Position numbers and translations under genes: made by a program
Assembly (NCBI GenBank): GCA_035516965.1
Contig: DATIZR010000064.1
Span: 6,724-70,723, forward strand
Reading direction: 5' to 3'
Source: Nitrospirota bacterium
GTDB taxonomy: Bacteria > Nitrospirota > UBA9217
Length of the DNA: 64,000 nt
Part shown: positions 1-64,000 of the stretch, in pieces
Numbering within the stretch: the first letter of the stretch is position 1
How the letters are laid out: every line of letters begins with the position of its first letter
Notes under the pieces: model-generated
Database searches by the model: none
Seen by the model: the letters and a program-made list of their open reading frames with translations, nothing else
What the model was told of the DNA's origin: nothing

Positions 1-12
1 AGCGGGGCCGAA

Positions 13-3000
13 TTGTCACGGTCTGTGCTGAGAAGCGGCGTCTTTTCGTTCAGCGCGGACAGCAGGCGCATTGCCGCAACGCGGGACCTCCAGATCGACA
101 TTGTCCGGTCCGGAAGACATGTCGGAACGTTTCTGCTGAAAAAGGAGAACAATGGCGGGCTCTATTTGTCGGCTGTCGAACTCTCGGAAGATCTGGCCGG
201 TATGGACCTCACGCGGCTGACGTCGCCGGTGAAGGACAAGCCGGGGCTGCTCTGGAAGGCGGAGGATATCGTTTCCCGGATACTTTCCACCAAGAAGGAC
301 TGGGCTGCGTTCTCCGAAGATCTGGCCGTATTCGCGCGGGACCTTTCCTGGAGCGAACCAGCGGGTTTTGAAAGGGCCTTCGGCGTCCTGGTCCGGTTCA
401 TGCTCCTGGCCGCAGAACGCACGGCCGGCGCAGACAGAAGCAAGCCGGTATCCAATTATATCGACCTCCTGGACCTGCTGGGCTTGGACAAGGGGGCGTA
501 TGCGACACTCCAGCCCCTGGCCTTGGTCTGGGTGCAGGCCCTGTCACGGTCTTCACTCGACCTTGCCCCGCAGGCACGCCGCTCCGCTACGTCCCTGCGG
601 CGGCTCCTTGATCGATTTCCGGGCCTCGGTATACGGGAAGCGGCGCTCGTTCTGATCAGGTCCATCCAGGGGAGAATCGCCTCGGTCCCGTTCCTCGACA
701 GCAGGGCACTGGAACCGCTTGCCGGCCTCATCCCCGGCGAAGACGTTATGCTGCTGTCCCGCTTCGGGGAAGCGGGACGGAGGCGGATGGAACGTGAGCT
801 TGATGAAGCCGAACGGCTGCTCAAGGGGGATGATCTGGCCCGGGCGCTCGCGGTGCTCGTTGGCCTCGATTTCGATGTGCTGGATGACCGGAAGGCAGTC
901 GAGCTCCTGTTCGACATTGCGGAAAAGGACCTCACCCCCGCATCGGCCGGCCCGGTGTTGCAGGTCATCGCCGCCTACCTGGCTTCTGCTGCCCGGCTGT
1001 CCGGCGCCATGCTCGAATCGATCGGCTTTTCCCTGCCCCGGATCATGGACAGGATGCTCGGCCTGGGCCTGGCCGGCGAATGCATCATTCTTGTGCGCGG
1101 GATCAGTGAGAGCGGGTCAGGCGCCATGGAGCGGATCCTGCTGAACGGCCGCATCGCCCGACTGGTCCTGCAATCCGGCCAGGACCCGCTCATCGCCGCG
1201 TATGCCGACGCGGTGAAGCGCATTACCATTCCCGCAGCCCGCGTGCAGGGGCTCTCACCGGACTCGTGGGCCGAGATCGTCGACCCCCGGCACCTCGATC
1301 TCCTGATGAAATTCATGGACCTTCTTGGCTCGGGGACCGGAGCGCTGGAGGGGGTCCTGATCCACGTGATCGCGAACCTGTCGGTTGGCGGCGTCCTGAT
1401 CCCCGATGACCGGCTGTTCCAGCGCCAGGTATCGGCCTTTCTAAACTCCCCGGCCATGGAGGGACCCTTTCTCCTGAACGAGCTGCTGCTCGCGCGGCTT
1501 CCCGTGTATTTCAATGATGTGGGCGCGGTGAGCAAGGTCCGGGACTATTCAACGGAGATCGACTCCCGGGGGAACGACCCGGTGATCTACTTTGTCCGGA
1601 AACAGGTCCACGTGAACGCCAGCAGCCAGAACGTGCGCCTGATCGAGGCCGTTTTGCGGTCCTGGGCCAAAAACGATCCTACGCTCCTGCAGACCATCGT
1701 GCCTCCTGACATCTACGCGCAAACAAGGCCAGGGCTCATTGCGGGGTACAGCCCGGTCATCAGAGGATTTTTCCGGGATTCCGGCGTGGAGGACGAAGGG
1801 GGGCTGCACCTGGAAAAACTCCTTGAGCTCACCGACGAAACGATCGACCGCCTTCTTCCCGAAGGAGACGACAGGGACGGCGAGGCCCGCAGGAAGGTAA
1901 AGCTCCTGAGCAAGCTGTACAAGGAGGTCTCGCGGAAGTACGCTTTGCTGGTCCGGGATACCGCGGTCGTTGATGTCAACGCCGGCCTGCAGGCTGTCGT
2001 CGAGGCGCTTCAGGAGTACAAAGGCATCATCCTGTCCCCGGAACGGACGGAGGCGCAGGAGTCGCTGTATTTCAAGAGGCATATCGCTTTCGGCATCCCC
2101 TCGGTGCTGGGAACCTACCACGAGCCGAAGTTCGATGCGCTTTGCGGCCTGATGCGCCGAGGAGAAGAGGTCCCCGTCCTGCTCGAGGCTATTCTGTCCC
2201 GGATGGAAGAAAAGGGAGCAACGGCGAACAGCGGCGACCTCCGGCAATGGCTCGCTGCTCTTGCCGCGGCATGGCAGGCCCTCCGGCAGTATGGCATGCG
2301 GAACATCCGGATCGACGAGTTCTCTGTCGTGCTGGAGCAGGACAGGCTTCATCCAACGCAGACTATAGACCTGCTGAAGCTGTGGCAAAAGGAGCTGGCG
2401 GGAATGGTGTCTTCGCTCAGCAGGATGTTCCATGGCCCCCTCATGGACGTCATCGAACGGCTTCCGAGGAACGACCTCCCTGAGCATCTCCTTGTTTTGG
2501 ATGTGTCTTCACCGGATTTTGCCGGCAAGGCGGCCGATGTGGTCATGCGGGACATCCTGAGCAGCATTCCCGGCCTCGTCGAGTCCGACCGGCTGCTCGC
2601 TTCGCTCATCTCGATTTTCCGCACGCTGCCTGATGGGATATTCGTTAGCCGGTATAGCGATGGGACCCTGCCGCGTGAGCCCGGTTTTTACGACATCCAT
2701 GCTCTGGGGATAGCGGACGCATGGAGGCTCGGTCCCGTTCTGGGCGCAAAGGCGAAGAACCTTGTGCTGCTCAAGGAAAAGGGGCTCCCCGTCCCTGCCG
2801 GCGTGGTCCTTCCCGCGGGGCAGACCCGGAGCGGACCTCCGGGCAGGGAGCAGGGCCCGGACGATCAGGTCCTGAGGGAGGGGGTGCGGGCAATTGAGGC
2901 ACAAACCGGCAGAGTGTTCGGCGGGATTGACAGGCCGCTGTTCCTTTCCGTGCGGAGCGGTTCGTACCTCTCGATGCCCGGCATACTGTCGTCCATTCTC

Positions 3001-4185
3001 TACTGTGGCATGAACGAGCGAACTGCCCATGCGTTCATCAACGAGACCGGCGACCCGGCGCTGGGCTGGGACTCCTACCGGAGGTTCATCGAGCATTACG
3101 GGACCGCGGTCCTGGGGCTGGATATCGAATTCTTCGAGCAGGCCGCAGGGGGCCCCGGACGCGGCTCGGGCGCCGACGTCCACCCGGACGCGGAGCACGC
3201 AAGATCGCTCGTAAGCCGCTATCAGGAACGGCTCCGCTCGCTCGGCCTTCAGGTGCCGGATGACGTCTACGAACAGCTGCGTTGCTGCGTGCATGCCGTG
3301 TATGCCTCTTGGCAGAGCGACCGGGCTCGCCAGTTCCGGGCCGCCACGGGGACGTCTGAGGAATGGGGCACCTCGGTCACGCTGATGGAAATGATCCCCG
3401 GCAACCAGGAGGGTTCCGGCGCCTCGGTGTTCTTCACCAGGGACCCCTCCACGCACGAGGAGGCGATCTTCGGAGAGGTCCGGGAGAATGCCAGCGGCGA
3501 CGACCTTGCGTCGGGAAGGAAATCCGGCGTCCCCCTGTCGCGCAGGCAGGCAGCGGCCGGGCAAAAAAACCTCGAAGACCTCGATCCCGGGCTCTTCCGG
3601 CTGCACCAGGAGCTCGCGCGAACGATCGAAGCCGCCTTTGACGGGCTGCCCCAGGAAGTGGAGGTGACCTATACGCGGGGCAGGGACAAGGCCCCCATGC
3701 TGTACGTGCTCCAGTCCAGGAGCATGGAAGAGGGGGATGGGGCCGACGCCGCGTTCCCGGCGGGCTGCGGCATGGAATCCCGCGTGATCGGCCGCGGCAT
3801 CGGCGTGAACGGAGGTGCGCTGAGCGGCGTGGCATCCTTCGCCCCCTCGGTTGACCAGGCCGCAAGGCTGGCTCACGAGTCGGGCCTGCCCGTGATCCTC
3901 ATCCGCAGAACCGCGGACACCAAAGATGTCTCGCTGATGCCGGTCATCAGGGGGATCATTACGGCAGCCGGAGGGGTCACGTCCCATGCGTCGGTCCTGG
4001 CGCTCAAATTCGGGCTTACCGCGGTCGTTTCGTGCGCTGACCTCACGGTGGATGTCGATGAAGCTGGCCGGCCCTTTGCCATGATCGGGACCACCCGCAT
4101 CCGGGAAGGAAGCCCTTTAAGCCTTGACGGCAAGAAAGGCCTGGTCTTCTCCGGGACCTGCCGGCCGGCAAAGGAACGGTCCTGA
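13..4185 (+). CDS. Large multidomain protein, 5'-partial (continues upstream of the window). About 900 aa of unknown N-terminal region, then a PEP/pyruvate-binding ATP-grasp-like domain (PPDK_N-like) and a PEP-utilising swivelling phosphohistidine domain. No C-terminal TIM-barrel domain.
   Basis: ORF 13..4185 (1390 aa) has no start codon in the window. The C-terminal motif GGVTSHASVLALKFGLTAVVSCADL matches the PEP-utilising mobile-domain His motif. The upstream segment 'LGAKAKNLVLLKEKGLPVPAGVVLP' resembles the PPDK/PEP-synthase nucleotide-binding domain start. Only about 50 aa follow the His domain. Confidence 0.6.
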   Translation: MSRSVLRSGVFSFSADSRRIAATRDLQIDIVRSGRHVGTFLLKKENNGGLYLSAVELSEDLAGMDLTRLTSPVKDKPGLLWKAEDIVSRILSTKKDWAAFSEDLAVFARDLSWSEPAGFERAFGVLVRFMLLAAERTAGADRSKPVSNYIDLLDLLGLDKGAYATLQPLALVWVQALSRSSLDLAPQARRSATSLRRLLDRFPGLGIREAALVLIRSIQGRIASVPFLDSRALEPLAGLIPGEDVMLLSRFGEAGRRRMERELDEAERLLKGDDLARALAVLVGLDFDVLDDRKAVELLFDIAEKDLTPASAGPVLQVIAAYLASAARLSGAMLESIGFSLPRIMDRMLGLGLAGECIILVRGISESGSGAMERILLNGRIARLVLQSGQDPLIAAYADAVKRITIPAARVQGLSPDSWAEIVDPRHLDLLMKFMDLLGSGTGALEGVLIHVIANLSVGGVLIPDDRLFQRQVSAFLNSPAMEGPFLLNELLLARLPVYFNDVGAVSKVRDYSTEIDSRGNDPVIYFVRKQVHVNASSQNVRLIEAVLRSWAKNDPTLLQTIVPPDIYAQTRPGLIAGYSPVIRGFFRDSGVEDEGGLHLEKLLELTDETIDRLLPEGDDRDGEARRKVKLLSKLYKEVSRKYALLVRDTAVVDVNAGLQAVVEALQEYKGIILSPERTEAQESLYFKRHIAFGIPSVLGTYHEPKFDALCGLMRRGEEVPVLLEAILSRMEEKGATANSGDLRQWLAALAAAWQALRQYGMRNIRIDEFSVVLEQDRLHPTQTIDLLKLWQKELAGMVSSLSRMFHGPLMDVIERLPRNDLPEHLLVLDVSSPDFAGKAADVVMRDILSSIPGLVESDRLLASLISIFRTLPDGIFVSRYSDGTLPREPGFYDIHALGIADAWRLGPVLGAKAKNLVLLKEKGLPVPAGVVLPAGQTRSGPPGREQGPDDQVLREGVRAIEAQTGRVFGGIDRPLFLSVRSGSYLSMPGILSSILYCGMNERTAHAFINETGDPALGWDSYRRFIEHYGTAVLGLDIEFFEQAAGGPGRGSGADVHPDAEHARSLVSRYQERLRSLGLQVPDDVYEQLRCCVHAVYASWQSDRARQFRAATGTSEEWGTSVTLMEMIPGNQEGSGASVFFTRDPSTHEEAIFGEVRENASGDDLASGRKSGVPLSRRQAAAGQKNLEDLDPGLFRLHQELARTIEAAFDGLPQEVEVTYTRGRDKAPMLYVLQSRSMEEGDGADAAFPAGCGMESRVIGRGIGVNGGALSGVASFAPSVDQAARLAHESGLPVILIRRTADTKDVSLMPVIRGIITAAGGVTSHASVLALKFGLTAVVSCADLTVDVDEAGRPFAMIGTTRIREGSPLSLDGKKGLVFSGTCRPAKERS

Positions 4186-4440
4186 TCAACGCCCACCGAG
4201 GATCCCGCGCGGAGAAATAATCTCTCTTGCTATACTAGAGACAGAGACGTCATATGTGGTTTACCCTTGCCCAGACGACAAGGTATCAGCCATGACGCAC
4301 TTCAGGGGGCAGTGTAATAATTTTTCGTGAAAAAATAGCATGAAACATGAAACGACTGGGGTCACAGAGGTATCCTCTGTCTACTCCAGAAGAGTTTCGA
4401 TTTAAGGACGCTACGGGACGGATAATATCATGAGGGCGCA

Positions 4441-4520
4441 GAGGGAGAGGGTAGATGTTTTCTCGCACCCGACTATTATTTCAGTATTTTCCCGGTGTTC
4501 TCGGTGGTCGGCTTTAACTA
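4441..4520 (+). promoter_or_regulatory. Conserved approximately 80-nt leader element, copy 1. It contains an SD-like GAGGGAGAGG and a 20-codon uORF (4455..4517, MFSRTRLLFQYFPGVLGGRL) immediately upstream of gap.
   Basis: About 85% nucleotide identity to 34631..34710 by manual alignment. ATG at 4455 preceded by gagggagagggtag. In-frame stop TAA at 4515-4517. The gap start codon is 32 nt downstream. Confidence 0.5.
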
Positions 4521-4548
4521 TAGGCCTCGCGGAGAAAGGACGCAATTC

Positions 4549-5565
4549 ATGAAAACCATAGCCATTAACGGCCTGGGTCGCATAGGGATGCTGGCTCTTC
4601 GCCTCTATGTGGAGCGGCCGCCAAAGAACGTGGCGCTGGTGGCAGCCAACAGCCCGGCGCCGATCGAAGACCTTGCCTATCTGATCAAGTATGACTCCGT
4701 CCACGGCCGGGCGCCCTTTGAGATCAGGACGGGACCGGATTATCTGGACATCGGGCCCCACCGCATAGCCGTTTCCCACGAAACAGACCCGGAAAAGCTG
4801 GCCTGGCGCAGGCAGGGCATCGATATCGTCCTGGAATGCTCGGGACTCTTCCGGAAGCGGGAGGAGGCCGAAAAACACCTGCGGGCCGGCGCTGGAAAGG
4901 TCATCATAAGCGCCGACGCCAAGAACGAGGACCTGACAATCGTCCTCGGGGTGAACGAGCGATCCTACGATCCCGCGAAGCACCACATCATCTCCAATGC
5001 TTCCTGCACCACGAACTGCCTGGCCACCACGGCCAAGGTGCTCCTGGACGCCTTCGGCATCGACTATCTCATGGCCACGACCGTGCATGCTTACACCTCG
5101 AGCCAGGCGATCATCGACCGTTCGGCCCCCGGCCACCGGCGGCGGGGAAGGGCGGCCGGCGTCTCCCTGATCCCGTCCAGCACCGGCGCAGCAGCGGCAA
5201 CGCAACTCGTGCTGCCGCAGCTCAGGGGCAGGATGGAGGCGATCGCGGTGCGAGTGCCGGTCGCGAACGGGTCGCTCACGGACATCGTGGCCCATCTCGG
5301 AAGGGACGCTACCCGCGAGGAGGTGAATGCGGCGTTCAAGGCCGCGGCAGGCGGGCCTATGGCAGGCATCCTGGATTACAGCGAGGACGAGCTGGTTTCC
5401 GCCGACATCGTCGGAGACGAGCACTCCGCGATCGTGGACGCAAAGTCAACGCGGGTCCTGAGGGACCGCGTCGTCAAGGTGCTTGCCTGGTATGACAATG
5501 AATACGGCTATGCACGGCGCCTCCTGGACCTTGCGGGCCATATCGCCGGACAGGGGCCGAACTGA
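4549..5565 (+). CDS. gap: Type I glyceraldehyde-3-phosphate dehydrogenase
   Basis: N-terminal MKTIAINGLGRIG Rossmann motif and active-site SNASCTTNCLA. ATG at 4549 with RBS ggagaaagga 8 nt upstream. The ORF track's longer start at 4495 is not supported by an RBS. Confidence 0.9.
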   Translation: MKTIAINGLGRIGMLALRLYVERPPKNVALVAANSPAPIEDLAYLIKYDSVHGRAPFEIRTGPDYLDIGPHRIAVSHETDPEKLAWRRQGIDIVLECSGLFRKREEAEKHLRAGAGKVIISADAKNEDLTIVLGVNERSYDPAKHHIISNASCTTNCLATTAKVLLDAFGIDYLMATTVHAYTSSQAIIDRSAPGHRRRGRAAGVSLIPSSTGAAAATQLVLPQLRGRMEAIAVRVPVANGSLTDIVAHLGRDATREEVNAAFKAAAGGPMAGILDYSEDELVSADIVGDEHSAIVDAKSTRVLRDRVVKVLAWYDNEYGYARRLLDLAGHIAGQGPN

Positions 5566-5698
5566 CCTGGCCCCCCGGCACAGGGCGGATTGCCGCGCAC
5601 TCTGGTAAAACTCGTCGATCCTGACAAACAAAAGCCCGCTCTGCTGAGAGCGGGCTTTCTGATTCACCTCATTTTGGGGCTGAGCGAAGGCCCTCGGC

Positions 5699-7180
5699 CT
5701 ACCCCTTCGCCACACGAACGAGGGTGTTGTTCTCGTTCATGCCGTCGATGATGGCGCCGAGGCCGGCCATGTTCTGGAGGTAGTCTATAGCGTCCTGGGA
5801 TATCACCTCCCCGGGGACGAGGAGCGGGATGCCGGGAGGGTACACGGTCACGATCTCGGTCGAGACCCGGCCCGCGGAGTCGTTCACGCTCACCAGTTCG
5901 CTGTCGGAGTAGAAGGCGTCGCGTGGCGTCATGGCGAATTTGTTGTTCAGGACAGGAGGATGGACCCTGTCGAGCGGCAAGAGCGCGCCCTGGAGACCGG
6001 TCTCCGCAGAGATCACCCGGAGCGCCTCCACGAGCCGGTTCAGGTCGTCCTGCCGGTCGCCGATCGAAACGATCACGAGCACGTGGAAGGGATCCGCCAT
6101 CTCGACCTGGATGCCGAAACGGGTGTTCAGCATCTGGGAGACGTGGTAGCCTGAGAGCCCCATGTCGGACACGGTGATGGTGAGTTTCGTAACGTCCATG
6201 TCCGCCATGCCCGCCTGCCTGGCCCGGTCCTTGCCAAAGCAGGTGATGCCCGGGATCTTGTCGATCGACGCTCTCGCATCCTCGGCAAGCTTGATGGTGC
6301 GGTTCAGGAGCTTCTTCCCTTCCGTAGCCATCTGCATCCGGGCAAGGTCGAGGGACGCCATCAGGATGTAGGACGGGCTGGTGGTCTGGAGCAGCTTCAG
6401 CGTGTTCGTCACATCGTCGATATTGATGCGCTCTGCCTTTGCATGCAGCATGGACGCCTGGGTCATGCCGCCTACGATCTTGTGGGTGGACTGCACGCAG
6501 AGGTCGGCCCCGACCTCGAGGGCGCACTTCGGGAGCTTGGGGTTGAACTTGAGGTGCGGGCCGTGTGCCTCGTCCACGAAGACCAGCAGGCCCTTCTCCC
6601 GGGCATAGGGGATGATGTTCTCAATGTCCGCGCACAGGCCGTAGTAGTTCGGGCTTGTGATCAAAAGGGCGCGGGCGCCCGGATTTGCGTCAATGGCCTG
6701 CTTCGCGGTCTCGAACTTGACGTTCAGGGTGAGTTTCAGGTCCCGGTCAAAGGAGGGTTGGAAGAATATCGGCTGGGCGCCGCTCATGATGAGCCCGGTC
6801 AGGACCGAGCGATGGCAGTTGCGCGCGATCAGGACCTTGTCGCCGGGACCGGTCGTGGACGCCACCATGGCGTGGTTCCCCACGGTGGTGCCGTTCACGA
6901 GGAAATAGGAGCGGTCCGCGCCGGCGGCCTTGGCAGCAAGCTCCTGGGCTTCCTTGATGACGCCGGTGGGGTTCTGGAGCGAATCGACCTCATCCAGTGT
7001 CGTGAGATCGATCGAAAAGATGCGGGGCCCCACGAACTTGCGGAACCGCGTGGATATGCCCTTGCCGCTCTTGTGTCCGGGGGTATGGAAGGAGACCTTG
7101 CGGCTTTCCGCGAGGTTCACCATCGCGTCGAACAGGGGGGTGCGGAACTGCTCGTCCTCTATCCGGTTGGGGGCGGTCAT
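5699..7180 (-). CDS. Orn/Lys/Arg decarboxylase family protein (PLP-dependent, SpeA-like arginine decarboxylase of the Bacillus type)
   Basis: 493-aa ORF with an N-terminal region typical of the Orn/Lys/Arg decarboxylase major-domain family (…FHTPGHKSGKG…, …STHKIVGGMTQASMLH…). Context: adjacent to speE/speH. Confidence 0.8.
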   Translation of the reverse strand: MTAPNRIEDEQFRTPLFDAMVNLAESRKVSFHTPGHKSGKGISTRFRKFVGPRIFSIDLTTLDEVDSLQNPTGVIKEAQELAAKAAGADRSYFLVNGTTVGNHAMVASTTGPGDKVLIARNCHRSVLTGLIMSGAQPIFFQPSFDRDLKLTLNVKFETAKQAIDANPGARALLITSPNYYGLCADIENIIPYAREKGLLVFVDEAHGPHLKFNPKLPKCALEVGADLCVQSTHKIVGGMTQASMLHAKAERINIDDVTNTLKLLQTTSPSYILMASLDLARMQMATEGKKLLNRTIKLAEDARASIDKIPGITCFGKDRARQAGMADMDVTKLTITVSDMGLSGYHVSQMLNTRFGIQVEMADPFHVLVIVSIGDRQDDLNRLVEALRVISAETGLQGALLPLDRVHPPVLNNKFAMTPRDAFYSDSELVSVNDSAGRVSTEIVTVYPPGIPLLVPGEVISQDAIDYLQNMAGLGAIIDGMNENNTLVRVAKG

Positions 7181-7315
7181 GCTGTTATGATATCATTTCC
7201 GCGTCCGGAAGGGACAACAAATGCCAGGCGCTCGGATCTCAGAGTATGAGGCGTACCTTGAGGGACACCGCAAGAAAAGGGGTAGAACGCGGCAGAGGGA
7301 CTTTTGCCGAAGCCG

Positions 7316-8236
7316 CTAGTGGTAGGTGAAGAGCGGTGCATTATCTTCGATGATCTTGGTCTCTTCGGCCATGGCCTTCCGGATGTGCTTGGGGAGCATG
7401 TACATGCCCTGGTTGGTGATGCCGTCGTAGTAGCGGTTCTCGCCCTTGATCCGCTTCCTGATCATCTCGTCAAGATGCTTGGGGTCGAACTTCCGGGGAT
7501 CGAGGTTCTTCGAGGCGAGGGTAAAGCCCCAGGGGAGTCCGAAGGATGGTATGCACACGTTATAGGGTGCGACCACGGGAAAGACCGCGTTCAGCGTCTT
7601 GTCCACCGCGGTGAAGTTGAGCAACTGGTGCAGGGCCGTGGTGCCGGCCTGGAGGGCGATGGTCCCGTCCGGGGAAAGCCGCTCCTTCACGATCTCGTAG
7701 AACTCGCGCGTGAACAGGAGGTAGGCCGGGCCTTCCTCAACGGGCTCGGAAATGTCGATGATAATGGCGTCGTAGCTGTCGGTGGTCTCTTCCAGGTACT
7801 TGCGGGCGTCCATGAACCGGAGGTCGGTCCTGGGGTCGTCAAAGGCGCCCTGGTGCCACTCGGGAAGCAGCTCCTTTGACTTTTCGACCACTTCCTGGTC
7901 GATGTCCACCATCATGCAGTACTCGACGCTCTTGTGGCGCAGGACCTCGCGCAGCGTCGCGCCTTCACCGCCGCCCACGATGAACACCCGCTTCGGGTTC
8001 GGATGGGTCAGGAGCGCAGGATGGACCAGTGCCTCATGGTAAATGAACTCGTCGGTGAGGGACGACTGCATCTTGCCGTCCAGGACGAGGCACCGGCCAT
8101 AGCTCCCGCTTTCCATGATCTCCATTGTCTGGTACTTGGTATGGCTGGCGTAATGAATGGTACGGATCCCGTGGATATGACCCTCCTGGGGACTCGTATA
8201 TTCGATGAACCACTTGAAATTCTTGGGTTCTATCAT
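7316..8236 (-). CDS. speE: Polyamine aminopropyltransferase (spermidine synthase)
   Basis: Motifs GGGEGATLREVLRH and MVDIDQEVV (the SpeE SAM-binding fold). Start chosen at MIEPKNFKWFIEY (ATG at 8236), whose ATGA overlaps the speH stop. The longer ORF-track start would overlap speH. Confidence 0.85.
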   Translation of the reverse strand: MIEPKNFKWFIEYTSPQEGHIHGIRTIHYASHTKYQTMEIMESGSYGRCLVLDGKMQSSLTDEFIYHEALVHPALLTHPNPKRVFIVGGGEGATLREVLRHKSVEYCMMVDIDQEVVEKSKELLPEWHQGAFDDPRTDLRFMDARKYLEETTDSYDAIIIDISEPVEEGPAYLLFTREFYEIVKERLSPDGTIALQAGTTALHQLLNFTAVDKTLNAVFPVVAPYNVCIPSFGLPWGFTLASKNLDPRKFDPKHLDEMIRKRIKGENRYYDGITNQGMYMLPKHIRKAMAEETKIIEDNAPLFTYH

Positions 8237-8633
8237 GCTAAGACCGGTTCTCCCTGGGCAAGCGGCTTGTGCGGCAGCTTCTCGGCGCCGAGGATGCCCC
8301 GCTTCATCTCGATGATAGACGGGTTCTTGCACTCAAACTTTTCGATCAGGAATTTTGCGGCAACCCGAGGATCGATCAGGTCCCCGCAGGTGAAAACATC
8401 GACTGCGGCATAGCCGTATTCCGGCCATGTATGGATGGCAAGGTGGGATTCGGCGATGACCACCATCCCGCTGATGCCAAAGGGGCTGAATTCGTGGAAG
8501 GCGACCTCAACAATAGTCGCCTTTGCCTCCAGGGCGGCATTTTTTAGTGTGTCCTGTACAAACTGTAAGCTGCCTAGGGTCTTGGGGTTGCAATCCCTCA
8601 ACTCCAACAACAGGTGAGTCCCCAACGCGTGCA
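8233..8633 (-). CDS. speH: S-adenosylmethionine decarboxylase proenzyme (SpeH/SpeD, small bacterial/archaeal type)
   Basis: Motifs HLAIHTWPEYGYAAVDVFTCG and the ESH (proenzyme self-cleavage) site. The proposed start is TTG at 8633, preceded by AAGGAGG 8 nt upstream (…LHALGTHLLLELRDC aligns to the SpeH N-terminus). Its stop overlaps the speE start. Confidence 0.8.
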
Positions 8634-9337
8634 ACCTGTTTGCCTCCTTCTCCGCCCGCAGATCCTGCTTCCCGGCTTGCCGGGACCCCGCGAGCACCGC
8701 CTTCCGTTCCCACGGAAGGGTTGGTGTTCAAGTCCAAATCCGCCGCGACTTCCGACGGCGCGATCACACACTGAATTTAATGTGTCATTTATCAAAATTG
8801 ATTCTCTTTGTCAAGAAAAAATCTCCTCGAGCTGCATTTTTTTCTCGCGGGAGCATCACTCGCGTCTGACACCACAAGACGAGCGCGATTTTCCGCTCAC
8901 GGGGGCGGACGAGGGAGCGAACTTTTCCGGGCGGGACGCCGTCTGCTGCTCTCCGGAGAGGCTCTCGTCAACGCCAACGCTCCGGCAACTCCCCGATCGA
9001 GCCTTGATCTGCCGTCTCCGGGCATCGCGCAGGTGCGCGTCTGTGCGGGAACGCTCATCAGCGCCGTCCAGAGCGGCGTTTGGCGTCCAAGGAAAGGGAC
9101 GCTGGAGCGATCGGAGAGTTCGAGAAGAAAGCCCGCGGAGAGCACCTTCTCCGGGACTTTCCCGAGCCGAGAAAAAATGCTTTACATCCGGAGCCGATAG
9201 TTTTAATATTGGGCTCTGATTTTGAAGGGTTGGACGCTCCAAACGCACCACAAGATGTAGGGCGGACCGGCCTTTTCGAGTTACCACTATATATAGAAGA
9301 GAGCTTCAGGCATTTCTGCCGACCGGAGGTATCGTCC

Positions 9338-10003
9338 ATGTCTTCAGAGAAGAATTTCGTCGAGGTCGCCTCGGTGCTCGTGAACCCGGAGATCTTCACC
9401 CGCCCCTACACCTGCGACGTGGAAGGATATGACTGCAAATCCCAGTGCTGCTACCGTGCCTGCATCGTGCCGGACCATGAGACGAAGAAGATCGAGGAGC
9501 ACTTCGAGGCCATTCTTTCTTATTTAAGCTCCGAGAACCGGGAGGTCCTGAAAAAGAACGGCACGATCCTCGCCGACTGCAAAAAGCAGTGCCCCAGCGG
9601 CTGCGAGATCCACGAGGACGAGGCCAAGGCCATCCGCAGGACCTTCGGCGGCAAGGACTTCCGCTGCGTCCTGATCCACAACAAGACCTGCTCCCTGCTC
9701 TATACGAACAAGGAGGGATTCCGCTACTGCGCGGTGCACACCTTTGCCATGGACAAGGGCCTCGTCTGGGAGGAGTTCAAGTTCGCGGACTGCGTCCAGT
9801 ACCCCCTCTCCTTCTACACTCTGGCGGACGGCAGGCAGGTGCTCTCGATCCAGGACACCCCCTACCTCGACCACATTCCCTGCATGCAGAAGCCCAAGGG
9901 CGAGCCCATGTACAAGAGCCTCAAGAAGACCATCGAGACGTTCCTGGGCAGGGACTTTTACAAGGCGCTCGACGCCCATGCCGGGAAGAAGCCCAGGAAA
10001 TAA
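9338..10003 (+). CDS. Cysteine/histidine-rich cytoplasmic protein of unknown function (222 aa, about 17 Cys; C-x6-C-x3-CC-x3-C cluster near the N-terminus)
   Basis: ATG at 9338 with GGAGGT 8 nt upstream. No TM segment. The Cys pattern CDVEGYDCKSQCCYRAC is loosely reminiscent of the CxxCxxCC (YkgJ) metal-chelating domains. Followed 73 nt later by a membrane protein on the same strand. Confidence 0.6.
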   Translation: MSSEKNFVEVASVLVNPEIFTRPYTCDVEGYDCKSQCCYRACIVPDHETKKIEEHFEAILSYLSSENREVLKKNGTILADCKKQCPSGCEIHEDEAKAIRRTFGGKDFRCVLIHNKTCSLLYTNKEGFRYCAVHTFAMDKGLVWEEFKFADCVQYPLSFYTLADGRQVLSIQDTPYLDHIPCMQKPKGEPMYKSLKKTIETFLGRDFYKALDAHAGKKPRK

Positions 10004-10076
10004 CCGGCCGGCGGGCTCCGGACAAAACTGCACTCAGGATGGATTTACAATGCTCCCCGTGATATAATCTGAACCC

Positions 10077-10847
10077 ATGGGAAACCTGTTCCTCAGCTTC
10101 ACCATAGCCATCGGCGGCGCCATCGGCCTGGTCACCCTGAGCAGGGTGTTCGACCTGGAAACGTACTCCAGCCGCGTCTTCCCGCTCATCCCCATTCTCT
10201 ACGCGATCATCTACGAGGTCCTCGAACGCAGGAAGACCGGCAAGTCGCAGACGATCCCCCCGTCCCAGGCAAGGGAGGAGATGAGGGCCGGCGCGAAGGC
10301 GCTCTTCAAGAATATCACCCCGGGCCGGATCATCACCGACGTCGCCGTCAGTTTTGCCATCAAGTTCTCTGCCGAGACCCTGCTCGTGGCGCTGTTCATT
10401 TCCACCACGGGCCAGAGCTTCGAGAGCCTCTACGGCAACTTCGGGGTCGACACGGTCGGCCGGCTCCTGCGCGGCGACCATCCCTGGCTCATGGGGACCG
10501 ACGGCCTCATCCTCCTCGGGTTGATCGCGCTGCTGACCAGCATCGGCACCGGGCTCTGGATCGGGAACACCACCCAGGGCCAGGCCATCCTTGAAGGCGT
10601 CGTCGCCGGGGCAGCGGTAACGTTCATCACGGCAATGACGAACATGCTCATGCTCTACCGCAGGATCGAAGAGGCCGCGAACCAGATGGCCGCCTCCTTC
10701 GGATACGGCATCCACGTCGGCTTCGCCGCGGTCCTCCTCGTGCAGGTCCTGCTCTACGGCCTCTGGAGCGGCGTGGCGCAGAAGTCAAAGGAAAAGAAGG
10801 CCCTCCGGGCCGAGGTTAGAAAGTCGGCAAAGAAGCAGAAGAAGTAA
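10077..10847 (+). CDS. Integral membrane protein of unknown function (multiple TM helices, Lys-rich C-terminal tail)
   Basis: 256-aa ORF with hydrophobic segments throughout and the C-terminus …KSKEKKALRAEVRKSAKKQKK. Probably co-transcribed with the 9338..10003 Cys-rich protein. Confidence 0.55.
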   Translation: MGNLFLSFTIAIGGAIGLVTLSRVFDLETYSSRVFPLIPILYAIIYEVLERRKTGKSQTIPPSQAREEMRAGAKALFKNITPGRIITDVAVSFAIKFSAETLLVALFISTTGQSFESLYGNFGVDTVGRLLRGDHPWLMGTDGLILLGLIALLTSIGTGLWIGNTTQGQAILEGVVAGAAVTFITAMTNMLMLYRRIEEAANQMAASFGYGIHVGFAAVLLVQVLLYGLWSGVAQKSKEKKALRAEVRKSAKKQKK

Positions 10848-11067
10848 AGAACCCGCCTCAGAGTAACTCAGAAAGCATCTCCTGCAGATTCCCCTTTTAC
10901 AATAACCTGGTCTCCTTCGTGCTCTTCGCGGCCTGGCAGTGACAGGCTGTGTGCTTTTCATGTTGGTTTGAGGATAGCGCCTTGTCGCTCAGGAAGAAGG
11001 GCAGGATCTTTTTTGGGGAGTATGCGGCACTGTTTCGGAGGAAGGTCGTCAGAGAACCGGTTCTCGG

Positions 11068-11532
11068 TCACAGCCTTCGGGCGCCGAGAAAATGGTCCTT
11101 CCAGTAGGGATCGTCGAGGCTGTCGACACGCACGGTCTTGCCGCTGCTCGGCGCGTGTACGAATTCGTTCTGGCCGGTTGAGATGCCCACATGGGAATAC
11201 TTCTTGCCGTACTGGGTGAAGAACAGCAGATCGCCTTTGCGGATGTCGCGGAAGGATATGGGGGAGGACCTCTGTTTGAGGGCGGCGGTGCCGTGGGGAA
11301 GGTCAAGCCCGGCCGTCAGGTAGCTGTACCGGACGAGTCCGCTGCAGTCGAACCCCTGGGGGCTGTCCCCCTTGAACTTGTAGGGCCTGCCGACGAGGGC
11401 CAGCGCCGTTTTCGCGGCCTTGTCCGCGACCGGGAAGGAATAGCCGCTGACGTGCCCCGGCGGCGGAGCCGAGGCGCAGGCGGAGAATATCACGGCAAGA
11501 AGCACTAGCGAGCACGCCATCGGTAACCGCAT
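11068..11532 (-). CDS. NlpC/P60 (C40) family peptidoglycan endopeptidase lipoprotein
   Basis: Catalytic Cys motif GFDCSGLVRYSY plus a downstream His (YSHVGIS). N-terminal signal MRLPMACSLVLLAVIFSACAS with a lipobox-like FSAC. Start chosen at 11532. Confidence 0.8.
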   Translation of the reverse strand: MRLPMACSLVLLAVIFSACASAPPPGHVSGYSFPVADKAAKTALALVGRPYKFKGDSPQGFDCSGLVRYSYLTAGLDLPHGTAALKQRSSPISFRDIRKGDLLFFTQYGKKYSHVGISTGQNEFVHAPSSGKTVRVDSLDDPYWKDHFLGARRL

Positions 11533-11702
11533 CCAACCCCCTCCCAGCGGCTCCAGTGTAGTAGATTTCTGCTCCCCTGTCAATGAGGACAGGTTGTCAT
11601 TCGGCATGAGGATGACCGGCAGAGCGCTTTTATCCGGATCCCTGTGCGTGCTCCGCTTACAATCCCCTTGACCCCCCTCACGGTCCCTGTTATATTCAGC
11701 CC

Positions 11703-13637
11703 ATGAAACATAAAATCACCTTTCTCCCGGACAACGTCACCGTTGACGTCGACGACAGTACAAACCTGTTCAAGGCCGTGAAAGCGGCGGGCCTGTACGT
11801 GCTCTCGTCCTGCGGCGGCAAGGGCAACTGCGGCAAGTGCAAGGTCATCATCAAGGAAGGGAAGATCGAGAGCGAAAAGTCCCGGTCGTTCCTGACCGCC
11901 GAAGAGGCCAGCCGCGGGTACGCTCTCGCCTGCGTCTCCCAGGTGAAGAGCGGACTCACCGTGGAAATCCCTCCCGAATCGCGCATGCAGGCGAAGCACA
12001 AGATCGCGACAGGCGCGAACACGGAGGAACTGCTCAGGCTCATGAAGCAGGCGGGCGGCTGCCTCGAGTCCCGCATCAACCGCATTTATCTCGAGATCAG
12101 TCAGCCGACGATCGATGACAACATCGCCGATCTCGAACGCGTTCGCCGCGCACTCGACGGCGCCGGTTTCAACGCCGGGCACCTTCACCTGAACTACATG
12201 GTCTTGAGCAAACTGCCCCATGTGCTGCGCGAGGGGAAGTGGAAGGTGACGGCCTCGGTATTCAGTATGGGAGAGGTCCTCGAGGTGCTCGACATCTATG
12301 CGGGCGATGCTACGAAAAGCCGCTACGGAGCTGCCGTGGACATCGGAACGACGACCATCGTCGTGTACCTCGTGGACATGTCGAACGGCCACGTCGTCGG
12401 CACCGCCTCGACCTACAACAGCCAGACAAAGTGCGGCGACGACGTGATCACGAGGATCGTTTATGCGACCGAACGCAACGGGCTGAAGGAGCTCCAGGCG
12501 CTGGCAGTGGACAACATCGGCGCGATGCTCTCCGAGCTGGCGGAAAAACACAACGTCTCCCCGGGCATGATCGACTATATCGTCGTTGCCGGCAACACGA
12601 CCATGGAGCACCTTTTCTATGGCATCGATCCCGCGAACATCCGCGAGGAGCCCTACATACCGGCGGCGACCTTCTTCCCGCTCATCCGCGGCAAGAGCGT
12701 GGGTCTCCAGATCCACCCGCAGGCGATCATTTATTCCATGCCGAACGTGGCAAGCTACGTGGGCGGCGACATCACCGCCGGCGTGCTCGTGTCCCAGATC
12801 CACAGACAGGACCCGGTATCGCTGTTCATCGATATCGGTACGAACGGCGAGATCGTGCTCGGCAACAAGGAATGGCTCGTGACGGCGGCGTGCTCGGCCG
12901 GACCGGCCTTCGAAGGGAGCGGCATCAAGTTCGGCATGCGGGCCATGGAAGGCGCGATCGAGGAGGTCGAGATCGATCCCCTGACCTTTGAGGTGAACTA
13001 CCGGGTCATCGGCGACACGAAGCCGATCGGCATCTGCGGGTCCGGAATGATCGACGCCCTTGCCGAGATGTACCTCAACGGGGTCATCGACCAGAAAGGC
13101 AAGATCAGGGAGGAGATCAAGTCCAAGCGCATCCGGCGGGGCGAGAGCGGGCTTGAGTTCGTTCTCTCGTGGCGGGTCGAGAGCGCCGTCAACAAGGAGA
13201 TCGTGATCACCGAAGTTGACCTGGACAATCTCATCCGGGCCAAGGCCGCCATCTACGCCGGGTTCGCCACGCTGCTGTCGCACATGGGAATGACCTTCAA
13301 CGACATCCAGAAGCTCTACATCGCCGGCGGATTCGGACGCTACATTGACGTGGAGCGCGCGATCACCATCGGCATGCTGCCCGACATGCCCGTGAACAAG
13401 TTTCAGTTCCTCGGAAACACCTCGATCATGGGGGCCTACTACGCGCTCCTCTGCGACCGGCTCCGGCATGAGGCCGAGGAGATCGCGAAGAAGATGACCT
13501 ACATCGAGCTGTCCGTGTCGCGCAGCTTCATGGACGAGTACATGTCCGCCCTCTTCCTGCCCCATACGAACCTTGACGCATTCCCCACCGTGAAGAAGGA
13601 GATGAAGCGCGGAAGGAACTGGTACAAGCCTGAGTAA
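11703..13637 (+). CDS. RACo-like protein: N-terminal plant-type 2Fe-2S ferredoxin domain fused to an ASKHA-fold ATPase domain (DUF4445; corrinoid activation/regeneration protein family)
   Basis: N-terminus MKHKITFLPDNVTVDVDD…SSCGGKGNCGKCKV is the RACo-type [2Fe-2S] motif. 644 aa matches the RACo size. Gly-rich ASKHA segments (DIGTTTIVVYLVD…, IAGGFGRY) are present. Confidence 0.75.
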   Translation: MKHKITFLPDNVTVDVDDSTNLFKAVKAAGLYVLSSCGGKGNCGKCKVIIKEGKIESEKSRSFLTAEEASRGYALACVSQVKSGLTVEIPPESRMQAKHKIATGANTEELLRLMKQAGGCLESRINRIYLEISQPTIDDNIADLERVRRALDGAGFNAGHLHLNYMVLSKLPHVLREGKWKVTASVFSMGEVLEVLDIYAGDATKSRYGAAVDIGTTTIVVYLVDMSNGHVVGTASTYNSQTKCGDDVITRIVYATERNGLKELQALAVDNIGAMLSELAEKHNVSPGMIDYIVVAGNTTMEHLFYGIDPANIREEPYIPAATFFPLIRGKSVGLQIHPQAIIYSMPNVASYVGGDITAGVLVSQIHRQDPVSLFIDIGTNGEIVLGNKEWLVTAACSAGPAFEGSGIKFGMRAMEGAIEEVEIDPLTFEVNYRVIGDTKPIGICGSGMIDALAEMYLNGVIDQKGKIREEIKSKRIRRGESGLEFVLSWRVESAVNKEIVITEVDLDNLIRAKAAIYAGFATLLSHMGMTFNDIQKLYIAGGFGRYIDVERAITIGMLPDMPVNKFQFLGNTSIMGAYYALLCDRLRHEAEEIAKKMTYIELSVSRSFMDEYMSALFLPHTNLDAFPTVKKEMKRGRNWYKPE

Positions 13638-13900
13638 AGCGTTCCCGAACGTGCATCCAACGAAAGAGGCTGCCACCATTCGCCGCGCACGGACCTAGAC
13701 GCGTTCCCTCCGGTGAAGAAAGCGCTCGCGGGGAGAAAAAAGCATGGCTCCATTGTCCATCTTGACGGAGGCGGGATGAGACCCGTCCCGGTCCCGCATC
13801 CCCCTTCAGCGCCATCACATTTATATTTCCCATTCAACCTTCTTAATCCGGCCGTGTCTCATAATATGAGACAGCAAAACCGGAAAGGAGGTGAATCCCT

Positions 13901-14110
13901 ATGAAAAGGATAGTCGCTCTGTTCACGGCAGTGGCGTTCGCCCTGACCCTCGGCGTTGCGTTCGCTGAGGATAAGGCGCCGGCCGCGGCGGATAAGGCGC
14001 CGGCAACATCGGAAAAGGCCCCCGCTAAGGCGAAGAAAGCCAAGAAGACGAAGCACGTCAAGAAGCACAAACAGGAAGCAGCAGCGCCGGCAGCTCCCAC
14101 CACGAAGTAG
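13901..14110 (+). CDS. Small secreted Lys/Ala/Pro-rich protein (69 aa, signal peptide plus KAPAAADKAPA repeats)
   Basis: Strong RBS ggaaaggagg 7 nt upstream of the ATG at 13901. Signal peptide MKRIVALFTAVAFALTLGVAFA. Low-complexity basic tail. A rho-independent terminator follows. Confidence 0.55.
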   Translation: MKRIVALFTAVAFALTLGVAFAEDKAPAAADKAPATSEKAPAKAKKAKKTKHVKKHKQEAAAPAAPTTK

Positions 14111-14186
14111 CAGCATGAGCAGCACATGACTGCATACCGCCATTTCATTATACCGGGCGGCAAAAGCCATACATGAGGAACACCAG

Positions 14187-14222
14187 AAGGCCTGTCAGAT
14201 CTGACAGGCCTTTTGCTTTTTG
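14187..14222 (+). terminator. Rho-independent terminator (aaggcctgtcag-at-ctgacaggcctt followed by a T-rich run)
   Basis: Perfect 12-bp stem and 2-nt loop read directly from the sequence, followed by ttgcttttt. Confidence 0.6.
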
Positions 14223-14494
14223 CACGGGTGCAACCCGCACCACGGGCCGGAAGAGCGCGGCCTCGAGGCCGGCTACCGGATTCGCATCGTGACCTCAAAA
14301 CCCGGGACAGTCGAATGCCGCTGCGCACCACGCTGCGACAGCGGCCGGTAACGCTGCGGATCGCATGACTTGCAAGTTCATGTGCAGGACGGGGTTGAGG
14401 CGATAGCATGGACGAGAATCAGACCGGGTCTTGCTGTTCTGCGTACTTTTGCATCTTTTGCGAGACCGGGTGCGGCATTCGATGCCGATAGTTC

Positions 14495-14803
14495 TTACCC
14501 GCAGCATCCTCCGGCACTGCCGCCGCTGCAGTCGCAGGTCGGCGGTCCGCCGTTGATAAGGCTGTTGATGATGGCCGAGGCGCAGCCGACGCCGGAGCTG
14601 ACCGTGATCGCGCCGAATTCGCAGTTCAGGGCGCAGGCCCCGCACTCCATGCAGAGGTCCCGGTCCAGGACCGCGGCCCGTTTGTCCCGCATGGCGAAGA
14701 CGCCGCGCGGGCAGACCTCGACGCACCTGCCGCAGCCGGCGCATTTGTCAGCGATATAATTGAGCGTTGTCACGTTCGCGAGGTATTTCACAGTACCCTC
14801 CAT
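14495..14803 (-). CDS. hgcB: Mercury methylation ferredoxin HgcB (2x[4Fe-4S] ferredoxin with a C-terminal Cys-rich tail)
   Basis: 102 aa with two CX2CX2CX3CP motifs (CAGCGRCVEVCP, CMECGACALNC) and the tail …PPTCDCSGGSAGGCCG ending in vicinal Cys. The ATG at 14803 overlaps the hgcA 3' end by 16 nt. Confidence 0.9.
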   Translation of the reverse strand: MEGTVKYLANVTTLNYIADKCAGCGRCVEVCPRGVFAMRDKRAAVLDRDLCMECGACALNCEFGAITVSSGVGCASAIINSLINGGPPTCDCSGGSAGGCCG

Positions 14804-15867
14804 TCCTGAAGCTTGTACAGCACCAAGAGGACGGCCGAAACGACTGCCGTGCCGAGATACACCGGGATGCCGATCTTCAGCTCCCGGTTCACGCCCGACA
14901 TGCCCGTGTAGGTCGTGGAGCCCGTGAACTGGAGCGCGATATAGGAGCTGAACGCGGGAAAAAGCAGGTAGGCGGCAGCGATTAGAAGCATGCTGCCGCG
15001 ATCGACGATGCCGAAGACCTGCATCGCGAGCAGGGCCATGGCCAGTCCCATGATCCACCCTTTGATCGCGAAGGACCGGAACGGAACGAAAGGAAGTAAG
15101 ACCGGCGTCACGAAGGCGCCTGCAAAGACCGCGATCAGGCCCATCACCAGGAACGGCAGGCCGCCAAACCACGCCTGCCTGAACAGAAGGCCCGTGGGCT
15201 CGAGCCCGAACAAGAGCAGCACGCCGGCCGCGAACCAGGGATACCTCTTCATCGCCGGATTGATCTCCATCGGTGTCAGGATGAGCCGGTCACTCATCGC
15301 GAACGTTATCGTTCCCATCTCCCTCGTCTTCTTATACCCGCCCCTGACATAGGCGGGAATGTCCCGGGCCTGCACCGGGCCGAAGGATACGCGAAAGCCC
15401 GTTCTTTGCTGGACCGCTGCCGCGCTCACACCGACCGCTCCGAGCTGGGGAAGGATGATACGACGGTGGTTCACGACGGAGTCGAGCTTCACTTCCGAGA
15501 TCTGTTTCACCAGCTCGTCCGTCCCGAAGGTCCCCTTGCCTGCCGCACACCACACATTGATGCTCTTCGTGTCGAGCACCAACACCCAGGCGTCCATGCC
15601 CCTGAGCGATTGCCTCAGGATATCGAAGGTCAGTTTGTAATTGGCGGTGACGAAGACGTCGGAACCCTTCGTCGGCCCTCCGATTGCGTACAAACCCGGA
15701 TGGACCGGATAGTTCATCCGGAACGCGCTCACCCGGCTCTTGATCATGCCCCAGTAGTCCGCGCGTACCCAGTCGGAAGAGACACGACTTACCATGCCAA
15801 CGGATGAATTGACGGTGCCCTTAACATAACCGGGCATTTCCTTCTTCACGAACTTCAATGTCTGCAT
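14788..15867 (-). CDS. hgcA: Mercury methylation corrinoid protein HgcA (CFeSP-like corrinoid-binding domain plus a C-terminal multi-TM domain)
   Basis: Contains the diagnostic cap-helix motif SINVWCAAGKGTFGTDELV, i.e. N(V/I)WCA(A/G)GK, with the strictly conserved Cys. The C-terminal approximately 150 aa form 4-5 hydrophobic helices. ATG at 15867 with AGAGGTGA upstream. Confidence 0.9.
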   Translation of the reverse strand: MQTLKFVKKEMPGYVKGTVNSSVGMVSRVSSDWVRADYWGMIKSRVSAFRMNYPVHPGLYAIGGPTKGSDVFVTANYKLTFDILRQSLRGMDAWVLVLDTKSINVWCAAGKGTFGTDELVKQISEVKLDSVVNHRRIILPQLGAVGVSAAAVQQRTGFRVSFGPVQARDIPAYVRGGYKKTREMGTITFAMSDRLILTPMEINPAMKRYPWFAAGVLLLFGLEPTGLLFRQAWFGGLPFLVMGLIAVFAGAFVTPVLLPFVPFRSFAIKGWIMGLAMALLAMQVFGIVDRGSMLLIAAAYLLFPAFSSYIALQFTGSTTYTGMSGVNRELKIGIPVYLGTAVVSAVLLVLYKLQEWRVL

Positions 15868-15902
15868 CGCTCACCTCTTTTTGTCGGAAAGTGATGTCTT
15901 TT

Positions 15903-16982
15903 TCATACGGGCTTTGATTCCCTGATCCTGCAATGCTCTACGATAAAATATTTTTTCTGGAAATACAGAGCAACGTTCACCAGGCCTATCAGGACAGGGA
16001 CCTCGACAAGCGGGCCGATGACCGCGGCAAATGCTGACCCCGAGTTAAGTCCAAAGACGGCGACGGCAACGGCAATGGCGAGCTCAAAGTTGTTGCTGGC
16101 AGCGGTAAATGACAGGGTGGCCGTCTTTTGATAGTCCGCCCCGATCTTCTTCCCCAGGTAGAACGACACCAGGAACATTGCCACAAAATAGATCAGGAGC
16201 GGAACCGCTATTCTTACAACATCGAGGGGAAGCCTGATGATGTAGTTGCCTTTCAGCGAGAACATTACGATGATCGTAAAAAGGAGAAATATCAGCGTCA
16301 GTGGGCTTATTTTGGGAATGAATGCCTGTTCGTACCATTGACGACCCTTGGCCCTCACCATGCTGAACCTTGTTGCCGATCCCGCGAGGAACGGAATGCC
16401 GAGGTAGATAAATACGCTCTCGGCGATCTGGCCGATTGAAACAGGTACGACCGCACCTTTCAGCCCGAGCCATGCAGGAAGGATCGTGATGAAGACATAC
16501 GCATATACGGAAAAGAACAGAACCTGGAATACCGAATTGAAAGCCACGAGGCCGGCGGCGTATTCCGTATCTCCGCATGCAAGGTCATTCCAGACGATGA
16601 CCATTGCGATGCAACGGGCCAGGCCGATCATGATAAGTCCAACCATGTATTCCGGATAATCGTGCAGAAAAATAACGGCCAGCAAAAACATCAGGATCGG
16701 ACCGATCACCCAGTTCTGCACGAGCGAAAGGGCAAGCACTTTCTTGTTCCTGAATACCTCCCCGAGCTCCTCATACTTTACTTTCGCCAGGGGCGGGTAC
16801 ATCATTAAAATGAGGCCGACTGCAATGGGAATATTGGTCGTCCCAATCTGAAAACGGTTGATAAGTTTTTCCATTGCGGGGATGAAATAGCCGAGACCGA
16901 CTCCCAGCGCCATTGCACTGAATATCCAGAGGGTCAGATACCTGTCCAGGAAAGAAAGTCTTTTAGCCGCTGTGTCGTTCAT
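15903..16982 (-). CDS. acr3: Arsenite efflux transporter, ACR3 family
   Basis: N-terminus [25 protein letters not shown] and 10 TM segments are typical of Acr3/ArsB-type (BART superfamily) permeases. 359 aa. Confidence 0.85.
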
Positions 16983-17010
16983 CGATTCCCTCTGGTCCTT
17001 AGACTATGAA

Positions 17011-17694
17011 TTATTCATTCTCAGCCGCGCCCGCCCGGCAAGACCCGCCGCACACGCAGGCAAGGCTTTTTGCCTTCGCTTTCTTGAAAGCCTCTTTTCC
17101 CTCCCGGTAGCAGAGGCCCGCAATCACGAATGCGCCGATGGAGTCGATCCCGCTTATATGGGTGAGTTCGTATCCAACGCTTGCTATGAGCAGAACGATT
17201 GAGAGCTGCAAGCAGGCGCGGGTGCAGGCGGCATCGGATAAAATAGCCTCGGAATTGAGCTGTCTCCCTGCTTTTACTTTATAGCGGACCAGGAGCCACA
17301 TCGTGGCAATGGAAATGACGGACACAACAATGCCCCAGAACGCAGTATCCGGTTTATGCCCCCGGTACAGGTCGACAGCAGCAGTGATCGACAGCCCGAT
17401 CGTCAGAACAAAGAATCCGGCTCCCGTTATCCTGAGCGCCGTCTGCTCGAACGTGTCGGGATCCTCTTTGTCGTTATTCCTGATCCTTCGCACCATGTGC
17501 CAGATTCCGATGCCCGAAATAACTTCAACGAAGGAATCCGCTCCAAATCCGAAGAGCGCCAAACTGCCGTCTTCGAGACCGAAAAAAACGGAGACCACGC
17601 CTTCAACAATATTGTATGCGATGGTGATGAGCGCCAGTGCGGAGGCAAAGGAATAGAGTCTGCTTTTTTGCTGAGTGAACCCCGGGGTTATCAT
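17011..17694 (-). CDS. Short cation-diffusion-facilitator (CDF)-like membrane transporter (TM domain only, Cys-rich C-terminus)
   Basis: LALITIAYNIVEGVVSVFFGLEDGSLALFGFGADSFVEV matches the CDF TM1-2 signature. 227 aa, no cytoplasmic CTD. C-terminus …ACVCGGSC. RBS GGAGGAG upstream of the ATG at 17694. Confidence 0.6.
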   Translation of the reverse strand: MITPGFTQQKSRLYSFASALALITIAYNIVEGVVSVFFGLEDGSLALFGFGADSFVEVISGIGIWHMVRRIRNNDKEDPDTFEQTALRITGAGFFVLTIGLSITAAVDLYRGHKPDTAFWGIVVSVISIATMWLLVRYKVKAGRQLNSEAILSDAACTRACLQLSIVLLIASVGYELTHISGIDSIGAFVIAGLCYREGKEAFKKAKAKSLACVCGGSCRAGAAENE

Positions 17695-17795
17695 ATGCTG
17701 CTCCTCCTCGGAGGCGGCAAGTTGAGCTTAAGGGACACCGAATGAACCATTCTGCCCCGCCGGCAATCGGCCTCATCATCCTTCATTCCCCATCG

Positions 17796-18512
17796 TTACT
17801 TGCCTTGTCTCAGTTTCTCCGCGAAATAAATTGGCAGACCGCCCGCTGTGATAGCTGCTGCCGTTTTTTCGACATCGTACGGGACCCGGATGAAGTCCGT
17901 GGCCACCGAGTCCGGCGTGATCTCTAACACGGCAACACACGCGCGCGGGTCTCCGTCCTTCGGCTTGCCGACACTCCCGGCATTGATGAACATTTTCCCG
18001 TCGATGTCCTTGCGATAAGGCTTATGAGTATGGCCATAGATCAGGACGTCTGCGTCGGTTTTGTCGGACATCTCTTTGAAGAACTTTTCCGGCCGGTCCT
18101 CATACCAGTAGAGATTGTTCTTGCGCGGCGACGCATGAAAGAGGGAGACTTTTTTCCCGTCTGCAGTGAAGCTGATTTCCGTCGGAAGATGCTTCAAGAA
18201 CTCCTTCGTCCTCCCGGTTGCGTGCTTCTTTGTCCACTCAAACGAGAGCGTGGCCATCTGCTCCTGAACAGGGTCTTCATATTTGCATCCGCAGTGTTCA
18301 CGGTCATTCGCCACGGCCTCATCATAGTTACCCTGAACCCCGGCAATTCCATGATCGATCAGGAAGTCCGCAACCTCGTTTACAAAGGGGGCATATCCCC
18401 CAAGGTCCCCGAGGTGAAATATTTGATCCACGTTGATGCGGAGTACCTCTTCGTATGCGGCATTGAGGGCTTCACTGTTTCCGTGGATGTCTCCGAATAT
18501 AGCCAGCTTCAT
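17796..18512 (-). CDS. Calcineurin-like metallophosphoesterase (YfcE/MJ0936-like)
   Basis: Motifs MKLAIFGDIHGN… and DQIFHLGDLGGY (GDxHG / GDxxDRG-like metal-binding motifs). Its stop overlaps the arsR 3' end. Confidence 0.75.
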   Translation of the reverse strand: MKLAIFGDIHGNSEALNAAYEEVLRINVDQIFHLGDLGGYAPFVNEVADFLIDHGIAGVQGNYDEAVANDREHCGCKYEDPVQEQMATLSFEWTKKHATGRTKEFLKHLPTEISFTADGKKVSLFHASPRKNNLYWYEDRPEKFFKEMSDKTDADVLIYGHTHKPYRKDIDGKMFINAGSVGKPKDGDPRACVAVLEITPDSVATDFIRVPYDVEKTAAAITAGGLPIYFAEKLRQGK

Positions 18513-18515
18513 GCG

Positions 18516-18893
18516 TCATCTCCCGCAACAGGCTGCCTTCCCGCGCAGACTGGTGATGACCGCCTTTGCGGTTTTCTCCTTTTTAAACAGGGCTAGTCTT
18601 TTCTTATCTTCCTTCATTGCATCCTCTGAAATTCTCTCGATCACGCTCAGCATGAGGAGCCGCTTGAGCATATCCGAATCATTGAGGCGATAATGTATCC
18701 ACTTCCCCTGCTTCCTGTCTTGAATGAACCCCGCTTCTTTCAGCACACCAAGGTGAAAGGAAACCTTGGACTGTGCCATGGCAAGCGCGGCAACAATATC
18801 GCACACGCAAAGCTCGCCTTGCTCCAGCAGTTTTACGATCCGTAGCCGCGTCTCGTCAGATAGGGCCTTGAATAAAGAGACCAGGTCCTGCAT
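18516..18893 (-). CDS. arsR: ArsR/SmtB family metalloregulator with the As(III)-type ELCVCD metal site
   Basis: Helix-turn-helix region LFKALSDETRLRIVKLL…ELCVCDIVAAL…SKVSFHLGVLKEAGF. The Cys-x-Cys in helix 3 is typical of arsenite-responsive ArsR. Start at 18893 (MQDLV…) with GGAGGG 6 nt upstream. Confidence 0.85.
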   Translation of the reverse strand: MQDLVSLFKALSDETRLRIVKLLEQGELCVCDIVAALAMAQSKVSFHLGVLKEAGFIQDRKQGKWIHYRLNDSDMLKRLLMLSVIERISEDAMKEDKKRLALFKKEKTAKAVITSLRGKAACCGR

Positions 18894-18904
18894 GCGCCCT
18901 CCAC

Positions 18905-28443: not shown

Positions 28444-28687
28444 AATCAGACCTCCTTTTCTTTGGATAAGTATTCGGAAATTGACCTGAAGCGACAGTTT
28501 TGGGCCGTAATTCCCGTCCATTTCTGGCGGTCCGTTCAATTAAGAGTTGTTTTTTACCTGGTATTGACCCTATAATCGATCTTAAATATTACTTTGACAG
28601 ATAACTGTTTTGTGCTACAATGGTTTCTATACCAACCATTTGTATCACAGGGCTTTCCCGTTGTCAAGAGTCAATTTGGAGGTTTCG

Positions 28688-29203
28688 ATGGCGGAAAAAA
28701 ACGATGCTGTGGCTGAGATCATAGACAACATACGCAGGGTATTTCAGGTCGTGAACGAACAATCAAAGCTTGCTGAACATAAGACTGGCCTTACCGGACC
28801 TCAGCTCTGGGCGATCAAGACCATCGCCCAGGGCGCCCCGATCATGGTATCGGAAATCGCAATGCGCATGCATCTCCACCCTGCAACTGTGGTGGGAATA
28901 CTGGACCGCCTCGAGACCCGCGGCCTCGTGCGTCGTGTCCGTTCAACAGAGGACCGCCGTGTCGTTCGTGTCGAACTGACCGCCCAGGGAGAAAACCTCG
29001 TAAAGAAATCTCCCGAAGTGGCGCAGGGGCTCCTGGTTTCAGGGCTCGAACAACTGAAAACAAAGAACCTGAAAACCATTGCCGCAGCCCTGGACCAGTT
29101 GGTCGAGATTCTGGGTGCGCAGGGAATACCCCCGAAACTCATCCTCTCGTCTGAAGTGAACAAGCCTGCAAAATCAGTGTCCAGGAGAACGCGATCGCGC
29201 TGA
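28688..29203 (+). CDS. MarR-family transcriptional regulator
   Basis: Winged-helix region LTGPQLWAIKTIAQGAPIMVSEIAMRMHLHPATVVGILDRLETRGLVRRVRSTEDRRVVRVELT. ATG at 28688 with GGAGG upstream. Confidence 0.8.
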   Translation: MAEKNDAVAEIIDNIRRVFQVVNEQSKLAEHKTGLTGPQLWAIKTIAQGAPIMVSEIAMRMHLHPATVVGILDRLETRGLVRRVRSTEDRRVVRVELTAQGENLVKKSPEVAQGLLVSGLEQLKTKNLKTIAAALDQLVEILGAQGIPPKLILSSEVNKPAKSVSRRTRSR

Positions 29204-29227
29204 TTTTTTTATGGTGCCTGATTACCT

Positions 29228-30262
29228 ATGAACAAGAAAGATCGGACATACATGCTTTCGGTCAACAGAAACATCTTATTGAGCGCCGTCCTGGCCGCTT
29301 TCGCGATCGGTGTCTTTATCGGCAGCGGATTTATAGCACTGACCACTCCTGGTCAAACGGAGAAAACAGCTCCCCTTGTCCCGGATGGAAACTTCAGATT
29401 TATTCGCACTGCTATGGCACTGAAGGAAGGTGGCGAAAACCGTCACAGCATGGAGCTTGCGCCCTTTCGCTATAAGATCAAGGCTTTGATAGATGAGAAG
29501 ATCAATCGGAATGAGGTAAAAGCTGCATCAGTTTACTTCCGCGATCTTAACAATGGTAATTGGTTCGGCATCGGAGAAAAAGAGAAGTTCTCGCCCAAAA
29601 GTCTTTTGAAACTGCCTCTCATGCTAGCCTATTTCAAGTGGGCGGAATCGAATCCACTCGTTTTACGGAAAAGGCTTACTTATAACGCTTCCCAGGGCCC
29701 CCTCGATCCGGAACCGAACAGGGGAAAAACAGGATTGGAATCAGACAGACCGTATACGGTAAACGATCTTATCTACCGGATGATGACCGAGGATGATAAT
29801 GACGCCTATTCACTATTGTTTGCCAACATACCGCGTCAAAGGATCGATAAGGTGTTCAAGGATCTGAATGTCGAATACGACCCCCATACTGAAGATGATT
29901 CCTTGTCACTCAGGGCATTTGCTTCCTTCTACCGGGTTCTCTTTAACGCATCCTATCTCAGCGAAAAAATGTCTGAAAAGGCTCTCATGTATCTCGCAAG
30001 ATCTTCCTTGAAGCATGGCATGGCGTCTGGCATTCCGTTGAACATTGACATCGCAGGCAAGTTCGGAGAGAGAACGGTTAAAACCACGATAGAGGGAAAG
30101 GAAACAGAGCTTCATCAGATGCACGAGTTCGGAATTATCTATCATCCCCGCCGTCCTTTTCTCATCGGCATCATGGTGCGGGGAGATGACGCAAACACGC
30201 TCACCAGGATCATCCACGACATTACAAAACTCGTCTATGAGGAAGTCGATCAGCAGTCGTAA
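29228..30262 (+). CDS. Membrane-anchored serine-hydrolase-like protein of the class A beta-lactamase fold (tentative)
   Basis: N-terminal TM anchor. A candidate S-x-x-K motif (FSPKSLLK) about 70 aa after the anchor. An overall size and spacing similar to class A beta-lactamase/PBP-like proteins, but the SDN and KTG boxes are not canonical. Lower-GC region. Confidence 0.35.
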   Translation: MNKKDRTYMLSVNRNILLSAVLAAFAIGVFIGSGFIALTTPGQTEKTAPLVPDGNFRFIRTAMALKEGGENRHSMELAPFRYKIKALIDEKINRNEVKAASVYFRDLNNGNWFGIGEKEKFSPKSLLKLPLMLAYFKWAESNPLVLRKRLTYNASQGPLDPEPNRGKTGLESDRPYTVNDLIYRMMTEDDNDAYSLLFANIPRQRIDKVFKDLNVEYDPHTEDDSLSLRAFASFYRVLFNASYLSEKMSEKALMYLARSSLKHGMASGIPLNIDIAGKFGERTVKTTIEGKETELHQMHEFGIIYHPRRPFLIGIMVRGDDANTLTRIIHDITKLVYEEVDQQS

Positions 30263-30672
30263 GCCTCCCCTGTTTGCCTTTCAGATTAAGTGCTATTCGA
30301 GGTTTCAAGATGGTTCATGATAGGCGGACTGATCCAAACGGCAATCAGGTTCGGAACGTCGAGAACGGATCCTTTCCGGAGGCACCCTGTTTCTCACAGG
30401 CGTATCAATTCTTTCGGAATTATATAGATGACAAACGCAACTATTCAGAAAGCAATTTTTTGGGTTGTGTTTGTATCGTTGGTGTTGAATGTGATTGTAA
30501 TGGTCGGGACACGACAATTGCGGGCGAGGGTTGAGAAGATTGAATCCACCTTTGGATTACAGGCCATGCCGCAATTGCAGCAAACACCATTGCAAAAAAG
30601 CCAACAATCAAAGTGAGATGGATTGAACGCTGTATGCGTCTTTCATCAAGCTCTATGATGGCGGCAACATGA

Positions 30673-31770
30673 TTGGTGGAGTCAGGATTCGGCAGTGTGC
30701 AATTCAGCTTTAATTTTAAGATCAAAACTCTGATCGCTTTCGCACCAAGCGACATATACCAGCCTGCTTATGAACGGACAACGCCTGCTGAAATCAGAGA
30801 TGTGAATTACCTTCTCCTTCTCGGGACCCATGACAGGCAAGTACCCAGCATACTAGGCAGCCGGGTTTATCAGCGAGTGCATTTCAGCAATCCCGGAGCA
30901 ATCTCTCCCTATTACATGAAGGCAGCACTGTATATCCACGGCGGAAATCACAGTCAATTCAATACAGACTGGGGAATCTATGACTTCCCGTGGCTGTACC
31001 GGCTTTTTACGAATATGAAAGACCAACTGAGCGCTGATGAACAGCATCAAATAGTTAAAGTGTGTGTCTCCTCGTTTCTCGATGCCACACTGAAAGACGA
31101 TAAGCGTTACATTTCGTTCTTCCGCGATTACCGTACCATTGACGAGTGGCTGCCGAGAACTGCTTATATCAGCCGCTTCCAGGACTCGGCCTTCCGGGCT
31201 CTTGCCGATTTTGATGAAGATATCGACCCGGCGACAGCGACAATCCCCGGCGGAGAAGTCATAGGCCGCGATCTTTCCCAGTGGCACGAGCAAGACATCG
31301 ACTATCATTACTTTTTGCCTTTTGGTAGCCGCGGCAACAGGGTCGTATCGATCGGCTGGGAGGCAAGAAAGAAAAGCTCTCCGATGTGGGGAATCAGGCT
31401 CCCCGCAAACGCAGTACATTCTTTGAGGCTGAAGCCATCGGACAATCTCACGTTTTCCCTCTTCTGTCCGGATCAGAAAGGATTGCCGGATATCAGCATC
31501 CAATTGAGCGATTCCCGAGGCAGGACATCGAAACTACCCTTGAGTGACATTATTACACTTCAAAAGCCTCTTCATTACTCGCTGACAAAGTTCGATTTTC
31601 TTGAAAAACCCTCGCCGGTAATTATCCTGCAAACAGTTTCGATCCCTTTCTCACGCTTCTTGCGATCGAACCCATTGTTTAATCTGAAGCGATTGCATGA
31701 GATAGATTTTCTCTTTAATAGCGAAAATGATGGCACGGTCCTGCTCGATGATATCGGTATTGAAAAGTAA
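30673..31770 (+). CDS. Alpha/beta-hydrolase-like C-terminal fragment with an extra C-terminal domain (possibly N-terminally truncated)
   Basis: …LLLLGTHDRQVP… and …YIHGGNHSQF… resemble the acid and His regions of alpha/beta hydrolases. No nucleophile-elbow (GxSxG) region or credible start was found upstream. Confidence 0.3.
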   Translation: MVESGFGSVQFSFNFKIKTLIAFAPSDIYQPAYERTTPAEIRDVNYLLLLGTHDRQVPSILGSRVYQRVHFSNPGAISPYYMKAALYIHGGNHSQFNTDWGIYDFPWLYRLFTNMKDQLSADEQHQIVKVCVSSFLDATLKDDKRYISFFRDYRTIDEWLPRTAYISRFQDSAFRALADFDEDIDPATATIPGGEVIGRDLSQWHEQDIDYHYFLPFGSRGNRVVSIGWEARKKSSPMWGIRLPANAVHSLRLKPSDNLTFSLFCPDQKGLPDISIQLSDSRGRTSKLPLSDIITLQKPLHYSLTKFDFLEKPSPVIILQTVSIPFSRFLRSNPLFNLKRLHEIDFLFNSENDGTVLLDDIGIEK

Positions 31771-31872
31771 GGTCTTCGTTTAAAAAACCCGAGCACACAA
31801 ATTCCGTACTACTCCGTAACATAACATCAAGAACGTCCTCCATGCCTTTTGCGTCTGTCCATAGTTTTTTCC

Positions 31873-33144
31873 TTACAGCAGCTTCATCTGCCCCTTGATC
31901 TCTCTGCGCTCCACGTCCTCGAAGATCCTGATCTTGCCGTACTCGCCGTCGTACCCCGGGGCGATGTTCACGTTCCCGCTCCGCATGCGGCTGATCGCCT
32001 CCCGGACAAGCGGGGAGCTTGCCTGCTCGATATCCTCGAGCGGCGCGTTCAGGAGGATAAAGAACTCGTTCCCGAGCTTCTCGAGCATGGCAAAATAGAG
32101 TGCAGTGACCTTCTTGGTGTTCGGCCCGCACTGCAAGCCCTCGGCGATTATCTCAGGCAGGGGGATGATCGAGGTGAAGCCGGGGGCATTCGTAAGCCGG
32201 TAACCGTGCTCGCGGTCAGCCAGCTTCTCCACGCGGTGCATCACACCAACGGTCACCTTCTTGCCGCAGGTCGGGCAGCGGTAATTATGAAGAACCGTTT
32301 CCTTCGGCGTGAGGCTCACGCCGCAGTCCCGATGTCCGTCGGAGTGATACTTGCCCTCTTCGGGAAAGAATTCGATCGTGCCGAGGAACCCCTTCCTTGT
32401 CCTGATGGCCTCCATCATCGCGGGGTAGGAAATCTCCGTGTCGAAGATGTTCGCCTCGCGTCCGATCTTGGCCGCCGAGTGGGCATCGGAATTGGAAACG
32501 AGGGTGATTCTATCGAGCGCGGAGAGCTGCCAGTTCATGAGCGGGTCCGACGAGAGCCCTGTCTCGATGGCATGAATGTTCGGTGTTAGTTCCTCGTAGC
32601 ATTCTTCGAGCGAATCGAACCCCGATGCCGCGCCGAAGACCGAGAAGTGAGGGGTCCAGGCATGGGCGGGAATGTAGAGATTCTCCGGCGAGGCTTCGAG
32701 CGTGATCCTGAGCAGCTCCTTGGCATCCAGCCCGAGGATCGGCCTGCCGTCGGCCTTGAGGTTCCCGATCTTCGAGAGTGCCAGATTCAGCCGGGCAGCG
32801 GCCGACAAGTCCGGCGCGAGGATGACGGAATGGACCTTCCGCGTCTTCCCGTTCTTGCTGTAGATGCAGCTGACCTCCGCCGAAAGGATGAACGAGACAT
32901 CGGCCTTGCAGGAGGCAGGAACATCATCGGTCTGATATTCCTTTTTGAGCGTGAAGAGGCCGCTGCCTCCAGGTTCGAGCTTCTGATCAAGCTCCTTCAG
33001 CCACTGGGGATGCGTGAAGTCTCCGGTCGCGATCACGGAGATACCCTTGAGCTGTGCCCATTTCCAGATGCCTTCGGGCGACATGTCCTTGCTCGTTGCG
33101 CGGGAGTAGTGAGAATGGACGTGGAGGTCGGCGATGAAACGCAT
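31873..33144 (-). CDS. PHP-domain endonuclease of the EndoQ family (TIGR00375-like) with a Zn-ribbon
   Basis: N-terminus MRFIADLHVHSHYSRATS (PHP metal-binding His cluster). …GDFTHPQW…. C-terminal CPTCGKK Zn-finger. 423 aa matches the EndoQ size. Confidence 0.65.
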   Translation of the reverse strand: MRFIADLHVHSHYSRATSKDMSPEGIWKWAQLKGISVIATGDFTHPQWLKELDQKLEPGGSGLFTLKKEYQTDDVPASCKADVSFILSAEVSCIYSKNGKTRKVHSVILAPDLSAAARLNLALSKIGNLKADGRPILGLDAKELLRITLEASPENLYIPAHAWTPHFSVFGAASGFDSLEECYEELTPNIHAIETGLSSDPLMNWQLSALDRITLVSNSDAHSAAKIGREANIFDTEISYPAMMEAIRTRKGFLGTIEFFPEEGKYHSDGHRDCGVSLTPKETVLHNYRCPTCGKKVTVGVMHRVEKLADREHGYRLTNAPGFTSIIPLPEIIAEGLQCGPNTKKVTALYFAMLEKLGNEFFILLNAPLEDIEQASSPLVREAISRMRSGNVNIAPGYDGEYGKIRIFEDVERREIKGQMKLL

Positions 33145-33394
33145 GCGGGATTATAGCATGAAAATTATTTATTGCCATTATTATCAAATCGAGGCATGGC
33201 GCACTTCATCGCGTGTCATGCGAGGAGCGAAGCGATGAAATAATCTTTACCGCGAGATTGCCGCGCTCCAAGCAGCAATGACCGACAAGTCAAGAGAACA
33301 ATAGCAATAGGATGGTCAATTTCGTTGTGCAATAAATTGATTTCTGATAGACTCATTTTGTCGCTTGATATACGGTTAGATCCAGAGAGGCAAA

Positions 33395-33853
33395 ATGCGA
33401 TTATTTTTGGGATTGATTTCTGCACCGATTATGATTTTCATTTTTTTAGTAAGTCTCAGTGGTGCAGCAGATACTTTTACTATTTCAAAAAGTTCTGGTG
33501 GTGGCTTTGCAGCAACACACCATATTCTTTCAGTTAATCAGGATGGCGTCGTTACGAGAAAAATAATTTCTTTTGTCATGCCATCACAAAATAATAGAGA
33601 AGAAGTAGTAGGAAAAGTAAATATCGAAGATGCAAAGCATTTATATTCACGTTTAAGGCAGATAGATTTTGAAAAAATTGAATACCATCAGCCAAGCAAT
33701 ATAAGTGCGTCACTCGGTCTAACTGTTAACTCAAAATATTACGAAGTAACTTGGCATGGAAATCCGGAAGAAATAAAGGCTGTTTTAGATATATATAATG
33801 AGATGACAAAATTACTTGCTCCTATCATTGATCCTATAACAAAAAAAGATTAA
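33395..33853 (+). CDS. Hypothetical secreted protein in a strongly AT-rich islet
   Basis: Signal-peptide-like N-terminus MRLFLGLISAPIMIFIFLVSLSGAA. The surrounding approximately 600 nt are far more AT-rich than the rest of the window. Confidence 0.4.
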   Translation: MRLFLGLISAPIMIFIFLVSLSGAADTFTISKSSGGGFAATHHILSVNQDGVVTRKIISFVMPSQNNREEVVGKVNIEDAKHLYSRLRQIDFEKIEYHQPSNISASLGLTVNSKYYEVTWHGNPEEIKAVLDIYNEMTKLLAPIIDPITKKD

Positions 33854-34058
33854 AAGAAATTAAGGAAAAGAATAGGATTGATCAAAATAAAATCCACTGT
33901 TCTCAATGAACGTAATGAGATTATCGCGTTTCAGAACTTTTTTGCTGGAGGTCGAGGGCAGCCCGAATCGACACTAATCCAACGGGCGCATCGAGATGGG
34001 CGCTATAACCCGCGCTCGTCATGCCGCACGTTAACCTACCTTCCGGAGAAAGAGCCAT

Positions 34059-34526
34059 ATGTTCAACATGTCCGTACCGTGGTGGGAACTGATCCTGAGA
34101 GGCATTGTCGTCTACCTTTTCCTTCTCGCTCTTCTGCGCATTACCGGCAAGCGGCAGGTCGGCCAGCTGGCGCCGTTCGACCTGGTCCTGCTGCTCGTGC
34201 TGTCGAACGCCGTCCAGAACTCGATGAACGCGGGGGACAATTCGTTGATCGGCGGCCTCATTTCCGCCGCGACGCTCATCGCCCTTAACTACCTCGTCAG
34301 CCTCGCCACGTGGCGCAGCAAGAAGCTGGAGGCCATCATCGAGGGACGTCCGCAGGTCCTCATCCATAACGGCAAACTTTTTGAAGAGGTCATGGCGGCC
34401 GCAAAGCTCACACACCATGAGCTGAATGCTGCTCTACGCAAGGCGGGCTGCGCTTCCTCTGAGGAGGTCCAGTCGGCGATACTCGAAAATAGCGGATCGA
34501 TCAGTGTAGTGCCCCGGCGAGGTTGA
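34059..34526 (+). CDS. YetF/DUF421-family membrane protein
   Basis: WELILRGIVVYLFLLALLRITGKRQVGQLAPFDLVLLLVLSNAVQ matches the DUF421 N-terminal TM/GKR region. 155 aa. Confidence 0.7.
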   Translation: MFNMSVPWWELILRGIVVYLFLLALLRITGKRQVGQLAPFDLVLLLVLSNAVQNSMNAGDNSLIGGLISAATLIALNYLVSLATWRSKKLEAIIEGRPQVLIHNGKLFEEVMAAAKLTHHELNAALRKAGCASSEEVQSAILENSGSISVVPRRG

Positions 34527-34630
34527 AACCACAAACTTAACCACAGAGAACACTGAGAAGAAATCTCTTAGATGTTCAAAAAAGTCTATGAACTCTGTGG
34601 CTAGAACTTCTCCAAAACTACGCTGGCGCC

Positions 34631-34710
34631 GAGGGGTGAGGTATATGTTTTCTCGCACCCGACTACTATTTCAGTATTTCCTCGACGTTCTCTGTGGTTG
34701 CTTTTTAAAT
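34631..34710 (+). promoter_or_regulatory. Conserved approximately 80-nt leader element, copy 2 (SD-like GAGGGGTGAGG plus the MFSRTRLLFQYF… mini-ORF, here in-frame with the downstream lipoprotein gene)
   Basis: ATG at 34645 preceded by gaggggtgaggtat. About 85% identical to 4441..4520. It reads through in-frame to the ATG at 34735. Confidence 0.5.
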
Positions 34711-34734
34711 AAGAATAAAACGGTAGGAGGACTT

Positions 34735-35160
34735 ATGAAAGGATATGCTTTTTCAACGCTGCTCATGATAGTTGTTCTTTCCGGCTGCCATACAGCGGCA
34801 AGCTTCATCCTTCCGCCGGATACAGATTTGATGATTAACGGCGAACGCGTTGTCTTTAATGCACACGATGAAGAAGGGCGCTCGAAGCTCGAACGAAGAC
34901 CGTTTTTCTGGAACTCGATCGCCGGGATACAATACACTCTCCTGCAGGATGACAAGATCATTAAAAAAGATAAGCTGCCGTCCGGTTTCAGGATCACATC
35001 AATCTTTTGGCCCCCCTATGCATACATTTACTGGCCTGTCGGCTTTCGATTCGCCTGTTATGATCTATCGGATCCAAAGAAGGAGTTCGTGGAAAAGTGT
35101 ACTATACGCGATGGACAGGCAGGAAAGATGGAATCGCATCCGTCCACAACAATGCAATAA
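34735..35160 (+). CDS. Lipoprotein of unknown function
   Basis: ATG at 34735 with TAGGAGGA 6 nt upstream. Signal peptide plus lipobox MKGYAFSTLLMIVVLSGC. Confidence 0.6.
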   Translation: MKGYAFSTLLMIVVLSGCHTAASFILPPDTDLMINGERVVFNAHDEEGRSKLERRPFFWNSIAGIQYTLLQDDKIIKKDKLPSGFRITSIFWPPYAYIYWPVGFRFACYDLSDPKKEFVEKCTIRDGQAGKMESHPSTTMQ

Positions 35161-35280
35161 GTCATGATGGGCACCCACAAGGGGTGCCCCTACAGGATGT
35201 TCTCAAACCGCTTCTTTTCTGCCATAACGACCGATGTCTCTGTCAGGCGTTTGGGAATGGACCAATACTTCCTGAACGGA

Positions 35281-35649
35281 TCATGCCTCCCTCACGACCT
35301 CCTCGTCCTCTTTCTTCCACGCGGGGTCCACGATGCAGATGAAAACGAGATCTTTCCCCCCGGTGTTCTGGATGCATTGCATCGCCTTCGGCGGGATATA
35401 GATCGTTGATCCCGGCCTGGCCGGGGAAGCCTCATCATCGATGTACATGACGCCCTCGCCTTCAATAATATAGTAGACTTCCGATGTTCGGAGGCGGTGC
35501 TTCCAGGTCGTGAGGCCGGGCTTCACGATTGCGTGGGCAAGGCTGTAGCGGAGCGAGAGGTCCGCCTTGTCCGGGTGCAGGATCTCGCGCAAGATGCAGT
35601 TATCACCCGCGATGAATTCCGGGCAATCTTTCAATTCTCTGATGAGCAT
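35281..35649 (-). CDS. Cupin-2 domain protein
   Basis: 122 aa. …HRLRTSEVYYIIEGEGVMYIDDE…STIYIPPKAMQCIQNTG… is the cupin two-motif architecture. Confidence 0.7.
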   Translation of the reverse strand: MLIRELKDCPEFIAGDNCILREILHPDKADLSLRYSLAHAIVKPGLTTWKHRLRTSEVYYIIEGEGVMYIDDEASPARPGSTIYIPPKAMQCIQNTGGKDLVFICIVDPAWKKEDEEVVREA

Positions 35650-35800
35650 GACGAGAACCTCCTTTTTTTACCACAGAGGGCACGGAGCTGACACTTGCTT
35701 ATCACTTCGCGCCTCCGCGTGAGATGCTTTTGACCTCGCCTTCGGCCTTCACTCCTGCTGCTTGACGCCGCGCTCCTGTTCCAGTACACTGAGTCCCACC

Positions 35801-36589
35801 ATGGACCGGCAGGAATTACACAACCTAAGGAAATGGTTTTCCGAATACTGCAGGTCATTCTACACGCCTGTCCCGGAAGACCAGAAGAACATCGTGCTCA
35901 AGGAAGAGCACACGCGCTGCGTATGCGAGAACATGGCCGAGATTGGGCGACACCTTGGTCTCGACCCGGGGAGGGCCGCCCTGGCCGAGGCCGTCGCGCT
36001 CTTTCATGATGTCGGCCGCTTTCCCCAATATCATCGATACAAAACCTTTCGCGACGACCTCTCGACAAACCATGCGGCCCTGGGCGCAAGCGTGCTCGTG
36101 AAGGAAAACGTCCTCAGGAACCTTCCCCGAAACAAGCGCGACCTCGTTGTACACGCCGTGACGCTCCATAACGCGTTGGCGGTACCCGAAGGCCTCGACG
36201 TAGAGACCCTTCTCTTCCTCAGGATGGTCCGCGATGCGGACAAGCTCGACATCTGGCGCGTGTTCATCGATTACTATGCGCAGCGGAACGAGGACCGGGC
36301 AAATGCCGCGGCCCTGGGCCTGCCCGACACGCCCGAATACTCAGCCGAGGCGCTTTCGTCGCTCAGGAAGAGGGAACTCGTGCTGCTCAAGTCCCTCAGG
36401 ACCCTGAACGATTTCAAGCTGCTCCAGCTTGCCTGGATCTTCGACCTGAACTTCGTGCGCTCCCTTGAGCTTGTCCGGGAACGGTCCATTATAGACGGGA
36501 TCGCGAAGACCCTTCCGCAAAAAGAGGATATAGCGTTGGCAGTGGCTTCTGTTCGAGACTATGTCGATAAAAAACTGGCCGCTGCCTAG
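35801..36589 (+). CDS. HD-domain metal-dependent phosphohydrolase
   Basis: ALFHDVGRF… (HD motif) with …VRDADKLDIW… as the downstream Asp. ATG at 35801. Confidence 0.7.
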   Translation: MDRQELHNLRKWFSEYCRSFYTPVPEDQKNIVLKEEHTRCVCENMAEIGRHLGLDPGRAALAEAVALFHDVGRFPQYHRYKTFRDDLSTNHAALGASVLVKENVLRNLPRNKRDLVVHAVTLHNALAVPEGLDVETLLFLRMVRDADKLDIWRVFIDYYAQRNEDRANAAALGLPDTPEYSAEALSSLRKRELVLLKSLRTLNDFKLLQLAWIFDLNFVRSLELVRERSIIDGIAKTLPQKEDIALAVASVRDYVDKKLAAA

Positions 36590-36606
36590 CCTCCTGTCTC
36601 CCTGCG

Positions 36607-37458
36607 TCATTGCCCCCCGCGCCTCATCCGGTAATATCGGGAGAGGACCGTCCGGATGTTCTGCACGATATCCTCCTTGGCATTGATGATGAAGATCCGG
36701 TCCATGACCTGGAAGAGCTCCCGCTCGATGCGCACCGTCTCAGGCGGGTACGCGTATCTTCGGGCGAACTCCGCTTCGAACATGGGTACGATCTTGTCCT
36801 TCATCCGCAGCTCCGTGTCCATCAGGAAGACTGCGACCTCCGGCGCCAGGTCATCCACCCGGTCCAGGAACGCCGCGATCTCCCGGTCGTAGATCTGCTT
36901 GGGTGGCGATGATTTCACCTCGAGGTAGAAGAGCGAGCTGTCGATCCTCGCTATCACGTCATAATCGCCGCCGACTTTCGGCCGCCTGAACTTCACTCCC
37001 CAGACGACTTCGGCGCCGAACTCCTGCTTCAGCACCTCGGCTGCGTACCATTCCAGCGTGGTGCCGAAGCTCCTGATCGGCCTCCTCGGCAGGATGTAGC
37101 CTCCGGTTTTTTTCCGGACAAGCTTCACGGACAGCAGGTGCTCGAGATAGCTGCTCGTGACTCCCGCACTTGCATACCGGGTCACGTCTTCCAGCGTGAA
37201 CTTTTCCTGATGCTTGATCACGTCGCGCAGAAAGAGACGGAAGGAGTATTTGTACAGCATCTGATAGAAACGGTTGATATGACGTTTTGCCGGGATCAGA
37301 AGGTCTTCGGAAGGTTCTTTCTTGTAGATGAGGAAGCCCCGCCGCTTCAGGAGCATGGCGAGGCTTGGGGTGAGGCGCTTGAGGGCCGCGCGAAGCCGTC
37401 TGTTTTCGGCCCTCAAATACGATAGCTCATCGAGCGTTCTGTCTTTGGCGCGAGGCAC
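36607..37458 (-). CDS. Hypothetical protein: winged-helix-like region plus a candidate PD-(D/E)xK nuclease core
   Basis: …GGDYDVIARIDSSLFYLEVKSS… fits the D-(x)n-E-x-K restriction-endonuclease-like motif. Upstream segment …FTLEDVTRYASAGVTSSYLEHLLSVKLVRKKTGGYIL… is wH-like. No family recognised with certainty. Confidence 0.4.
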   Translation of the reverse strand: MPRAKDRTLDELSYLRAENRRLRAALKRLTPSLAMLLKRRGFLIYKKEPSEDLLIPAKRHINRFYQMLYKYSFRLFLRDVIKHQEKFTLEDVTRYASAGVTSSYLEHLLSVKLVRKKTGGYILPRRPIRSFGTTLEWYAAEVLKQEFGAEVVWGVKFRRPKVGGDYDVIARIDSSLFYLEVKSSPPKQIYDREIAAFLDRVDDLAPEVAVFLMDTELRMKDKIVPMFEAEFARRYAYPPETVRIERELFQVMDRIFIINAKEDIVQNIRTVLSRYYRMRRGGQ

Positions 37459-37578
37459 GGTCGCTATTCTCTTTCAAGGCCTGGCAGAGGATCCCGTCCA
37501 CCTTGCCAAGATTTGTAGCACAGCCTGAAATGTAACCGACGTGCGAAAAAGTTTTTTTGTGCAACCTTCCATCCGACG

Positions 37579-38082
37579 TCATTTGCAGCGGTCCGGCTCC
37601 CGCTGGCATCCGGCTTCGCTCTTCTTTTCCGCAAGCCTCACTTCCCTCCGTTTCGAGGCCTCCCGGTTCCGGCGGCGGTCTTCTTCCGAATCCAGGATGA
37701 GGTGCGGAACTTCTTTCGGCCTGCCGCGCTCATCAAGCGCCACGTAGGTCAGATAGGCGGATGCCGCATGGCGCACTTCGCCGGTGAGCAGGTTCTCCGC
37801 TTCGACGCGTACGCCGATCTCCATGGAAGTCCTGCCCACGAGGTTCAGACTCGCCTTGAAGAACAGGAGGTCGCCGACGAATATTGGATGATGAAAGTCC
37901 ATCCGGTCGATCGACGCCGTCACGACGTTCGCCCGCGCGTGGCGGGCGGCAACCACGCCTGCCGCCTCGTCGAGGATCTTCACGACCACCCCGCCGTGCA
38001 CGTTGCCCGTCGGATTGGCGTCCTGGGGGATCATCATCTGCGCCATGGTCACGGTGCTGTCCTGAACCCGCTTGCCTTCCAT
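37579..38082 (-). CDS. Acyl-CoA thioesterase (hotdog fold, YciA-like)
   Basis: AQMMIPQDANPTGNVHGGVVVKILDEAAGVVAARH… is the YciA/BFIT signature. ATG at 38082 with AAGGAGG upstream. Confidence 0.8.
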   Translation of the reverse strand: MEGKRVQDSTVTMAQMMIPQDANPTGNVHGGVVVKILDEAAGVVAARHARANVVTASIDRMDFHHPIFVGDLLFFKASLNLVGRTSMEIGVRVEAENLLTGEVRHAASAYLTYVALDERGRPKEVPHLILDSEEDRRRNREASKRREVRLAEKKSEAGCQREPDRCK

Positions 38083-38140
38083 GAAGATATCCTCCTTGCG
38101 GCCTCTCACACAGAGCTGAAACTCAGCTCCCTCATGAGCC

Positions 38141-38323
38141 TCACGACGGTCCGCAGTTCAGTGAGCAGCTTTTTGCCGGCTCCCTGTCGTCTTCGGACAG
38201 ATGGCACTTTTTGTACTTCTTACCGCTTCCACACCAGCAGGGGTCGTTCCTGCCCGGTTTTTCTGTCAACGGGCGCTCCTCTTTACCCTTCAACAGATTG
38301 ACCGCACGTTCGATAAAACCCAT
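38141..38323 (-). CDS. Small SEC-C metal-binding-motif protein
   Basis: …[16 protein letters not shown]… is the SecA C-terminal Zn-binding motif. 60 aa. Confidence 0.6.
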
Positions 38324-38392
38324 TGCTCCGCCCTCCGCTCGTTTTTCGATCTACCCGTCTCTCCGCGGCATCTCTCCGGATTATTTTTTTGT

Positions 38393-38653
38393 TCAGCTGG
38401 TCAAAAGTTCAAGCTCGTTCAGCAGGTTGATTGCCTCTTCGCGGGTCGTGCCACAGTACTCTCCTGTCGCCTGGTACGAATTGCACACCAGCGGCCTCTC
38501 AGGGCCGCCGAAGACGCCGCAGCAATTGTCCTCGGTAAGCTGCGCGCACCGGATTCCTGCCGGCTTTCCTTTGGGCATTCCCGGAATCGGTGACGACAGC
38601 GACGGCGCGATGCAGCAGGCGCCGCATCCTTTGCGGCATGACATTTTCCTCAT
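38393..38653 (-). CDS. YkgJ-family (CxxCxxCC, UPF0153) Fe/Zn-chelating protein
   Basis: CRKGCGACCIAPS… and downstream Cys residues. 86 aa. Confidence 0.65.
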   Translation of the reverse strand: MRKMSCRKGCGACCIAPSLSSPIPGMPKGKPAGIRCAQLTEDNCCGVFGGPERPLVCNSYQATGEYCGTTREEAINLLNELELLTS

Positions 38654-39205
38654 TCCGGCCCCCTGTTTTGTCTATTCCCTGCCTGATTACGACCAGCAGT
38701 GCATTCTGAACTATATCATAGCGGCCTGGGAAAAGAAATGGCTTACCTGCGCGCGCGTACTCTTTTTACGGATGTCGCACTTTTGTAACACTCGGGGGCG
38801 CTCTTTAAAGCTCCTTCGCAGAAGATCGCCTTAGGCTGTCCCTGAAACAGTTCGTATAAGCATTGGAATTATGGAGAATACTTCAATGCCGCCTCACCCG
38901 GCCTTGACAGCCATCGGGGGCGGTGCTATCGTTAAATAGAGAGGAGCTATTGAGTCCTGTTATAAAACAGACCGGGGTTGTGCTACAAAGGATTGGTGAA
39001 TTTCGAGGAACGGTCATTCCCGCGTGAAGGAGAGCCAGGCGACTCAAGCGACACCTCTCGAAAGCAGTACCCTGATCCCACGCGCGGGGATGACGCTTTA
39101 TTATCAAGTCAGTTTAATTGCTGCAAAGTCTTGCGATGCAGTCAACCATTCTTCCCGCCTCCCGGTTCAACGTCAGGCACCCGTTGAATGCCATGGCGGG
39201 TTATT

Positions 39206-40108
39206 TCATTTGATGAAGGTGCCGTCGCGGTACTCTTCGAAGGCAACGCGCAGCTCCTCCTCCGTGTTCATCACGATCGGACCGTACCACGCCACCGTCT
39301 CTTTGATCGGCCTGCCTGAAATGAGCAGAAAACGGAGCGGCTCGCCCTGTGCCGAAACCGTTACCTGATCGCCGTCGCCGAAGAGAACCGCCGTTCCGTT
39401 GTGGATGTAGGGCTCGCGCTCCATGTCAAAGTAGTTGACCCCCTCAACGTCATAGGCAAAGGGGTTCTTCTCGTTGCAGAACACGCCCTTCCCGCCAATC
39501 ACATAGGCGAAGACCGTGTGGCCTCGCTTGGTCGGGTGGACGAATTCGGAGAGGGCCGGCATGGTCACGTCGAGATATTCGGGGTCGATCACGATGTCCC
39601 GGACCGGTCCCTGCTTTCCATCTACGGTCCCGCAGATGACCTTGACCTTCGCGCCGCTCTTCGTCACCACCTCCGGAACCTGCGCGCTTTTGATATCCCG
39701 GTACCGGGGGCCCATCATCTTGTGAGACTTCGGAAGATTGGCCCATAGTTGAAACCCTTCCATCGCGCCGTCGTCGTCCCCCTTCGGCATTTCCTGGTGG
39801 ATGATGCCGCTCCCCGCGGTCATCCACTGCATATCGCCCGTGGTGATCACGCCCTTGTTGCCCATGCTGTCGCCGTGCTCGACGTCGCCCTTCAGGATGT
39901 AAGTGATCGTTTCAATGCCCCGGTGCGGATGCCACGGGAAGCCCTTGATATAGCTATAGGGATCGGTGTTGCGGAAGTCGTCGAGCAGCAGGAACGGGTC
40001 GAAATGCGGCACTTCGCTGTTTCCGAAGACCCTCCTCAAGTGAACCCCCGCGCCCTCGATCGTCGGCTTGCTTTTGAATACCTTCCGGATCTTTCTGTTC
40101 TGTGCCAT
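39206..40108 (-). CDS. Pirin-family bicupin protein
   Basis: …GFPWHPHRGIETITYILKGDVEHGDSMGN… metal-binding His cluster of pirins. 300 aa. Confidence 0.85.
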   Translation of the reverse strand: MAQNRKIRKVFKSKPTIEGAGVHLRRVFGNSEVPHFDPFLLLDDFRNTDPYSYIKGFPWHPHRGIETITYILKGDVEHGDSMGNKGVITTGDMQWMTAGSGIIHQEMPKGDDDGAMEGFQLWANLPKSHKMMGPRYRDIKSAQVPEVVTKSGAKVKVICGTVDGKQGPVRDIVIDPEYLDVTMPALSEFVHPTKRGHTVFAYVIGGKGVFCNEKNPFAYDVEGVNYFDMEREPYIHNGTAVLFGDGDQVTVSAQGEPLRFLLISGRPIKETVAWYGPIVMNTEEELRVAFEEYRDGTFIK

Positions 40109-40254
40109 CGGAGCCTCCCGGCTGAAGAGTTATTTATAAACCAGTATAGCAGGTTCAAGAAAGAAGGGCGTGAACAGGCAGAGAGCGTTATGGCTGAGTC
40201 GTGAGAAAAAGGCTACTGAGTAGGGTTTCTTCATGGAGAACAGACGATCGCTTG

Positions 40255-43200
40255 TCACGTCATGGCATCCGGTACTCCTTTTTTCGTCCGCTGCCGATGT
40301 TCTCCGCGGACCCGGCCGAACCAGATCCTGAACCGGTCAAGGTAGAGATACACAACGGGCGTGGTGTAGAGCGTGAGCATCTGGCTGAAGATGAGCCCTC
40401 CCACGATGGCAATGCCGAGCGGCCGCCGAAGCTCGGACCCCACGCCGTGGCCTACCGCAAGGGGCAGCGCCCCCAGAAGCGCAGCCATGGTCGTCATCAT
40501 GATCGGCCGGAACCGCAGGAGGCAGGCCTGGTAGATCGCCTCTTCCGGGCTCTTTCCCTCCCTGCGTTCGACCTCCAGGGCAAAGTCTACCATCAAGATC
40601 CCGTTTTTCTTCACGATGCCGATCAGGAGCAGGATGCCGATGATCGCGATGACGGAGAGGTCCGTGCGGAAGAGCATCAGGGCGAGCACAGCCCCCACGC
40701 CGGCCGAGGGAAGGGTCGAAAGGATGGTGACCGGATGGACATAGCTTTCGTACAGGACGCCGAGCACGATGTAGACGCACACGAGTGCCGCGAGGACCAG
40801 CAGCGGTTCGTTCACGAGGGAATCCTTAAACGCCTGGGCCGTACCGGAGAAATTGCCCCTGATGCTCACGGGCATTCCCATCTCGCGCTTGGCGCTCTCG
40901 AGGGAGGTGACCGCTTCGCCAAGCGCCACGCCGGGTGCCAGGTTGAACGACGTGGTGATCGACGGGAATTGGCCCTGGTGGTTCACGGCAAGCGACGTGG
41001 CCGTGGGTTCGTAATGGGTGAACGCGCTTAACGGTATCTGTGAGCCGCCAGAAGTGGGGATATAGATGTCCTTGAGCGTGTCGGGACGCTGCCAGAACCG
41101 GGGATCGACCTCCATGACCACGTGGTACTGGTTCAGGAGCGTGTAGGTGATCGAGACCTGGCGCTGACCAAAGGCGTCGTAGAGCGTGTCATCCACGAGC
41201 TGCGGCGTGATCCCGAGCCGCGAGGCCGTGGCACGGTCGATCATCAGCGTGGCCTCCAGCCCCCGGTTCTGCTGGTCGCTGCTCACGTCGACGAGCTTGG
41301 GAAGGGTCCGCATCTTCTGGAGCACCCGCTGGCCCCAGTCGTTCAGCTCGGCCAGGTTCTCCCCCTGGAGTGTGTACTGGTAGAGCGCGTTGCTGATCCT
41401 GCCGCCGATTCGCAGGTCCTGCACGGGCTGGAGAAAGGCCGGCGCGCCGGGCACGCTCACGAGCTTCCTCCTGAGCCGCGTGATGATCTCGGCCGCGGTC
41501 GCTTTTCGCTTGTCGAAGGGCTTGAGCGAGATGAACATCCGCCCCGTGTTCGTCGTGGACCCGCCCCCGCCCCCGCCGCCGGTGAACCCTATCACATAGT
41601 CCACGTCCGGGTCGTCCTTGATGATGTCGACAATCTGGAGCAGCTTCCCCTGCATGGCCTGGAACGACGTGTCCTGCGCCGCCTGGATCGTGCCGGCGAT
41701 GCGGCCGGTGTCCTGTTCCGGGAAGAAGCCCTTCGGAACGAGGACGAACAGGATCACATTGGCCGCGAGCGTCAGGGCGATCAGCGCCAGCATGAGGCGC
41801 GCGTGCCCCAGCGCCCAGCGCAGGCTCCGTTCGTAGCTGCCGTGCATCCAGTCGAACATCCGCCCGCTCGCCCGGTAGAGGGCCCCGTGTTCGCGCTTCC
41901 GTTCGGGCTTCAGGAGTGTGGCGCACATCATGGGGGTCGCGGTGAGCGAGACCAGGAGCGAGACCGTGATCGCCGCCGAGAGCGTGACCGCGAACTCTCG
42001 GAAGAGCCGGCCGACCATGCCGCCCATGAGCAGGATCGGGATGAACACGGCGACGAGCGAGACGCTCATCGACAGGACGGTAAAGGCGATCTCTTTCGTC
42101 CCGGACAGGGCCGCCTGGAACGGCGACTCCCCTTTTTCCCGGTACCGCGTGACGTTCTCGAGCACAACGATGGCGTCGTCGACCACGAAGCCCGTCGCGA
42201 TGGTGAGCGCCATGAGGGACAGGTTGTCCAGTGAGTAGCCGAACAGATACATGACCCCGAAGGTGCCGATGATGGACACGGCAACGGCGACCGCCGGGAT
42301 GATCGTGGCCCGGAGGTTCCGCAGGAACCAGAACACCACCAGGATCACGAGCGCGCCAGAAATGAGCAGCGTTCGTTCCACGTCATGCAGCGAGCCCCGG
42401 ATCGGCGGGGTGCGGTCGAGAACCACCGACAGTCTGACCGAGCCCGGCAGCGACGCCTCGAGCTGCGGCAGCAGGGACCGGACGCTGTCTACGGTCTCGA
42501 TGATGTTTGCTCCCGGCTGGCGAAACACGATGACCATGACGGCCGGCTTGCCGTTCACGAACCCGGCCGCCCGCACATCCTCCACCGAATCCTGGACGTT
42601 CGCCACGTCCGCCAGCCGCACTGCCGCGCCCGACCGGTAGGCGACGACAAGCGGCAGGTACTGTTCCGCCCCCCTCAGCTGGTCGTTCGTGCGGATCTCC
42701 CAGGTCGCATCATCCCTTGATACCTGTCCCTTTGGCCGGTTAACGTTCGTGCTGGCCAGCGCGTTCCGCACGGTTTCAAGGCTGATGCCGTATTTGGTGA
42801 TCGCCATGGGATTCAGGTCCACCCGGACCGCGGGAAGAGAGCTCCCCCCCACGAACACCTGACCCACGCCCTCCACCTGCGACAGCTTCTGCGCAAGGAT
42901 AGACGAGGCCGCGTCGTACATCTGGGCCCTGCTCGTTGTATCGGACGTGAGCGCCAGAATGAGGATCGGGGCGTCCGAAGGATTGACCTTGCGGTAGGTC
43001 GGATTGGCGGGAAGATTGGACGGGAGATCGCCGCGCGCTGCATTGATCGCCGCCTGCACGTCGCGGGCCGCGCCGTTGATGTCACGGTTCAGGTCGAACT
43101 GGAGAGTGATGCTGGTCGAGCCTCGGTTGCTCGTCGACGTCATCTCCGCCACGCCAGCAATGCGGCCGAACTGGCGCTCCAGGGGCGCGGCCACCGAGGT

Positions 43201-43380
43201 GGCCATGGTCTCCGGGTCCGCCCCGGGCAGGGCCGCCTGGACCGAGATCGTCGGAAAATCCACCTGGGGCAGGGGCGATACCGGGAGAAGCCGGAAGGAA
43301 ATAACGCCGGAGAGGATCAGGCCGATCGTCAGGAGCGTTGTCGCGACGGGTCTTCGTATGAAGGGCTCGGAGATGTTCAT
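40255..43380 (-). CDS. RND multidrug efflux permease (MdtC/AcrB-like), second pump subunit
   Basis: N-terminus [23 protein letters not shown]… and 12-TM RND architecture. About 1040 aa. Confidence 0.85.
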
Positions 43381-43483
43381 GTCTTCTCTTACGATGAACT
43401 CGTAGGGCAACCCTCGTGGTTGCCCCTGGCGGGCACAGTATGCGCTTTTGTTGCCCCTGGGCGGGCACGAGGCCCGGGGACCC

Positions 43484-46400
43484 CTACGTTCTTTTGAAAC
43501 GCCTCGCCAGCCGGTCGAACCAGAGATAAATGACCGGCGTGGTATAGAGCGTCAGGACCTGGCTGATGACAAGCCCGCCCACGATCGAGATGCCGAGAGG
43601 ACGCCGGAGCTCGGAGCCCACGCCGTGTCCCACGGCCAGGGGCAGCGCCCCGAGGATCGCGGCCATGGTCGTCATCATGATCGGACGGAACCTGAGGAGG
43701 CAGGCCTGGTAGATCGCTTCTTCCGGACCCTTGCCTTCCTTGCGTTCGGCTTCCAGCGCGAAGTCGACCATCATGATGCCGTTCTTCTTCACGATGCCGA
43801 TCAGGAGGATGATGCCGATGATCGCGATTACGGAGAGCTCCGAGCGGAAGAGCATGAGCGACAGCACGGCACCAACACCCGCGGAGGGCAGGGTCGAGAG
43901 GATCGTGATCGGATGGATATAGCTTTCGTACAGCACGCCGAGCACGATGTACACGGTCACCAGCGCGGCAAGGATCAGGAGGGGTTCATTGGTGAGCGAG
44001 GCCTTGAACGCCTGGGCGGTTCCCTGGAAGCTCCCCCGGATGCTCGCGGGAAGCTGGAGCTCCCGTGCCACGTCCTCGACCGCGTCGACCGCCTCGCCGA
44101 GCGATGCACGGGGCGCCAGGTTGAACGACGTGGTCACGGCCGGGAACTGCCCCTGCCGGTTCACGACCAGCGGGCCAGTCGTTTCCTGCGCCGTGGTAAT
44201 CGCGCCCAGGGGCACCTGTCCCCCGCCCGCGCCGCGTAGGTAGATCGACTGCAGCCCCCCGGGGCCCTGGTTAAATTCGGGCTTGACCGCGAGCACAACG
44301 CGGTACTGGTTCAGCTCTGTGAAGATCGTGGACACCTGGCGCTGGCCGAAGGCGTCGTAGAGCGTATCGTCGATGAGCTGAGGCGTGATGCCGAGCCGCG
44401 ACGCGCTCGCCCGGTCGATGGCAAGCGCGACCCTGAGGCCCCGGTCCTGCTGGTCGCTGCTCACGTCGCGCAGCTCGGGGCGCTGGCGCAGCATGGCGAC
44501 CACCCTGGGCGCGAGGTCGTTCAGCTCATCGGTATTGGGGTCGTCGAGGGTATACTGGAACTGGGTGCGGCTAACCCGCGCATCCACGGTCAGGTCCTGC
44601 ACGGACTGCATATAGAGCGCTATCCCCTCAACCTTGTCGAGCTCCGGCTGGAGCCGCCTGATCACCTCGGTCGCGCTGGCGTCCCGCTTTTCGAGCGGCT
44701 TGAGGTTGATCAGGATGCGGCCGCTGTTCAGCGTCGTATTGGTCCCGTCGACACCGATGAAGGTCGAGAGGCTTTCGACCGCGGGGTCCTTCAGGATCAC
44801 CCGGGCGAGCGCCTGCTGCCGCTCGGCCATTGCCGTGAACGAGATCGACTGCGGAGCCTCCGAGATGCCCTGGATGGCGCCCGTATCCTGGACCGGGAAG
44901 AAGCCCTTCGGGACGACGAGGTAGAGAAGCACCGTCAGGACCAGCGTGGCCGCGGCGACAACAAGCGTTGCCGTCTGGTGCTTGAGCACCCATCGCAGCG
45001 TTCTGCCGTACTCGGCAATGACCCGGTCGAAGAACTGCTGCGAGGCATGGTAGAACCTACCCTGCTTCTCCTCGGGCACGTGCTTCAGGATCCGCGCGCA
45101 CATCATAGGGGTGAGAGTCAGCGACACGACTGCCGAGATGAGGATGGTTACGCCCAGGGTGATGGCGAACTCCCGGAAGAGCCGTCCGACCACGTCGCCC
45201 ATGAACAAGAGCGGGATGAGCACGGCGATGAGCGAGACCGTGAGCGAAAGGATGGTGAAGCCGATCTGCTTCGCTCCCTTGAGGGCCGCCTGCTTCGGCG
45301 GCTCCCCTTCCTCGACATAGCGGGAGATGTTCTCGATCATGACGATAGCGTCATCGACCACGAAGCCCGTGGAAATCGTGAGCGCCATGAGCGAGAGGTT
45401 GTTCAGGCTGAACCCCACGAGGTACATGACCCCGAAGGTCCCTACGAGGGAGAGCGGAACTGCGACGCCCGGGATGGCCGTCGCCGGAAGGTTGCGGAGA
45501 AAAAGATAGATGACGAGCACGACCAGTGCCACGGCCAGCAAAAGCTCGTACTCCACGTCCCGTACCGACGCGCGAATGGTCGTGGTGCGGTCCGTGAGGA
45601 TGGTGACCCTGATGGATGAGGGAAGCGCGCTCTGGAGCTGCGGCAGGAGCTTCTTGATCCGGTCGACGACCTCGATGACGTTGGCGCCGGGCTGCCGCTG
45701 GATGTTGACGATCACGGCGGGGGACGTATTGACCCAGGCCGCCTGGTTCACGTTCTCAGCGTCGTCGATCACGTCGGCCACATCGGACAGCCGCACCGGC
45801 GCGCCGTTCCGGTATGCCACGATCAGCGGCCGGTAGTCCTTGCTCGTCAGGAGCTGGTCGTTCGCGCCGATGATGTACGCCTGGCGCGGCCCGTCGAAGC
45901 CCCCCTTGGCCTGGTTGACGTTCGCGGCGGTGATGGCCGTACGCAAATCTTCAAGCGTGAGCCCGTACGCCGCCAGGGCCGTGGGGTTGGCGTGGACCCG
46001 GACCGCGGGGCGCTGGCCGCCGCTGATCGAGACGAGCCCCACGCCCGGGAGCTGGGAGATCTTCTGCGCGAAGCGCGTGTCCGCCATGTCTTCGACCTGC
46101 GGAAGCGCCAGCGTGTCCGAGGTGAGGGCCAGGGTCAGGATCGGCGTGTCCGCGGGGTTGACCTTGCTGTACACCGGCGGGGTGGGAAGATCCCGCGGCA
46201 GGAACGTGAAGGCCGCGTTGATGGCCGCCTGGACTTCCTGTTCGGCAACGTCCAGGGAGAGGTCCAGGCTGAACTGGAGGGTAATGACCGAGCTGCCGCC
46301 GGAGCTTGCCGACGTCATCTGCGTGAGCCCCGGCATCTGGCCGAACTGCCGCTCGAGCGGGGCCGTCACCGAGGATGCCATGACATCGGGGCTTGCGCCG

Positions 46401-46555
46401 GGATAGAACGTACGGACCTGAATCGTGGGGTAATCGACCTCGGGCAGGGCCGAGACCGGCAGCTGCTTGTACGCTACCGCACCCGCCAAAAGAATGGCAA
46501 TCATCAGGAGCGTAGTTGCAACCGGCCGCTCGATGAAGATGCGCGAGATGTTCAT
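43484..46555 (-). CDS. RND multidrug efflux permease (MdtB/AcrB-like), first pump subunit
   Basis: N-terminus [25 protein letters not shown]…. 1023 aa. ATGA overlap with the upstream MFP gene. Confidence 0.85.
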
Positions 46556-47775
46556 TTGCTCTGCCTTTGCTGCTGCGTGCCCGTGTTCTGGCTCTTCAGC
46601 TCCACCCTGCTGCCGTCCCTGAGCCGCTCCGCGCCGTCCACCACGACGAGCTCGCCCGCCGACAAGCCGGACGTGACGGCTGCGTTGCCTTCCTGGACCA
46701 CTCCCAGGATGATGCGGCGCATCTCGACGGTCTGGTCGGACTTCACCACAAATGCGGAGGTCCCCTGCGGGCCCCGCTGGATGGCCGCCGCCGGAACGAT
46801 CATGGCATTGCGCTCGACCGAGACCAGCAGGCGTGCGTTCACGAACTGGTTGGGAAAGAGCTCATAATTGCTGTTCGGGAACTCGGCCTTGAGCTTTACC
46901 GTGCCGGTCGTCGGGTCGATCTGGTTGTCAACGGTCAGAAGTGTTCCGGTAGCGAGCTTCCGCTTTTGCTCCCGGTCATACGCCTCGACCACAAGCCGTG
47001 CGCCGCTCCTGAGCTTGCCCAATATCTGCGAGAGATTGTCTTCGGGCAGGGAAAAGATCACCGAGATCGGCTGCATCTGAGTGATAACCGCAAGCCCGCC
47101 GGCGTCGTTCGCATGTACAATGTTGCCCGGGTCCACCTGGCGCAGGCCGATGCGGCCGCTGAACGGAGCAGTGATCCGTGCATAGACAAGTTGAAGCTTG
47201 GCGTTATCGATCTGGCCCTGATCGGCCTTGACCGCACCTTCATTCTGGTGGACCAGGGACTCCTGGGTATCGAGCTGCTGTTTGGGGATCAGGTCCTTCT
47301 TGACCAGGTCCTTATATCGCTCCAGGTCAAGCTGGGCGTTCTGCAGCTGCGCCTGATCGCGGGCCAATGCTCCTTCTGCCTGGGTAAGCTGCACTTCGAA
47401 AGGCCGCGGATCGATCTCGGCCAGAAGCTCTCCCTTGTTCACGACCTGGCCTTCCCTGAATAGAACTCGTATCAGCTCGCCGTCAACCCGGCTTTTCACC
47501 GTTACCGTGTTGAGCGGCGTGACCGCGCCGAGGCCCGAAAGGTATACTCCGAGGTCTTCCTTTTTCACCGGCACCGCCGTGACGGGTGTGCCGGGCGAGG
47601 CCTGCGGACTCTGGGCAGCGCGCGACGCCTTCTGACCGCCTTTTGCAAAAAAGACAGCCAGCCCGATGACCAGAAGGACGATCGCAAGCGCCCCGACCCT
47701 CTTGCGCGTCAGGAGTGCTGCCAGACGGTTTCGTTCCGACCCTTTGTTGTTCCCGGTATCCTGCTGCATATTCAT
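46552..47775 (-). CDS. RND efflux periplasmic adaptor (membrane-fusion protein, MdtA-like)
   Basis: N-terminal TM anchor, coiled-coil/lipoyl/beta-barrel layout (…[39 protein letters not shown]…). 407 aa. Confidence 0.8.
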
Positions 47776-47921
47776 TCTCTGCCCTCATGAGGTATATTCG
47801 TTTTCACGTTTCTGCGGTACGGGATCGAGGCTGCGCTCTTCGCTGTATCGAGGAACGGTACCTCCGCGGGAGGCACTGGTGATGCTACCTCGAACGCGCC
47901 TGTTTGTCAATGTCAGATGCT

Positions 47922-49148
47922 TCACTCATACCGCAGCGCATCGATCGGGTTCAGCAGCGACGCCTTGTACGCCGGGTAGAAGCCGAAGAAGATCCCGATG
48001 AATCCCGAAAAGCCGAAGGCGAGCACGATGGAGAGGGCAGAAACGACCGTGGGCCAGCCGGAGAGGTACGAGAGCATCATTGCCGCGGACAATCCCGTGA
48101 GAATCCCTATGGTACCGCCGATAAGGGAGAGCGTGAGCGCCTCGACGATGAACTGGAGACGGATGTCCATCGTCTTCGCTCCGACAGCCATGCGTATCCC
48201 GATCTCGCGGGTCCGCTCGGTGACCGAAACGAGCATGATGTTCATGATACCGATACCACCGACGAGGAGCGAAACCGACGCGATCGCGCCCAGCAGCAAG
48301 GTCATCACCTGCGTGGATTGCTCCCGGGCCTGCATGATCTGGGTGAGGTTCCTCACGGTAAAGTCGTTGTCCTGCTTCTGGCCGATGTGGTGCCGCTGCC
48401 TGAGCAGGTCGGTTATCTGTTTTTCGGCCGACGCCAGGTCTTCCGCGCTCTTGGCCTTTACCATGATGATCCTGACCATGCCCGGGAACTGTGCGCCGAA
48501 GAGTTTTTTTTGCGCCGTCGTCACGGGAATATAGATAACGTCATCCTGGTCCTGCCCCTGGCTCGATTGGCCCTTGATTGACAGCACTCCCGTAACGATA
48601 AAGGGAACGTTCTTGATCCTGATGCTCTGGCCAATCGGGTTCTGGTCCCCGAAAAGGTTGTCGGCCACGGTCTGGCCGATGATCGCGGTCTTGCTCGCGC
48701 TTCTCACGTCCTGGTCCGTGAATGGCCGTCCCATGGCCAGCGACCAGTCCCTGACCGTCAACATACCGGGCGTTGTGCCGGTCACCGTGGTCGACCAGTT
48801 CATGTGGCCGTACACCACCTGTGCGCCGCCCCCCAGCGTGGGCGCGACCTCTTCCACCGATGAGCTTTCTTTCACGATGGCCTCGGCGTCGTTCATGGTC
48901 AGCGTGGACTGCGTCCCGGCCCCCATCCGCACCCCGCCCGAGGTCGTGGATCCGGGCATGACAATGAGCAGGTTGCTTCCCATGCTCGATATCTGCTCAG
49001 CGATCTGCCTGCTCGCGCCCGTGCCGACTGCGACCATGGCGATCACCGCAGCGACGCCGATGACGATTCCGAGCATGGTGAGCGCCGAGCGCATCTTGTT
49101 CACGCGGAGCGCACGGAATGAGATCTTGAGCGTGGAAGGGATATTGAT
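47922..49148 (-). CDS. FtsX/MacB-type ABC-transporter permease (no cognate ATPase gene adjacent)
   Basis: MacB_PCD plus FtsX 4-TM topology. N-terminus …LRVNKMRSALTMLGIVIGVAAVIAMVAVG. Start placed at MINIPSTL. Confidence 0.75.
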   Translation of the reverse strand: MNIPSTLKISFRALRVNKMRSALTMLGIVIGVAAVIAMVAVGTGASRQIAEQISSMGSNLLIVMPGSTTSGGVRMGAGTQSTLTMNDAEAIVKESSSVEEVAPTLGGGAQVVYGHMNWSTTVTGTTPGMLTVRDWSLAMGRPFTDQDVRSASKTAIIGQTVADNLFGDQNPIGQSIRIKNVPFIVTGVLSIKGQSSQGQDQDDVIYIPVTTAQKKLFGAQFPGMVRIIMVKAKSAEDLASAEKQITDLLRQRHHIGQKQDNDFTVRNLTQIMQAREQSTQVMTLLLGAIASVSLLVGGIGIMNIMLVSVTERTREIGIRMAVGAKTMDIRLQFIVEALTLSLIGGTIGILTGLSAAMMLSYLSGWPTVVSALSIVLAFGFSGFIGIFFGFYPAYKASLLNPIDALRYE

Positions 49149-49364
49149 CATGGCACTGACAATGCCGGCATCAAGGCGGGAACAAGACCGGTCTTCCGCG
49201 GGAACCCATCCCACGCACGCGCCGGCATCCTGCTGCTGTGAATCGGGCGCAAGAACTATGATGAGACCAGCTCCGCGTGCCGGTTACCCCGGAGAAGCAG
49301 GCGGGAGTACCCGCTTCAATGCCGCCTTGCTCTGTATCCGGCATACATCAGGGAGCGGCACACT

Positions 49365-49742
49365 CTATTTTCTGTCCTTGAACTGTGCAACCATTCCCTT
49401 GCAGGCCGGCGACAGCTCATTCTCATGCTGCTTCAAACACTTCGCAATGCCGCCCTTGCCTGGCTGCACGTCCTTGCAGAATTGCTGGACATCACCGGTG
49501 CAGGCGTCCCGGAATTCCGTTCTTCGCTCTTTCGCAACAGCAATCCTCTCTTTACAGGAAGGAGACAACTCATTTTCGTGTTCTTTCAGACATCGTGCGA
49601 TTCCGCCCTTGCCCGGCTGTACGTCCTTGCACAACCTGGCGATGTCATCCGCGCACGGCCTTGATTCGCCAAAGGCCATAGGAAGCGCGGATAACGATAA
49701 TCCGAGCACAACGATCGTTCCCAAAACCCACACAATCTTCAT
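49365..49742 (-). CDS. Secreted Cys-rich-repeat protein (two tandem copies of a 45-50-aa Cys-rich module)
   Basis: Signal peptide MKIVWVLGTIVVLGLSLSALPMAFG. The repeats CADDIARLCKDVQPGKGGIARCLKEHENELSPSCKE and CTGDVQQFCKDVQPGKGGIAKCLKQHENELSPACKG are visible at both protein and DNA level. Confidence 0.7.
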   Translation of the reverse strand: MKIVWVLGTIVVLGLSLSALPMAFGESRPCADDIARLCKDVQPGKGGIARCLKEHENELSPSCKERIAVAKERRTEFRDACTGDVQQFCKDVQPGKGGIAKCLKQHENELSPACKGMVAQFKDRK

Positions 49743-50045
49743 GTTCCGAGGCTGATTTCGTGCATCCATTGTTCTCTCCTTCTTGTACGGGTATTTTTTG
49801 CATATAATGGGACACCGAGAGAGGAATAAGGTTGAATGGAATCTGCCAGCGTCCGGTCCGGCAGCATGCATGTCGTTTTGCGAAGACTCTCCACCGGGAA
49901 GGGCGTTCGCTGTTCATCAGAGCCGTGCGATGCGAAACAGAAGATCGATCGCGTGTGGTCTGGACCGCAAACGGTCCGAAGCATGAGCACGTTCGCTTGC
50001 AATGAACTTCCCGCTTCATGTGGCGCGGCACAGGTCCCGCTGAAA

Positions 50046-50084
50046 TAAAAAAGGAGATAAGATGTTCTTATCTCCTTTTTGTTT
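50046..50084. terminator. Bidirectional rho-independent terminator (aggagataag-atgttc-ttatctcct flanked by A- and T-runs)
   Basis: A hairpin with an A-run 5' and a T-run 3', read from the sequence. Lies immediately 3' of ssrA. Confidence 0.6.
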
Positions 50085-50122
50085 GCCATCGGTCGCCGCG
50101 CGTGACTCTCGATGATGTTAAA

Positions 50123-50477
50123 TGGTGGAGGCGGTGGGATTCGAACCCACGTCCGAAAACCGTCAGCCAGAAGCTCATACATGCTTATCCCCTCATTTAT
50201 AGCTGTCGCCTCTTCCGGCGCCTCAGGGAAAGCTCCGGAGTCAGCCAGCCCGGTTTATCTTATCCTCCCGCCCCGGACGAAGTCGGGAAGACCAGCCTGG
50301 TTTGTGACGTCCCTGCGGCAGTTCAGGCGCCGGCCGCGGAACGCGCTGACTAGTTAATTAGGCAGCGAGTGCCAGTTCGTTATTGGCAGTTGTTATTTAC
50401 CATGTGTTTTACGAGCCCCATGGCACCTCGGCATGCAACTCCTGACCTCTGTGTCCCCGTCGAAACCTGTCGCCCCC
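50123..50477 (-). ncRNA. ssrA: tmRNA (SsrA), tag peptide ANNELALAA
   Basis: The minus strand gives 5'-GGGGGCGACAGGUUUCGACGGGGACACAGAGG… and 3'-…GGAUUCGAAUCCCACCGCCUCCACCA (T-arm/acceptor). The internal ORF gccaataacgaactggcactcgctgcctaa encodes ANNELALAA followed by a stop. Confidence 0.9.
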
Positions 50478-50641
50478 TTTTTTGATGAACAGGATACGGC
50501 CCTTGCCGCTTGAATCAAGAGTCCGGACACAGACAGCGTCAACAGGCGCATGAAGGGATAATTGTTAGGGGAGGGAAGTTATCCCTGTGCCTCTCAGCGC
50601 GGCCCGCGTCCAAATCACTATTCCAACAATAATATAGTACT

Positions 50642-50956
50642 CTATTTCCCGGCACAATTCAACAGCCGCTCCGCAACTTCCGTACCGATCCCGATGATCC
50701 TGACGATCTTGTCACGCGACGTATGACCGGAAACGATCTCGACCTGGGACTTTGATACGGAAAAAGTATCCGCGAGGAACCGGATCAGGGCCTCGTTCGC
50801 CGCGCCGTCCACGGGCGGGGCAGTCAGCCTGATCTTGATGCCCCCGTCCTCCCTGCGGACGACCTCGTTCTTCGAAGCGCGCGGCTGGATGCGGACAGAC
50901 AGCGTCACACTCTCCGCCGCTGCCTTATTCCGCGGCCGGCCCTGCCTGGCTTTCAT
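50642..50956 (-). CDS. DUF167 (YggU) family protein
   Basis: …VTLSVRIQPRASKNEVV…IKIRLTAPPVDGAANEALIRFLA… is the YggU signature. The exact start is uncertain (it overlaps divIVA). Confidence 0.65.
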   Translation of the reverse strand: MKARQGRPRNKAAAESVTLSVRIQPRASKNEVVRREDGGIKIRLTAPPVDGAANEALIRFLADTFSVSKSQVEIVSGHTSRDKIVRIIGIGTEVAERLLNCAGK

Positions 50957-51404
50957 TGCCGCTTTCCTCGAAGGTCACCATTTCGAGATGCATCTGGATC
51001 ACCTTCTTGATGTCCTGCAGGAAGTGGTGCTTCCGCCGCTTCAGCTCCTGGATGTCCGTTTCGAGCCTGACCTTCTCCTGCTGGGTATTGCCGATGATCT
51101 GCTGGCTGCGCACCTCGGCGTCCCTGATGATCAGGTCCGCCTCCTTGCGCGCGTTCTCCTTCGTGTCGTCCGACACCTTCTGGGTCATGATAAGCGTGTT
51201 CTTGACCGTCTCCTCCCGGGAGACGAGCTCGGCCATCCGCTGGTCATAGGACTGCCGGAACTCGCGCAGCTCCGTCACCTCGCGCAGGAGCGCCTCCATC
51301 TCTTCCCGCACCAGGTCGAGAAAGTTGTCGACCTCGACGCGTTCATACCCCCGGAAGCCCACGTGGAACCGTTTCTGCTGGATGTCGAGCGGTGTAATGT
51401 TCAT
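50925..51404 (-). CDS. divIVA: DivIVA-domain cell-division protein
   Basis: N-terminus MNITPLDIQQKRFHVGFRGYERVEVDNFLDLV followed by a coiled coil. Confidence 0.85.
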   Translation of the reverse strand: MNITPLDIQQKRFHVGFRGYERVEVDNFLDLVREEMEALLREVTELREFRQSYDQRMAELVSREETVKNTLIMTQKVSDDTKENARKEADLIIRDAEVRSQQIIGNTQQEKVRLETDIQELKRRKHHFLQDIKKVIQMHLEMVTFEESGNESQAGPAAE

Positions 51405-51436
51405 AGGATCGCCTCCCGGCCGATGGGTCCCGTGCG

Positions 51437-51736
51437 TTAGCCCATCGAATGGCCGATACGAAAGAGCGTGTTGATCAACGCGTACTGCAGAAAGATGATG
51501 ATGAGGATCGCAATGAGCGGTGAAAAATCGATGCCGACCTTATACGGCGGCACCAGCTTCCTGATGGGCCTGAGCGCCGGCTCGGTCATCCTCGCGAGGA
51601 TCTGCACGATCGGGTTGTAGGGGTCCGGGTTCACCCAGGAGATGAGCGCGCGGATGATGATGACCCACATGTAGATGTTCAGCACGACGTCGAGCACCTT
51701 GGCGATTCCCAGAATGATATTGCCGAATACGAACAT
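51437..51736 (-). CDS. yggT: YggT-family membrane protein
   Basis: …VLNIYMWVIIIRALISWVNPDPYNPIVQIL… YggT signature. ATG at 51736 with GGGAGGG upstream. Confidence 0.8.
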   Translation of the reverse strand: MFVFGNIILGIAKVLDVVLNIYMWVIIIRALISWVNPDPYNPIVQILARMTEPALRPIRKLVPPYKVGIDFSPLIAILIIIFLQYALINTLFRIGHSMG

Positions 51737-52395
51737 TGTCCCTCCCGTTGTAATGCCGACCTGCAATCGACTAGCGTCGACCTGCACCGACCAGTGGCGA
51801 CAAATCCCGTCCAAGAAACAAAATAACTTCTAAGAAGCGGGATATTGTTTCCCGCCTTTGCACCGAATCTTCGACAGATTCTCTACTTGTCGTTTTTATA
51901 CGACAGCGTCCAGTTTCCGGCGTCACGAATCATGGCCGCCAGCAGTGCGAGTATACGCTCGTATTTCTGATCAAGCGTACCTGCTGTTTGCTTGTTTATA
52001 GAAGAGCACCGGAGCGACACTTCTATCCACGTTTGCGTTTCGGATCCCTCAGCTTCTGCGTCGTTCAATTCACTCTTAAATGCTGCTTCATATCATCGCT
52101 TCCGCCACGCTTCGGCAAGATTGGCGGCTACAGCGCGGGAGGATCTACGGATCTGGTCCACGAGAGAATACTTTTCCTCGGTTGGAAAGACTTTGGTAAT
52201 TTCATAAATCTCCATGGCTGCATCCATTGCGACCTGCCATACATGTAATTCTGTATGGCTCTGAATGTTCCCCCATGCTCGCCTTTCGGTCTATCCAATT
52301 GCCTCACGTCGTCTCACTGTTAGCCTGCTGGTTTCTGTCGTCGCTCATTCGGTTTTCGTCGCCTATCATCGCTTGTCTGTCGATTCTGTCAGGTT

Positions 52396-53208
52396 TTACT
52401 TCCCCAGTTCCCTGCTCCTGGCAGCTGCCGCTTCCACGGCGTTCATGAGCGTGGCCCGGAGCTTACCCTTCTCGAGCGCGTGCAGCCCTTCGATGGTCGT
52501 CCCCCCGGGCGAGGTCACCATGTCGCGCAGTTTGCCCGGATGCTCACCGGTCTCGAGCACCATCTTCGCCGATCCGAACACGGTCTGGGCCGCGAGTTCC
52601 AGCGCAAGGGGCCGGGGCAGCCCTGCCTTCACACCCGCGTCGGACAGGGCATCAATGATCATGAACACGTAGGCAGGGCCGCTGCCCGACAGCCCGGTCA
52701 CGGCGTCCATCAGCTTCTCGTCCACGACCACGGACCTGCCCACGGCGCCGAAGATCTGCTGCGCCAGCCCCATATCATCCTGCGTTGCCTTTGACCCGGC
52801 AGCGATGCCAGCCGCACCGGCGAGCACGAGCGCGGGCGTGTTCGGCATCACCCTGATCACCCGGGGCTCTGCCGCAAGCATCTTCTGGATCCTGTCGATC
52901 GTCACGCCTGCGGCGATGGAGATGACCAGCTTTGTCTTATCCGCGACGGGGGCGATCTTGGCCAGGACCACGTCGATGACCTGGGGCTTTACGCAGAGCA
53001 GCACGACGTCGGCGCCGGACGCGGCGTCCCGGGTGCTCTTCTGGACTATGATACCATAGGTCGTCCTGAGATGCTCGAGCCGGTCGGCGGAGACATCATT
53101 GACGACCAACTGGTCCGCCTTCACGACACCGGCTGCAAGCAGCCCCCTGATCAGCGCCTCGGCCATGTTCCCGCCGCCCAGGAATGCGATTTTGCCCTTT
53201 ATCGTCAT
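52396..53208 (-). CDS. proC: Pyrroline-5-carboxylate reductase
   Basis: N-terminus KIAFLGGGNMAEALIRGLL (Rossmann) and the ProC C-terminal …SPGGTTIEGLHALE…. Confidence 0.9.
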   Translation of the reverse strand: MTIKGKIAFLGGGNMAEALIRGLLAAGVVKADQLVVNDVSADRLEHLRTTYGIIVQKSTRDAASGADVVLLCVKPQVIDVVLAKIAPVADKTKLVISIAAGVTIDRIQKMLAAEPRVIRVMPNTPALVLAGAAGIAAGSKATQDDMGLAQQIFGAVGRSVVVDEKLMDAVTGLSGSGPAYVFMIIDALSDAGVKAGLPRPLALELAAQTVFGSAKMVLETGEHPGKLRDMVTSPGGTTIEGLHALEKGKLRATLMNAVEAAAARSRELGK

Positions 53209-53268
53209 GCCGCCCCCTCTGTTTCCTTCGATGGTCCTGCCTGTTGCTCCGAGCTCCCGCGTACGATC

Positions 53269-53955
53269 CTATCTTCTTTCCCCGAATATCGCCGTGCCCA
53301 CCCGCACCATGGTTGCGCCTTCTTCGATGGCGACCTCGAAATCGTTGCTCATGCCCATGGAAAGCTCTTTCAGGGATACGCCGGGGATCCGCTCCCGCGC
53401 GATGGCCTCCGACAGTTCGCGCAGCTTCCTGAAATAGGGCCGCACCCGCTCGGGATCGTCAAGGAACGGCGGGATGGTCATCAGCCCCTTGAGCGAGAGG
53501 TGGCCCAATTTTGCCGCTTCTCTCACCAGGCCGGCAGTCTGCTCGATCGCCGCGCCAGCCTTGCTCTCCTCCCCGGCGATGCTCACCTCGATCAGTATGT
53601 CCTGTACCTTCCCGATCTTCGCGGCCTGCCGGTCGATCTCCCGGGCAAGCTCGATGCTGTCCACGGAATGGATCAGATAGAACAGCCTGACCGCATACTT
53701 TGCCTTGTTCGTCTGGAGATGGCCGATCAGGTGCCAGCTGGCGACCGGTCCGAGCATCTCGATCTTTTCCTTCGCCTCCTGCACCCGGTTCTCGCCGAGG
53801 ATCAATGCCCCGGCCTCAACGGCCTCGCGGATGCGGGCGACATCGACGGTCTTGGTAACGACAACGAGCTTGATGGCGGAGGGCTCGCGGCCGGCCCGCT
53901 GGGCCGCGGCGGCGATCCTGTCCAGGACCGTCTTGACGTTGTCCTCAATTGACAT
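53269..53955 (-). CDS. yggS: YggS-family PLP homeostasis protein (alanine-racemase N-domain fold)
   Basis: …KLVVVTKTVDVARIREAVEAGALILGENRVQEA… and …HLIGHLQTNKAK…. Confidence 0.9.
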   Translation of the reverse strand: MSIEDNVKTVLDRIAAAAQRAGREPSAIKLVVVTKTVDVARIREAVEAGALILGENRVQEAKEKIEMLGPVASWHLIGHLQTNKAKYAVRLFYLIHSVDSIELAREIDRQAAKIGKVQDILIEVSIAGEESKAGAAIEQTAGLVREAAKLGHLSLKGLMTIPPFLDDPERVRPYFRKLRELSEAIARERIPGVSLKELSMGMSNDFEVAIEEGATMVRVGTAIFGERR

Positions 53956-54052
53956 TGAAAGTTAAAGGTCTTTGACACTGATTATCACAGATCAGCCTAT
54001 GATTAGACCATGATTTTCATAGATTCATTCAGTGTCCGTCTGTGTCCCTAAT

Positions 54053-54829
54053 TCAAGGTCTTATCATGATAACCGACAGCATCCTGCCGGTCCTGCCTTC
54101 GGCGCGGAAGGAATAGAACAGGTCCCTTCTGCAGCAGGTGCAGAGGCCGAGGGAGTGGACGTTCCCCGGCGGAAGTCCCGCCTGCACGATGCCGATCCTG
54201 TTCAGCTTTACGAGGTCCAGGCTCCACTTGTCGTTGCCGAGCGGAGAGGCGGCCTTCTGCCAGAGGGAGAAGCTCTCTTTCACCGGGCCCATGACCGGTT
54301 CGTCCACTTCGTAGCACTCTGGCCCGATCGCCGGGCCGATGGCCGCGATCATCCGCGAAGGATCGGAGCCGAATTCGTCCTGCATCGTCTGCACGGCCTT
54401 CCGCACGATCTTCTTGACCGTGCTCCGCCAGCCGGCATGGACCGCGCCGATCGCGGGTATGACGGGGTCGACCAGCAGCACGGGTACGCAGTCTGCGGTC
54501 TCGACGCCGATGGCGATGCCGGCCTGGTTCGTGACCATGGCATCGGCCTCGACCGGCAGCAGGCTCGTGTAGTTCTGATCATCGACACGCACGATCGTAT
54601 CGCCGTGAACCTGGTTCACGGTCACGACGCGGTCAGGAGCCACTCCGAATGCTTCTGCCACGACGTTCCAGTCCCCTGACAGCTTGAACCCGTTCGTGCG
54701 GGCACCGAGGCCGTTCCTTCTCGTGGTGAACGCATGCCTGACACGCGGGATCTGTTCAAGCCCGGGAATTGTGAGCAGTTGAACATTTTTCTCAGACGTG
54801 AATTGTTTCTGTTTTCCGTCCCTGTTCAT
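54053..54829 (-). CDS. pgeF: Peptidoglycan editing factor PgeF / YfiH (DUF152, multicopper polyphenol-oxidase-like)
   Basis: …TADCVPVLLVD…AVHAGWRST… and the C-terminal …LGLCTCC… motifs. ATGA overlap with the upstream radical-SAM gene. Confidence 0.85.
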   Translation of the reverse strand: MNRDGKQKQFTSEKNVQLLTIPGLEQIPRVRHAFTTRRNGLGARTNGFKLSGDWNVVAEAFGVAPDRVVTVNQVHGDTIVRVDDQNYTSLLPVEADAMVTNQAGIAIGVETADCVPVLLVDPVIPAIGAVHAGWRSTVKKIVRKAVQTMQDEFGSDPSRMIAAIGPAIGPECYEVDEPVMGPVKESFSLWQKAASPLGNDKWSLDLVKLNRIGIVQAGLPPGNVHSLGLCTCCRRDLFYSFRAEGRTGRMLSVIMIRP

Positions 54830-56589
54830 CCCTGTTCATCCGCGGCCGCAGATTTCTCTTCCGGCGTGCACACTCCGCAGGCCTTGCAGGAGCCCACGCT
54901 GCACACTGGCGTGAACTTTCCGTCGAGGGCCCGGTTGTATTCGTTCCTAAGATAATCTTTCCTCACACCGATGTCAATGAAATCCCAGGGAAGGACCTCG
55001 TCGAACGAGCGTCTGCGCCTTGCGTAGAAGTCCATATCCACGTTCAGCTCCCTTGCGGCGGCCTTCCAGTCCCCACTTTTTTCATGGGCGCTCCTGATCA
55101 GCGCGCCGACCCTCCGGTCCCCGCGGGACAGGAGCGCCTGGATATACTCCCACTTCGGAAGGTCGTGGATCATGTTCATGTTCCCGGTCCTCCGGACTGC
55201 CTTTTCGAGAAAACGCTGCTTCCTGTTCAGCACCTCCACCGCCTCCATGGGCTCCCACTGGAACGGCGTGAACGGCTTCGGTACGAAGGAGTTTACCGAG
55301 AGGGTGATCCTGCCGATCCTGCCCGCAGGCCGCGCGTGCCTGAGTTGAACCTCGCGCACCTGCATGCTGAGCGCAATGATCGCCTCAACGTCCTCCTGCG
55401 TCTCCGTGGGCAGGCCCAGGATGAAGTAGAGCTTCAGGTTCGGAATGCCGCGGCCGAAGACCATGTCGGCGGCCCTCAGGATATCCTCTTCGCTCACGCC
55501 CTTGTTGATGACCCTGCGGAGCCGTTCGGACCCCGCTTCGGGCGCAATCGAGATGGTCTTGTGCCCGCTCTTCGCGAGCCGTTCGATGAGCGCTTCGCTC
55601 ACCGAGTCCGCGCGCAGGGACGAGACCGAGACGCCGCCTTCGATCGCCATGCAGAGCTCGTTGATGTGGGGATAATCCGAAAGCGCCGCGCCCACGAGGC
55701 CGATCCTGCCGCACTGCGCATCGGCTTGCGCAGCCTGCCGCTTTGCCGCTTCGATGCCGAGGTTCCGCGGCGGGAGATAAAGGTACCCGGCCATGCAGAA
55801 TCTGCAGTGCCTGCCGCAGCCCCGGGTGATCTCGGACAGGTACCGGTCGCTGAACTCGGTGTTCGGCGTCAGGATCGCGGTGGCGGCGGGGAAACGGTCG
55901 AAGTCCCCGGCAGTTCGCTTGGCGATCATTTCCGGCGCGGAGGGCTCGTGTTTTCTGCGCTCCCTGATCGTTCCGTCCTCATGATACAGGACCTCATAGA
56001 ACTCCGGCACGTACACGCCGGCGATGGCGCTCAATGCCCTGAGCAATTCCCCGCGGCTATCGTCTCGGTGCTTTCGATAGACATCGACGAACTCATTTAC
56101 AACGTCCTCGCCCTCCCCCGCGATCACGAGATCGAAGAAGTCCGCCAGGGGTTCGGGGTTGAAGAACGAGCAGATGCCGCCGAGCACCACGAGCGGTCCC
56201 TCGCCATTCCGCTCCTCCCGGGAAGCCGGGATGCCGGCGAGCCGCAGCATCTCCAGGATGTTCAGGTAGTCCTGTTCGAAGGAGACCGAGAAGGCCAGGA
56301 TGTCGAACTCCCTGACAGGCCGCCGGTTTTCGAAGGTAAAGAGCTTCCTGTTGGTCTTTTCGTACTCCTCGATGTCCTCCTCATCGGGAAGGAAGACCCG
56401 CTCGCATGCCGTGTCAGGACGGCCGTTCAGGATGCGGTAGATCTGGTGAATGCCGAGGTTCGACATGCCGATATGGTAGGTGTTCGGGTAGGCGAGCGCG
56501 ACCTCGATGCCGGCGCCGCGGGCCTTAACAACCGCTCCCCGCTCAGCGGCAAGGAGGGAATCGATTTTTTCGTCAAGTTTCCGGGACAT
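54826..56589 (-). CDS. B12-binding-domain radical SAM protein (TIGR03960-like)
   Basis: The CxxxCxxC cluster …ITRGCGRHCRFCMAGY… is preceded by a Rossmann-like B12-binding-type N-domain (…VALAYPNTYHIGMSNLGIHQIY…). Confidence 0.8.
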   Translation of the reverse strand: MSRKLDEKIDSLLAAERGAVVKARGAGIEVALAYPNTYHIGMSNLGIHQIYRILNGRPDTACERVFLPDEEDIEEYEKTNRKLFTFENRRPVREFDILAFSVSFEQDYLNILEMLRLAGIPASREERNGEGPLVVLGGICSFFNPEPLADFFDLVIAGEGEDVVNEFVDVYRKHRDDSRGELLRALSAIAGVYVPEFYEVLYHEDGTIRERRKHEPSAPEMIAKRTAGDFDRFPAATAILTPNTEFSDRYLSEITRGCGRHCRFCMAGYLYLPPRNLGIEAAKRQAAQADAQCGRIGLVGAALSDYPHINELCMAIEGGVSVSSLRADSVSEALIERLAKSGHKTISIAPEAGSERLRRVINKGVSEEDILRAADMVFGRGIPNLKLYFILGLPTETQEDVEAIIALSMQVREVQLRHARPAGRIGRITLSVNSFVPKPFTPFQWEPMEAVEVLNRKQRFLEKAVRRTGNMNMIHDLPKWEYIQALLSRGDRRVGALIRSAHEKSGDWKAAARELNVDMDFYARRRRSFDEVLPWDFIDIGVRKDYLRNEYNRALDGKFTPVCSVGSCKACGVCTPEEKSAAADEQG

Positions 56590-56755
56590 GCGCGGATTAT
56601 ACTATGCCCCCCCTGTTTGCGCAAAAGAAATCGCCCCTTTCATAACCCCGTGATTATTAAAGAACGGGACACGATCATCCGACAAGATTCGTATCAACCA
56701 GCTTCCCCGGCCGCATCCCTGGCCGGAACCGCACCCTGAAGAGGCTTAAGACGAT

Positions 56756-57781
56756 ATGTCGACACTCTCTCTCGTAGCTGTGTTTCTTATTCTGGCCGGC
56801 GCGGCTCTCCTGTTCTTTGCCGGTCTTCGTGCGCGCACGAAGACCGGCCATGCCCCGCAGGAGCTGCAGCAGGCAATCGCCGCGATGAAAGAAAGCGAGG
56901 AGCGGTACCGGCAGCTCATCGAGCTGTCACCCGATGGGATCGCCATCCACATCGAGGGCAGGTTTGTTTTCATGAACCCGTCGGGAATGCGGCTCCTCGG
57001 TGCGGCAGATCCCGCCAAGGTCATCGGAAAATCCGTATTCGAATTCATCCATCCCGATTACCACGAGATCGTGACGCAGCGCATTCAGGGACTGTCCCGG
57101 GCCGGGGCCCAGACCGCTCCCTGGCTTGAACAAAAATATATCCGGTGCGACGGAACGGAGATCGATGTGGAGGTTGCGGGGAATTTCTTTTCCTCAGGCG
57201 GAAAACCAGCGGTCCAGATCATATTCCGGGACATCAGCGAACGGAAACAGATCGAGGAGGGGCTCAGGCGGATCGCGCTGTATGATGATCTCACGGGTCT
57301 GCCGAACCGGGCGCTCTTCTTCGACCGCACGCGCCAGCTTCTGGAGCTGGCGAAGCGAAACAGATTCGTGCTCGCGGTCCTCTATATCGACCTGGACCGT
57401 TTCAAGGCGGTCAACGATGCGCTCGGGCATGAGATGGGCGATCTGCTGCTTAAGGAAGTGTCCAGGAGGCTGGTTGCCTGCACCCGGAAGGCGGACACGG
57501 TGGCCCGTATGGGAGGAGACGAGTTCGTCGGGCTCTGTGGTAAGATCGAGGCGCCCGAGGACGCCGCGGTCGTCGCCCGGAAGATCATCGAGGTGCTGTC
57601 CGATCCGTTCGTGCTCAGGGAGCATGAGTGCAGCATCGGCGCCAGCATCGGCATCAGCATCTACCCCGGGGACGGCGATGATGTGGAGACACTCCTGAAC
57701 AGGGCTGACGCCGCCATGTACCGCGTCAAGGATAGCGGGCGGGGCGGGTTCCTGCTCTACCGCGACATGACCAAACCGTGA
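56756..57781 (+). CDS. PAS-domain diguanylate cyclase (GGDEF)
   Basis: N-terminal TM. PAS segment (…SPDGIAIHIEGRFVFMNPSGMRLLG…). GGDEF active site RMGGDEFVGL. Confidence 0.85.
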   Translation: MSTLSLVAVFLILAGAALLFFAGLRARTKTGHAPQELQQAIAAMKESEERYRQLIELSPDGIAIHIEGRFVFMNPSGMRLLGAADPAKVIGKSVFEFIHPDYHEIVTQRIQGLSRAGAQTAPWLEQKYIRCDGTEIDVEVAGNFFSSGGKPAVQIIFRDISERKQIEEGLRRIALYDDLTGLPNRALFFDRTRQLLELAKRNRFVLAVLYIDLDRFKAVNDALGHEMGDLLLKEVSRRLVACTRKADTVARMGGDEFVGLCGKIEAPEDAAVVARKIIEVLSDPFVLREHECSIGASIGISIYPGDGDDVETLLNRADAAMYRVKDSGRGGFLLYRDMTKP

Positions 57782-57878
57782 TCCACACTGCACCGGGCCT
57801 GCGCCGGCCGGCCCTTCACTTCGGCCGGGCGCTGACAATATCGCCGCGCGGCGCCCCGCCTTCCGTCCCCAAGTCATC

Positions 57879-59096
57879 TCATTTCACATCGGCCTTCCTG
57901 AAGCTTCGGTAGAGCAGCAGGTCATACACGATCTTCAGCCCCCCGGAAACGAGGAACGGTGCGGCCAGGAGCGCCGGCGTCGCAAGGAAGACGCCGGTCA
58001 GGGCCGGCGAGAAGGCCGCGCCGATCGAGCGGGCGATGGTCGTGACGCCCGAGGCGGCCGACCGTTCGTCCGGCGCTACGACGGCCATGGTGTAGGATTG
58101 GCGCGTAGGCACGTCCATCTGGGAAATGCTGAAGCGGAGCAGCAGCACGGTGACCGCGAGCGCCAGGTTCGGCATGAGCGGCACCAGACAGAGCAGCACG
58201 TTCGACGGGATGTGGGAAAACACCATGGTATTGATCAGGCCGAAGCGGTTGGCAAGCCGGATTGCGAAAAGCGCCGAGAGGCCGGCCAGGATATTGGCCC
58301 CGAAGAAGATGCTGCCCAGAAGCGCAGCGTCCACGCCAAACCGGATGTGGAACCAGTAGGCGACCATGCTCTGGATCACGAACCCGCCGGCAAAGGCGTC
58401 GAGCGCGAACAATGCGGAAAGCTTCAGGACCACGCCCCGGGACTGATGCAGGCCGAACACACGCGCCACTGCGCGGGAGGCGGGCTTCGCCTCCACTCCC
58501 GGAGAGAGGAACAGGAAGAGCGCGGCCAGGATGATGCCGCATGCGGCGTATTGAACAATCACCGCGCGGTAGGATAGGAGCTCCGTATATCCGGCGCTCA
58601 CGATAAGTTTCGAGAGGAGCCCGCCGGCAAGCGCGCCCGAGGCTGCGGCAAGCGAACCGGCCACGTTGTACCAGGCGAACGCCCTGGTGCGCTGCTCGGC
58701 AGGGAGAAGCTGGGAGAGCGCCGCATGTTCGAGGGAGAGGAAGGGCCCGATCTCGTTGCCGCTCGGACTGATCACACCGATGATTCCCGCGATGATGAGG
58801 ACGGGCGGGTTCCCGGTCAGACTGAAGACGACGCCGGCTAAGACCATGAGCCCCGCGCCCAGGAGAAGCATTTTTTTTCTGCCGCGCACGTATGCGTGGT
58901 CTGCGGTCGTCGTGATCCAGAGCGTTATCACCGCATCGCCTGCAAGCGTGAGCGTGAAGAGTAGCCCGATCAAAACGCCGGACAGGCCGATCTCGTGGAG
59001 GTACAGGGCAAGGACCACGGAGAGCGCGCCATAGGCGAAGAGCCGGACGCTCCGGGCAACGAAGAGAAGCGCGACGTCAGACCGTGTATATGCCAT
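57879..59096 (-). CDS. MFS transporter
   Basis: 12-TM protein with MFS-type loop motifs. Start placed at MAYTRSDV… to minimise overlap with the upstream gene. Confidence 0.7.
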   Translation of the reverse strand: MAYTRSDVALLFVARSVRLFAYGALSVVLALYLHEIGLSGVLIGLLFTLTLAGDAVITLWITTTADHAYVRGRKKMLLLGAGLMVLAGVVFSLTGNPPVLIIAGIIGVISPSGNEIGPFLSLEHAALSQLLPAEQRTRAFAWYNVAGSLAAASGALAGGLLSKLIVSAGYTELLSYRAVIVQYAACGIILAALFLFLSPGVEAKPASRAVARVFGLHQSRGVVLKLSALFALDAFAGGFVIQSMVAYWFHIRFGVDAALLGSIFFGANILAGLSALFAIRLANRFGLINTMVFSHIPSNVLLCLVPLMPNLALAVTVLLLRFSISQMDVPTRQSYTMAVVAPDERSAASGVTTIARSIGAAFSPALTGVFLATPALLAAPFLVSGGLKIVYDLLLYRSFRKADVK

Positions 59097-59541
59097 GGGA
59101 CTTTCCCTGCTTGACCATCTCCCGACAGTAGGCGTACAGCGCATCGTACACGATCCATTCCGCGGCATTGATCGCGTGGTCATCCTTGAGCCCCAGGTGA
59201 CGGAAACCTTCGGCGACCGCGTTCAACCCCGGGCCCTCGGGCTGGCAATACAGGCTGTTGTCAGTATCCGCGCCGTTCACGATCCTGGCGAGCAGCACGA
59301 GGGCCGGGTCCGTTGTCAAACCGTATTTCCTTACGATCGCATCGAACGAGCACTCTTTGCCGTGGTGGCCGAGTTCAACGTTCGGCACGTCAAAGGGGAT
59401 CGCTCCCAGACACGCGGCCTCGGCCTGAACTTTCTCGGCTGGTGCAAATATGAATTCAGCGTCCTTGTCCACGAACTTTCTGATCAGCCAGGGACAGGCG
59501 ACGCGGTCGACCTTGACCTTCTCTCTCGTAATCCATTTCAT
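59077..59541 (-). CDS. Chromate-resistance ChrB C-terminal-domain (Chrom_res) protein
   Basis: MKWITREKVKVDRVACPWLIRKFVDKDAEFIF matches the Chrom_res domain start and is parallel to the internal segment of the full-length chrB at 61731..62711 (…FVDRMASAWLIKRFIDPKASFVFI…). Confidence 0.7.
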   Translation of the reverse strand: MKWITREKVKVDRVACPWLIRKFVDKDAEFIFAPAEKVQAEAACLGAIPFDVPNVELGHHGKECSFDAIVRKYGLTTDPALVLLARIVNGADTDNSLYCQPEGPGLNAVAEGFRHLGLKDDHAINAAEWIVYDALYAYCREMVKQGKSHGIYTV

Positions 59542-59574
59542 GGCCCTGTTCTCCCCCGCGCTTTCTTCAGCTTC

Positions 59575-60414
59575 TCACGCTTTGACGACAAGCACGGCGC
59601 AGCCGGCGCTCCCGATGACTTTCTCAGTCGAGCTTCCCATGAGAAGCTTCTTTATGCCGGTTTTCCCGTAGGTCCCCATGACGATAAGATCAACTCCTCT
59701 GCCGCTTGCCGTTTCCACGATGGCAGTGAAGGATCTTCCTGTCGGGGTGACCGCCTCCGCGGATACGCCCTCCCTGCGCGCTGCTTCGGCGGCGGCGCTT
59801 GCGTGCTTCCCCGCGTCTGCGCGCTCGCCCTCATCCCGCATGGCCGAGAGCGCGATAAGATGGCTTCCGCAGCGCTTTGCAATGGCAATCGCTTCAGTGA
59901 CTGCCGCCGTGGCGTGAGCCGATGCGTCAGTGGCGACCAGAATGTTTCTGTATTCGATCTGGGCCGCCCGGGGAACGATGAGGACCTTGCAGGGCGCGTG
60001 GGCGATGACTTTTGCCGCGGTTTCTCCCATCAGGGCCTTGGCCACTCCTTTGCGTCCCCGCCTGCCGATAACGATCATGTCGACCTTCTTTTCAACTGCC
60101 TCGCCAACGAAGGCCTCCGCGGCGTCGGTCGATTCGCGCAGAACGGTTTCGCACAGGACATTCTGCTTTGCCGCCCGCGCCTTGATCGCTTCGAGGTGGG
60201 CCGTCGCCTCGGCTTCTTCTTTCTCGAAGACATTCGAGCCGATGGTCTCGAATTCGGGGTTCGTTTCAAGCGTCATGCAGGCAACTAATCGACTCGAGCA
60301 TTTGGCGGCAAACGTGATCGCCTCCCGGATGGCTCCCTCGCTGTAGTCCGACATGTCTGTTGCCAGGAGCAGTTTTTCCAGTTTTCCGATGGGGCATGCA
60401 GGTGCTGTCGTCAT
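59575..60414 (-). CDS. Universal stress protein, tandem UspA domains
   Basis: Two repeats of the …LVVATDxS… / …VIGxxGxxGxxxxxLGSxxxxVxxxAxCxVLVV motif family. Confidence 0.8.
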   Translation of the reverse strand: MTTAPACPIGKLEKLLLATDMSDYSEGAIREAITFAAKCSSRLVACMTLETNPEFETIGSNVFEKEEAEATAHLEAIKARAAKQNVLCETVLRESTDAAEAFVGEAVEKKVDMIVIGRRGRKGVAKALMGETAAKVIAHAPCKVLIVPRAAQIEYRNILVATDASAHATAAVTEAIAIAKRCGSHLIALSAMRDEGERADAGKHASAAAEAARREGVSAEAVTPTGRSFTAIVETASGRGVDLIVMGTYGKTGIKKLLMGSSTEKVIGSAGCAVLVVKA

Positions 60415-60439
60415 ATCGATTCCTCCTTGTTTGCGCTTT

Positions 60440-61648
60440 TTACAAAGCCGTTTTCCAGACGAGCCCGGCCGTTGCAGAGCCGATGATGACCGGGATCATG
60501 GGCCATTTCCGGTATTGCATGCCGATAAAGGCTATCACCGATGCCGCAAGCGCGAACCGGTCGAAGCCGCCTGTGTCCGGAAGCAGGGCATGCCGGGTGA
60601 AGTTGACGCCGAGGCTCAGCACGACTCCGACGACCGCTGCCGTGATCGCTGACAATGCCGAAGCGAGCTTGACATTCCTCCGCAGAGATTCGATGTACGG
60701 CGCGCCGATGAAGATCCAGAGCATGGACGGCGTGAAGGTGACCCAGGTCGCGAGCAGCCCTCCGACCGCGCCTGCAAGAGCGGGAGCGAGACCAGGCGTG
60801 TGGGCATAGGCGGCTACATAGGCCACAAACTGATTCACCATGATGAGTGGACCGGGCGTTGTCTCGGCGGGGCCGAGGCCGTCCATCATCTGCTCGGGGA
60901 GAAGCCATCCGTAATAGCCCACCGCCTGCTGACCGATATAACCGAGCACGGCATAGGCCCCGCCGAGGGTCACGACCGCGGCCTTGCTGAACAGGACGCC
61001 GATATCAACCAGGATGTCATCCCATCCGCGCCGGAGACCGAGCGCGATCAGCGGCAGGAACCAGAGAGCCAGACCGATAGCGGCGATCTTCAGTGCCCGG
61101 GTCCAGCCGTTTGCAATGATCTGCGGCTTCAGGTCCGGAGCGGATTGCGCGCCAGTTCCGGCGCTGGTCTGACGCGAATTCAGCAGATAGCCGATCAGGC
61201 CGGCGGAAAGAACGATCACCGGAAACGGCACGTTCAGAAAATATATTGCAATGAACGACGATGCGGCAGGTCCGACGAGACTCGGGTTCTTCAAAGATTT
61301 TTCTCATGCGAATGACCGCCTCCGCGACGATCGCGGCAACTGCCGGCTTCAGGCCGTAGAAGAGCGCAGCTATTGCCGGAACGGTACCGAGCGCCACGTA
61401 GACCCAGCTGAGCCACCAGAGGATGAATATCGACGAAGGACGAAGAGAATGCCGGCCGCGAGCGCTCCCCGGGTCCCGTGCAGGAGCCACCCGACGTACG
61501 TCGCGAGCTGCTGTGCCTCCGGCCCGGGCAGGAGCATGCAAAAGTTCAGGGCGTGCAAAAAGTGGCTTTCGGGCATCCACTTCTTGTTCTCCACCACTTC
61601 CTTGTGCATGATCGGGATCTGTCCCGTGGGACCGCCGAAGCTGATCAA
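60440..61648 (-). pseudogene. chrA: Chromate transporter ChrA interrupted by two -/+1 frameshifts (or base-calling errors in homopolymers)
   Basis: The ChrA N-terminus ([67 protein letters not shown]) is in one frame. The continuation ([14 protein letters not shown]…GLKPAVAAIVAEAVIRM) is in a second frame. The remainder (KSLKNPSLVGPAASSFIAIYFLNVPFPVIVLSAGLIGYL…) is in a third. The shifts fall at a C-run near 61440 and an A5 run near 61283. Confidence 0.7.
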
Positions 61649-61730
61649 CCCGAGCTTGAGCCAGTAAGGGAGCGCCTCGCGGAATGTGATCTTTTCACCC
61701 TGCCTAGATGTCTTCCTTTTTTACAGATAA

Positions 61731-62711
61731 TCAGGATTTCGATTGATACAGCATCTCGAACGCTGCCATACCGCGCTCAAGTCCGTCGGTGTCGTTCTTT
61801 GCCGTCTTGCGGATGCCAGCGAGTATTTCCTCAACACCTGGCGCCTCAGGCTTACCGTACTTATCGTCTTTTACGTCGAGGTCATGTACGATCTCGGCTA
61901 TCTTTTTGACCGCCTTGTCTTTGATCCCGAAGGATTTCACCAGCACCTCAAAAGTGCAGAAATCGCCGACATGGGTAAAAGCTGCGCCGCGCATATCGAA
62001 AGCCAAAGTAGTATTGTCGAGCGAAGCAACGTTCCGCTCGTCAATGAACACGAAAGAGGCTTTCGGATCAATAAATCGTTTGATGAGCCACGCCGACGCC
62101 ATACGATCCACAAAGGGGTTCTTACGGGTAGCCCAGTTTTTCCCTTGATAGTCCTGCAGCCGCCGTGCCGTGACCGTAGCCGCTTCTGCCGAAGCCCTTT
62201 TTCCAGTTTCCCGCAACGCTGCGTCCAGCGCCTGGATGCGCTTTCTCATTGTCTGACCCGTTGGGGAAGAGAAATAGTCGCGCTTGCCTGCTTCTTCGAA
62301 TTCCTTGCTGAACTTCGCGGCCTCAGCAGCGAGACGCTTGCCTTCCTCGCTTTTCGTGCCCTTCCGAACGCCCTGGATCTTCCGTTCGAGAACATCGAGA
62401 TTCTTTTCAAGCCGGTTGTACTCCTGGTCCGCTTGCATGGTGAAGAGCCGCCGAATATCGACATCGGTCATGGTCCCGATCTCGGCGGTTCTGACGAACG
62501 CGCCGTCTCCGCCCATGGTCTTCACCTCGCCGATGAGCCATTGCAGGAACTCTTCATGCTCTTCCGTGGCGGGAAGGATGTAGACGGCGCCTTTGAGCTG
62601 CACGGCCCCTGTTTTCGCGAGCTTCCGCCAGATCTTCATCCGGTTGCTCACAGGATGGGACGGCACGCTGTAAAAGATGAGCAGCCATTCCTGGACCCTT
62701 GTTTTCGGCAT
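61731..62711 (-). CDS. chrB: Chromate resistance regulator/protein ChrB (full length)
   Basis: 326 aa. N-terminal ChrB domain plus the C-terminal Chrom_res segment …NPFVDRMASAWLIKRFIDPKASFVFI…. Confidence 0.75.
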   Translation of the reverse strand: MPKTRVQEWLLIFYSVPSHPVSNRMKIWRKLAKTGAVQLKGAVYILPATEEHEEFLQWLIGEVKTMGGDGAFVRTAEIGTMTDVDIRRLFTMQADQEYNRLEKNLDVLERKIQGVRKGTKSEEGKRLAAEAAKFSKEFEEAGKRDYFSSPTGQTMRKRIQALDAALRETGKRASAEAATVTARRLQDYQGKNWATRKNPFVDRMASAWLIKRFIDPKASFVFIDERNVASLDNTTLAFDMRGAAFTHVGDFCTFEVLVKSFGIKDKAVKKIAEIVHDLDVKDDKYGKPEAPGVEEILAGIRKTAKNDTDGLERGMAAFEMLYQSKS

Positions 62712-62764
62712 GATTATGGATTCCCCCTGCTGCCTTCAAGTGATTTGATGCGCGGTGCCTTTGA

Positions 62765-63028
62765 CTAGACGAAGCACAGGTCATCGCCGCCCTGCGCGCA
62801 GTCGTCAGGATGGGCCAGGTTCCAGGCCTCTTGATGCTCCCGGATAATGGCGCGATGGATGTCCTCAAAGTCCGCGGCCTCTGCAAACGCCACCTCGATC
62901 AGATTTTCCTCCAGCGTCTCCCGCCCAATGATCGAACGATGTCCTCCTGTCACGGGTATTCCAACTCCCATCTCGAACAGCGCGGCGTCCGCAAGTGTTT
63001 CTTCCAGTTCTTTGAAGAGCTTTTTCAT
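62765..63028 (-). CDS. Small hypothetical protein (87 aa, acidic)
   Basis: ATG at 63028 with GGAGGTG upstream (MKKLFKELEE…). No family recognised. Confidence 0.4.
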   Translation of the reverse strand: MKKLFKELEETLADAALFEMGVGIPVTGGHRSIIGRETLEENLIEVAFAEAADFEDIHRAIIREHQEAWNLAHPDDCAQGGDDLCFV

Positions 63029-63329
63029 CGTGCACCTCCCCTTATGTAACTCTTGAACATAGAGTAACACATGTTACATTCATTGTCAAGGAAAAAGGTC
63101 CCTTCGGCGGGACGTCACTTCTCTCACGGGGAGATAGTTATTTTTCAATTATTATGAGCTGGCAGGATAGGGCTCTTTTTGAGAGGGAAGGACCCGGGAT
63201 CTTACAAGAAAGGAGTGGAGTGACGAACCCTCAAGGGGAAGGGGCATCTCACGGGAACCGTTTTCACAGGCCCGCGTCAACACGACCGCTGACCGGCAGG
63301 AGAAAGTGCCGGCGTATCCAGGAGGGGGT

Positions 63330-64000
63330 TCAGATGCGTTCGGCGCTCGTTGCCATCACGTTGTGTACGGCCTCGCTCATCTCCCGCACTGTGTAGGGTT
63401 TCACGATGACCCCCAGGAACCCGTAGTCCCGGAAGTTTGCCATGATGGGATCATGAGAATATCCGCTCGATACGATCGCCCTGACCGCGGGATCTAATTC
63501 AAGCAGCCTCTTCATGGTTTCCCTGCCTCCGGTCCCGCCGGGCACGGTCAGGTCAAGGATAACCACGTCAAAGCGCTGTCCCCTGTCGATCGCTTTCCTG
63601 TAGAGCTCGACCGCGTCGTTCCCTTCCGTGGCGAATTCGGTCTCGTACCCCGAGGCCTGAAGGATCTTGCCGGCAGCATCCCGTACGATCTCTTCGTCGT
63701 CCATGATCAGGACCCTTCCCGTCCCGCGGATCAACTTCAGGCCGATGTCGCCCCCTGTTGCTTCTTTTGCCGAAGCAGGGAGAAAGAGCGTGAACGTCGA
63801 TCCTGCCCCCGGCTCGGACTCGACCGTGATGTTTCCGCCGTGCTTTCTGATAATGGAATAAGCTGTGGCAAGCCCCAGGCCGCTCCCTGTCCGTTTCGTC
63901 GTGAAATAGGGGTCGAAGATCCTTGAAAAGTTCTCCTTCGGGATACCCACGCCGTCATCTGCAATGGAAATTTTTACATAGTCCCCGGCCTTCAGCGGCA
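63330..64000 (-). CDS. Hybrid sensor histidine kinase, 3'-partial view (HATPase_c G-boxes plus a C-terminal receiver domain; the gene continues beyond the window end)
   Basis: …TKRTGSGLGLATAYSIIRKHGGNITVESEPGAGSTFTLFLP (G2 box), then a receiver domain …RVLIMDDEEIVRD…DVVILDLTVPGG…. The ORF is open to position 64000. Confidence 0.75.
   Translation of the reverse strand, partial: PLKAGDYVKISIADDGVGIPKENFSRIFDPYFTTKRTGSGLGLATAYSIIRKHGGNITVESEPGAGSTFTLFLPASAKEATGGDIGLKLIRGTGRVLIMDDEEIVRDAAGKILQASGYETEFATEGNDAVELYRKAIDRGQRFDVVILDLTVPGGTGGRETMKRLLELDPAVRAIVSSGYSHDPIMANFRDYGFLGVIVKPYTVREMSEAVHNVMATSAERI

Follow-up and report, generated by a model that had tools for sequence, protein, structure and literature searches.

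A duplicated leader segment upstream of gap and a lipoprotein gene in a Nitrospirota genome is probably part of a MITE/REP-like hairpin repeat

REPINs are hairpin-forming intergenic repeats without target-site duplications, in which the complementarity of the arms is kept and which often lie at gene ends or near terminators. REPs have a conserved GT(A/G)G head and REPINs a short spacer, and their mobilisation depends on RAYT proteins, which are Y1 transposases of the IS200/IS605 type. REPINs are regarded as chromosomal and vertically inherited. Among MITEs, the Correia element of Neisseria (CREE) and the enterobacterial ERIC/IRU are those that come closest to the locus analysed here, and it has been reported that CREE and ERIC can influence transcription (PMC3488235). 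In addition, putative mobile promoters have been defined as sequences of more than 50 nt with at least 80% identity that stand between non-homologous coding sequences up- and downstream (Matus-Garcia et al. 2012, PMC3488235), and two-member families were the commonest class among them (PMC3488235).

We have analysed a pair of related segments in a 64,000-nt stretch of Nitrospirota DNA, referred to in full as the window. A preliminary description had noticed an element of about 80 nt upstream of gap and again, 30 kb away, upstream of a lipoprotein gene, and had read it either as a leader-peptide or translational-coupling module or as a small mobile or repeat element of the REP/MITE kind. The duplication is real. 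Our repeat search aligned 4435-4515 with 34625-34705 at 81% identity over 81 nt, and the 35-mer ATGTTTTCTCGCACCCGACTAYTATTTCAGTATTT was found exactly twice in the window, both times on the + strand, where 0.00 occurrences were expected (100 shuffles). The two downstream genes had also been named correctly, gap encoding a type I GAPDH; the lipoprotein carries no Pfam domain. The boundaries of the element, in turn, had been drawn too narrowly. With the diverged orthologous copies of three relatives (L095-L097, from a sister lineage, reached via members of the 90% gap cluster and 94-98% identical to the window in their coding DNA) added to the alignment, the homologous unit extends from arm to arm over about 160 nt (Table 1), and its left half contains a block (TCCAAAAAAGTTTCAATGAA versus TTCAAAAAAGTCTATGAA) whose homology was invisible in the first reading. 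The 80-nt match is therefore probably the right half, and the better-preserved one, of a hairpin repeat of about 160 nt that is non-coding and MITE/REP-like and is present twice in the window, in two 5′ leaders. Its arms define a family of small hairpin repeats that is widespread, occurring both in bacterial chromosomes and in tailed phages. Of the two readings first proposed, it is the mobile or repeat element that is supported, by a segment lying inside an inverted-repeat-bounded unit whose arms recur in other phyla and in phages.

Table 1. Positions of the repeat copies, their parts and the neighbouring features, numbered within the window.
Feature	Position	Strand	Basis or remark
Extended -10-like motif TGCTATACT, likely gap promoter, outside the repeat	4224-4232	+	kept in L095-L097 and in the distant L009 (TGATATACT)
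Copy 1, full unit	4351-4509	+	in gap 5′ leader; alignment with L095-L097 and copy 2
Copy 1, left arm, degenerate: AACGACTGGG in place of family AACCACAGAG	4351-4360	+	intact AACCACAGAG in orthologous L096 and L097
Copy 1, second CACAGAG unit with local hairpin partner (ACAGAGG-TAT-CCTCTGT)	4361-4380	+	hairpin kept in L096 and L097
Copy 1, segment seen in the preliminary description (interior core and right arm)	4435-4520	+	repeat search
Copy 1, 35-nt core	4455-4489	+	34/35 positions match copy 2; 5/35 differ from orthologous L096
Mini-ORF of 20 codons, judged incidental	4455-4517	+	encodes MFSRTRLLFQYFPGVLGGRL, then stop
Copy 1, right arm, two units: CCCGGTG-TT-CTCGGTGGTC	4491-4509	+	family form CTCTGTG-TT-CTCTGTGGTT
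gap (type I GAPDH), downstream of copy 1	4549-5565	+	Pfam Gp_dh_N, Gp_dh_C
Copy 2, full unit	34539-34699	+	12 nt past the DUF421 stop codon; 35 nt before the lipoprotein ATG
Copy 2, left arm AACCACAGAGAAC, then second unit CACTGAG	34539-34551	+	inverted-repeat search; closely resembles left arm of phage element L131
Copy 2, 35-nt core	34645-34679	+	35-mer search
Copy 2, right arm GTTCTCTGTGGTT, then GCTTTTT	34687-34699	+	pairs with left arm
Lipoprotein gene, lipobox LSGC, downstream of copy 2	34735-35160	+	same start from gene callers; homologs start MK...
Probable third member, short and degenerate (TACCACAGAGGGCACGGAG...CGCGCCTCCGCG)	35669-35730 (approx.)	+	cupin-HD divergent spacer; array motif

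The unit is bounded by inverted arms of the form AACCACAGAG(AAC)...(GTT)CTCTGTGGTT, which make a perfect inverted repeat of 13 bp in copy 2, and each arm of the long copies contains two units of the CACAGAG type. In copy 1 of L095-L097 the arms AACCACAGAG and CTCTGTGGTT are intact over 10-11 bp, whereas those of window copy 1 have decayed to the forms given in Table 1. With its arms intact, the whole unit folds far better than shuffles, which neither the decayed window copy 1 nor the 96-nt pieces of the segment first described do (for the latter, z from +1.2 to -1.3 on either strand), and no terminator pattern was found inside the shared segment. The two long copies are oriented alike, each ending 35-39 nt upstream of a start codon, which could hint at a function but is not significant with n=2. 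Copy 1 is preceded by a PEP-utilising (PPDK-like) gene and followed by gap, and copy 2 is preceded by a DUF421/YetF gene and followed by the lipoprotein gene. Five other contigs of the same strain have an identical copy 1, and five metagenome contigs an identical copy 2. The two long copies descend from a common ancestor that already had about 110 nt of interior between arms made of AACCACAGAG and (N)CACAGAG units; since this interior was already there in the shared ancestor, at least one copying event took in the unit as a whole.

Only these two copies of the long form are known. Over about 1.4 Mb of DNA, nhmmer returned no copy beyond the two long ones, an exact scan with a 22-mer of the core gave 0 matches in genome contigs and 0 in viral contigs, and BLAST of both spacers against plasmids and phages gave no match. 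A single 22-mer match in the metagenome contigs lay inside a CDS and was put down to chance. Moreover, a six-frame pseudo-protein query against 5.8 billion proteins gave no called ORF over other copies (none at E <= 10), which argues against a high copy number of this subfamily. The gap-protein search of the genome contigs yielded, among the matches listed (a generic GAPDH motif), identities of at most 57% throughout, and these were used as negative controls.

Comparison with relatives places the element at sites where it is not always present. L095-L097 carry copy 1 in a spacer equal in length to that of the window. In L009, a 3-Mb relative with the same PPDK-gap synteny and a gap identity of 79% in amino acids and 72.5% in nucleotides, the spacer measures 209 nt versus 363 nt in the window; the alignment keeps the promoter-like TG-n-TATACT, the leader block and the SD region, and it is about 225 nt of the window (~4301-4524), element included, that are missing from it. 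Similarly, L091 has the DUF421 gene (89% nucleotide identity) and the lipoprotein gene (79% amino-acid identity), but an unrelated spacer of 140 nt lies between them. In the sister lineage L098-L103, DUF421 is followed by 73 nt and a cupin gene, with neither the lipoprotein gene nor copy 2 present. The syntenic sites of L009 and L091 are thus without the element, and the relatives yielded no clean empty site whose flanks match. L007 was considered as an empty site and given no weight, as its sequence starts 3 nt beyond the insertion boundary. Upstream of copy 1, the extended -10-like motif likely acts as the gap promoter, and as copy 1 lies downstream of this conserved promoter-like motif, it is probably transcribed within the gap leader. 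A stretch at 4193-4200 that is complementary over 8 bp to the copy 1 right arm, upstream of the promoter and shared with L009, was attributed to chance.

Between the window and L095-L097 the element differs at 16-20% of its positions (5/35 in the core), and fourfold-degenerate sites differ at 11.8% in gap and at 7.2% in the adjacent decarboxylase gene. Because the element differs more than these fourfold-degenerate sites (16-20% against 7-12%), it is without detectable purifying selection. The 35-nt core adds a complication: its changes number 0 in copy 2 alone, 4 in L096 alone and 1 in window copy 1 alone, against 43 copy-2-specific changes in the remainder of the element. Neutral decay alone is insufficient for a core so nearly identical, which requires gene conversion or a constraint at the level of the family. 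A core constrained in the ancestral element lineage and drifting only after insertion fits this pattern; a short gene-conversion tract that homogenised both window cores fits it as well.

Outside the Nitrospirota, one member was a chance find made by searching the collected loci for AACCACAGAG. It lies in a Syntrophobacteraceae MAG (L072), between a uvrB-like ORF (read from its translation) and a gene for a secreted protein, and has arms AGCAAACCACAGAGG and CCTCTGTGGTTTGCT, three tandem CACAGAG units after the left arm and an unrelated interior. Viral contigs were scanned for AACCACAGAG-N-CTCTGTGGTT by gap-length class, which gave 4 matches for gaps of 15-44 nt, 14 for 45-74 nt, 7 for 75-104 nt, 4 for 105-135 nt and 2 for 136-166 nt; a control scan of the viral contigs, with a right arm of the same composition that was not complementary, gave 0 matches. 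About 20 distinct viral matches carry mirrored tandem (N1-2)CACAGAG arrays with 1-4 units per arm (mostly 2-4). These array-bearing elements, which make up almost all matches in the gap classes of 45-135 nt, are 67-147 nt long and have unrelated interiors, and the arms of the phage members reach 19-33 nt with no more than 2 mismatches. Viral matches without arrays were inside ORFs, at chance frequency. The contigs are those of tailed phages, with genes for portal, prohead protease, capsid and tape-measure proteins, and some of them carry 2-3 copies. The phage elements are intergenic, examples being one immediately 3′ of a capsid gene and another that separates portal and protease genes, and host GC content ranges from 0.34 to 0.69. 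In the left arm, copy 2 (AACCACAGAGAACACTGAGAAGAAA) and L131 (AACCACAGAGAACACAGAGAAA) are almost alike; no phage member has the interior core found in the two window copies. Within the window, the array motif was observed 3 times against 0.05 expected, in copy 2, in the probable third member and in the OmpA CDS. The third member is kept in L098 and L100, where both its arms are clearer. The OmpA occurrence, a 14-nt match to the right arm of copy 1 at 27936-27949, has no partner arm and was rejected as a coincidence.

What lies outside the conserved 10-mer is informative too. The flanks are complementary more often than expected by chance, in 15/25 elements at position +/-1 and in 17/25 at +/-2, where two pair types occur. 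On the left the flank is A-rich (A at -8 in 19/25 elements), on the right T-rich, which is the setting of an intrinsic terminator. Within the arms, the first spacer (position 11) is complementary in 13/25 only, and as spacer positions are so often mismatched, the units look conserved as sequence and not as pairs. The flanks of copy 1, copy 2, the L072 element and 22 phage members show no direct repeat that could be a target-site duplication. Protein families shared near the phage members were only portal, protease and capsid, which point to no mobilising enzyme, and no transposase or candidate mobilising gene was found adjoining the members examined.

If the unit is mobile, as we infer, a protein acting in trans would most likely copy or insert it, recognising either the repeated CACAGAG units or the hairpin that they form. 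The repeated heptamers, being conserved, point to a protein that binds a specific sequence, while the mirrored arms together with the complementary flanks suggest hairpin recognition or insertion into palindromic, terminator-like sites. After insertion, the copies would decay roughly neutrally. Both long copies would have landed just upstream of a ribosome-binding site and would consequently be carried in the gap and lipoprotein 5′ leaders, and the element may affect expression.

The leader-peptide reading deserves to be weighed against this in full. The observations behind it were accurate, in that the mini-ORF of copy 1 has 20 codons and the same frame in copy 2 (ATG at 34645) stays open as far as the lipoprotein ATG at 34735. 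Both window copies do have an ATG and SD-like GAGG motifs and, the start-codon change aside, 3/4 core differences from L096 are synonymous in the mini-ORF frame. Yet a genuine leader-peptide (uORF) regulatory module is very improbable. Conservation of the ATG and its frame among copies, on which the preliminary description had itself made the reading depend, breaks down in L095-L097, which have AAG at the position of the ATG, in a frame reading KFSRIRLLFQYFLGVLCGWF and then a stop, with no in-frame ATG, GTG or TTG between the upstream TGA and the AAG codon. Stop position and frame are unlike even between the window copies, a 20-codon ORF standing in copy 1 against a lipoprotein fusion in copy 2. 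Over the whole mini-ORF, window and orthologs are separated by 4 synonymous and 5 non-synonymous changes, a split indistinguishable from neutrality; neither the peptide nor the other frames of the segment have a similar protein among 5.8 billion predicted proteins; the lipoprotein homologs all start at the MK... position; and the element is absent at the same sites in relatives. The mini-ORF was also considered as a relic of a longer lipoprotein or GAPDH N-terminus and rejected, the N-terminal extensions of homologs being unrelated. The arrangement of SD, ATG and peptide is a by-product of the repeat sequence, and is neither a conserved coding feature nor a regulatory one. The copies could, in another reading, be attL and attR of an integrated island of 30 kb, being direct repeats 30,190 nt apart in a region where GC is lower between about 16 and 36 kb (down to 0.46-0.55 in part). 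This has next to no probability: the annotated genes that separate the copies are of an ordinary kind (spermidine synthase, RACo, CdhD, ArsR, UvrD, ClC, OmpA and others), with no integrase, recombinase or phage gene among them, copy 2 is missing from the sister lineage although copy 1 is there, and the repeats are only 81% identical, each with inverted arms of its own.

A further alternative is a host-selected RNA module in both leaders, either a terminator/attenuator or an mRNA-stabilising or processing hairpin, spread by recombination and not by transposition. Where the arms are intact, the whole unit does fold much more strongly than shuffles (copy 2, z = -3.1; copy 1 of L096, z = -4.5), T-runs follow the right arm in copy 2 (GCTTTTT) and L096 (GGTTTT), and family members lie between A-rich left and T-rich right flanks, after phage capsid and portal genes. 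Moreover, 9/11 terminal pairs of window copy 1 can still form in RNA through G-U pairs, one double change included, so that some selection for RNA structure may persist. Nonetheless, we consider this module unlikely. The arms of window copy 1 have decayed, and its fold does not stand out from shuffles (z = -1.4); divergence of the element outpaces that of synonymous sites; RNAalifold gives covariation an unfavourable term (+1), with double changes in only 3/44 pairs; the arm spacers are often mismatched; and a loop of 135 nt makes a poor terminator. A duplicated promoter or 5′-UTR module copied by recombination and rewiring an unrelated gene, that is a putative mobile promoter, is more doubtful still. 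The pair does agree with the published operational definition (81 nt at 81% identity, with gap and the lipoprotein gene downstream and the PPDK-like and DUF421 genes upstream; PMC3488235), and both copies end in the same orientation 35-39 nt before a start codon. Against it, no sigma-70-like promoter was found within the shared segment; the conserved gap promoter-like motif stands upstream of the element and outside it; and the inverted arms recur in unrelated genomes with other interiors, which speaks for an element and not an ad hoc duplication. As PMC3488235 lists MITE-like elements as a route to mobile promoters, this alternative overlaps with the hairpin repeat. Perhaps, more boldly, the CACAGAG-array hairpins are a new family of portable terminator-like cassettes moving between tailed phages and bacteria of several phyla, of which the Nitrospirota copies would be cargo-carrying derivatives whose core is kept by selection or gene conversion as a portable 5′-UTR module. 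We give this a low probability, like the RNA module; candidate movers would be an array-binding enzyme, an enzyme recognising ssDNA hairpins or a fold-back copying process that keeps the arms mirrored, and insertion would be into palindromic sites with an A-run and a T-run.

The element was also compared with catalogued RNAs. In the window, only the tmRNA (50123-50477) passes the Rfam gathering threshold, both copy regions being noise, and Rfam on both copies, L096, L072 and seven phage loci gave nothing, or miRNA-hairpin noise below threshold. Searching the literature for the sequence strings brought up unrelated primer matches only, and no prior description. This sequence-defined hairpin family, in Nitrospirota, a Syntrophobacteraceae MAG and about 20 tailed-phage contigs, appears to be undescribed, with no match found in Rfam or in the papers searched. 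For the window, the "conserved leader peptide" upstream of gap turns out to be a tempting false lead, and the case illustrates that a repeat can mimic a module of RBS, ATG and peptide. The finding in the window itself is fairly ordinary, and it is the family that would merit a proper census. If truly mobile, it would be a useful marker of DNA exchange between phages and hosts, and would supply ready-made hairpins that alter termination or mRNA stability where they land, including the leader of the glycolytic gap.

Set beside the known systems, the window element resembles MITEs such as CREE and ERIC/IRU in being small (~100-160 nt) and non-coding and in having terminal inverted repeats; like them it is dispersed and intergenic, often just upstream of genes, and differs between close relatives, and these MITEs are co-transcribed and form long RNA hairpins, which is probably a further likeness. 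Its size of about 160 nt is well within the limit of about 500 bp for MITEs and it has no coding capacity (the ORF start is lost in orthologs and there are no protein matches), and its inverted repeats measure 13 bp in copy 2, 10-11 bp in L095-L097 and 19-33 nt in phage members. The 64 kb hold two long copies and, probably, one short and degenerate member. Unlike MITEs, it shows no duplication of TA or another target site, its flanks being complementary instead (15-17/25 at +/-1 and +/-2); it has no known parent IS; and its arms are arrays of a 7-nt unit (CACAGAG) in variable number, where MITEs have a single long TIR. In addition, the family is not restricted to one genus, spanning hosts of 34-69% GC and tailed phages. 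Since no target-site duplication is present, the element is not filed as a canonical MITE.

With REPINs, the CACAGAG family shares hairpin formation, arms kept complementary, intergenic position, the lack of a target-site duplication and a place near terminators; unlike them it has a loop of 10-135 nt and is common in phage contigs. No RAYT was seen among the annotated ORFs of the window or near the members examined, and the conserved end of the family is (T)TAACCACAGAG and not the GT(A/G)G head of REPs, so that, with neither a RAYT gene nor a GTAG head seen, the element is not filed as a REPIN. Integron attC sites, which have R'' RYYYAAC and R' GTTRRRY boxes and extrahelical bases and occur in cassette arrays, were considered and rejected: AAC and GTT do stand at the ends, but the RYYY/RRRY neighbours fit only a minority of members, and the copies are solitary and 30 kb apart, with no integrase and no cassette array. 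Putative mobile promoters are a class set by position and similarity only, and the window pair fits it in that sense, no promoter being detected in the shared segment. Finally, like intrinsic (Rho-independent, including bidirectional) terminators, the members of the family are GC-containing hairpins, A-rich before and T-rich after, located 3′ of genes. The loops of the window copies are far too long for efficient terminators, and whereas ordinary terminators have no common sequence, the members of this family share an exact 10-mer and repeated heptamers across phyla.

Conserved blocks of the gap upstream region were recognized as far as the distant relative L009, which shares the PPDK-gap synteny and whose spacer is without the ~225 nt that include the element. 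These blocks probably constitute the real gap promoter and its leader or operator, rather than the repeat. At the start of gap itself, a 40-codon ORF, distinct from the 20-codon mini-ORF and encoding MRAQRERVDVFSHPTIISVFSRCSRWSALTIGLAEKGRNS, was identified, where the ATG lies within copy 1 and the TGA stop overlaps the gap start codon as ATGA. In the sister-lineage locus L096 this ORF retains its ATG, its uninterrupted frame and its overlap with gap, with 15 of the 40 residues changed between the two. It is possible that this overlap represents a translational-coupling arrangement, or that it arose by chance in GC-rich DNA. In a strain with a gap identity of 97.8% (L007), the contig begins 27 nt before the gap ATG (region 1–30), and its first 3 nt (GCA) fit the sequence just left of the ~225-nt insertion, not the element end. 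With a match as short as 3 nt, this start may reflect either an empty site or a break in the assembly at a polymorphism. As for L009, where the repeat is absent, an IS605 OrfB/TnpB-type gene was observed directly upstream of the PPDK-like gene; no link between this gene and the hairpin element was found.

Around copy 2, the lipoprotein gene itself shows a presence/absence polymorphism, and in the sister-lineage loci L098–L103 only 73 nt lie between DUF421 and the cupin gene. Compared with L098, the window holds 82 extra nt at about 35198–35279. The lipoprotein and cupin genes converge on a GC-rich hairpin, also present in L098, that is likely a bidirectional terminator.

Coordinates of features in the window and in related loci
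Feature	Locus	Position	Sequence, strand or match	Setting
Conserved gap upstream blocks	window	4216–4300	extended -10-like TG-n-TATACT, then GTCATnTnTGGTTTnCCCTTG...CGACAAnGnAT	kept in L009
40-codon ORF	window	4430–4552		copy 1 and gap start
Tandem duplication	window	26905–28623		OmpA-family genes
Lipoprotein gene polymorphism	window vs L098	34527–35280 vs 5104–5176		
GC-rich hairpin	window	35169–35189	GGGCACCC-ACAA-GGGGTGCCC	
Short degenerate family member	window	35669–35730	TACCACAGAGGGCACGGAG...	divergent cupin-HD spacer
RND (ACR_tran) genes	window	40255–46555		
tmRNA gene	window	50123–50477	- strand; Rfam RF00023, 202.9 bits	
IS605 OrfB/TnpB-type gene	L009	3737–4969		
Family members	L116	6339–6436 and 11521–11618	opposite orientation	around structural genes
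Family members	L133	763–846, ~9000–9100, ~10040–10096		

Elsewhere in the window, a ~900-nt tandem duplication comprises two OmpA-family genes with their upstream regions, its repeat families sharing 74–89% identity, and paralogous RND transporter genes lie two side by side, with 300-nt blocks of 77–83% identity at 3.18 kb spacing. The metagenome contig of 113.8 kb on which both repeat copies lie ends, by coordinate arithmetic, around position 50.8 kb of the window, close to the tmRNA gene.

The short degenerate member of the hairpin family in the cupin-HD spacer is conserved in L098 and L100, in both of which the two arms are clearer. Among tailed-phage contigs, several carry two or three family members apiece, spaced a few kb, and other long hairpins of these same multi-member contigs gave sub-threshold, miRNA-like matches to Rfam.

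Follow-up and report, generated by a model that had tools for sequence, protein, structure and literature searches.

The 64,000-nucleotide stretch of Nitrospirota DNA analysed here (hereafter the window) carries a gene for a RACo-type protein close to the mercury methylation genes hgcA and hgcB, and thereby raises the question whether this protein is the activator of HgcA. The route by which oxidatively inactivated HgcA returns to Co(I) is of considerable interest, and an ATP-dependent activase linked to it genetically would have given direct access to this step. An initial annotation of the window proposed the gene as a candidate for a dedicated HgcA activator and held that, to its knowledge, no such activator had been established. 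It is correct that no ATP-dependent activator of HgcA has been established, but the idea itself was already proposed by Date et al. 2019, who suggested a RACo homologue for ATP-dependent Co(II)-to-Co(I) activation of HgcA but could not corroborate such a role when they treated lysate with ATP and AMP-PNP (bioRxiv 10.1101/510180). A literature search linking hgcA with DUF4445, or UBA9217 with hgcA, found nothing. In the 2024 reconstitution of HgcAB, Ti(III) citrate was used as reductant and the physiological electron source was stated to be unknown (PMC11588087).

The gene in question (11703..13637, forward strand) encodes 644 amino acids and, as judged from its domains and its closest structural match, is a genuine RACo-type protein, i.e. 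a predicted ATP-driven reductive activator of cobalt-corrinoid proteins. The profile-HMM check recovered all four RACo domains above their Pfam cut-offs and bears out the architecture described in the initial annotation, a 2Fe-2S domain combined with an ASKHA ATPase. These are an N-terminal [2Fe-2S] ferredoxin domain (Fer2, residues 9-82, E 1.5e-12), a linker (RACo_linker, residues 121-204, 70 bits), a middle domain (Raco_middle, residues 208-369, 201 bits) and a C-terminal ASKHA ATPase (RACo_C_ter, residues 372-631, 376 bits, E 8e-113). The ferredoxin motif CGGKGNCGKCKV occupies residues 37-48, and the cluster cysteines C37, C43, C46 and C77 all align with cysteines of the RACo structure PDB 3ZYY. 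Homology to 3ZYY extends over residues 2-630 (E 3.6e-183; 48% identity across 623 aligned residues) and rises in the ASKHA domain to 59%, both to 3ZYY and to the RACo chain of 4C1N, the RACo:CFeSP complex; in the alignment to 3ZYY the nucleotide motifs DIGTTT, DIGTNGE and AGGFG are kept. A promoter-like site (TTGACC-17-TATATT with an extended -10 TG; 11668..11696, forward strand), recognised by consensus scan only, immediately precedes the RACo ATG; it falls within the 95 bp that separate RACo from the divergent NlpC/P60 gene. A crude GC3-based gene picker had chosen an antisense open reading frame at 11580-13679, which was dropped given the HMM evidence for RACo.

The best-known relative is RACo of Carboxydothermus hydrogenoformans (CHY_1224; 3ZYY; 4C1N with CFeSP), which has the same four-domain architecture and length. 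The four [2Fe-2S] cysteines, the ASKHA phosphate and adenosine motifs and the segment ACSAGPAFEG are kept in the window protein, while identity in the linker domain is only 28%. The genomic setting also differs: CHY_1224 lies in or near the acs cluster (cited in bioRxiv 10.1101/510180), whereas in the window and in 82 Nitrospirota loci RACo stands alone among housekeeping genes. Among curated families the top NCBIfam match by far is AcsV (NF040756), which aligns along its full length (residues 4-628 of the protein, model positions 1-632); its score of 720.8 bits stays below the cut-off of 800, so that the NCBI rule would not name the window protein AcsV. RamA (TIGR04270) shares the ASKHA ATPase core with the window RACo, but scores only 122.5 bits against a cut-off of 500 and matches this core alone (residues 208-619), and the protein is not a RamA. 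In RamA, C-terminal [4Fe-4S] clusters take the place of the N-terminal 2Fe-2S domain.

The initial annotation had RACo convergent with hgcB, with a 69-aa open reading frame between them, and this holds, both hgc genes being genuine. The hgcB gene (14495..14803, reverse strand) encodes a 2x[4Fe-4S] ferredoxin of 102 aa that scores 120.5 bits with the NCBIfam model HgcB NF040864 (cut-off 99) and contains two CX2CX2CX3C motifs and a C-terminal CC pair. The corrinoid protein HgcA (359 aa; 14788..15867, reverse strand) scores 388.6 bits with NF040863 (cut-off 275), carries the cap-helix motif NVWCAAGKGTF and a C-terminal membrane domain, and matches at 100% identity an NCBI protein from a Nitrospirota MAG that bears the name HgcA (P0121). 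The RACo and hgcB stop codons are 857 bp apart. The intervening 69-aa reading frame (13901..14110, forward strand), which the public record likewise lists as a gene, is preceded by an AGGAGG ribosome-binding site 8 nt before its ATG and has a signal-peptide-like N-terminus and a Lys/Ala/Pro-rich tail; the Asr profile matches it weakly (26 bits against a 50-bit cut-off). Across the 170 loci fetched for comparison no homologue of it was found; we regard it as specific to the window's lineage and do not count it in any system.

Upstream of hgcA, on the same reverse strand, NCBIfam and Pfam models identify acr3 (15903-16982), a CDF cation efflux gene (17011-17694), a metallophosphoesterase gene (MPE; 17796-18512) and arsR (18516-18920). 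The order arsR-MPE-CDF-acr3-hgcA-hgcB is co-oriented with intergenic gaps of 4-100 bp and hgcAB at the distal end. In the window, hgcAB is thus the tail of an arsR-led metal-resistance operon running toward RACo, similar to known ArsR-regulated hgcAB operons, a conserved partnership in which RACo has no part. A promoter-like site (TTGACA-17-TAACAT; 18928..18956, reverse strand), again from a consensus scan only, lies directly upstream of arsR, and beyond it follow an EamA transporter and an FlK-type thioesterase (Pfam; 19055..20379, reverse strand). A strong terminator-like hairpin (14184..14215) with a 14-bp stem, including seven G-C pairs, followed by a T-run, separates RACo and the 69-aa reading frame from the hgcAB operon that converges on them. 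With convergent orientation, this hairpin between them and one promoter-like site each, RACo and hgcAB are predicted to be transcribed separately, and no sign of shared transcription or regulation was found in these features. An Rfam scan returned only a tmRNA, with no cobalamin riboswitch near RACo or hgcAB.

The comparison with other genomes, based on a set of ~170 related loci, reveals that RACo has a fixed place in Nitrospirota. More than 120 RACo homologues are 80-98% identical to the window protein, and every named one is from Nitrospirota. An orthologue (72-87% identity) occupies the same syntenic position in ~47 Nitrospirota species genomes. The block upstream of RACo (5699..11607) consists of genes for a speA-like decarboxylase (5699-7180, reverse strand), spermidine synthase (speE; 7316-8332, reverse), AdoMet decarboxylase (speD; 8233-8697, reverse), a DUF3109 protein (9080-10003, forward), a membrane protein (10077-10847, forward) and NlpC/P60 (11068-11607, reverse), all assigned by Pfam and tblastn synteny. 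The same genes in the same order precede RACo in ~35-47 loci at 50-95% identity (tblastn), including the UBA9217 namesake MAG (L038). RACo is a conserved resident gene anchored to this polyamine/cell-wall block, and hgcAB belongs to variable DNA beside it.

Neighbourhood statistics, which the initial annotation had proposed as a check, give no support for a tie between this RACo clade and hgcAB. Informative RACo loci were those with at least 5 kb of downstream sequence (n=33, made up of 31 loci from the genome collection together with L081 and L082). Downstream of RACo, hgcAB was present in one of the 31 collection loci and in two of the 33 after L081 and L082 were added; the two carriers, with hgcAB within 10 kb, are L037 and L082. 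These form one small RACo subclade with the window and with L081, which is hgcAB-negative. The reverse test covered 80 diverse metagenomic HgcA loci (42-73% identity, 587 kb of flank) as well as five further places of hgcAB in Nitrospirota with long flanks (L164-L168). Neither the 80 loci (0/80) nor the five others had a full-length RACo in their flanks, while ArsR-like genes, which served as positive control, were present in 23 of the 80. The order arsR-MPE-acr3-hgcA-hgcB recurs in three of the loci (L084, L086 and L087), and hgcAB of the same clade also occurs in other, RACo-free settings, of which there are at least three. Conserved co-localisation of RACo across hgcAB-bearing lineages is therefore not observed (0/80 HgcA loci; 2/33 RACo loci). 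Because RACo is resident and hgcAB lies in the neighbouring variable DNA in one small lineage only, the closeness of the two genes says little in favour of a dedicated partnership.

The 3' flank of RACo is a variable insertion hotspot: extra copies of the RACo 3' end follow the intact gene in L021, in L024 (twice) and in L063, and a lone RACo remnant is found in L169. Among the genes carried in this flank are HigB/Gp49-HTH toxin-antitoxin pairs, an ISL3 transposase and a restriction-modification system. The window and L037 have both outer flanks in common, RACo on one side and EamA-FlK on the other, the latter matching L037 at 20055-21406 with 72-76% identity. These shared flanks show that hgcAB sits in orthologous position in the two and indicate one inherited placement with remodelled contents. 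Among the window, L037 and L082, identity of the HgcA proteins is only 71-73%, and the genes upstream of them differ. These differences had led us to consider independent, repeated capture of hgcAB beside RACo, which we rejected as the main reading since the window and L037 share both flanks. By this comparison, the linkage in the window arose by chance in the history of the locus within a single lineage.

Which corrinoid protein, then, does RACo serve? We consider it likely that the gene is the resident Wood-Ljungdahl-type (AcsV-like) RACo activase of UBA9217-like Nitrospirota; its adjacency to hgcAB is lineage-specific. By analogy with the Carboxydothermus orthologue, the [2Fe-2S] domain would take an electron from a cellular donor, RACo would dock on a corrinoid protein left inactive in the Co(II) state, and binding and hydrolysis of ATP by the ASKHA domain would power the energetically unfavourable electron transfer back to Co(I). 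The main client would most likely be CFeSP (AcsCD), encoded elsewhere in the genome, as the literature on the clade and homology suggest; class UBA9217 has been reported to encode acsABCDE (PMC11033732). In ~6 loci of more distant Nitrospirota orthologues, fdhA-fhs is found upstream of RACo. In one small subclade, the variable region past the RACo 3' end happens to hold hgcAB; HgcA may be a second client, a dedicated role being neither required nor supported by the genomic evidence. CFeSP as client is deduced from literature and homology, not from context, because no acsC/acsD-like gene was found within 10 kb of RACo in 82 Nitrospirota loci (1.25 Mb). The initial annotation had named RACo orthologues beside acsCD as evidence that would speak against its proposal, and no such arrangement came to light in these loci. 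A search for CFeSP-like genes near RACo in the 82 loci, with the HgcA corrinoid domain as query (E < 1), returned only the HgcA genes of L037 and L082. No gene for a corrinoid protein other than HgcA has thus been seen close to this RACo clade, which, like the AcsV score slightly under its cut-off, counts against the Wood-Ljungdahl reading. Within the window, ~45 open reading frames scanned with Pfam across 64 kb yielded no acetyl-CoA-pathway or corrinoid-methyltransferase gene, in agreement with the initial annotation; the sole B12-related hit is to a radical-SAM protein (54826-56589), in which a B12-binding domain is matched weakly.

Several observations of the initial annotation thus stand, namely the identity of RACo, its true adjacency to hgcAB and the lack of any other client in the window; the step from adjacency to a dedicated activator does not. 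That a RACo clade evolved for HgcA and is for this reason encoded beside it would agree with the 857-bp gap to hgcB and with the missing corrinoid client in 64 kb, but we consider it very improbable. Orthologues of 72-87% identity occupy the same slot in dozens of genomes that are devoid of hgcAB within 10 kb, hgcAB of the same clade does without RACo in at least three other contexts, the neighbourhood counts of 2/33 and 0/80 speak against it, and the two genes are convergent with a terminator between them. Moreover, the protein is highly conserved relative to the CFeSP activase, with AcsV as its best-scoring profile. RACo-family activases serve several methyltransferase systems, and RACo might accordingly act on another corrinoid methyltransferase encoded elsewhere (of the O-demethylase, methylamine- or glycine-betaine-type, or Mec-like) instead of the Wood-Ljungdahl CFeSP. 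Absence of acs genes near RACo in 82 loci and the AcsV score under the curated cut-off would fit such a client; we nevertheless hold it to be improbable, since the N-terminal 2Fe-2S architecture is that of the CFeSP activase and not of the RamA type (TIGR04270, 122/500 bits), related orthologues adjoin fdhA-fhs, and the clade is reported to be acsABCDE-positive (PMC11033732).

A role shared between CFeSP and HgcA deserves more weight, though it too appears rather unlikely. In hgcAB-positive Nitrospirota the resident RACo would reactivate both CFeSP and Co(II)-HgcA, docking on the CFeSP-like corrinoid domain of HgcA and using ATP to restore Co(I), and HgcB would relay electrons in turnover only. 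The corrinoid domain of HgcA matches CdhD and the acetyl-CoA synthase gamma subunit, and RACo is closely related to the activase whose crystal structure in complex with CFeSP is known. The low-potential electron source for HgcAB reactivation is stated to be unknown, but with Ti(III) citrate and SAM the purified HgcAB attains Co(I) and completes turnover in the absence of any activase (PMC11588087). Likewise, the experiments of Date et al. 2019, who raised this role, point in both directions: AMP-PNP cut methylmercury formation by 33%, but added ATP lowered rather than raised methylation in the ND132 lysate and the authors were unable to confirm the role (bioRxiv 10.1101/510180). In the six methylator genomes of that study, the locus tags place RACo far from hgcAB, in contrast to the 0.9 kb seen here in one Nitrospirota subclade only. 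Neighbourhood enrichment is absent (0/80 HgcA loci, 2/33 RACo loci), and HgcA differs from CFeSP in being membrane-anchored with, according to the literature, Cys-on ligation. On the other hand, at least three genomes (the window, L037 and L082) have kept the two close together, and L169 retains a remnant, although the genes in between have been extensively replaced; this persistence could reflect weak selection. That selection for shared use explains it, with a single RACo doubling as Co(II)-HgcA reactivase in hgcAB-positive UBA9217-like Nitrospirota, strikes us as doubtful; if true, this lineage would offer a first clue from genomes to the reactivation step that is missing from mercury methylation.

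The linkage in the window adds little to the hypothesis of 2019, and RACo should not be annotated as an hgc accessory gene from adjacency alone. Attention is directed instead to the genes that are conserved as neighbours of hgcAB in Nitrospirota, i.e. arsR/acr3/metallophosphoesterase, a MazE/AbrB-like regulator and a secreted protein of ~420 aa.

The gene at 11703-13637(+) encodes a 644-aa RACo, a protein that reductively activates corrinoid proteins, and is an ordinary RACo/AcsV family member in the genome of an uncultured Nitrospirota. All four of its Pfam matches (Fer2, residues 9-82; RACo_linker, 121-204; Raco_middle, 208-369; RACo_C_ter, 372-631, E 8e-113) exceed their own gathering scores. 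Of the curated NCBIfam models, AcsV ('corrinoid activation/regeneration protein') scores highest and aligns end-to-end at 720.8 bits, slightly short of its 800-bit cut-off; the RamA model reaches only 122 bits, below its cut-off of 500. In comparison with proteins of solved structure, it aligns to the RACo from Carboxydothermus hydrogenoformans (3ZYY; E 3.6e-183 over residues 2-630) and to the RACo chains in 4C1N, the complex with the Wood-Ljungdahl corrinoid protein CFeSP (AcsCD). It shares 48% of its residues with 3ZYY overall and 59% across the ASKHA ATPase domain, with the cluster cysteines C37, C43, C46 and C77 and the nucleotide motifs DIGTTT, DIGTNGE and AGGFG being kept. More than 120 homologues share 80-98% identity, and every named one belongs to Nitrospirota.

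The neighbouring mercury-methylation genes hgcB (14495-14803(-)) and hgcA (14788-15867(-)) score above their curated cut-offs, and HgcA is 100% identical to a protein named HgcA in an NCBI Nitrospirota MAG. The initial annotation, which had described a RACo architecture beside hgcAB and proposed a profile-HMM check, was thus correct in every particular. On the minus strand, arsR (18516-18920(-), with a promoter-like site immediately 5'), a metallophosphoesterase (MPE) gene, a CDF transporter gene, acr3, hgcA and hgcB are co-oriented and tightly packed, hgcAB being distal; gaps in the run into hgcAB (15903-18920(-)) measure 4-100 bp. This putative fusion of hgcAB into an arsenic/metal-resistance operon has parallels in three related loci fetched from other genomes or metagenomes (L084, L086, L087), which show the order arsR-MPE-acr3-hgcA-hgcB. 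RACo has a promoter-like site of its own, in the 95-bp divergent gap to an NlpC/P60 gene. Because they are convergent and each has its own promoter-like site, RACo and hgcAB are separate transcription units. Between them lie a hairpin with a 14-bp stem and a T-run (14184-14215) and a 69-aa ORF (13901-14110(+)), predicted to be secreted, with a signal peptide, a Lys/Ala/Pro-rich tail, a strong ribosome-binding site (AGGAGG) and its own terminator. The ORF had no homologue in any of the ~170 related loci searched, and its one family match, Asr-like, was sub-threshold.

From this proximity it had been proposed that RACo is a dedicated activator of the HgcA corrinoid, an idea that neighbourhood statistics make very unlikely. 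A scan of 185,579 species genomes yielded 80 RACo loci. In ~47 of these (RACo 72-87% identical) the gene is anchored by an upstream block of constant order and orientation, namely a speA-like decarboxylase, speE, speD, DUF3109, a membrane protein and NlpC/P60; MAG UBA9217 (L038), namesake of the GTDB class, is likewise syntenic with the window, which probably belongs to that class. Synteny ends directly 3' of RACo. Where RACo was 72-87% identical and at least 5 kb of downstream sequence was available, hgcB/hgcA occurred in one of 31 loci (L037, 2.8 kb off). Two closer relatives were added by exact-protein look-up: L082 (RACo 88%) has hgcAB 7.4 kb from RACo, past unrelated genes, and L081 (RACo 89%) carries a restriction-modification system 3' of RACo, without hgcAB. 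A neighbour-joining tree places these three loci and the window in one small RACo subclade. Conversely, none of 80 metagenomic HgcA loci (42-73% identity; 587 kb of flank; 33 with at least 3 kb past hgcB) had a RACo match at E < 1e-3; ArsR-like genes were found in 23 of the 80, so the method is able to find real conserved neighbours. RACo is also absent from Nitrospirota hgcAB loci with long flanks (L164, L165, L166, L167/L168), and L169 retains just a 92-aa 3' remnant (17169-17444), 5.8 kb beyond hgcB.

Nor is the idea new. RACo homologues in methylators were pointed out by Date et al. 2019 (bioRxiv 10.1101/510180); in their six methylators the homologue is likewise distant from hgcAB. These authors hypothesised ATP-dependent activation of HgcA and tried it in ND132 lysate, where adding ATP cut methylmercury formation to roughly half and AMP-PNP reduced it by 33%; in their words, they 'could not confirm' it. 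The initial annotation was right that such an activator is not established. In a 2024 reconstitution (PMC11588087), Ti(III) citrate brought purified HgcAB to Co(I), the methyl donor was identified as SAM and the relay of electrons was assigned to the HgcB clusters, the physiological electron source being left open. A RACo shared between HgcA and another client is biochemically plausible, if rather unlikely, and the neighbourhood data contribute little to this question.

Within 10 kb of RACo, 82 Nitrospirota loci (1.25 Mb) contained no CFeSP-like genes except HgcA of L037 and L082; the surroundings of the gene thus do not point to a client. Indirect lines make Wood-Ljungdahl CFeSP the most likely one: a similarity to the CFeSP activase that is close and extends over the full length, the top score of the AcsV profile, a very high conservation across the clade, on par with adjoining housekeeping genes, the presence of selenocysteine-type fdhA and fhs 5' of the orthologue in ~6 more distant Nitrospirota loci, and a published report of acsABCDE in the classes UBA9217 and Thermodesulfovibrionia (PMC11033732). 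In L067 (2716-7745) and L062 (4452-6080), with RACo at 50-52% identity, the in-frame TGA splitting the formate dehydrogenase alpha gene, found 5' of the RACo orthologue along with formate-tetrahydrofolate ligase, probably encodes selenocysteine.

The closeness of RACo and hgcAB is real but confined to one lineage, and the history of the locus explains it. In the window and in L037 the outer flanks are the same, with RACo at one end and EamA-FlK at the other, and the inner genes differ: the 69-aa ORF and acr3-CDF-MPE-arsR in the window, a GNAT acetyltransferase, a 419-aa protein, a MazE/AbrB-like gene and an 800-aa protein in L037. The simplest reading is that hgcAB would have been placed once, ancestrally, into a variable region, followed by remodelling and by loss in L081 and L045. 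Duplicated 3' ends with cargo, together with the L081 restriction-modification system, mark the RACo 3' end as an insertion hotspot for accessory DNA; the duplications and the lone L169 remnant suggest a site-specific one in Nitrospirota. Such duplicates lie 3' of the intact gene in L021 (861-3869), L063 (10001-12722) and, as two tandem copies, L024 (4342-10810). They are direct and span the last 150-270 bp of RACo; the first L024 copy is near-identical DNA over ~270 bp, stop codon and terminator included, and the DNA separating the L024 copies encodes two toxin-antitoxin pairs of the HigB/Gp49-HTH kind plus an ISL3 transposase.

A steadier neighbour of hgcAB than RACo is a ~420-aa signal-peptide protein with faint Omp85 matches only, 3' of hgcB in at least seven Nitrospirota loci at 59-94% identity (L037:13132-14391; L082:16616-17896; L164:11714-12994; L165:12043-13389; L166:13922-15001; L169:15308-16570; L089:~1673); it also occurs 3' of RACo in L045, where hgcAB is absent. 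Directly 5' of hgcA, 18 loci carry a MazE/AbrB-like gene of ~90 aa (e.g. L164:9588-9860; L037:16300-16575; L082:21465-21752), which seems to stand in for the ArsR-type regulator of the window and the 23 metagenomic loci.

GC content in the window is ~0.60 at RACo and hgcAB, falls to 0.50-0.55 over the ars genes and, at 26-32 kb, is lower still (0.44-0.49). The stretch 24000-34000 (0.40-0.51 vs ~0.60 elsewhere) is probably acquired DNA; it contains a CLC channel, OmpA-family genes, MarR, a class A beta-lactamase-like gene and two large ORFs (30673-31770, 31873-33144) without a Pfam match. Further along are a tmRNA (50123-50477(-); Rfam 202.9 bits; tag peptide ANNELALAA) and the sole other possibly cobalamin-related gene of the window, a radical-SAM gene (54826-56589(-); Radical_SAM_N2 domain, weak B12-binding match) adjoining a Cu-oxidase_4 (YfiH-like) gene.
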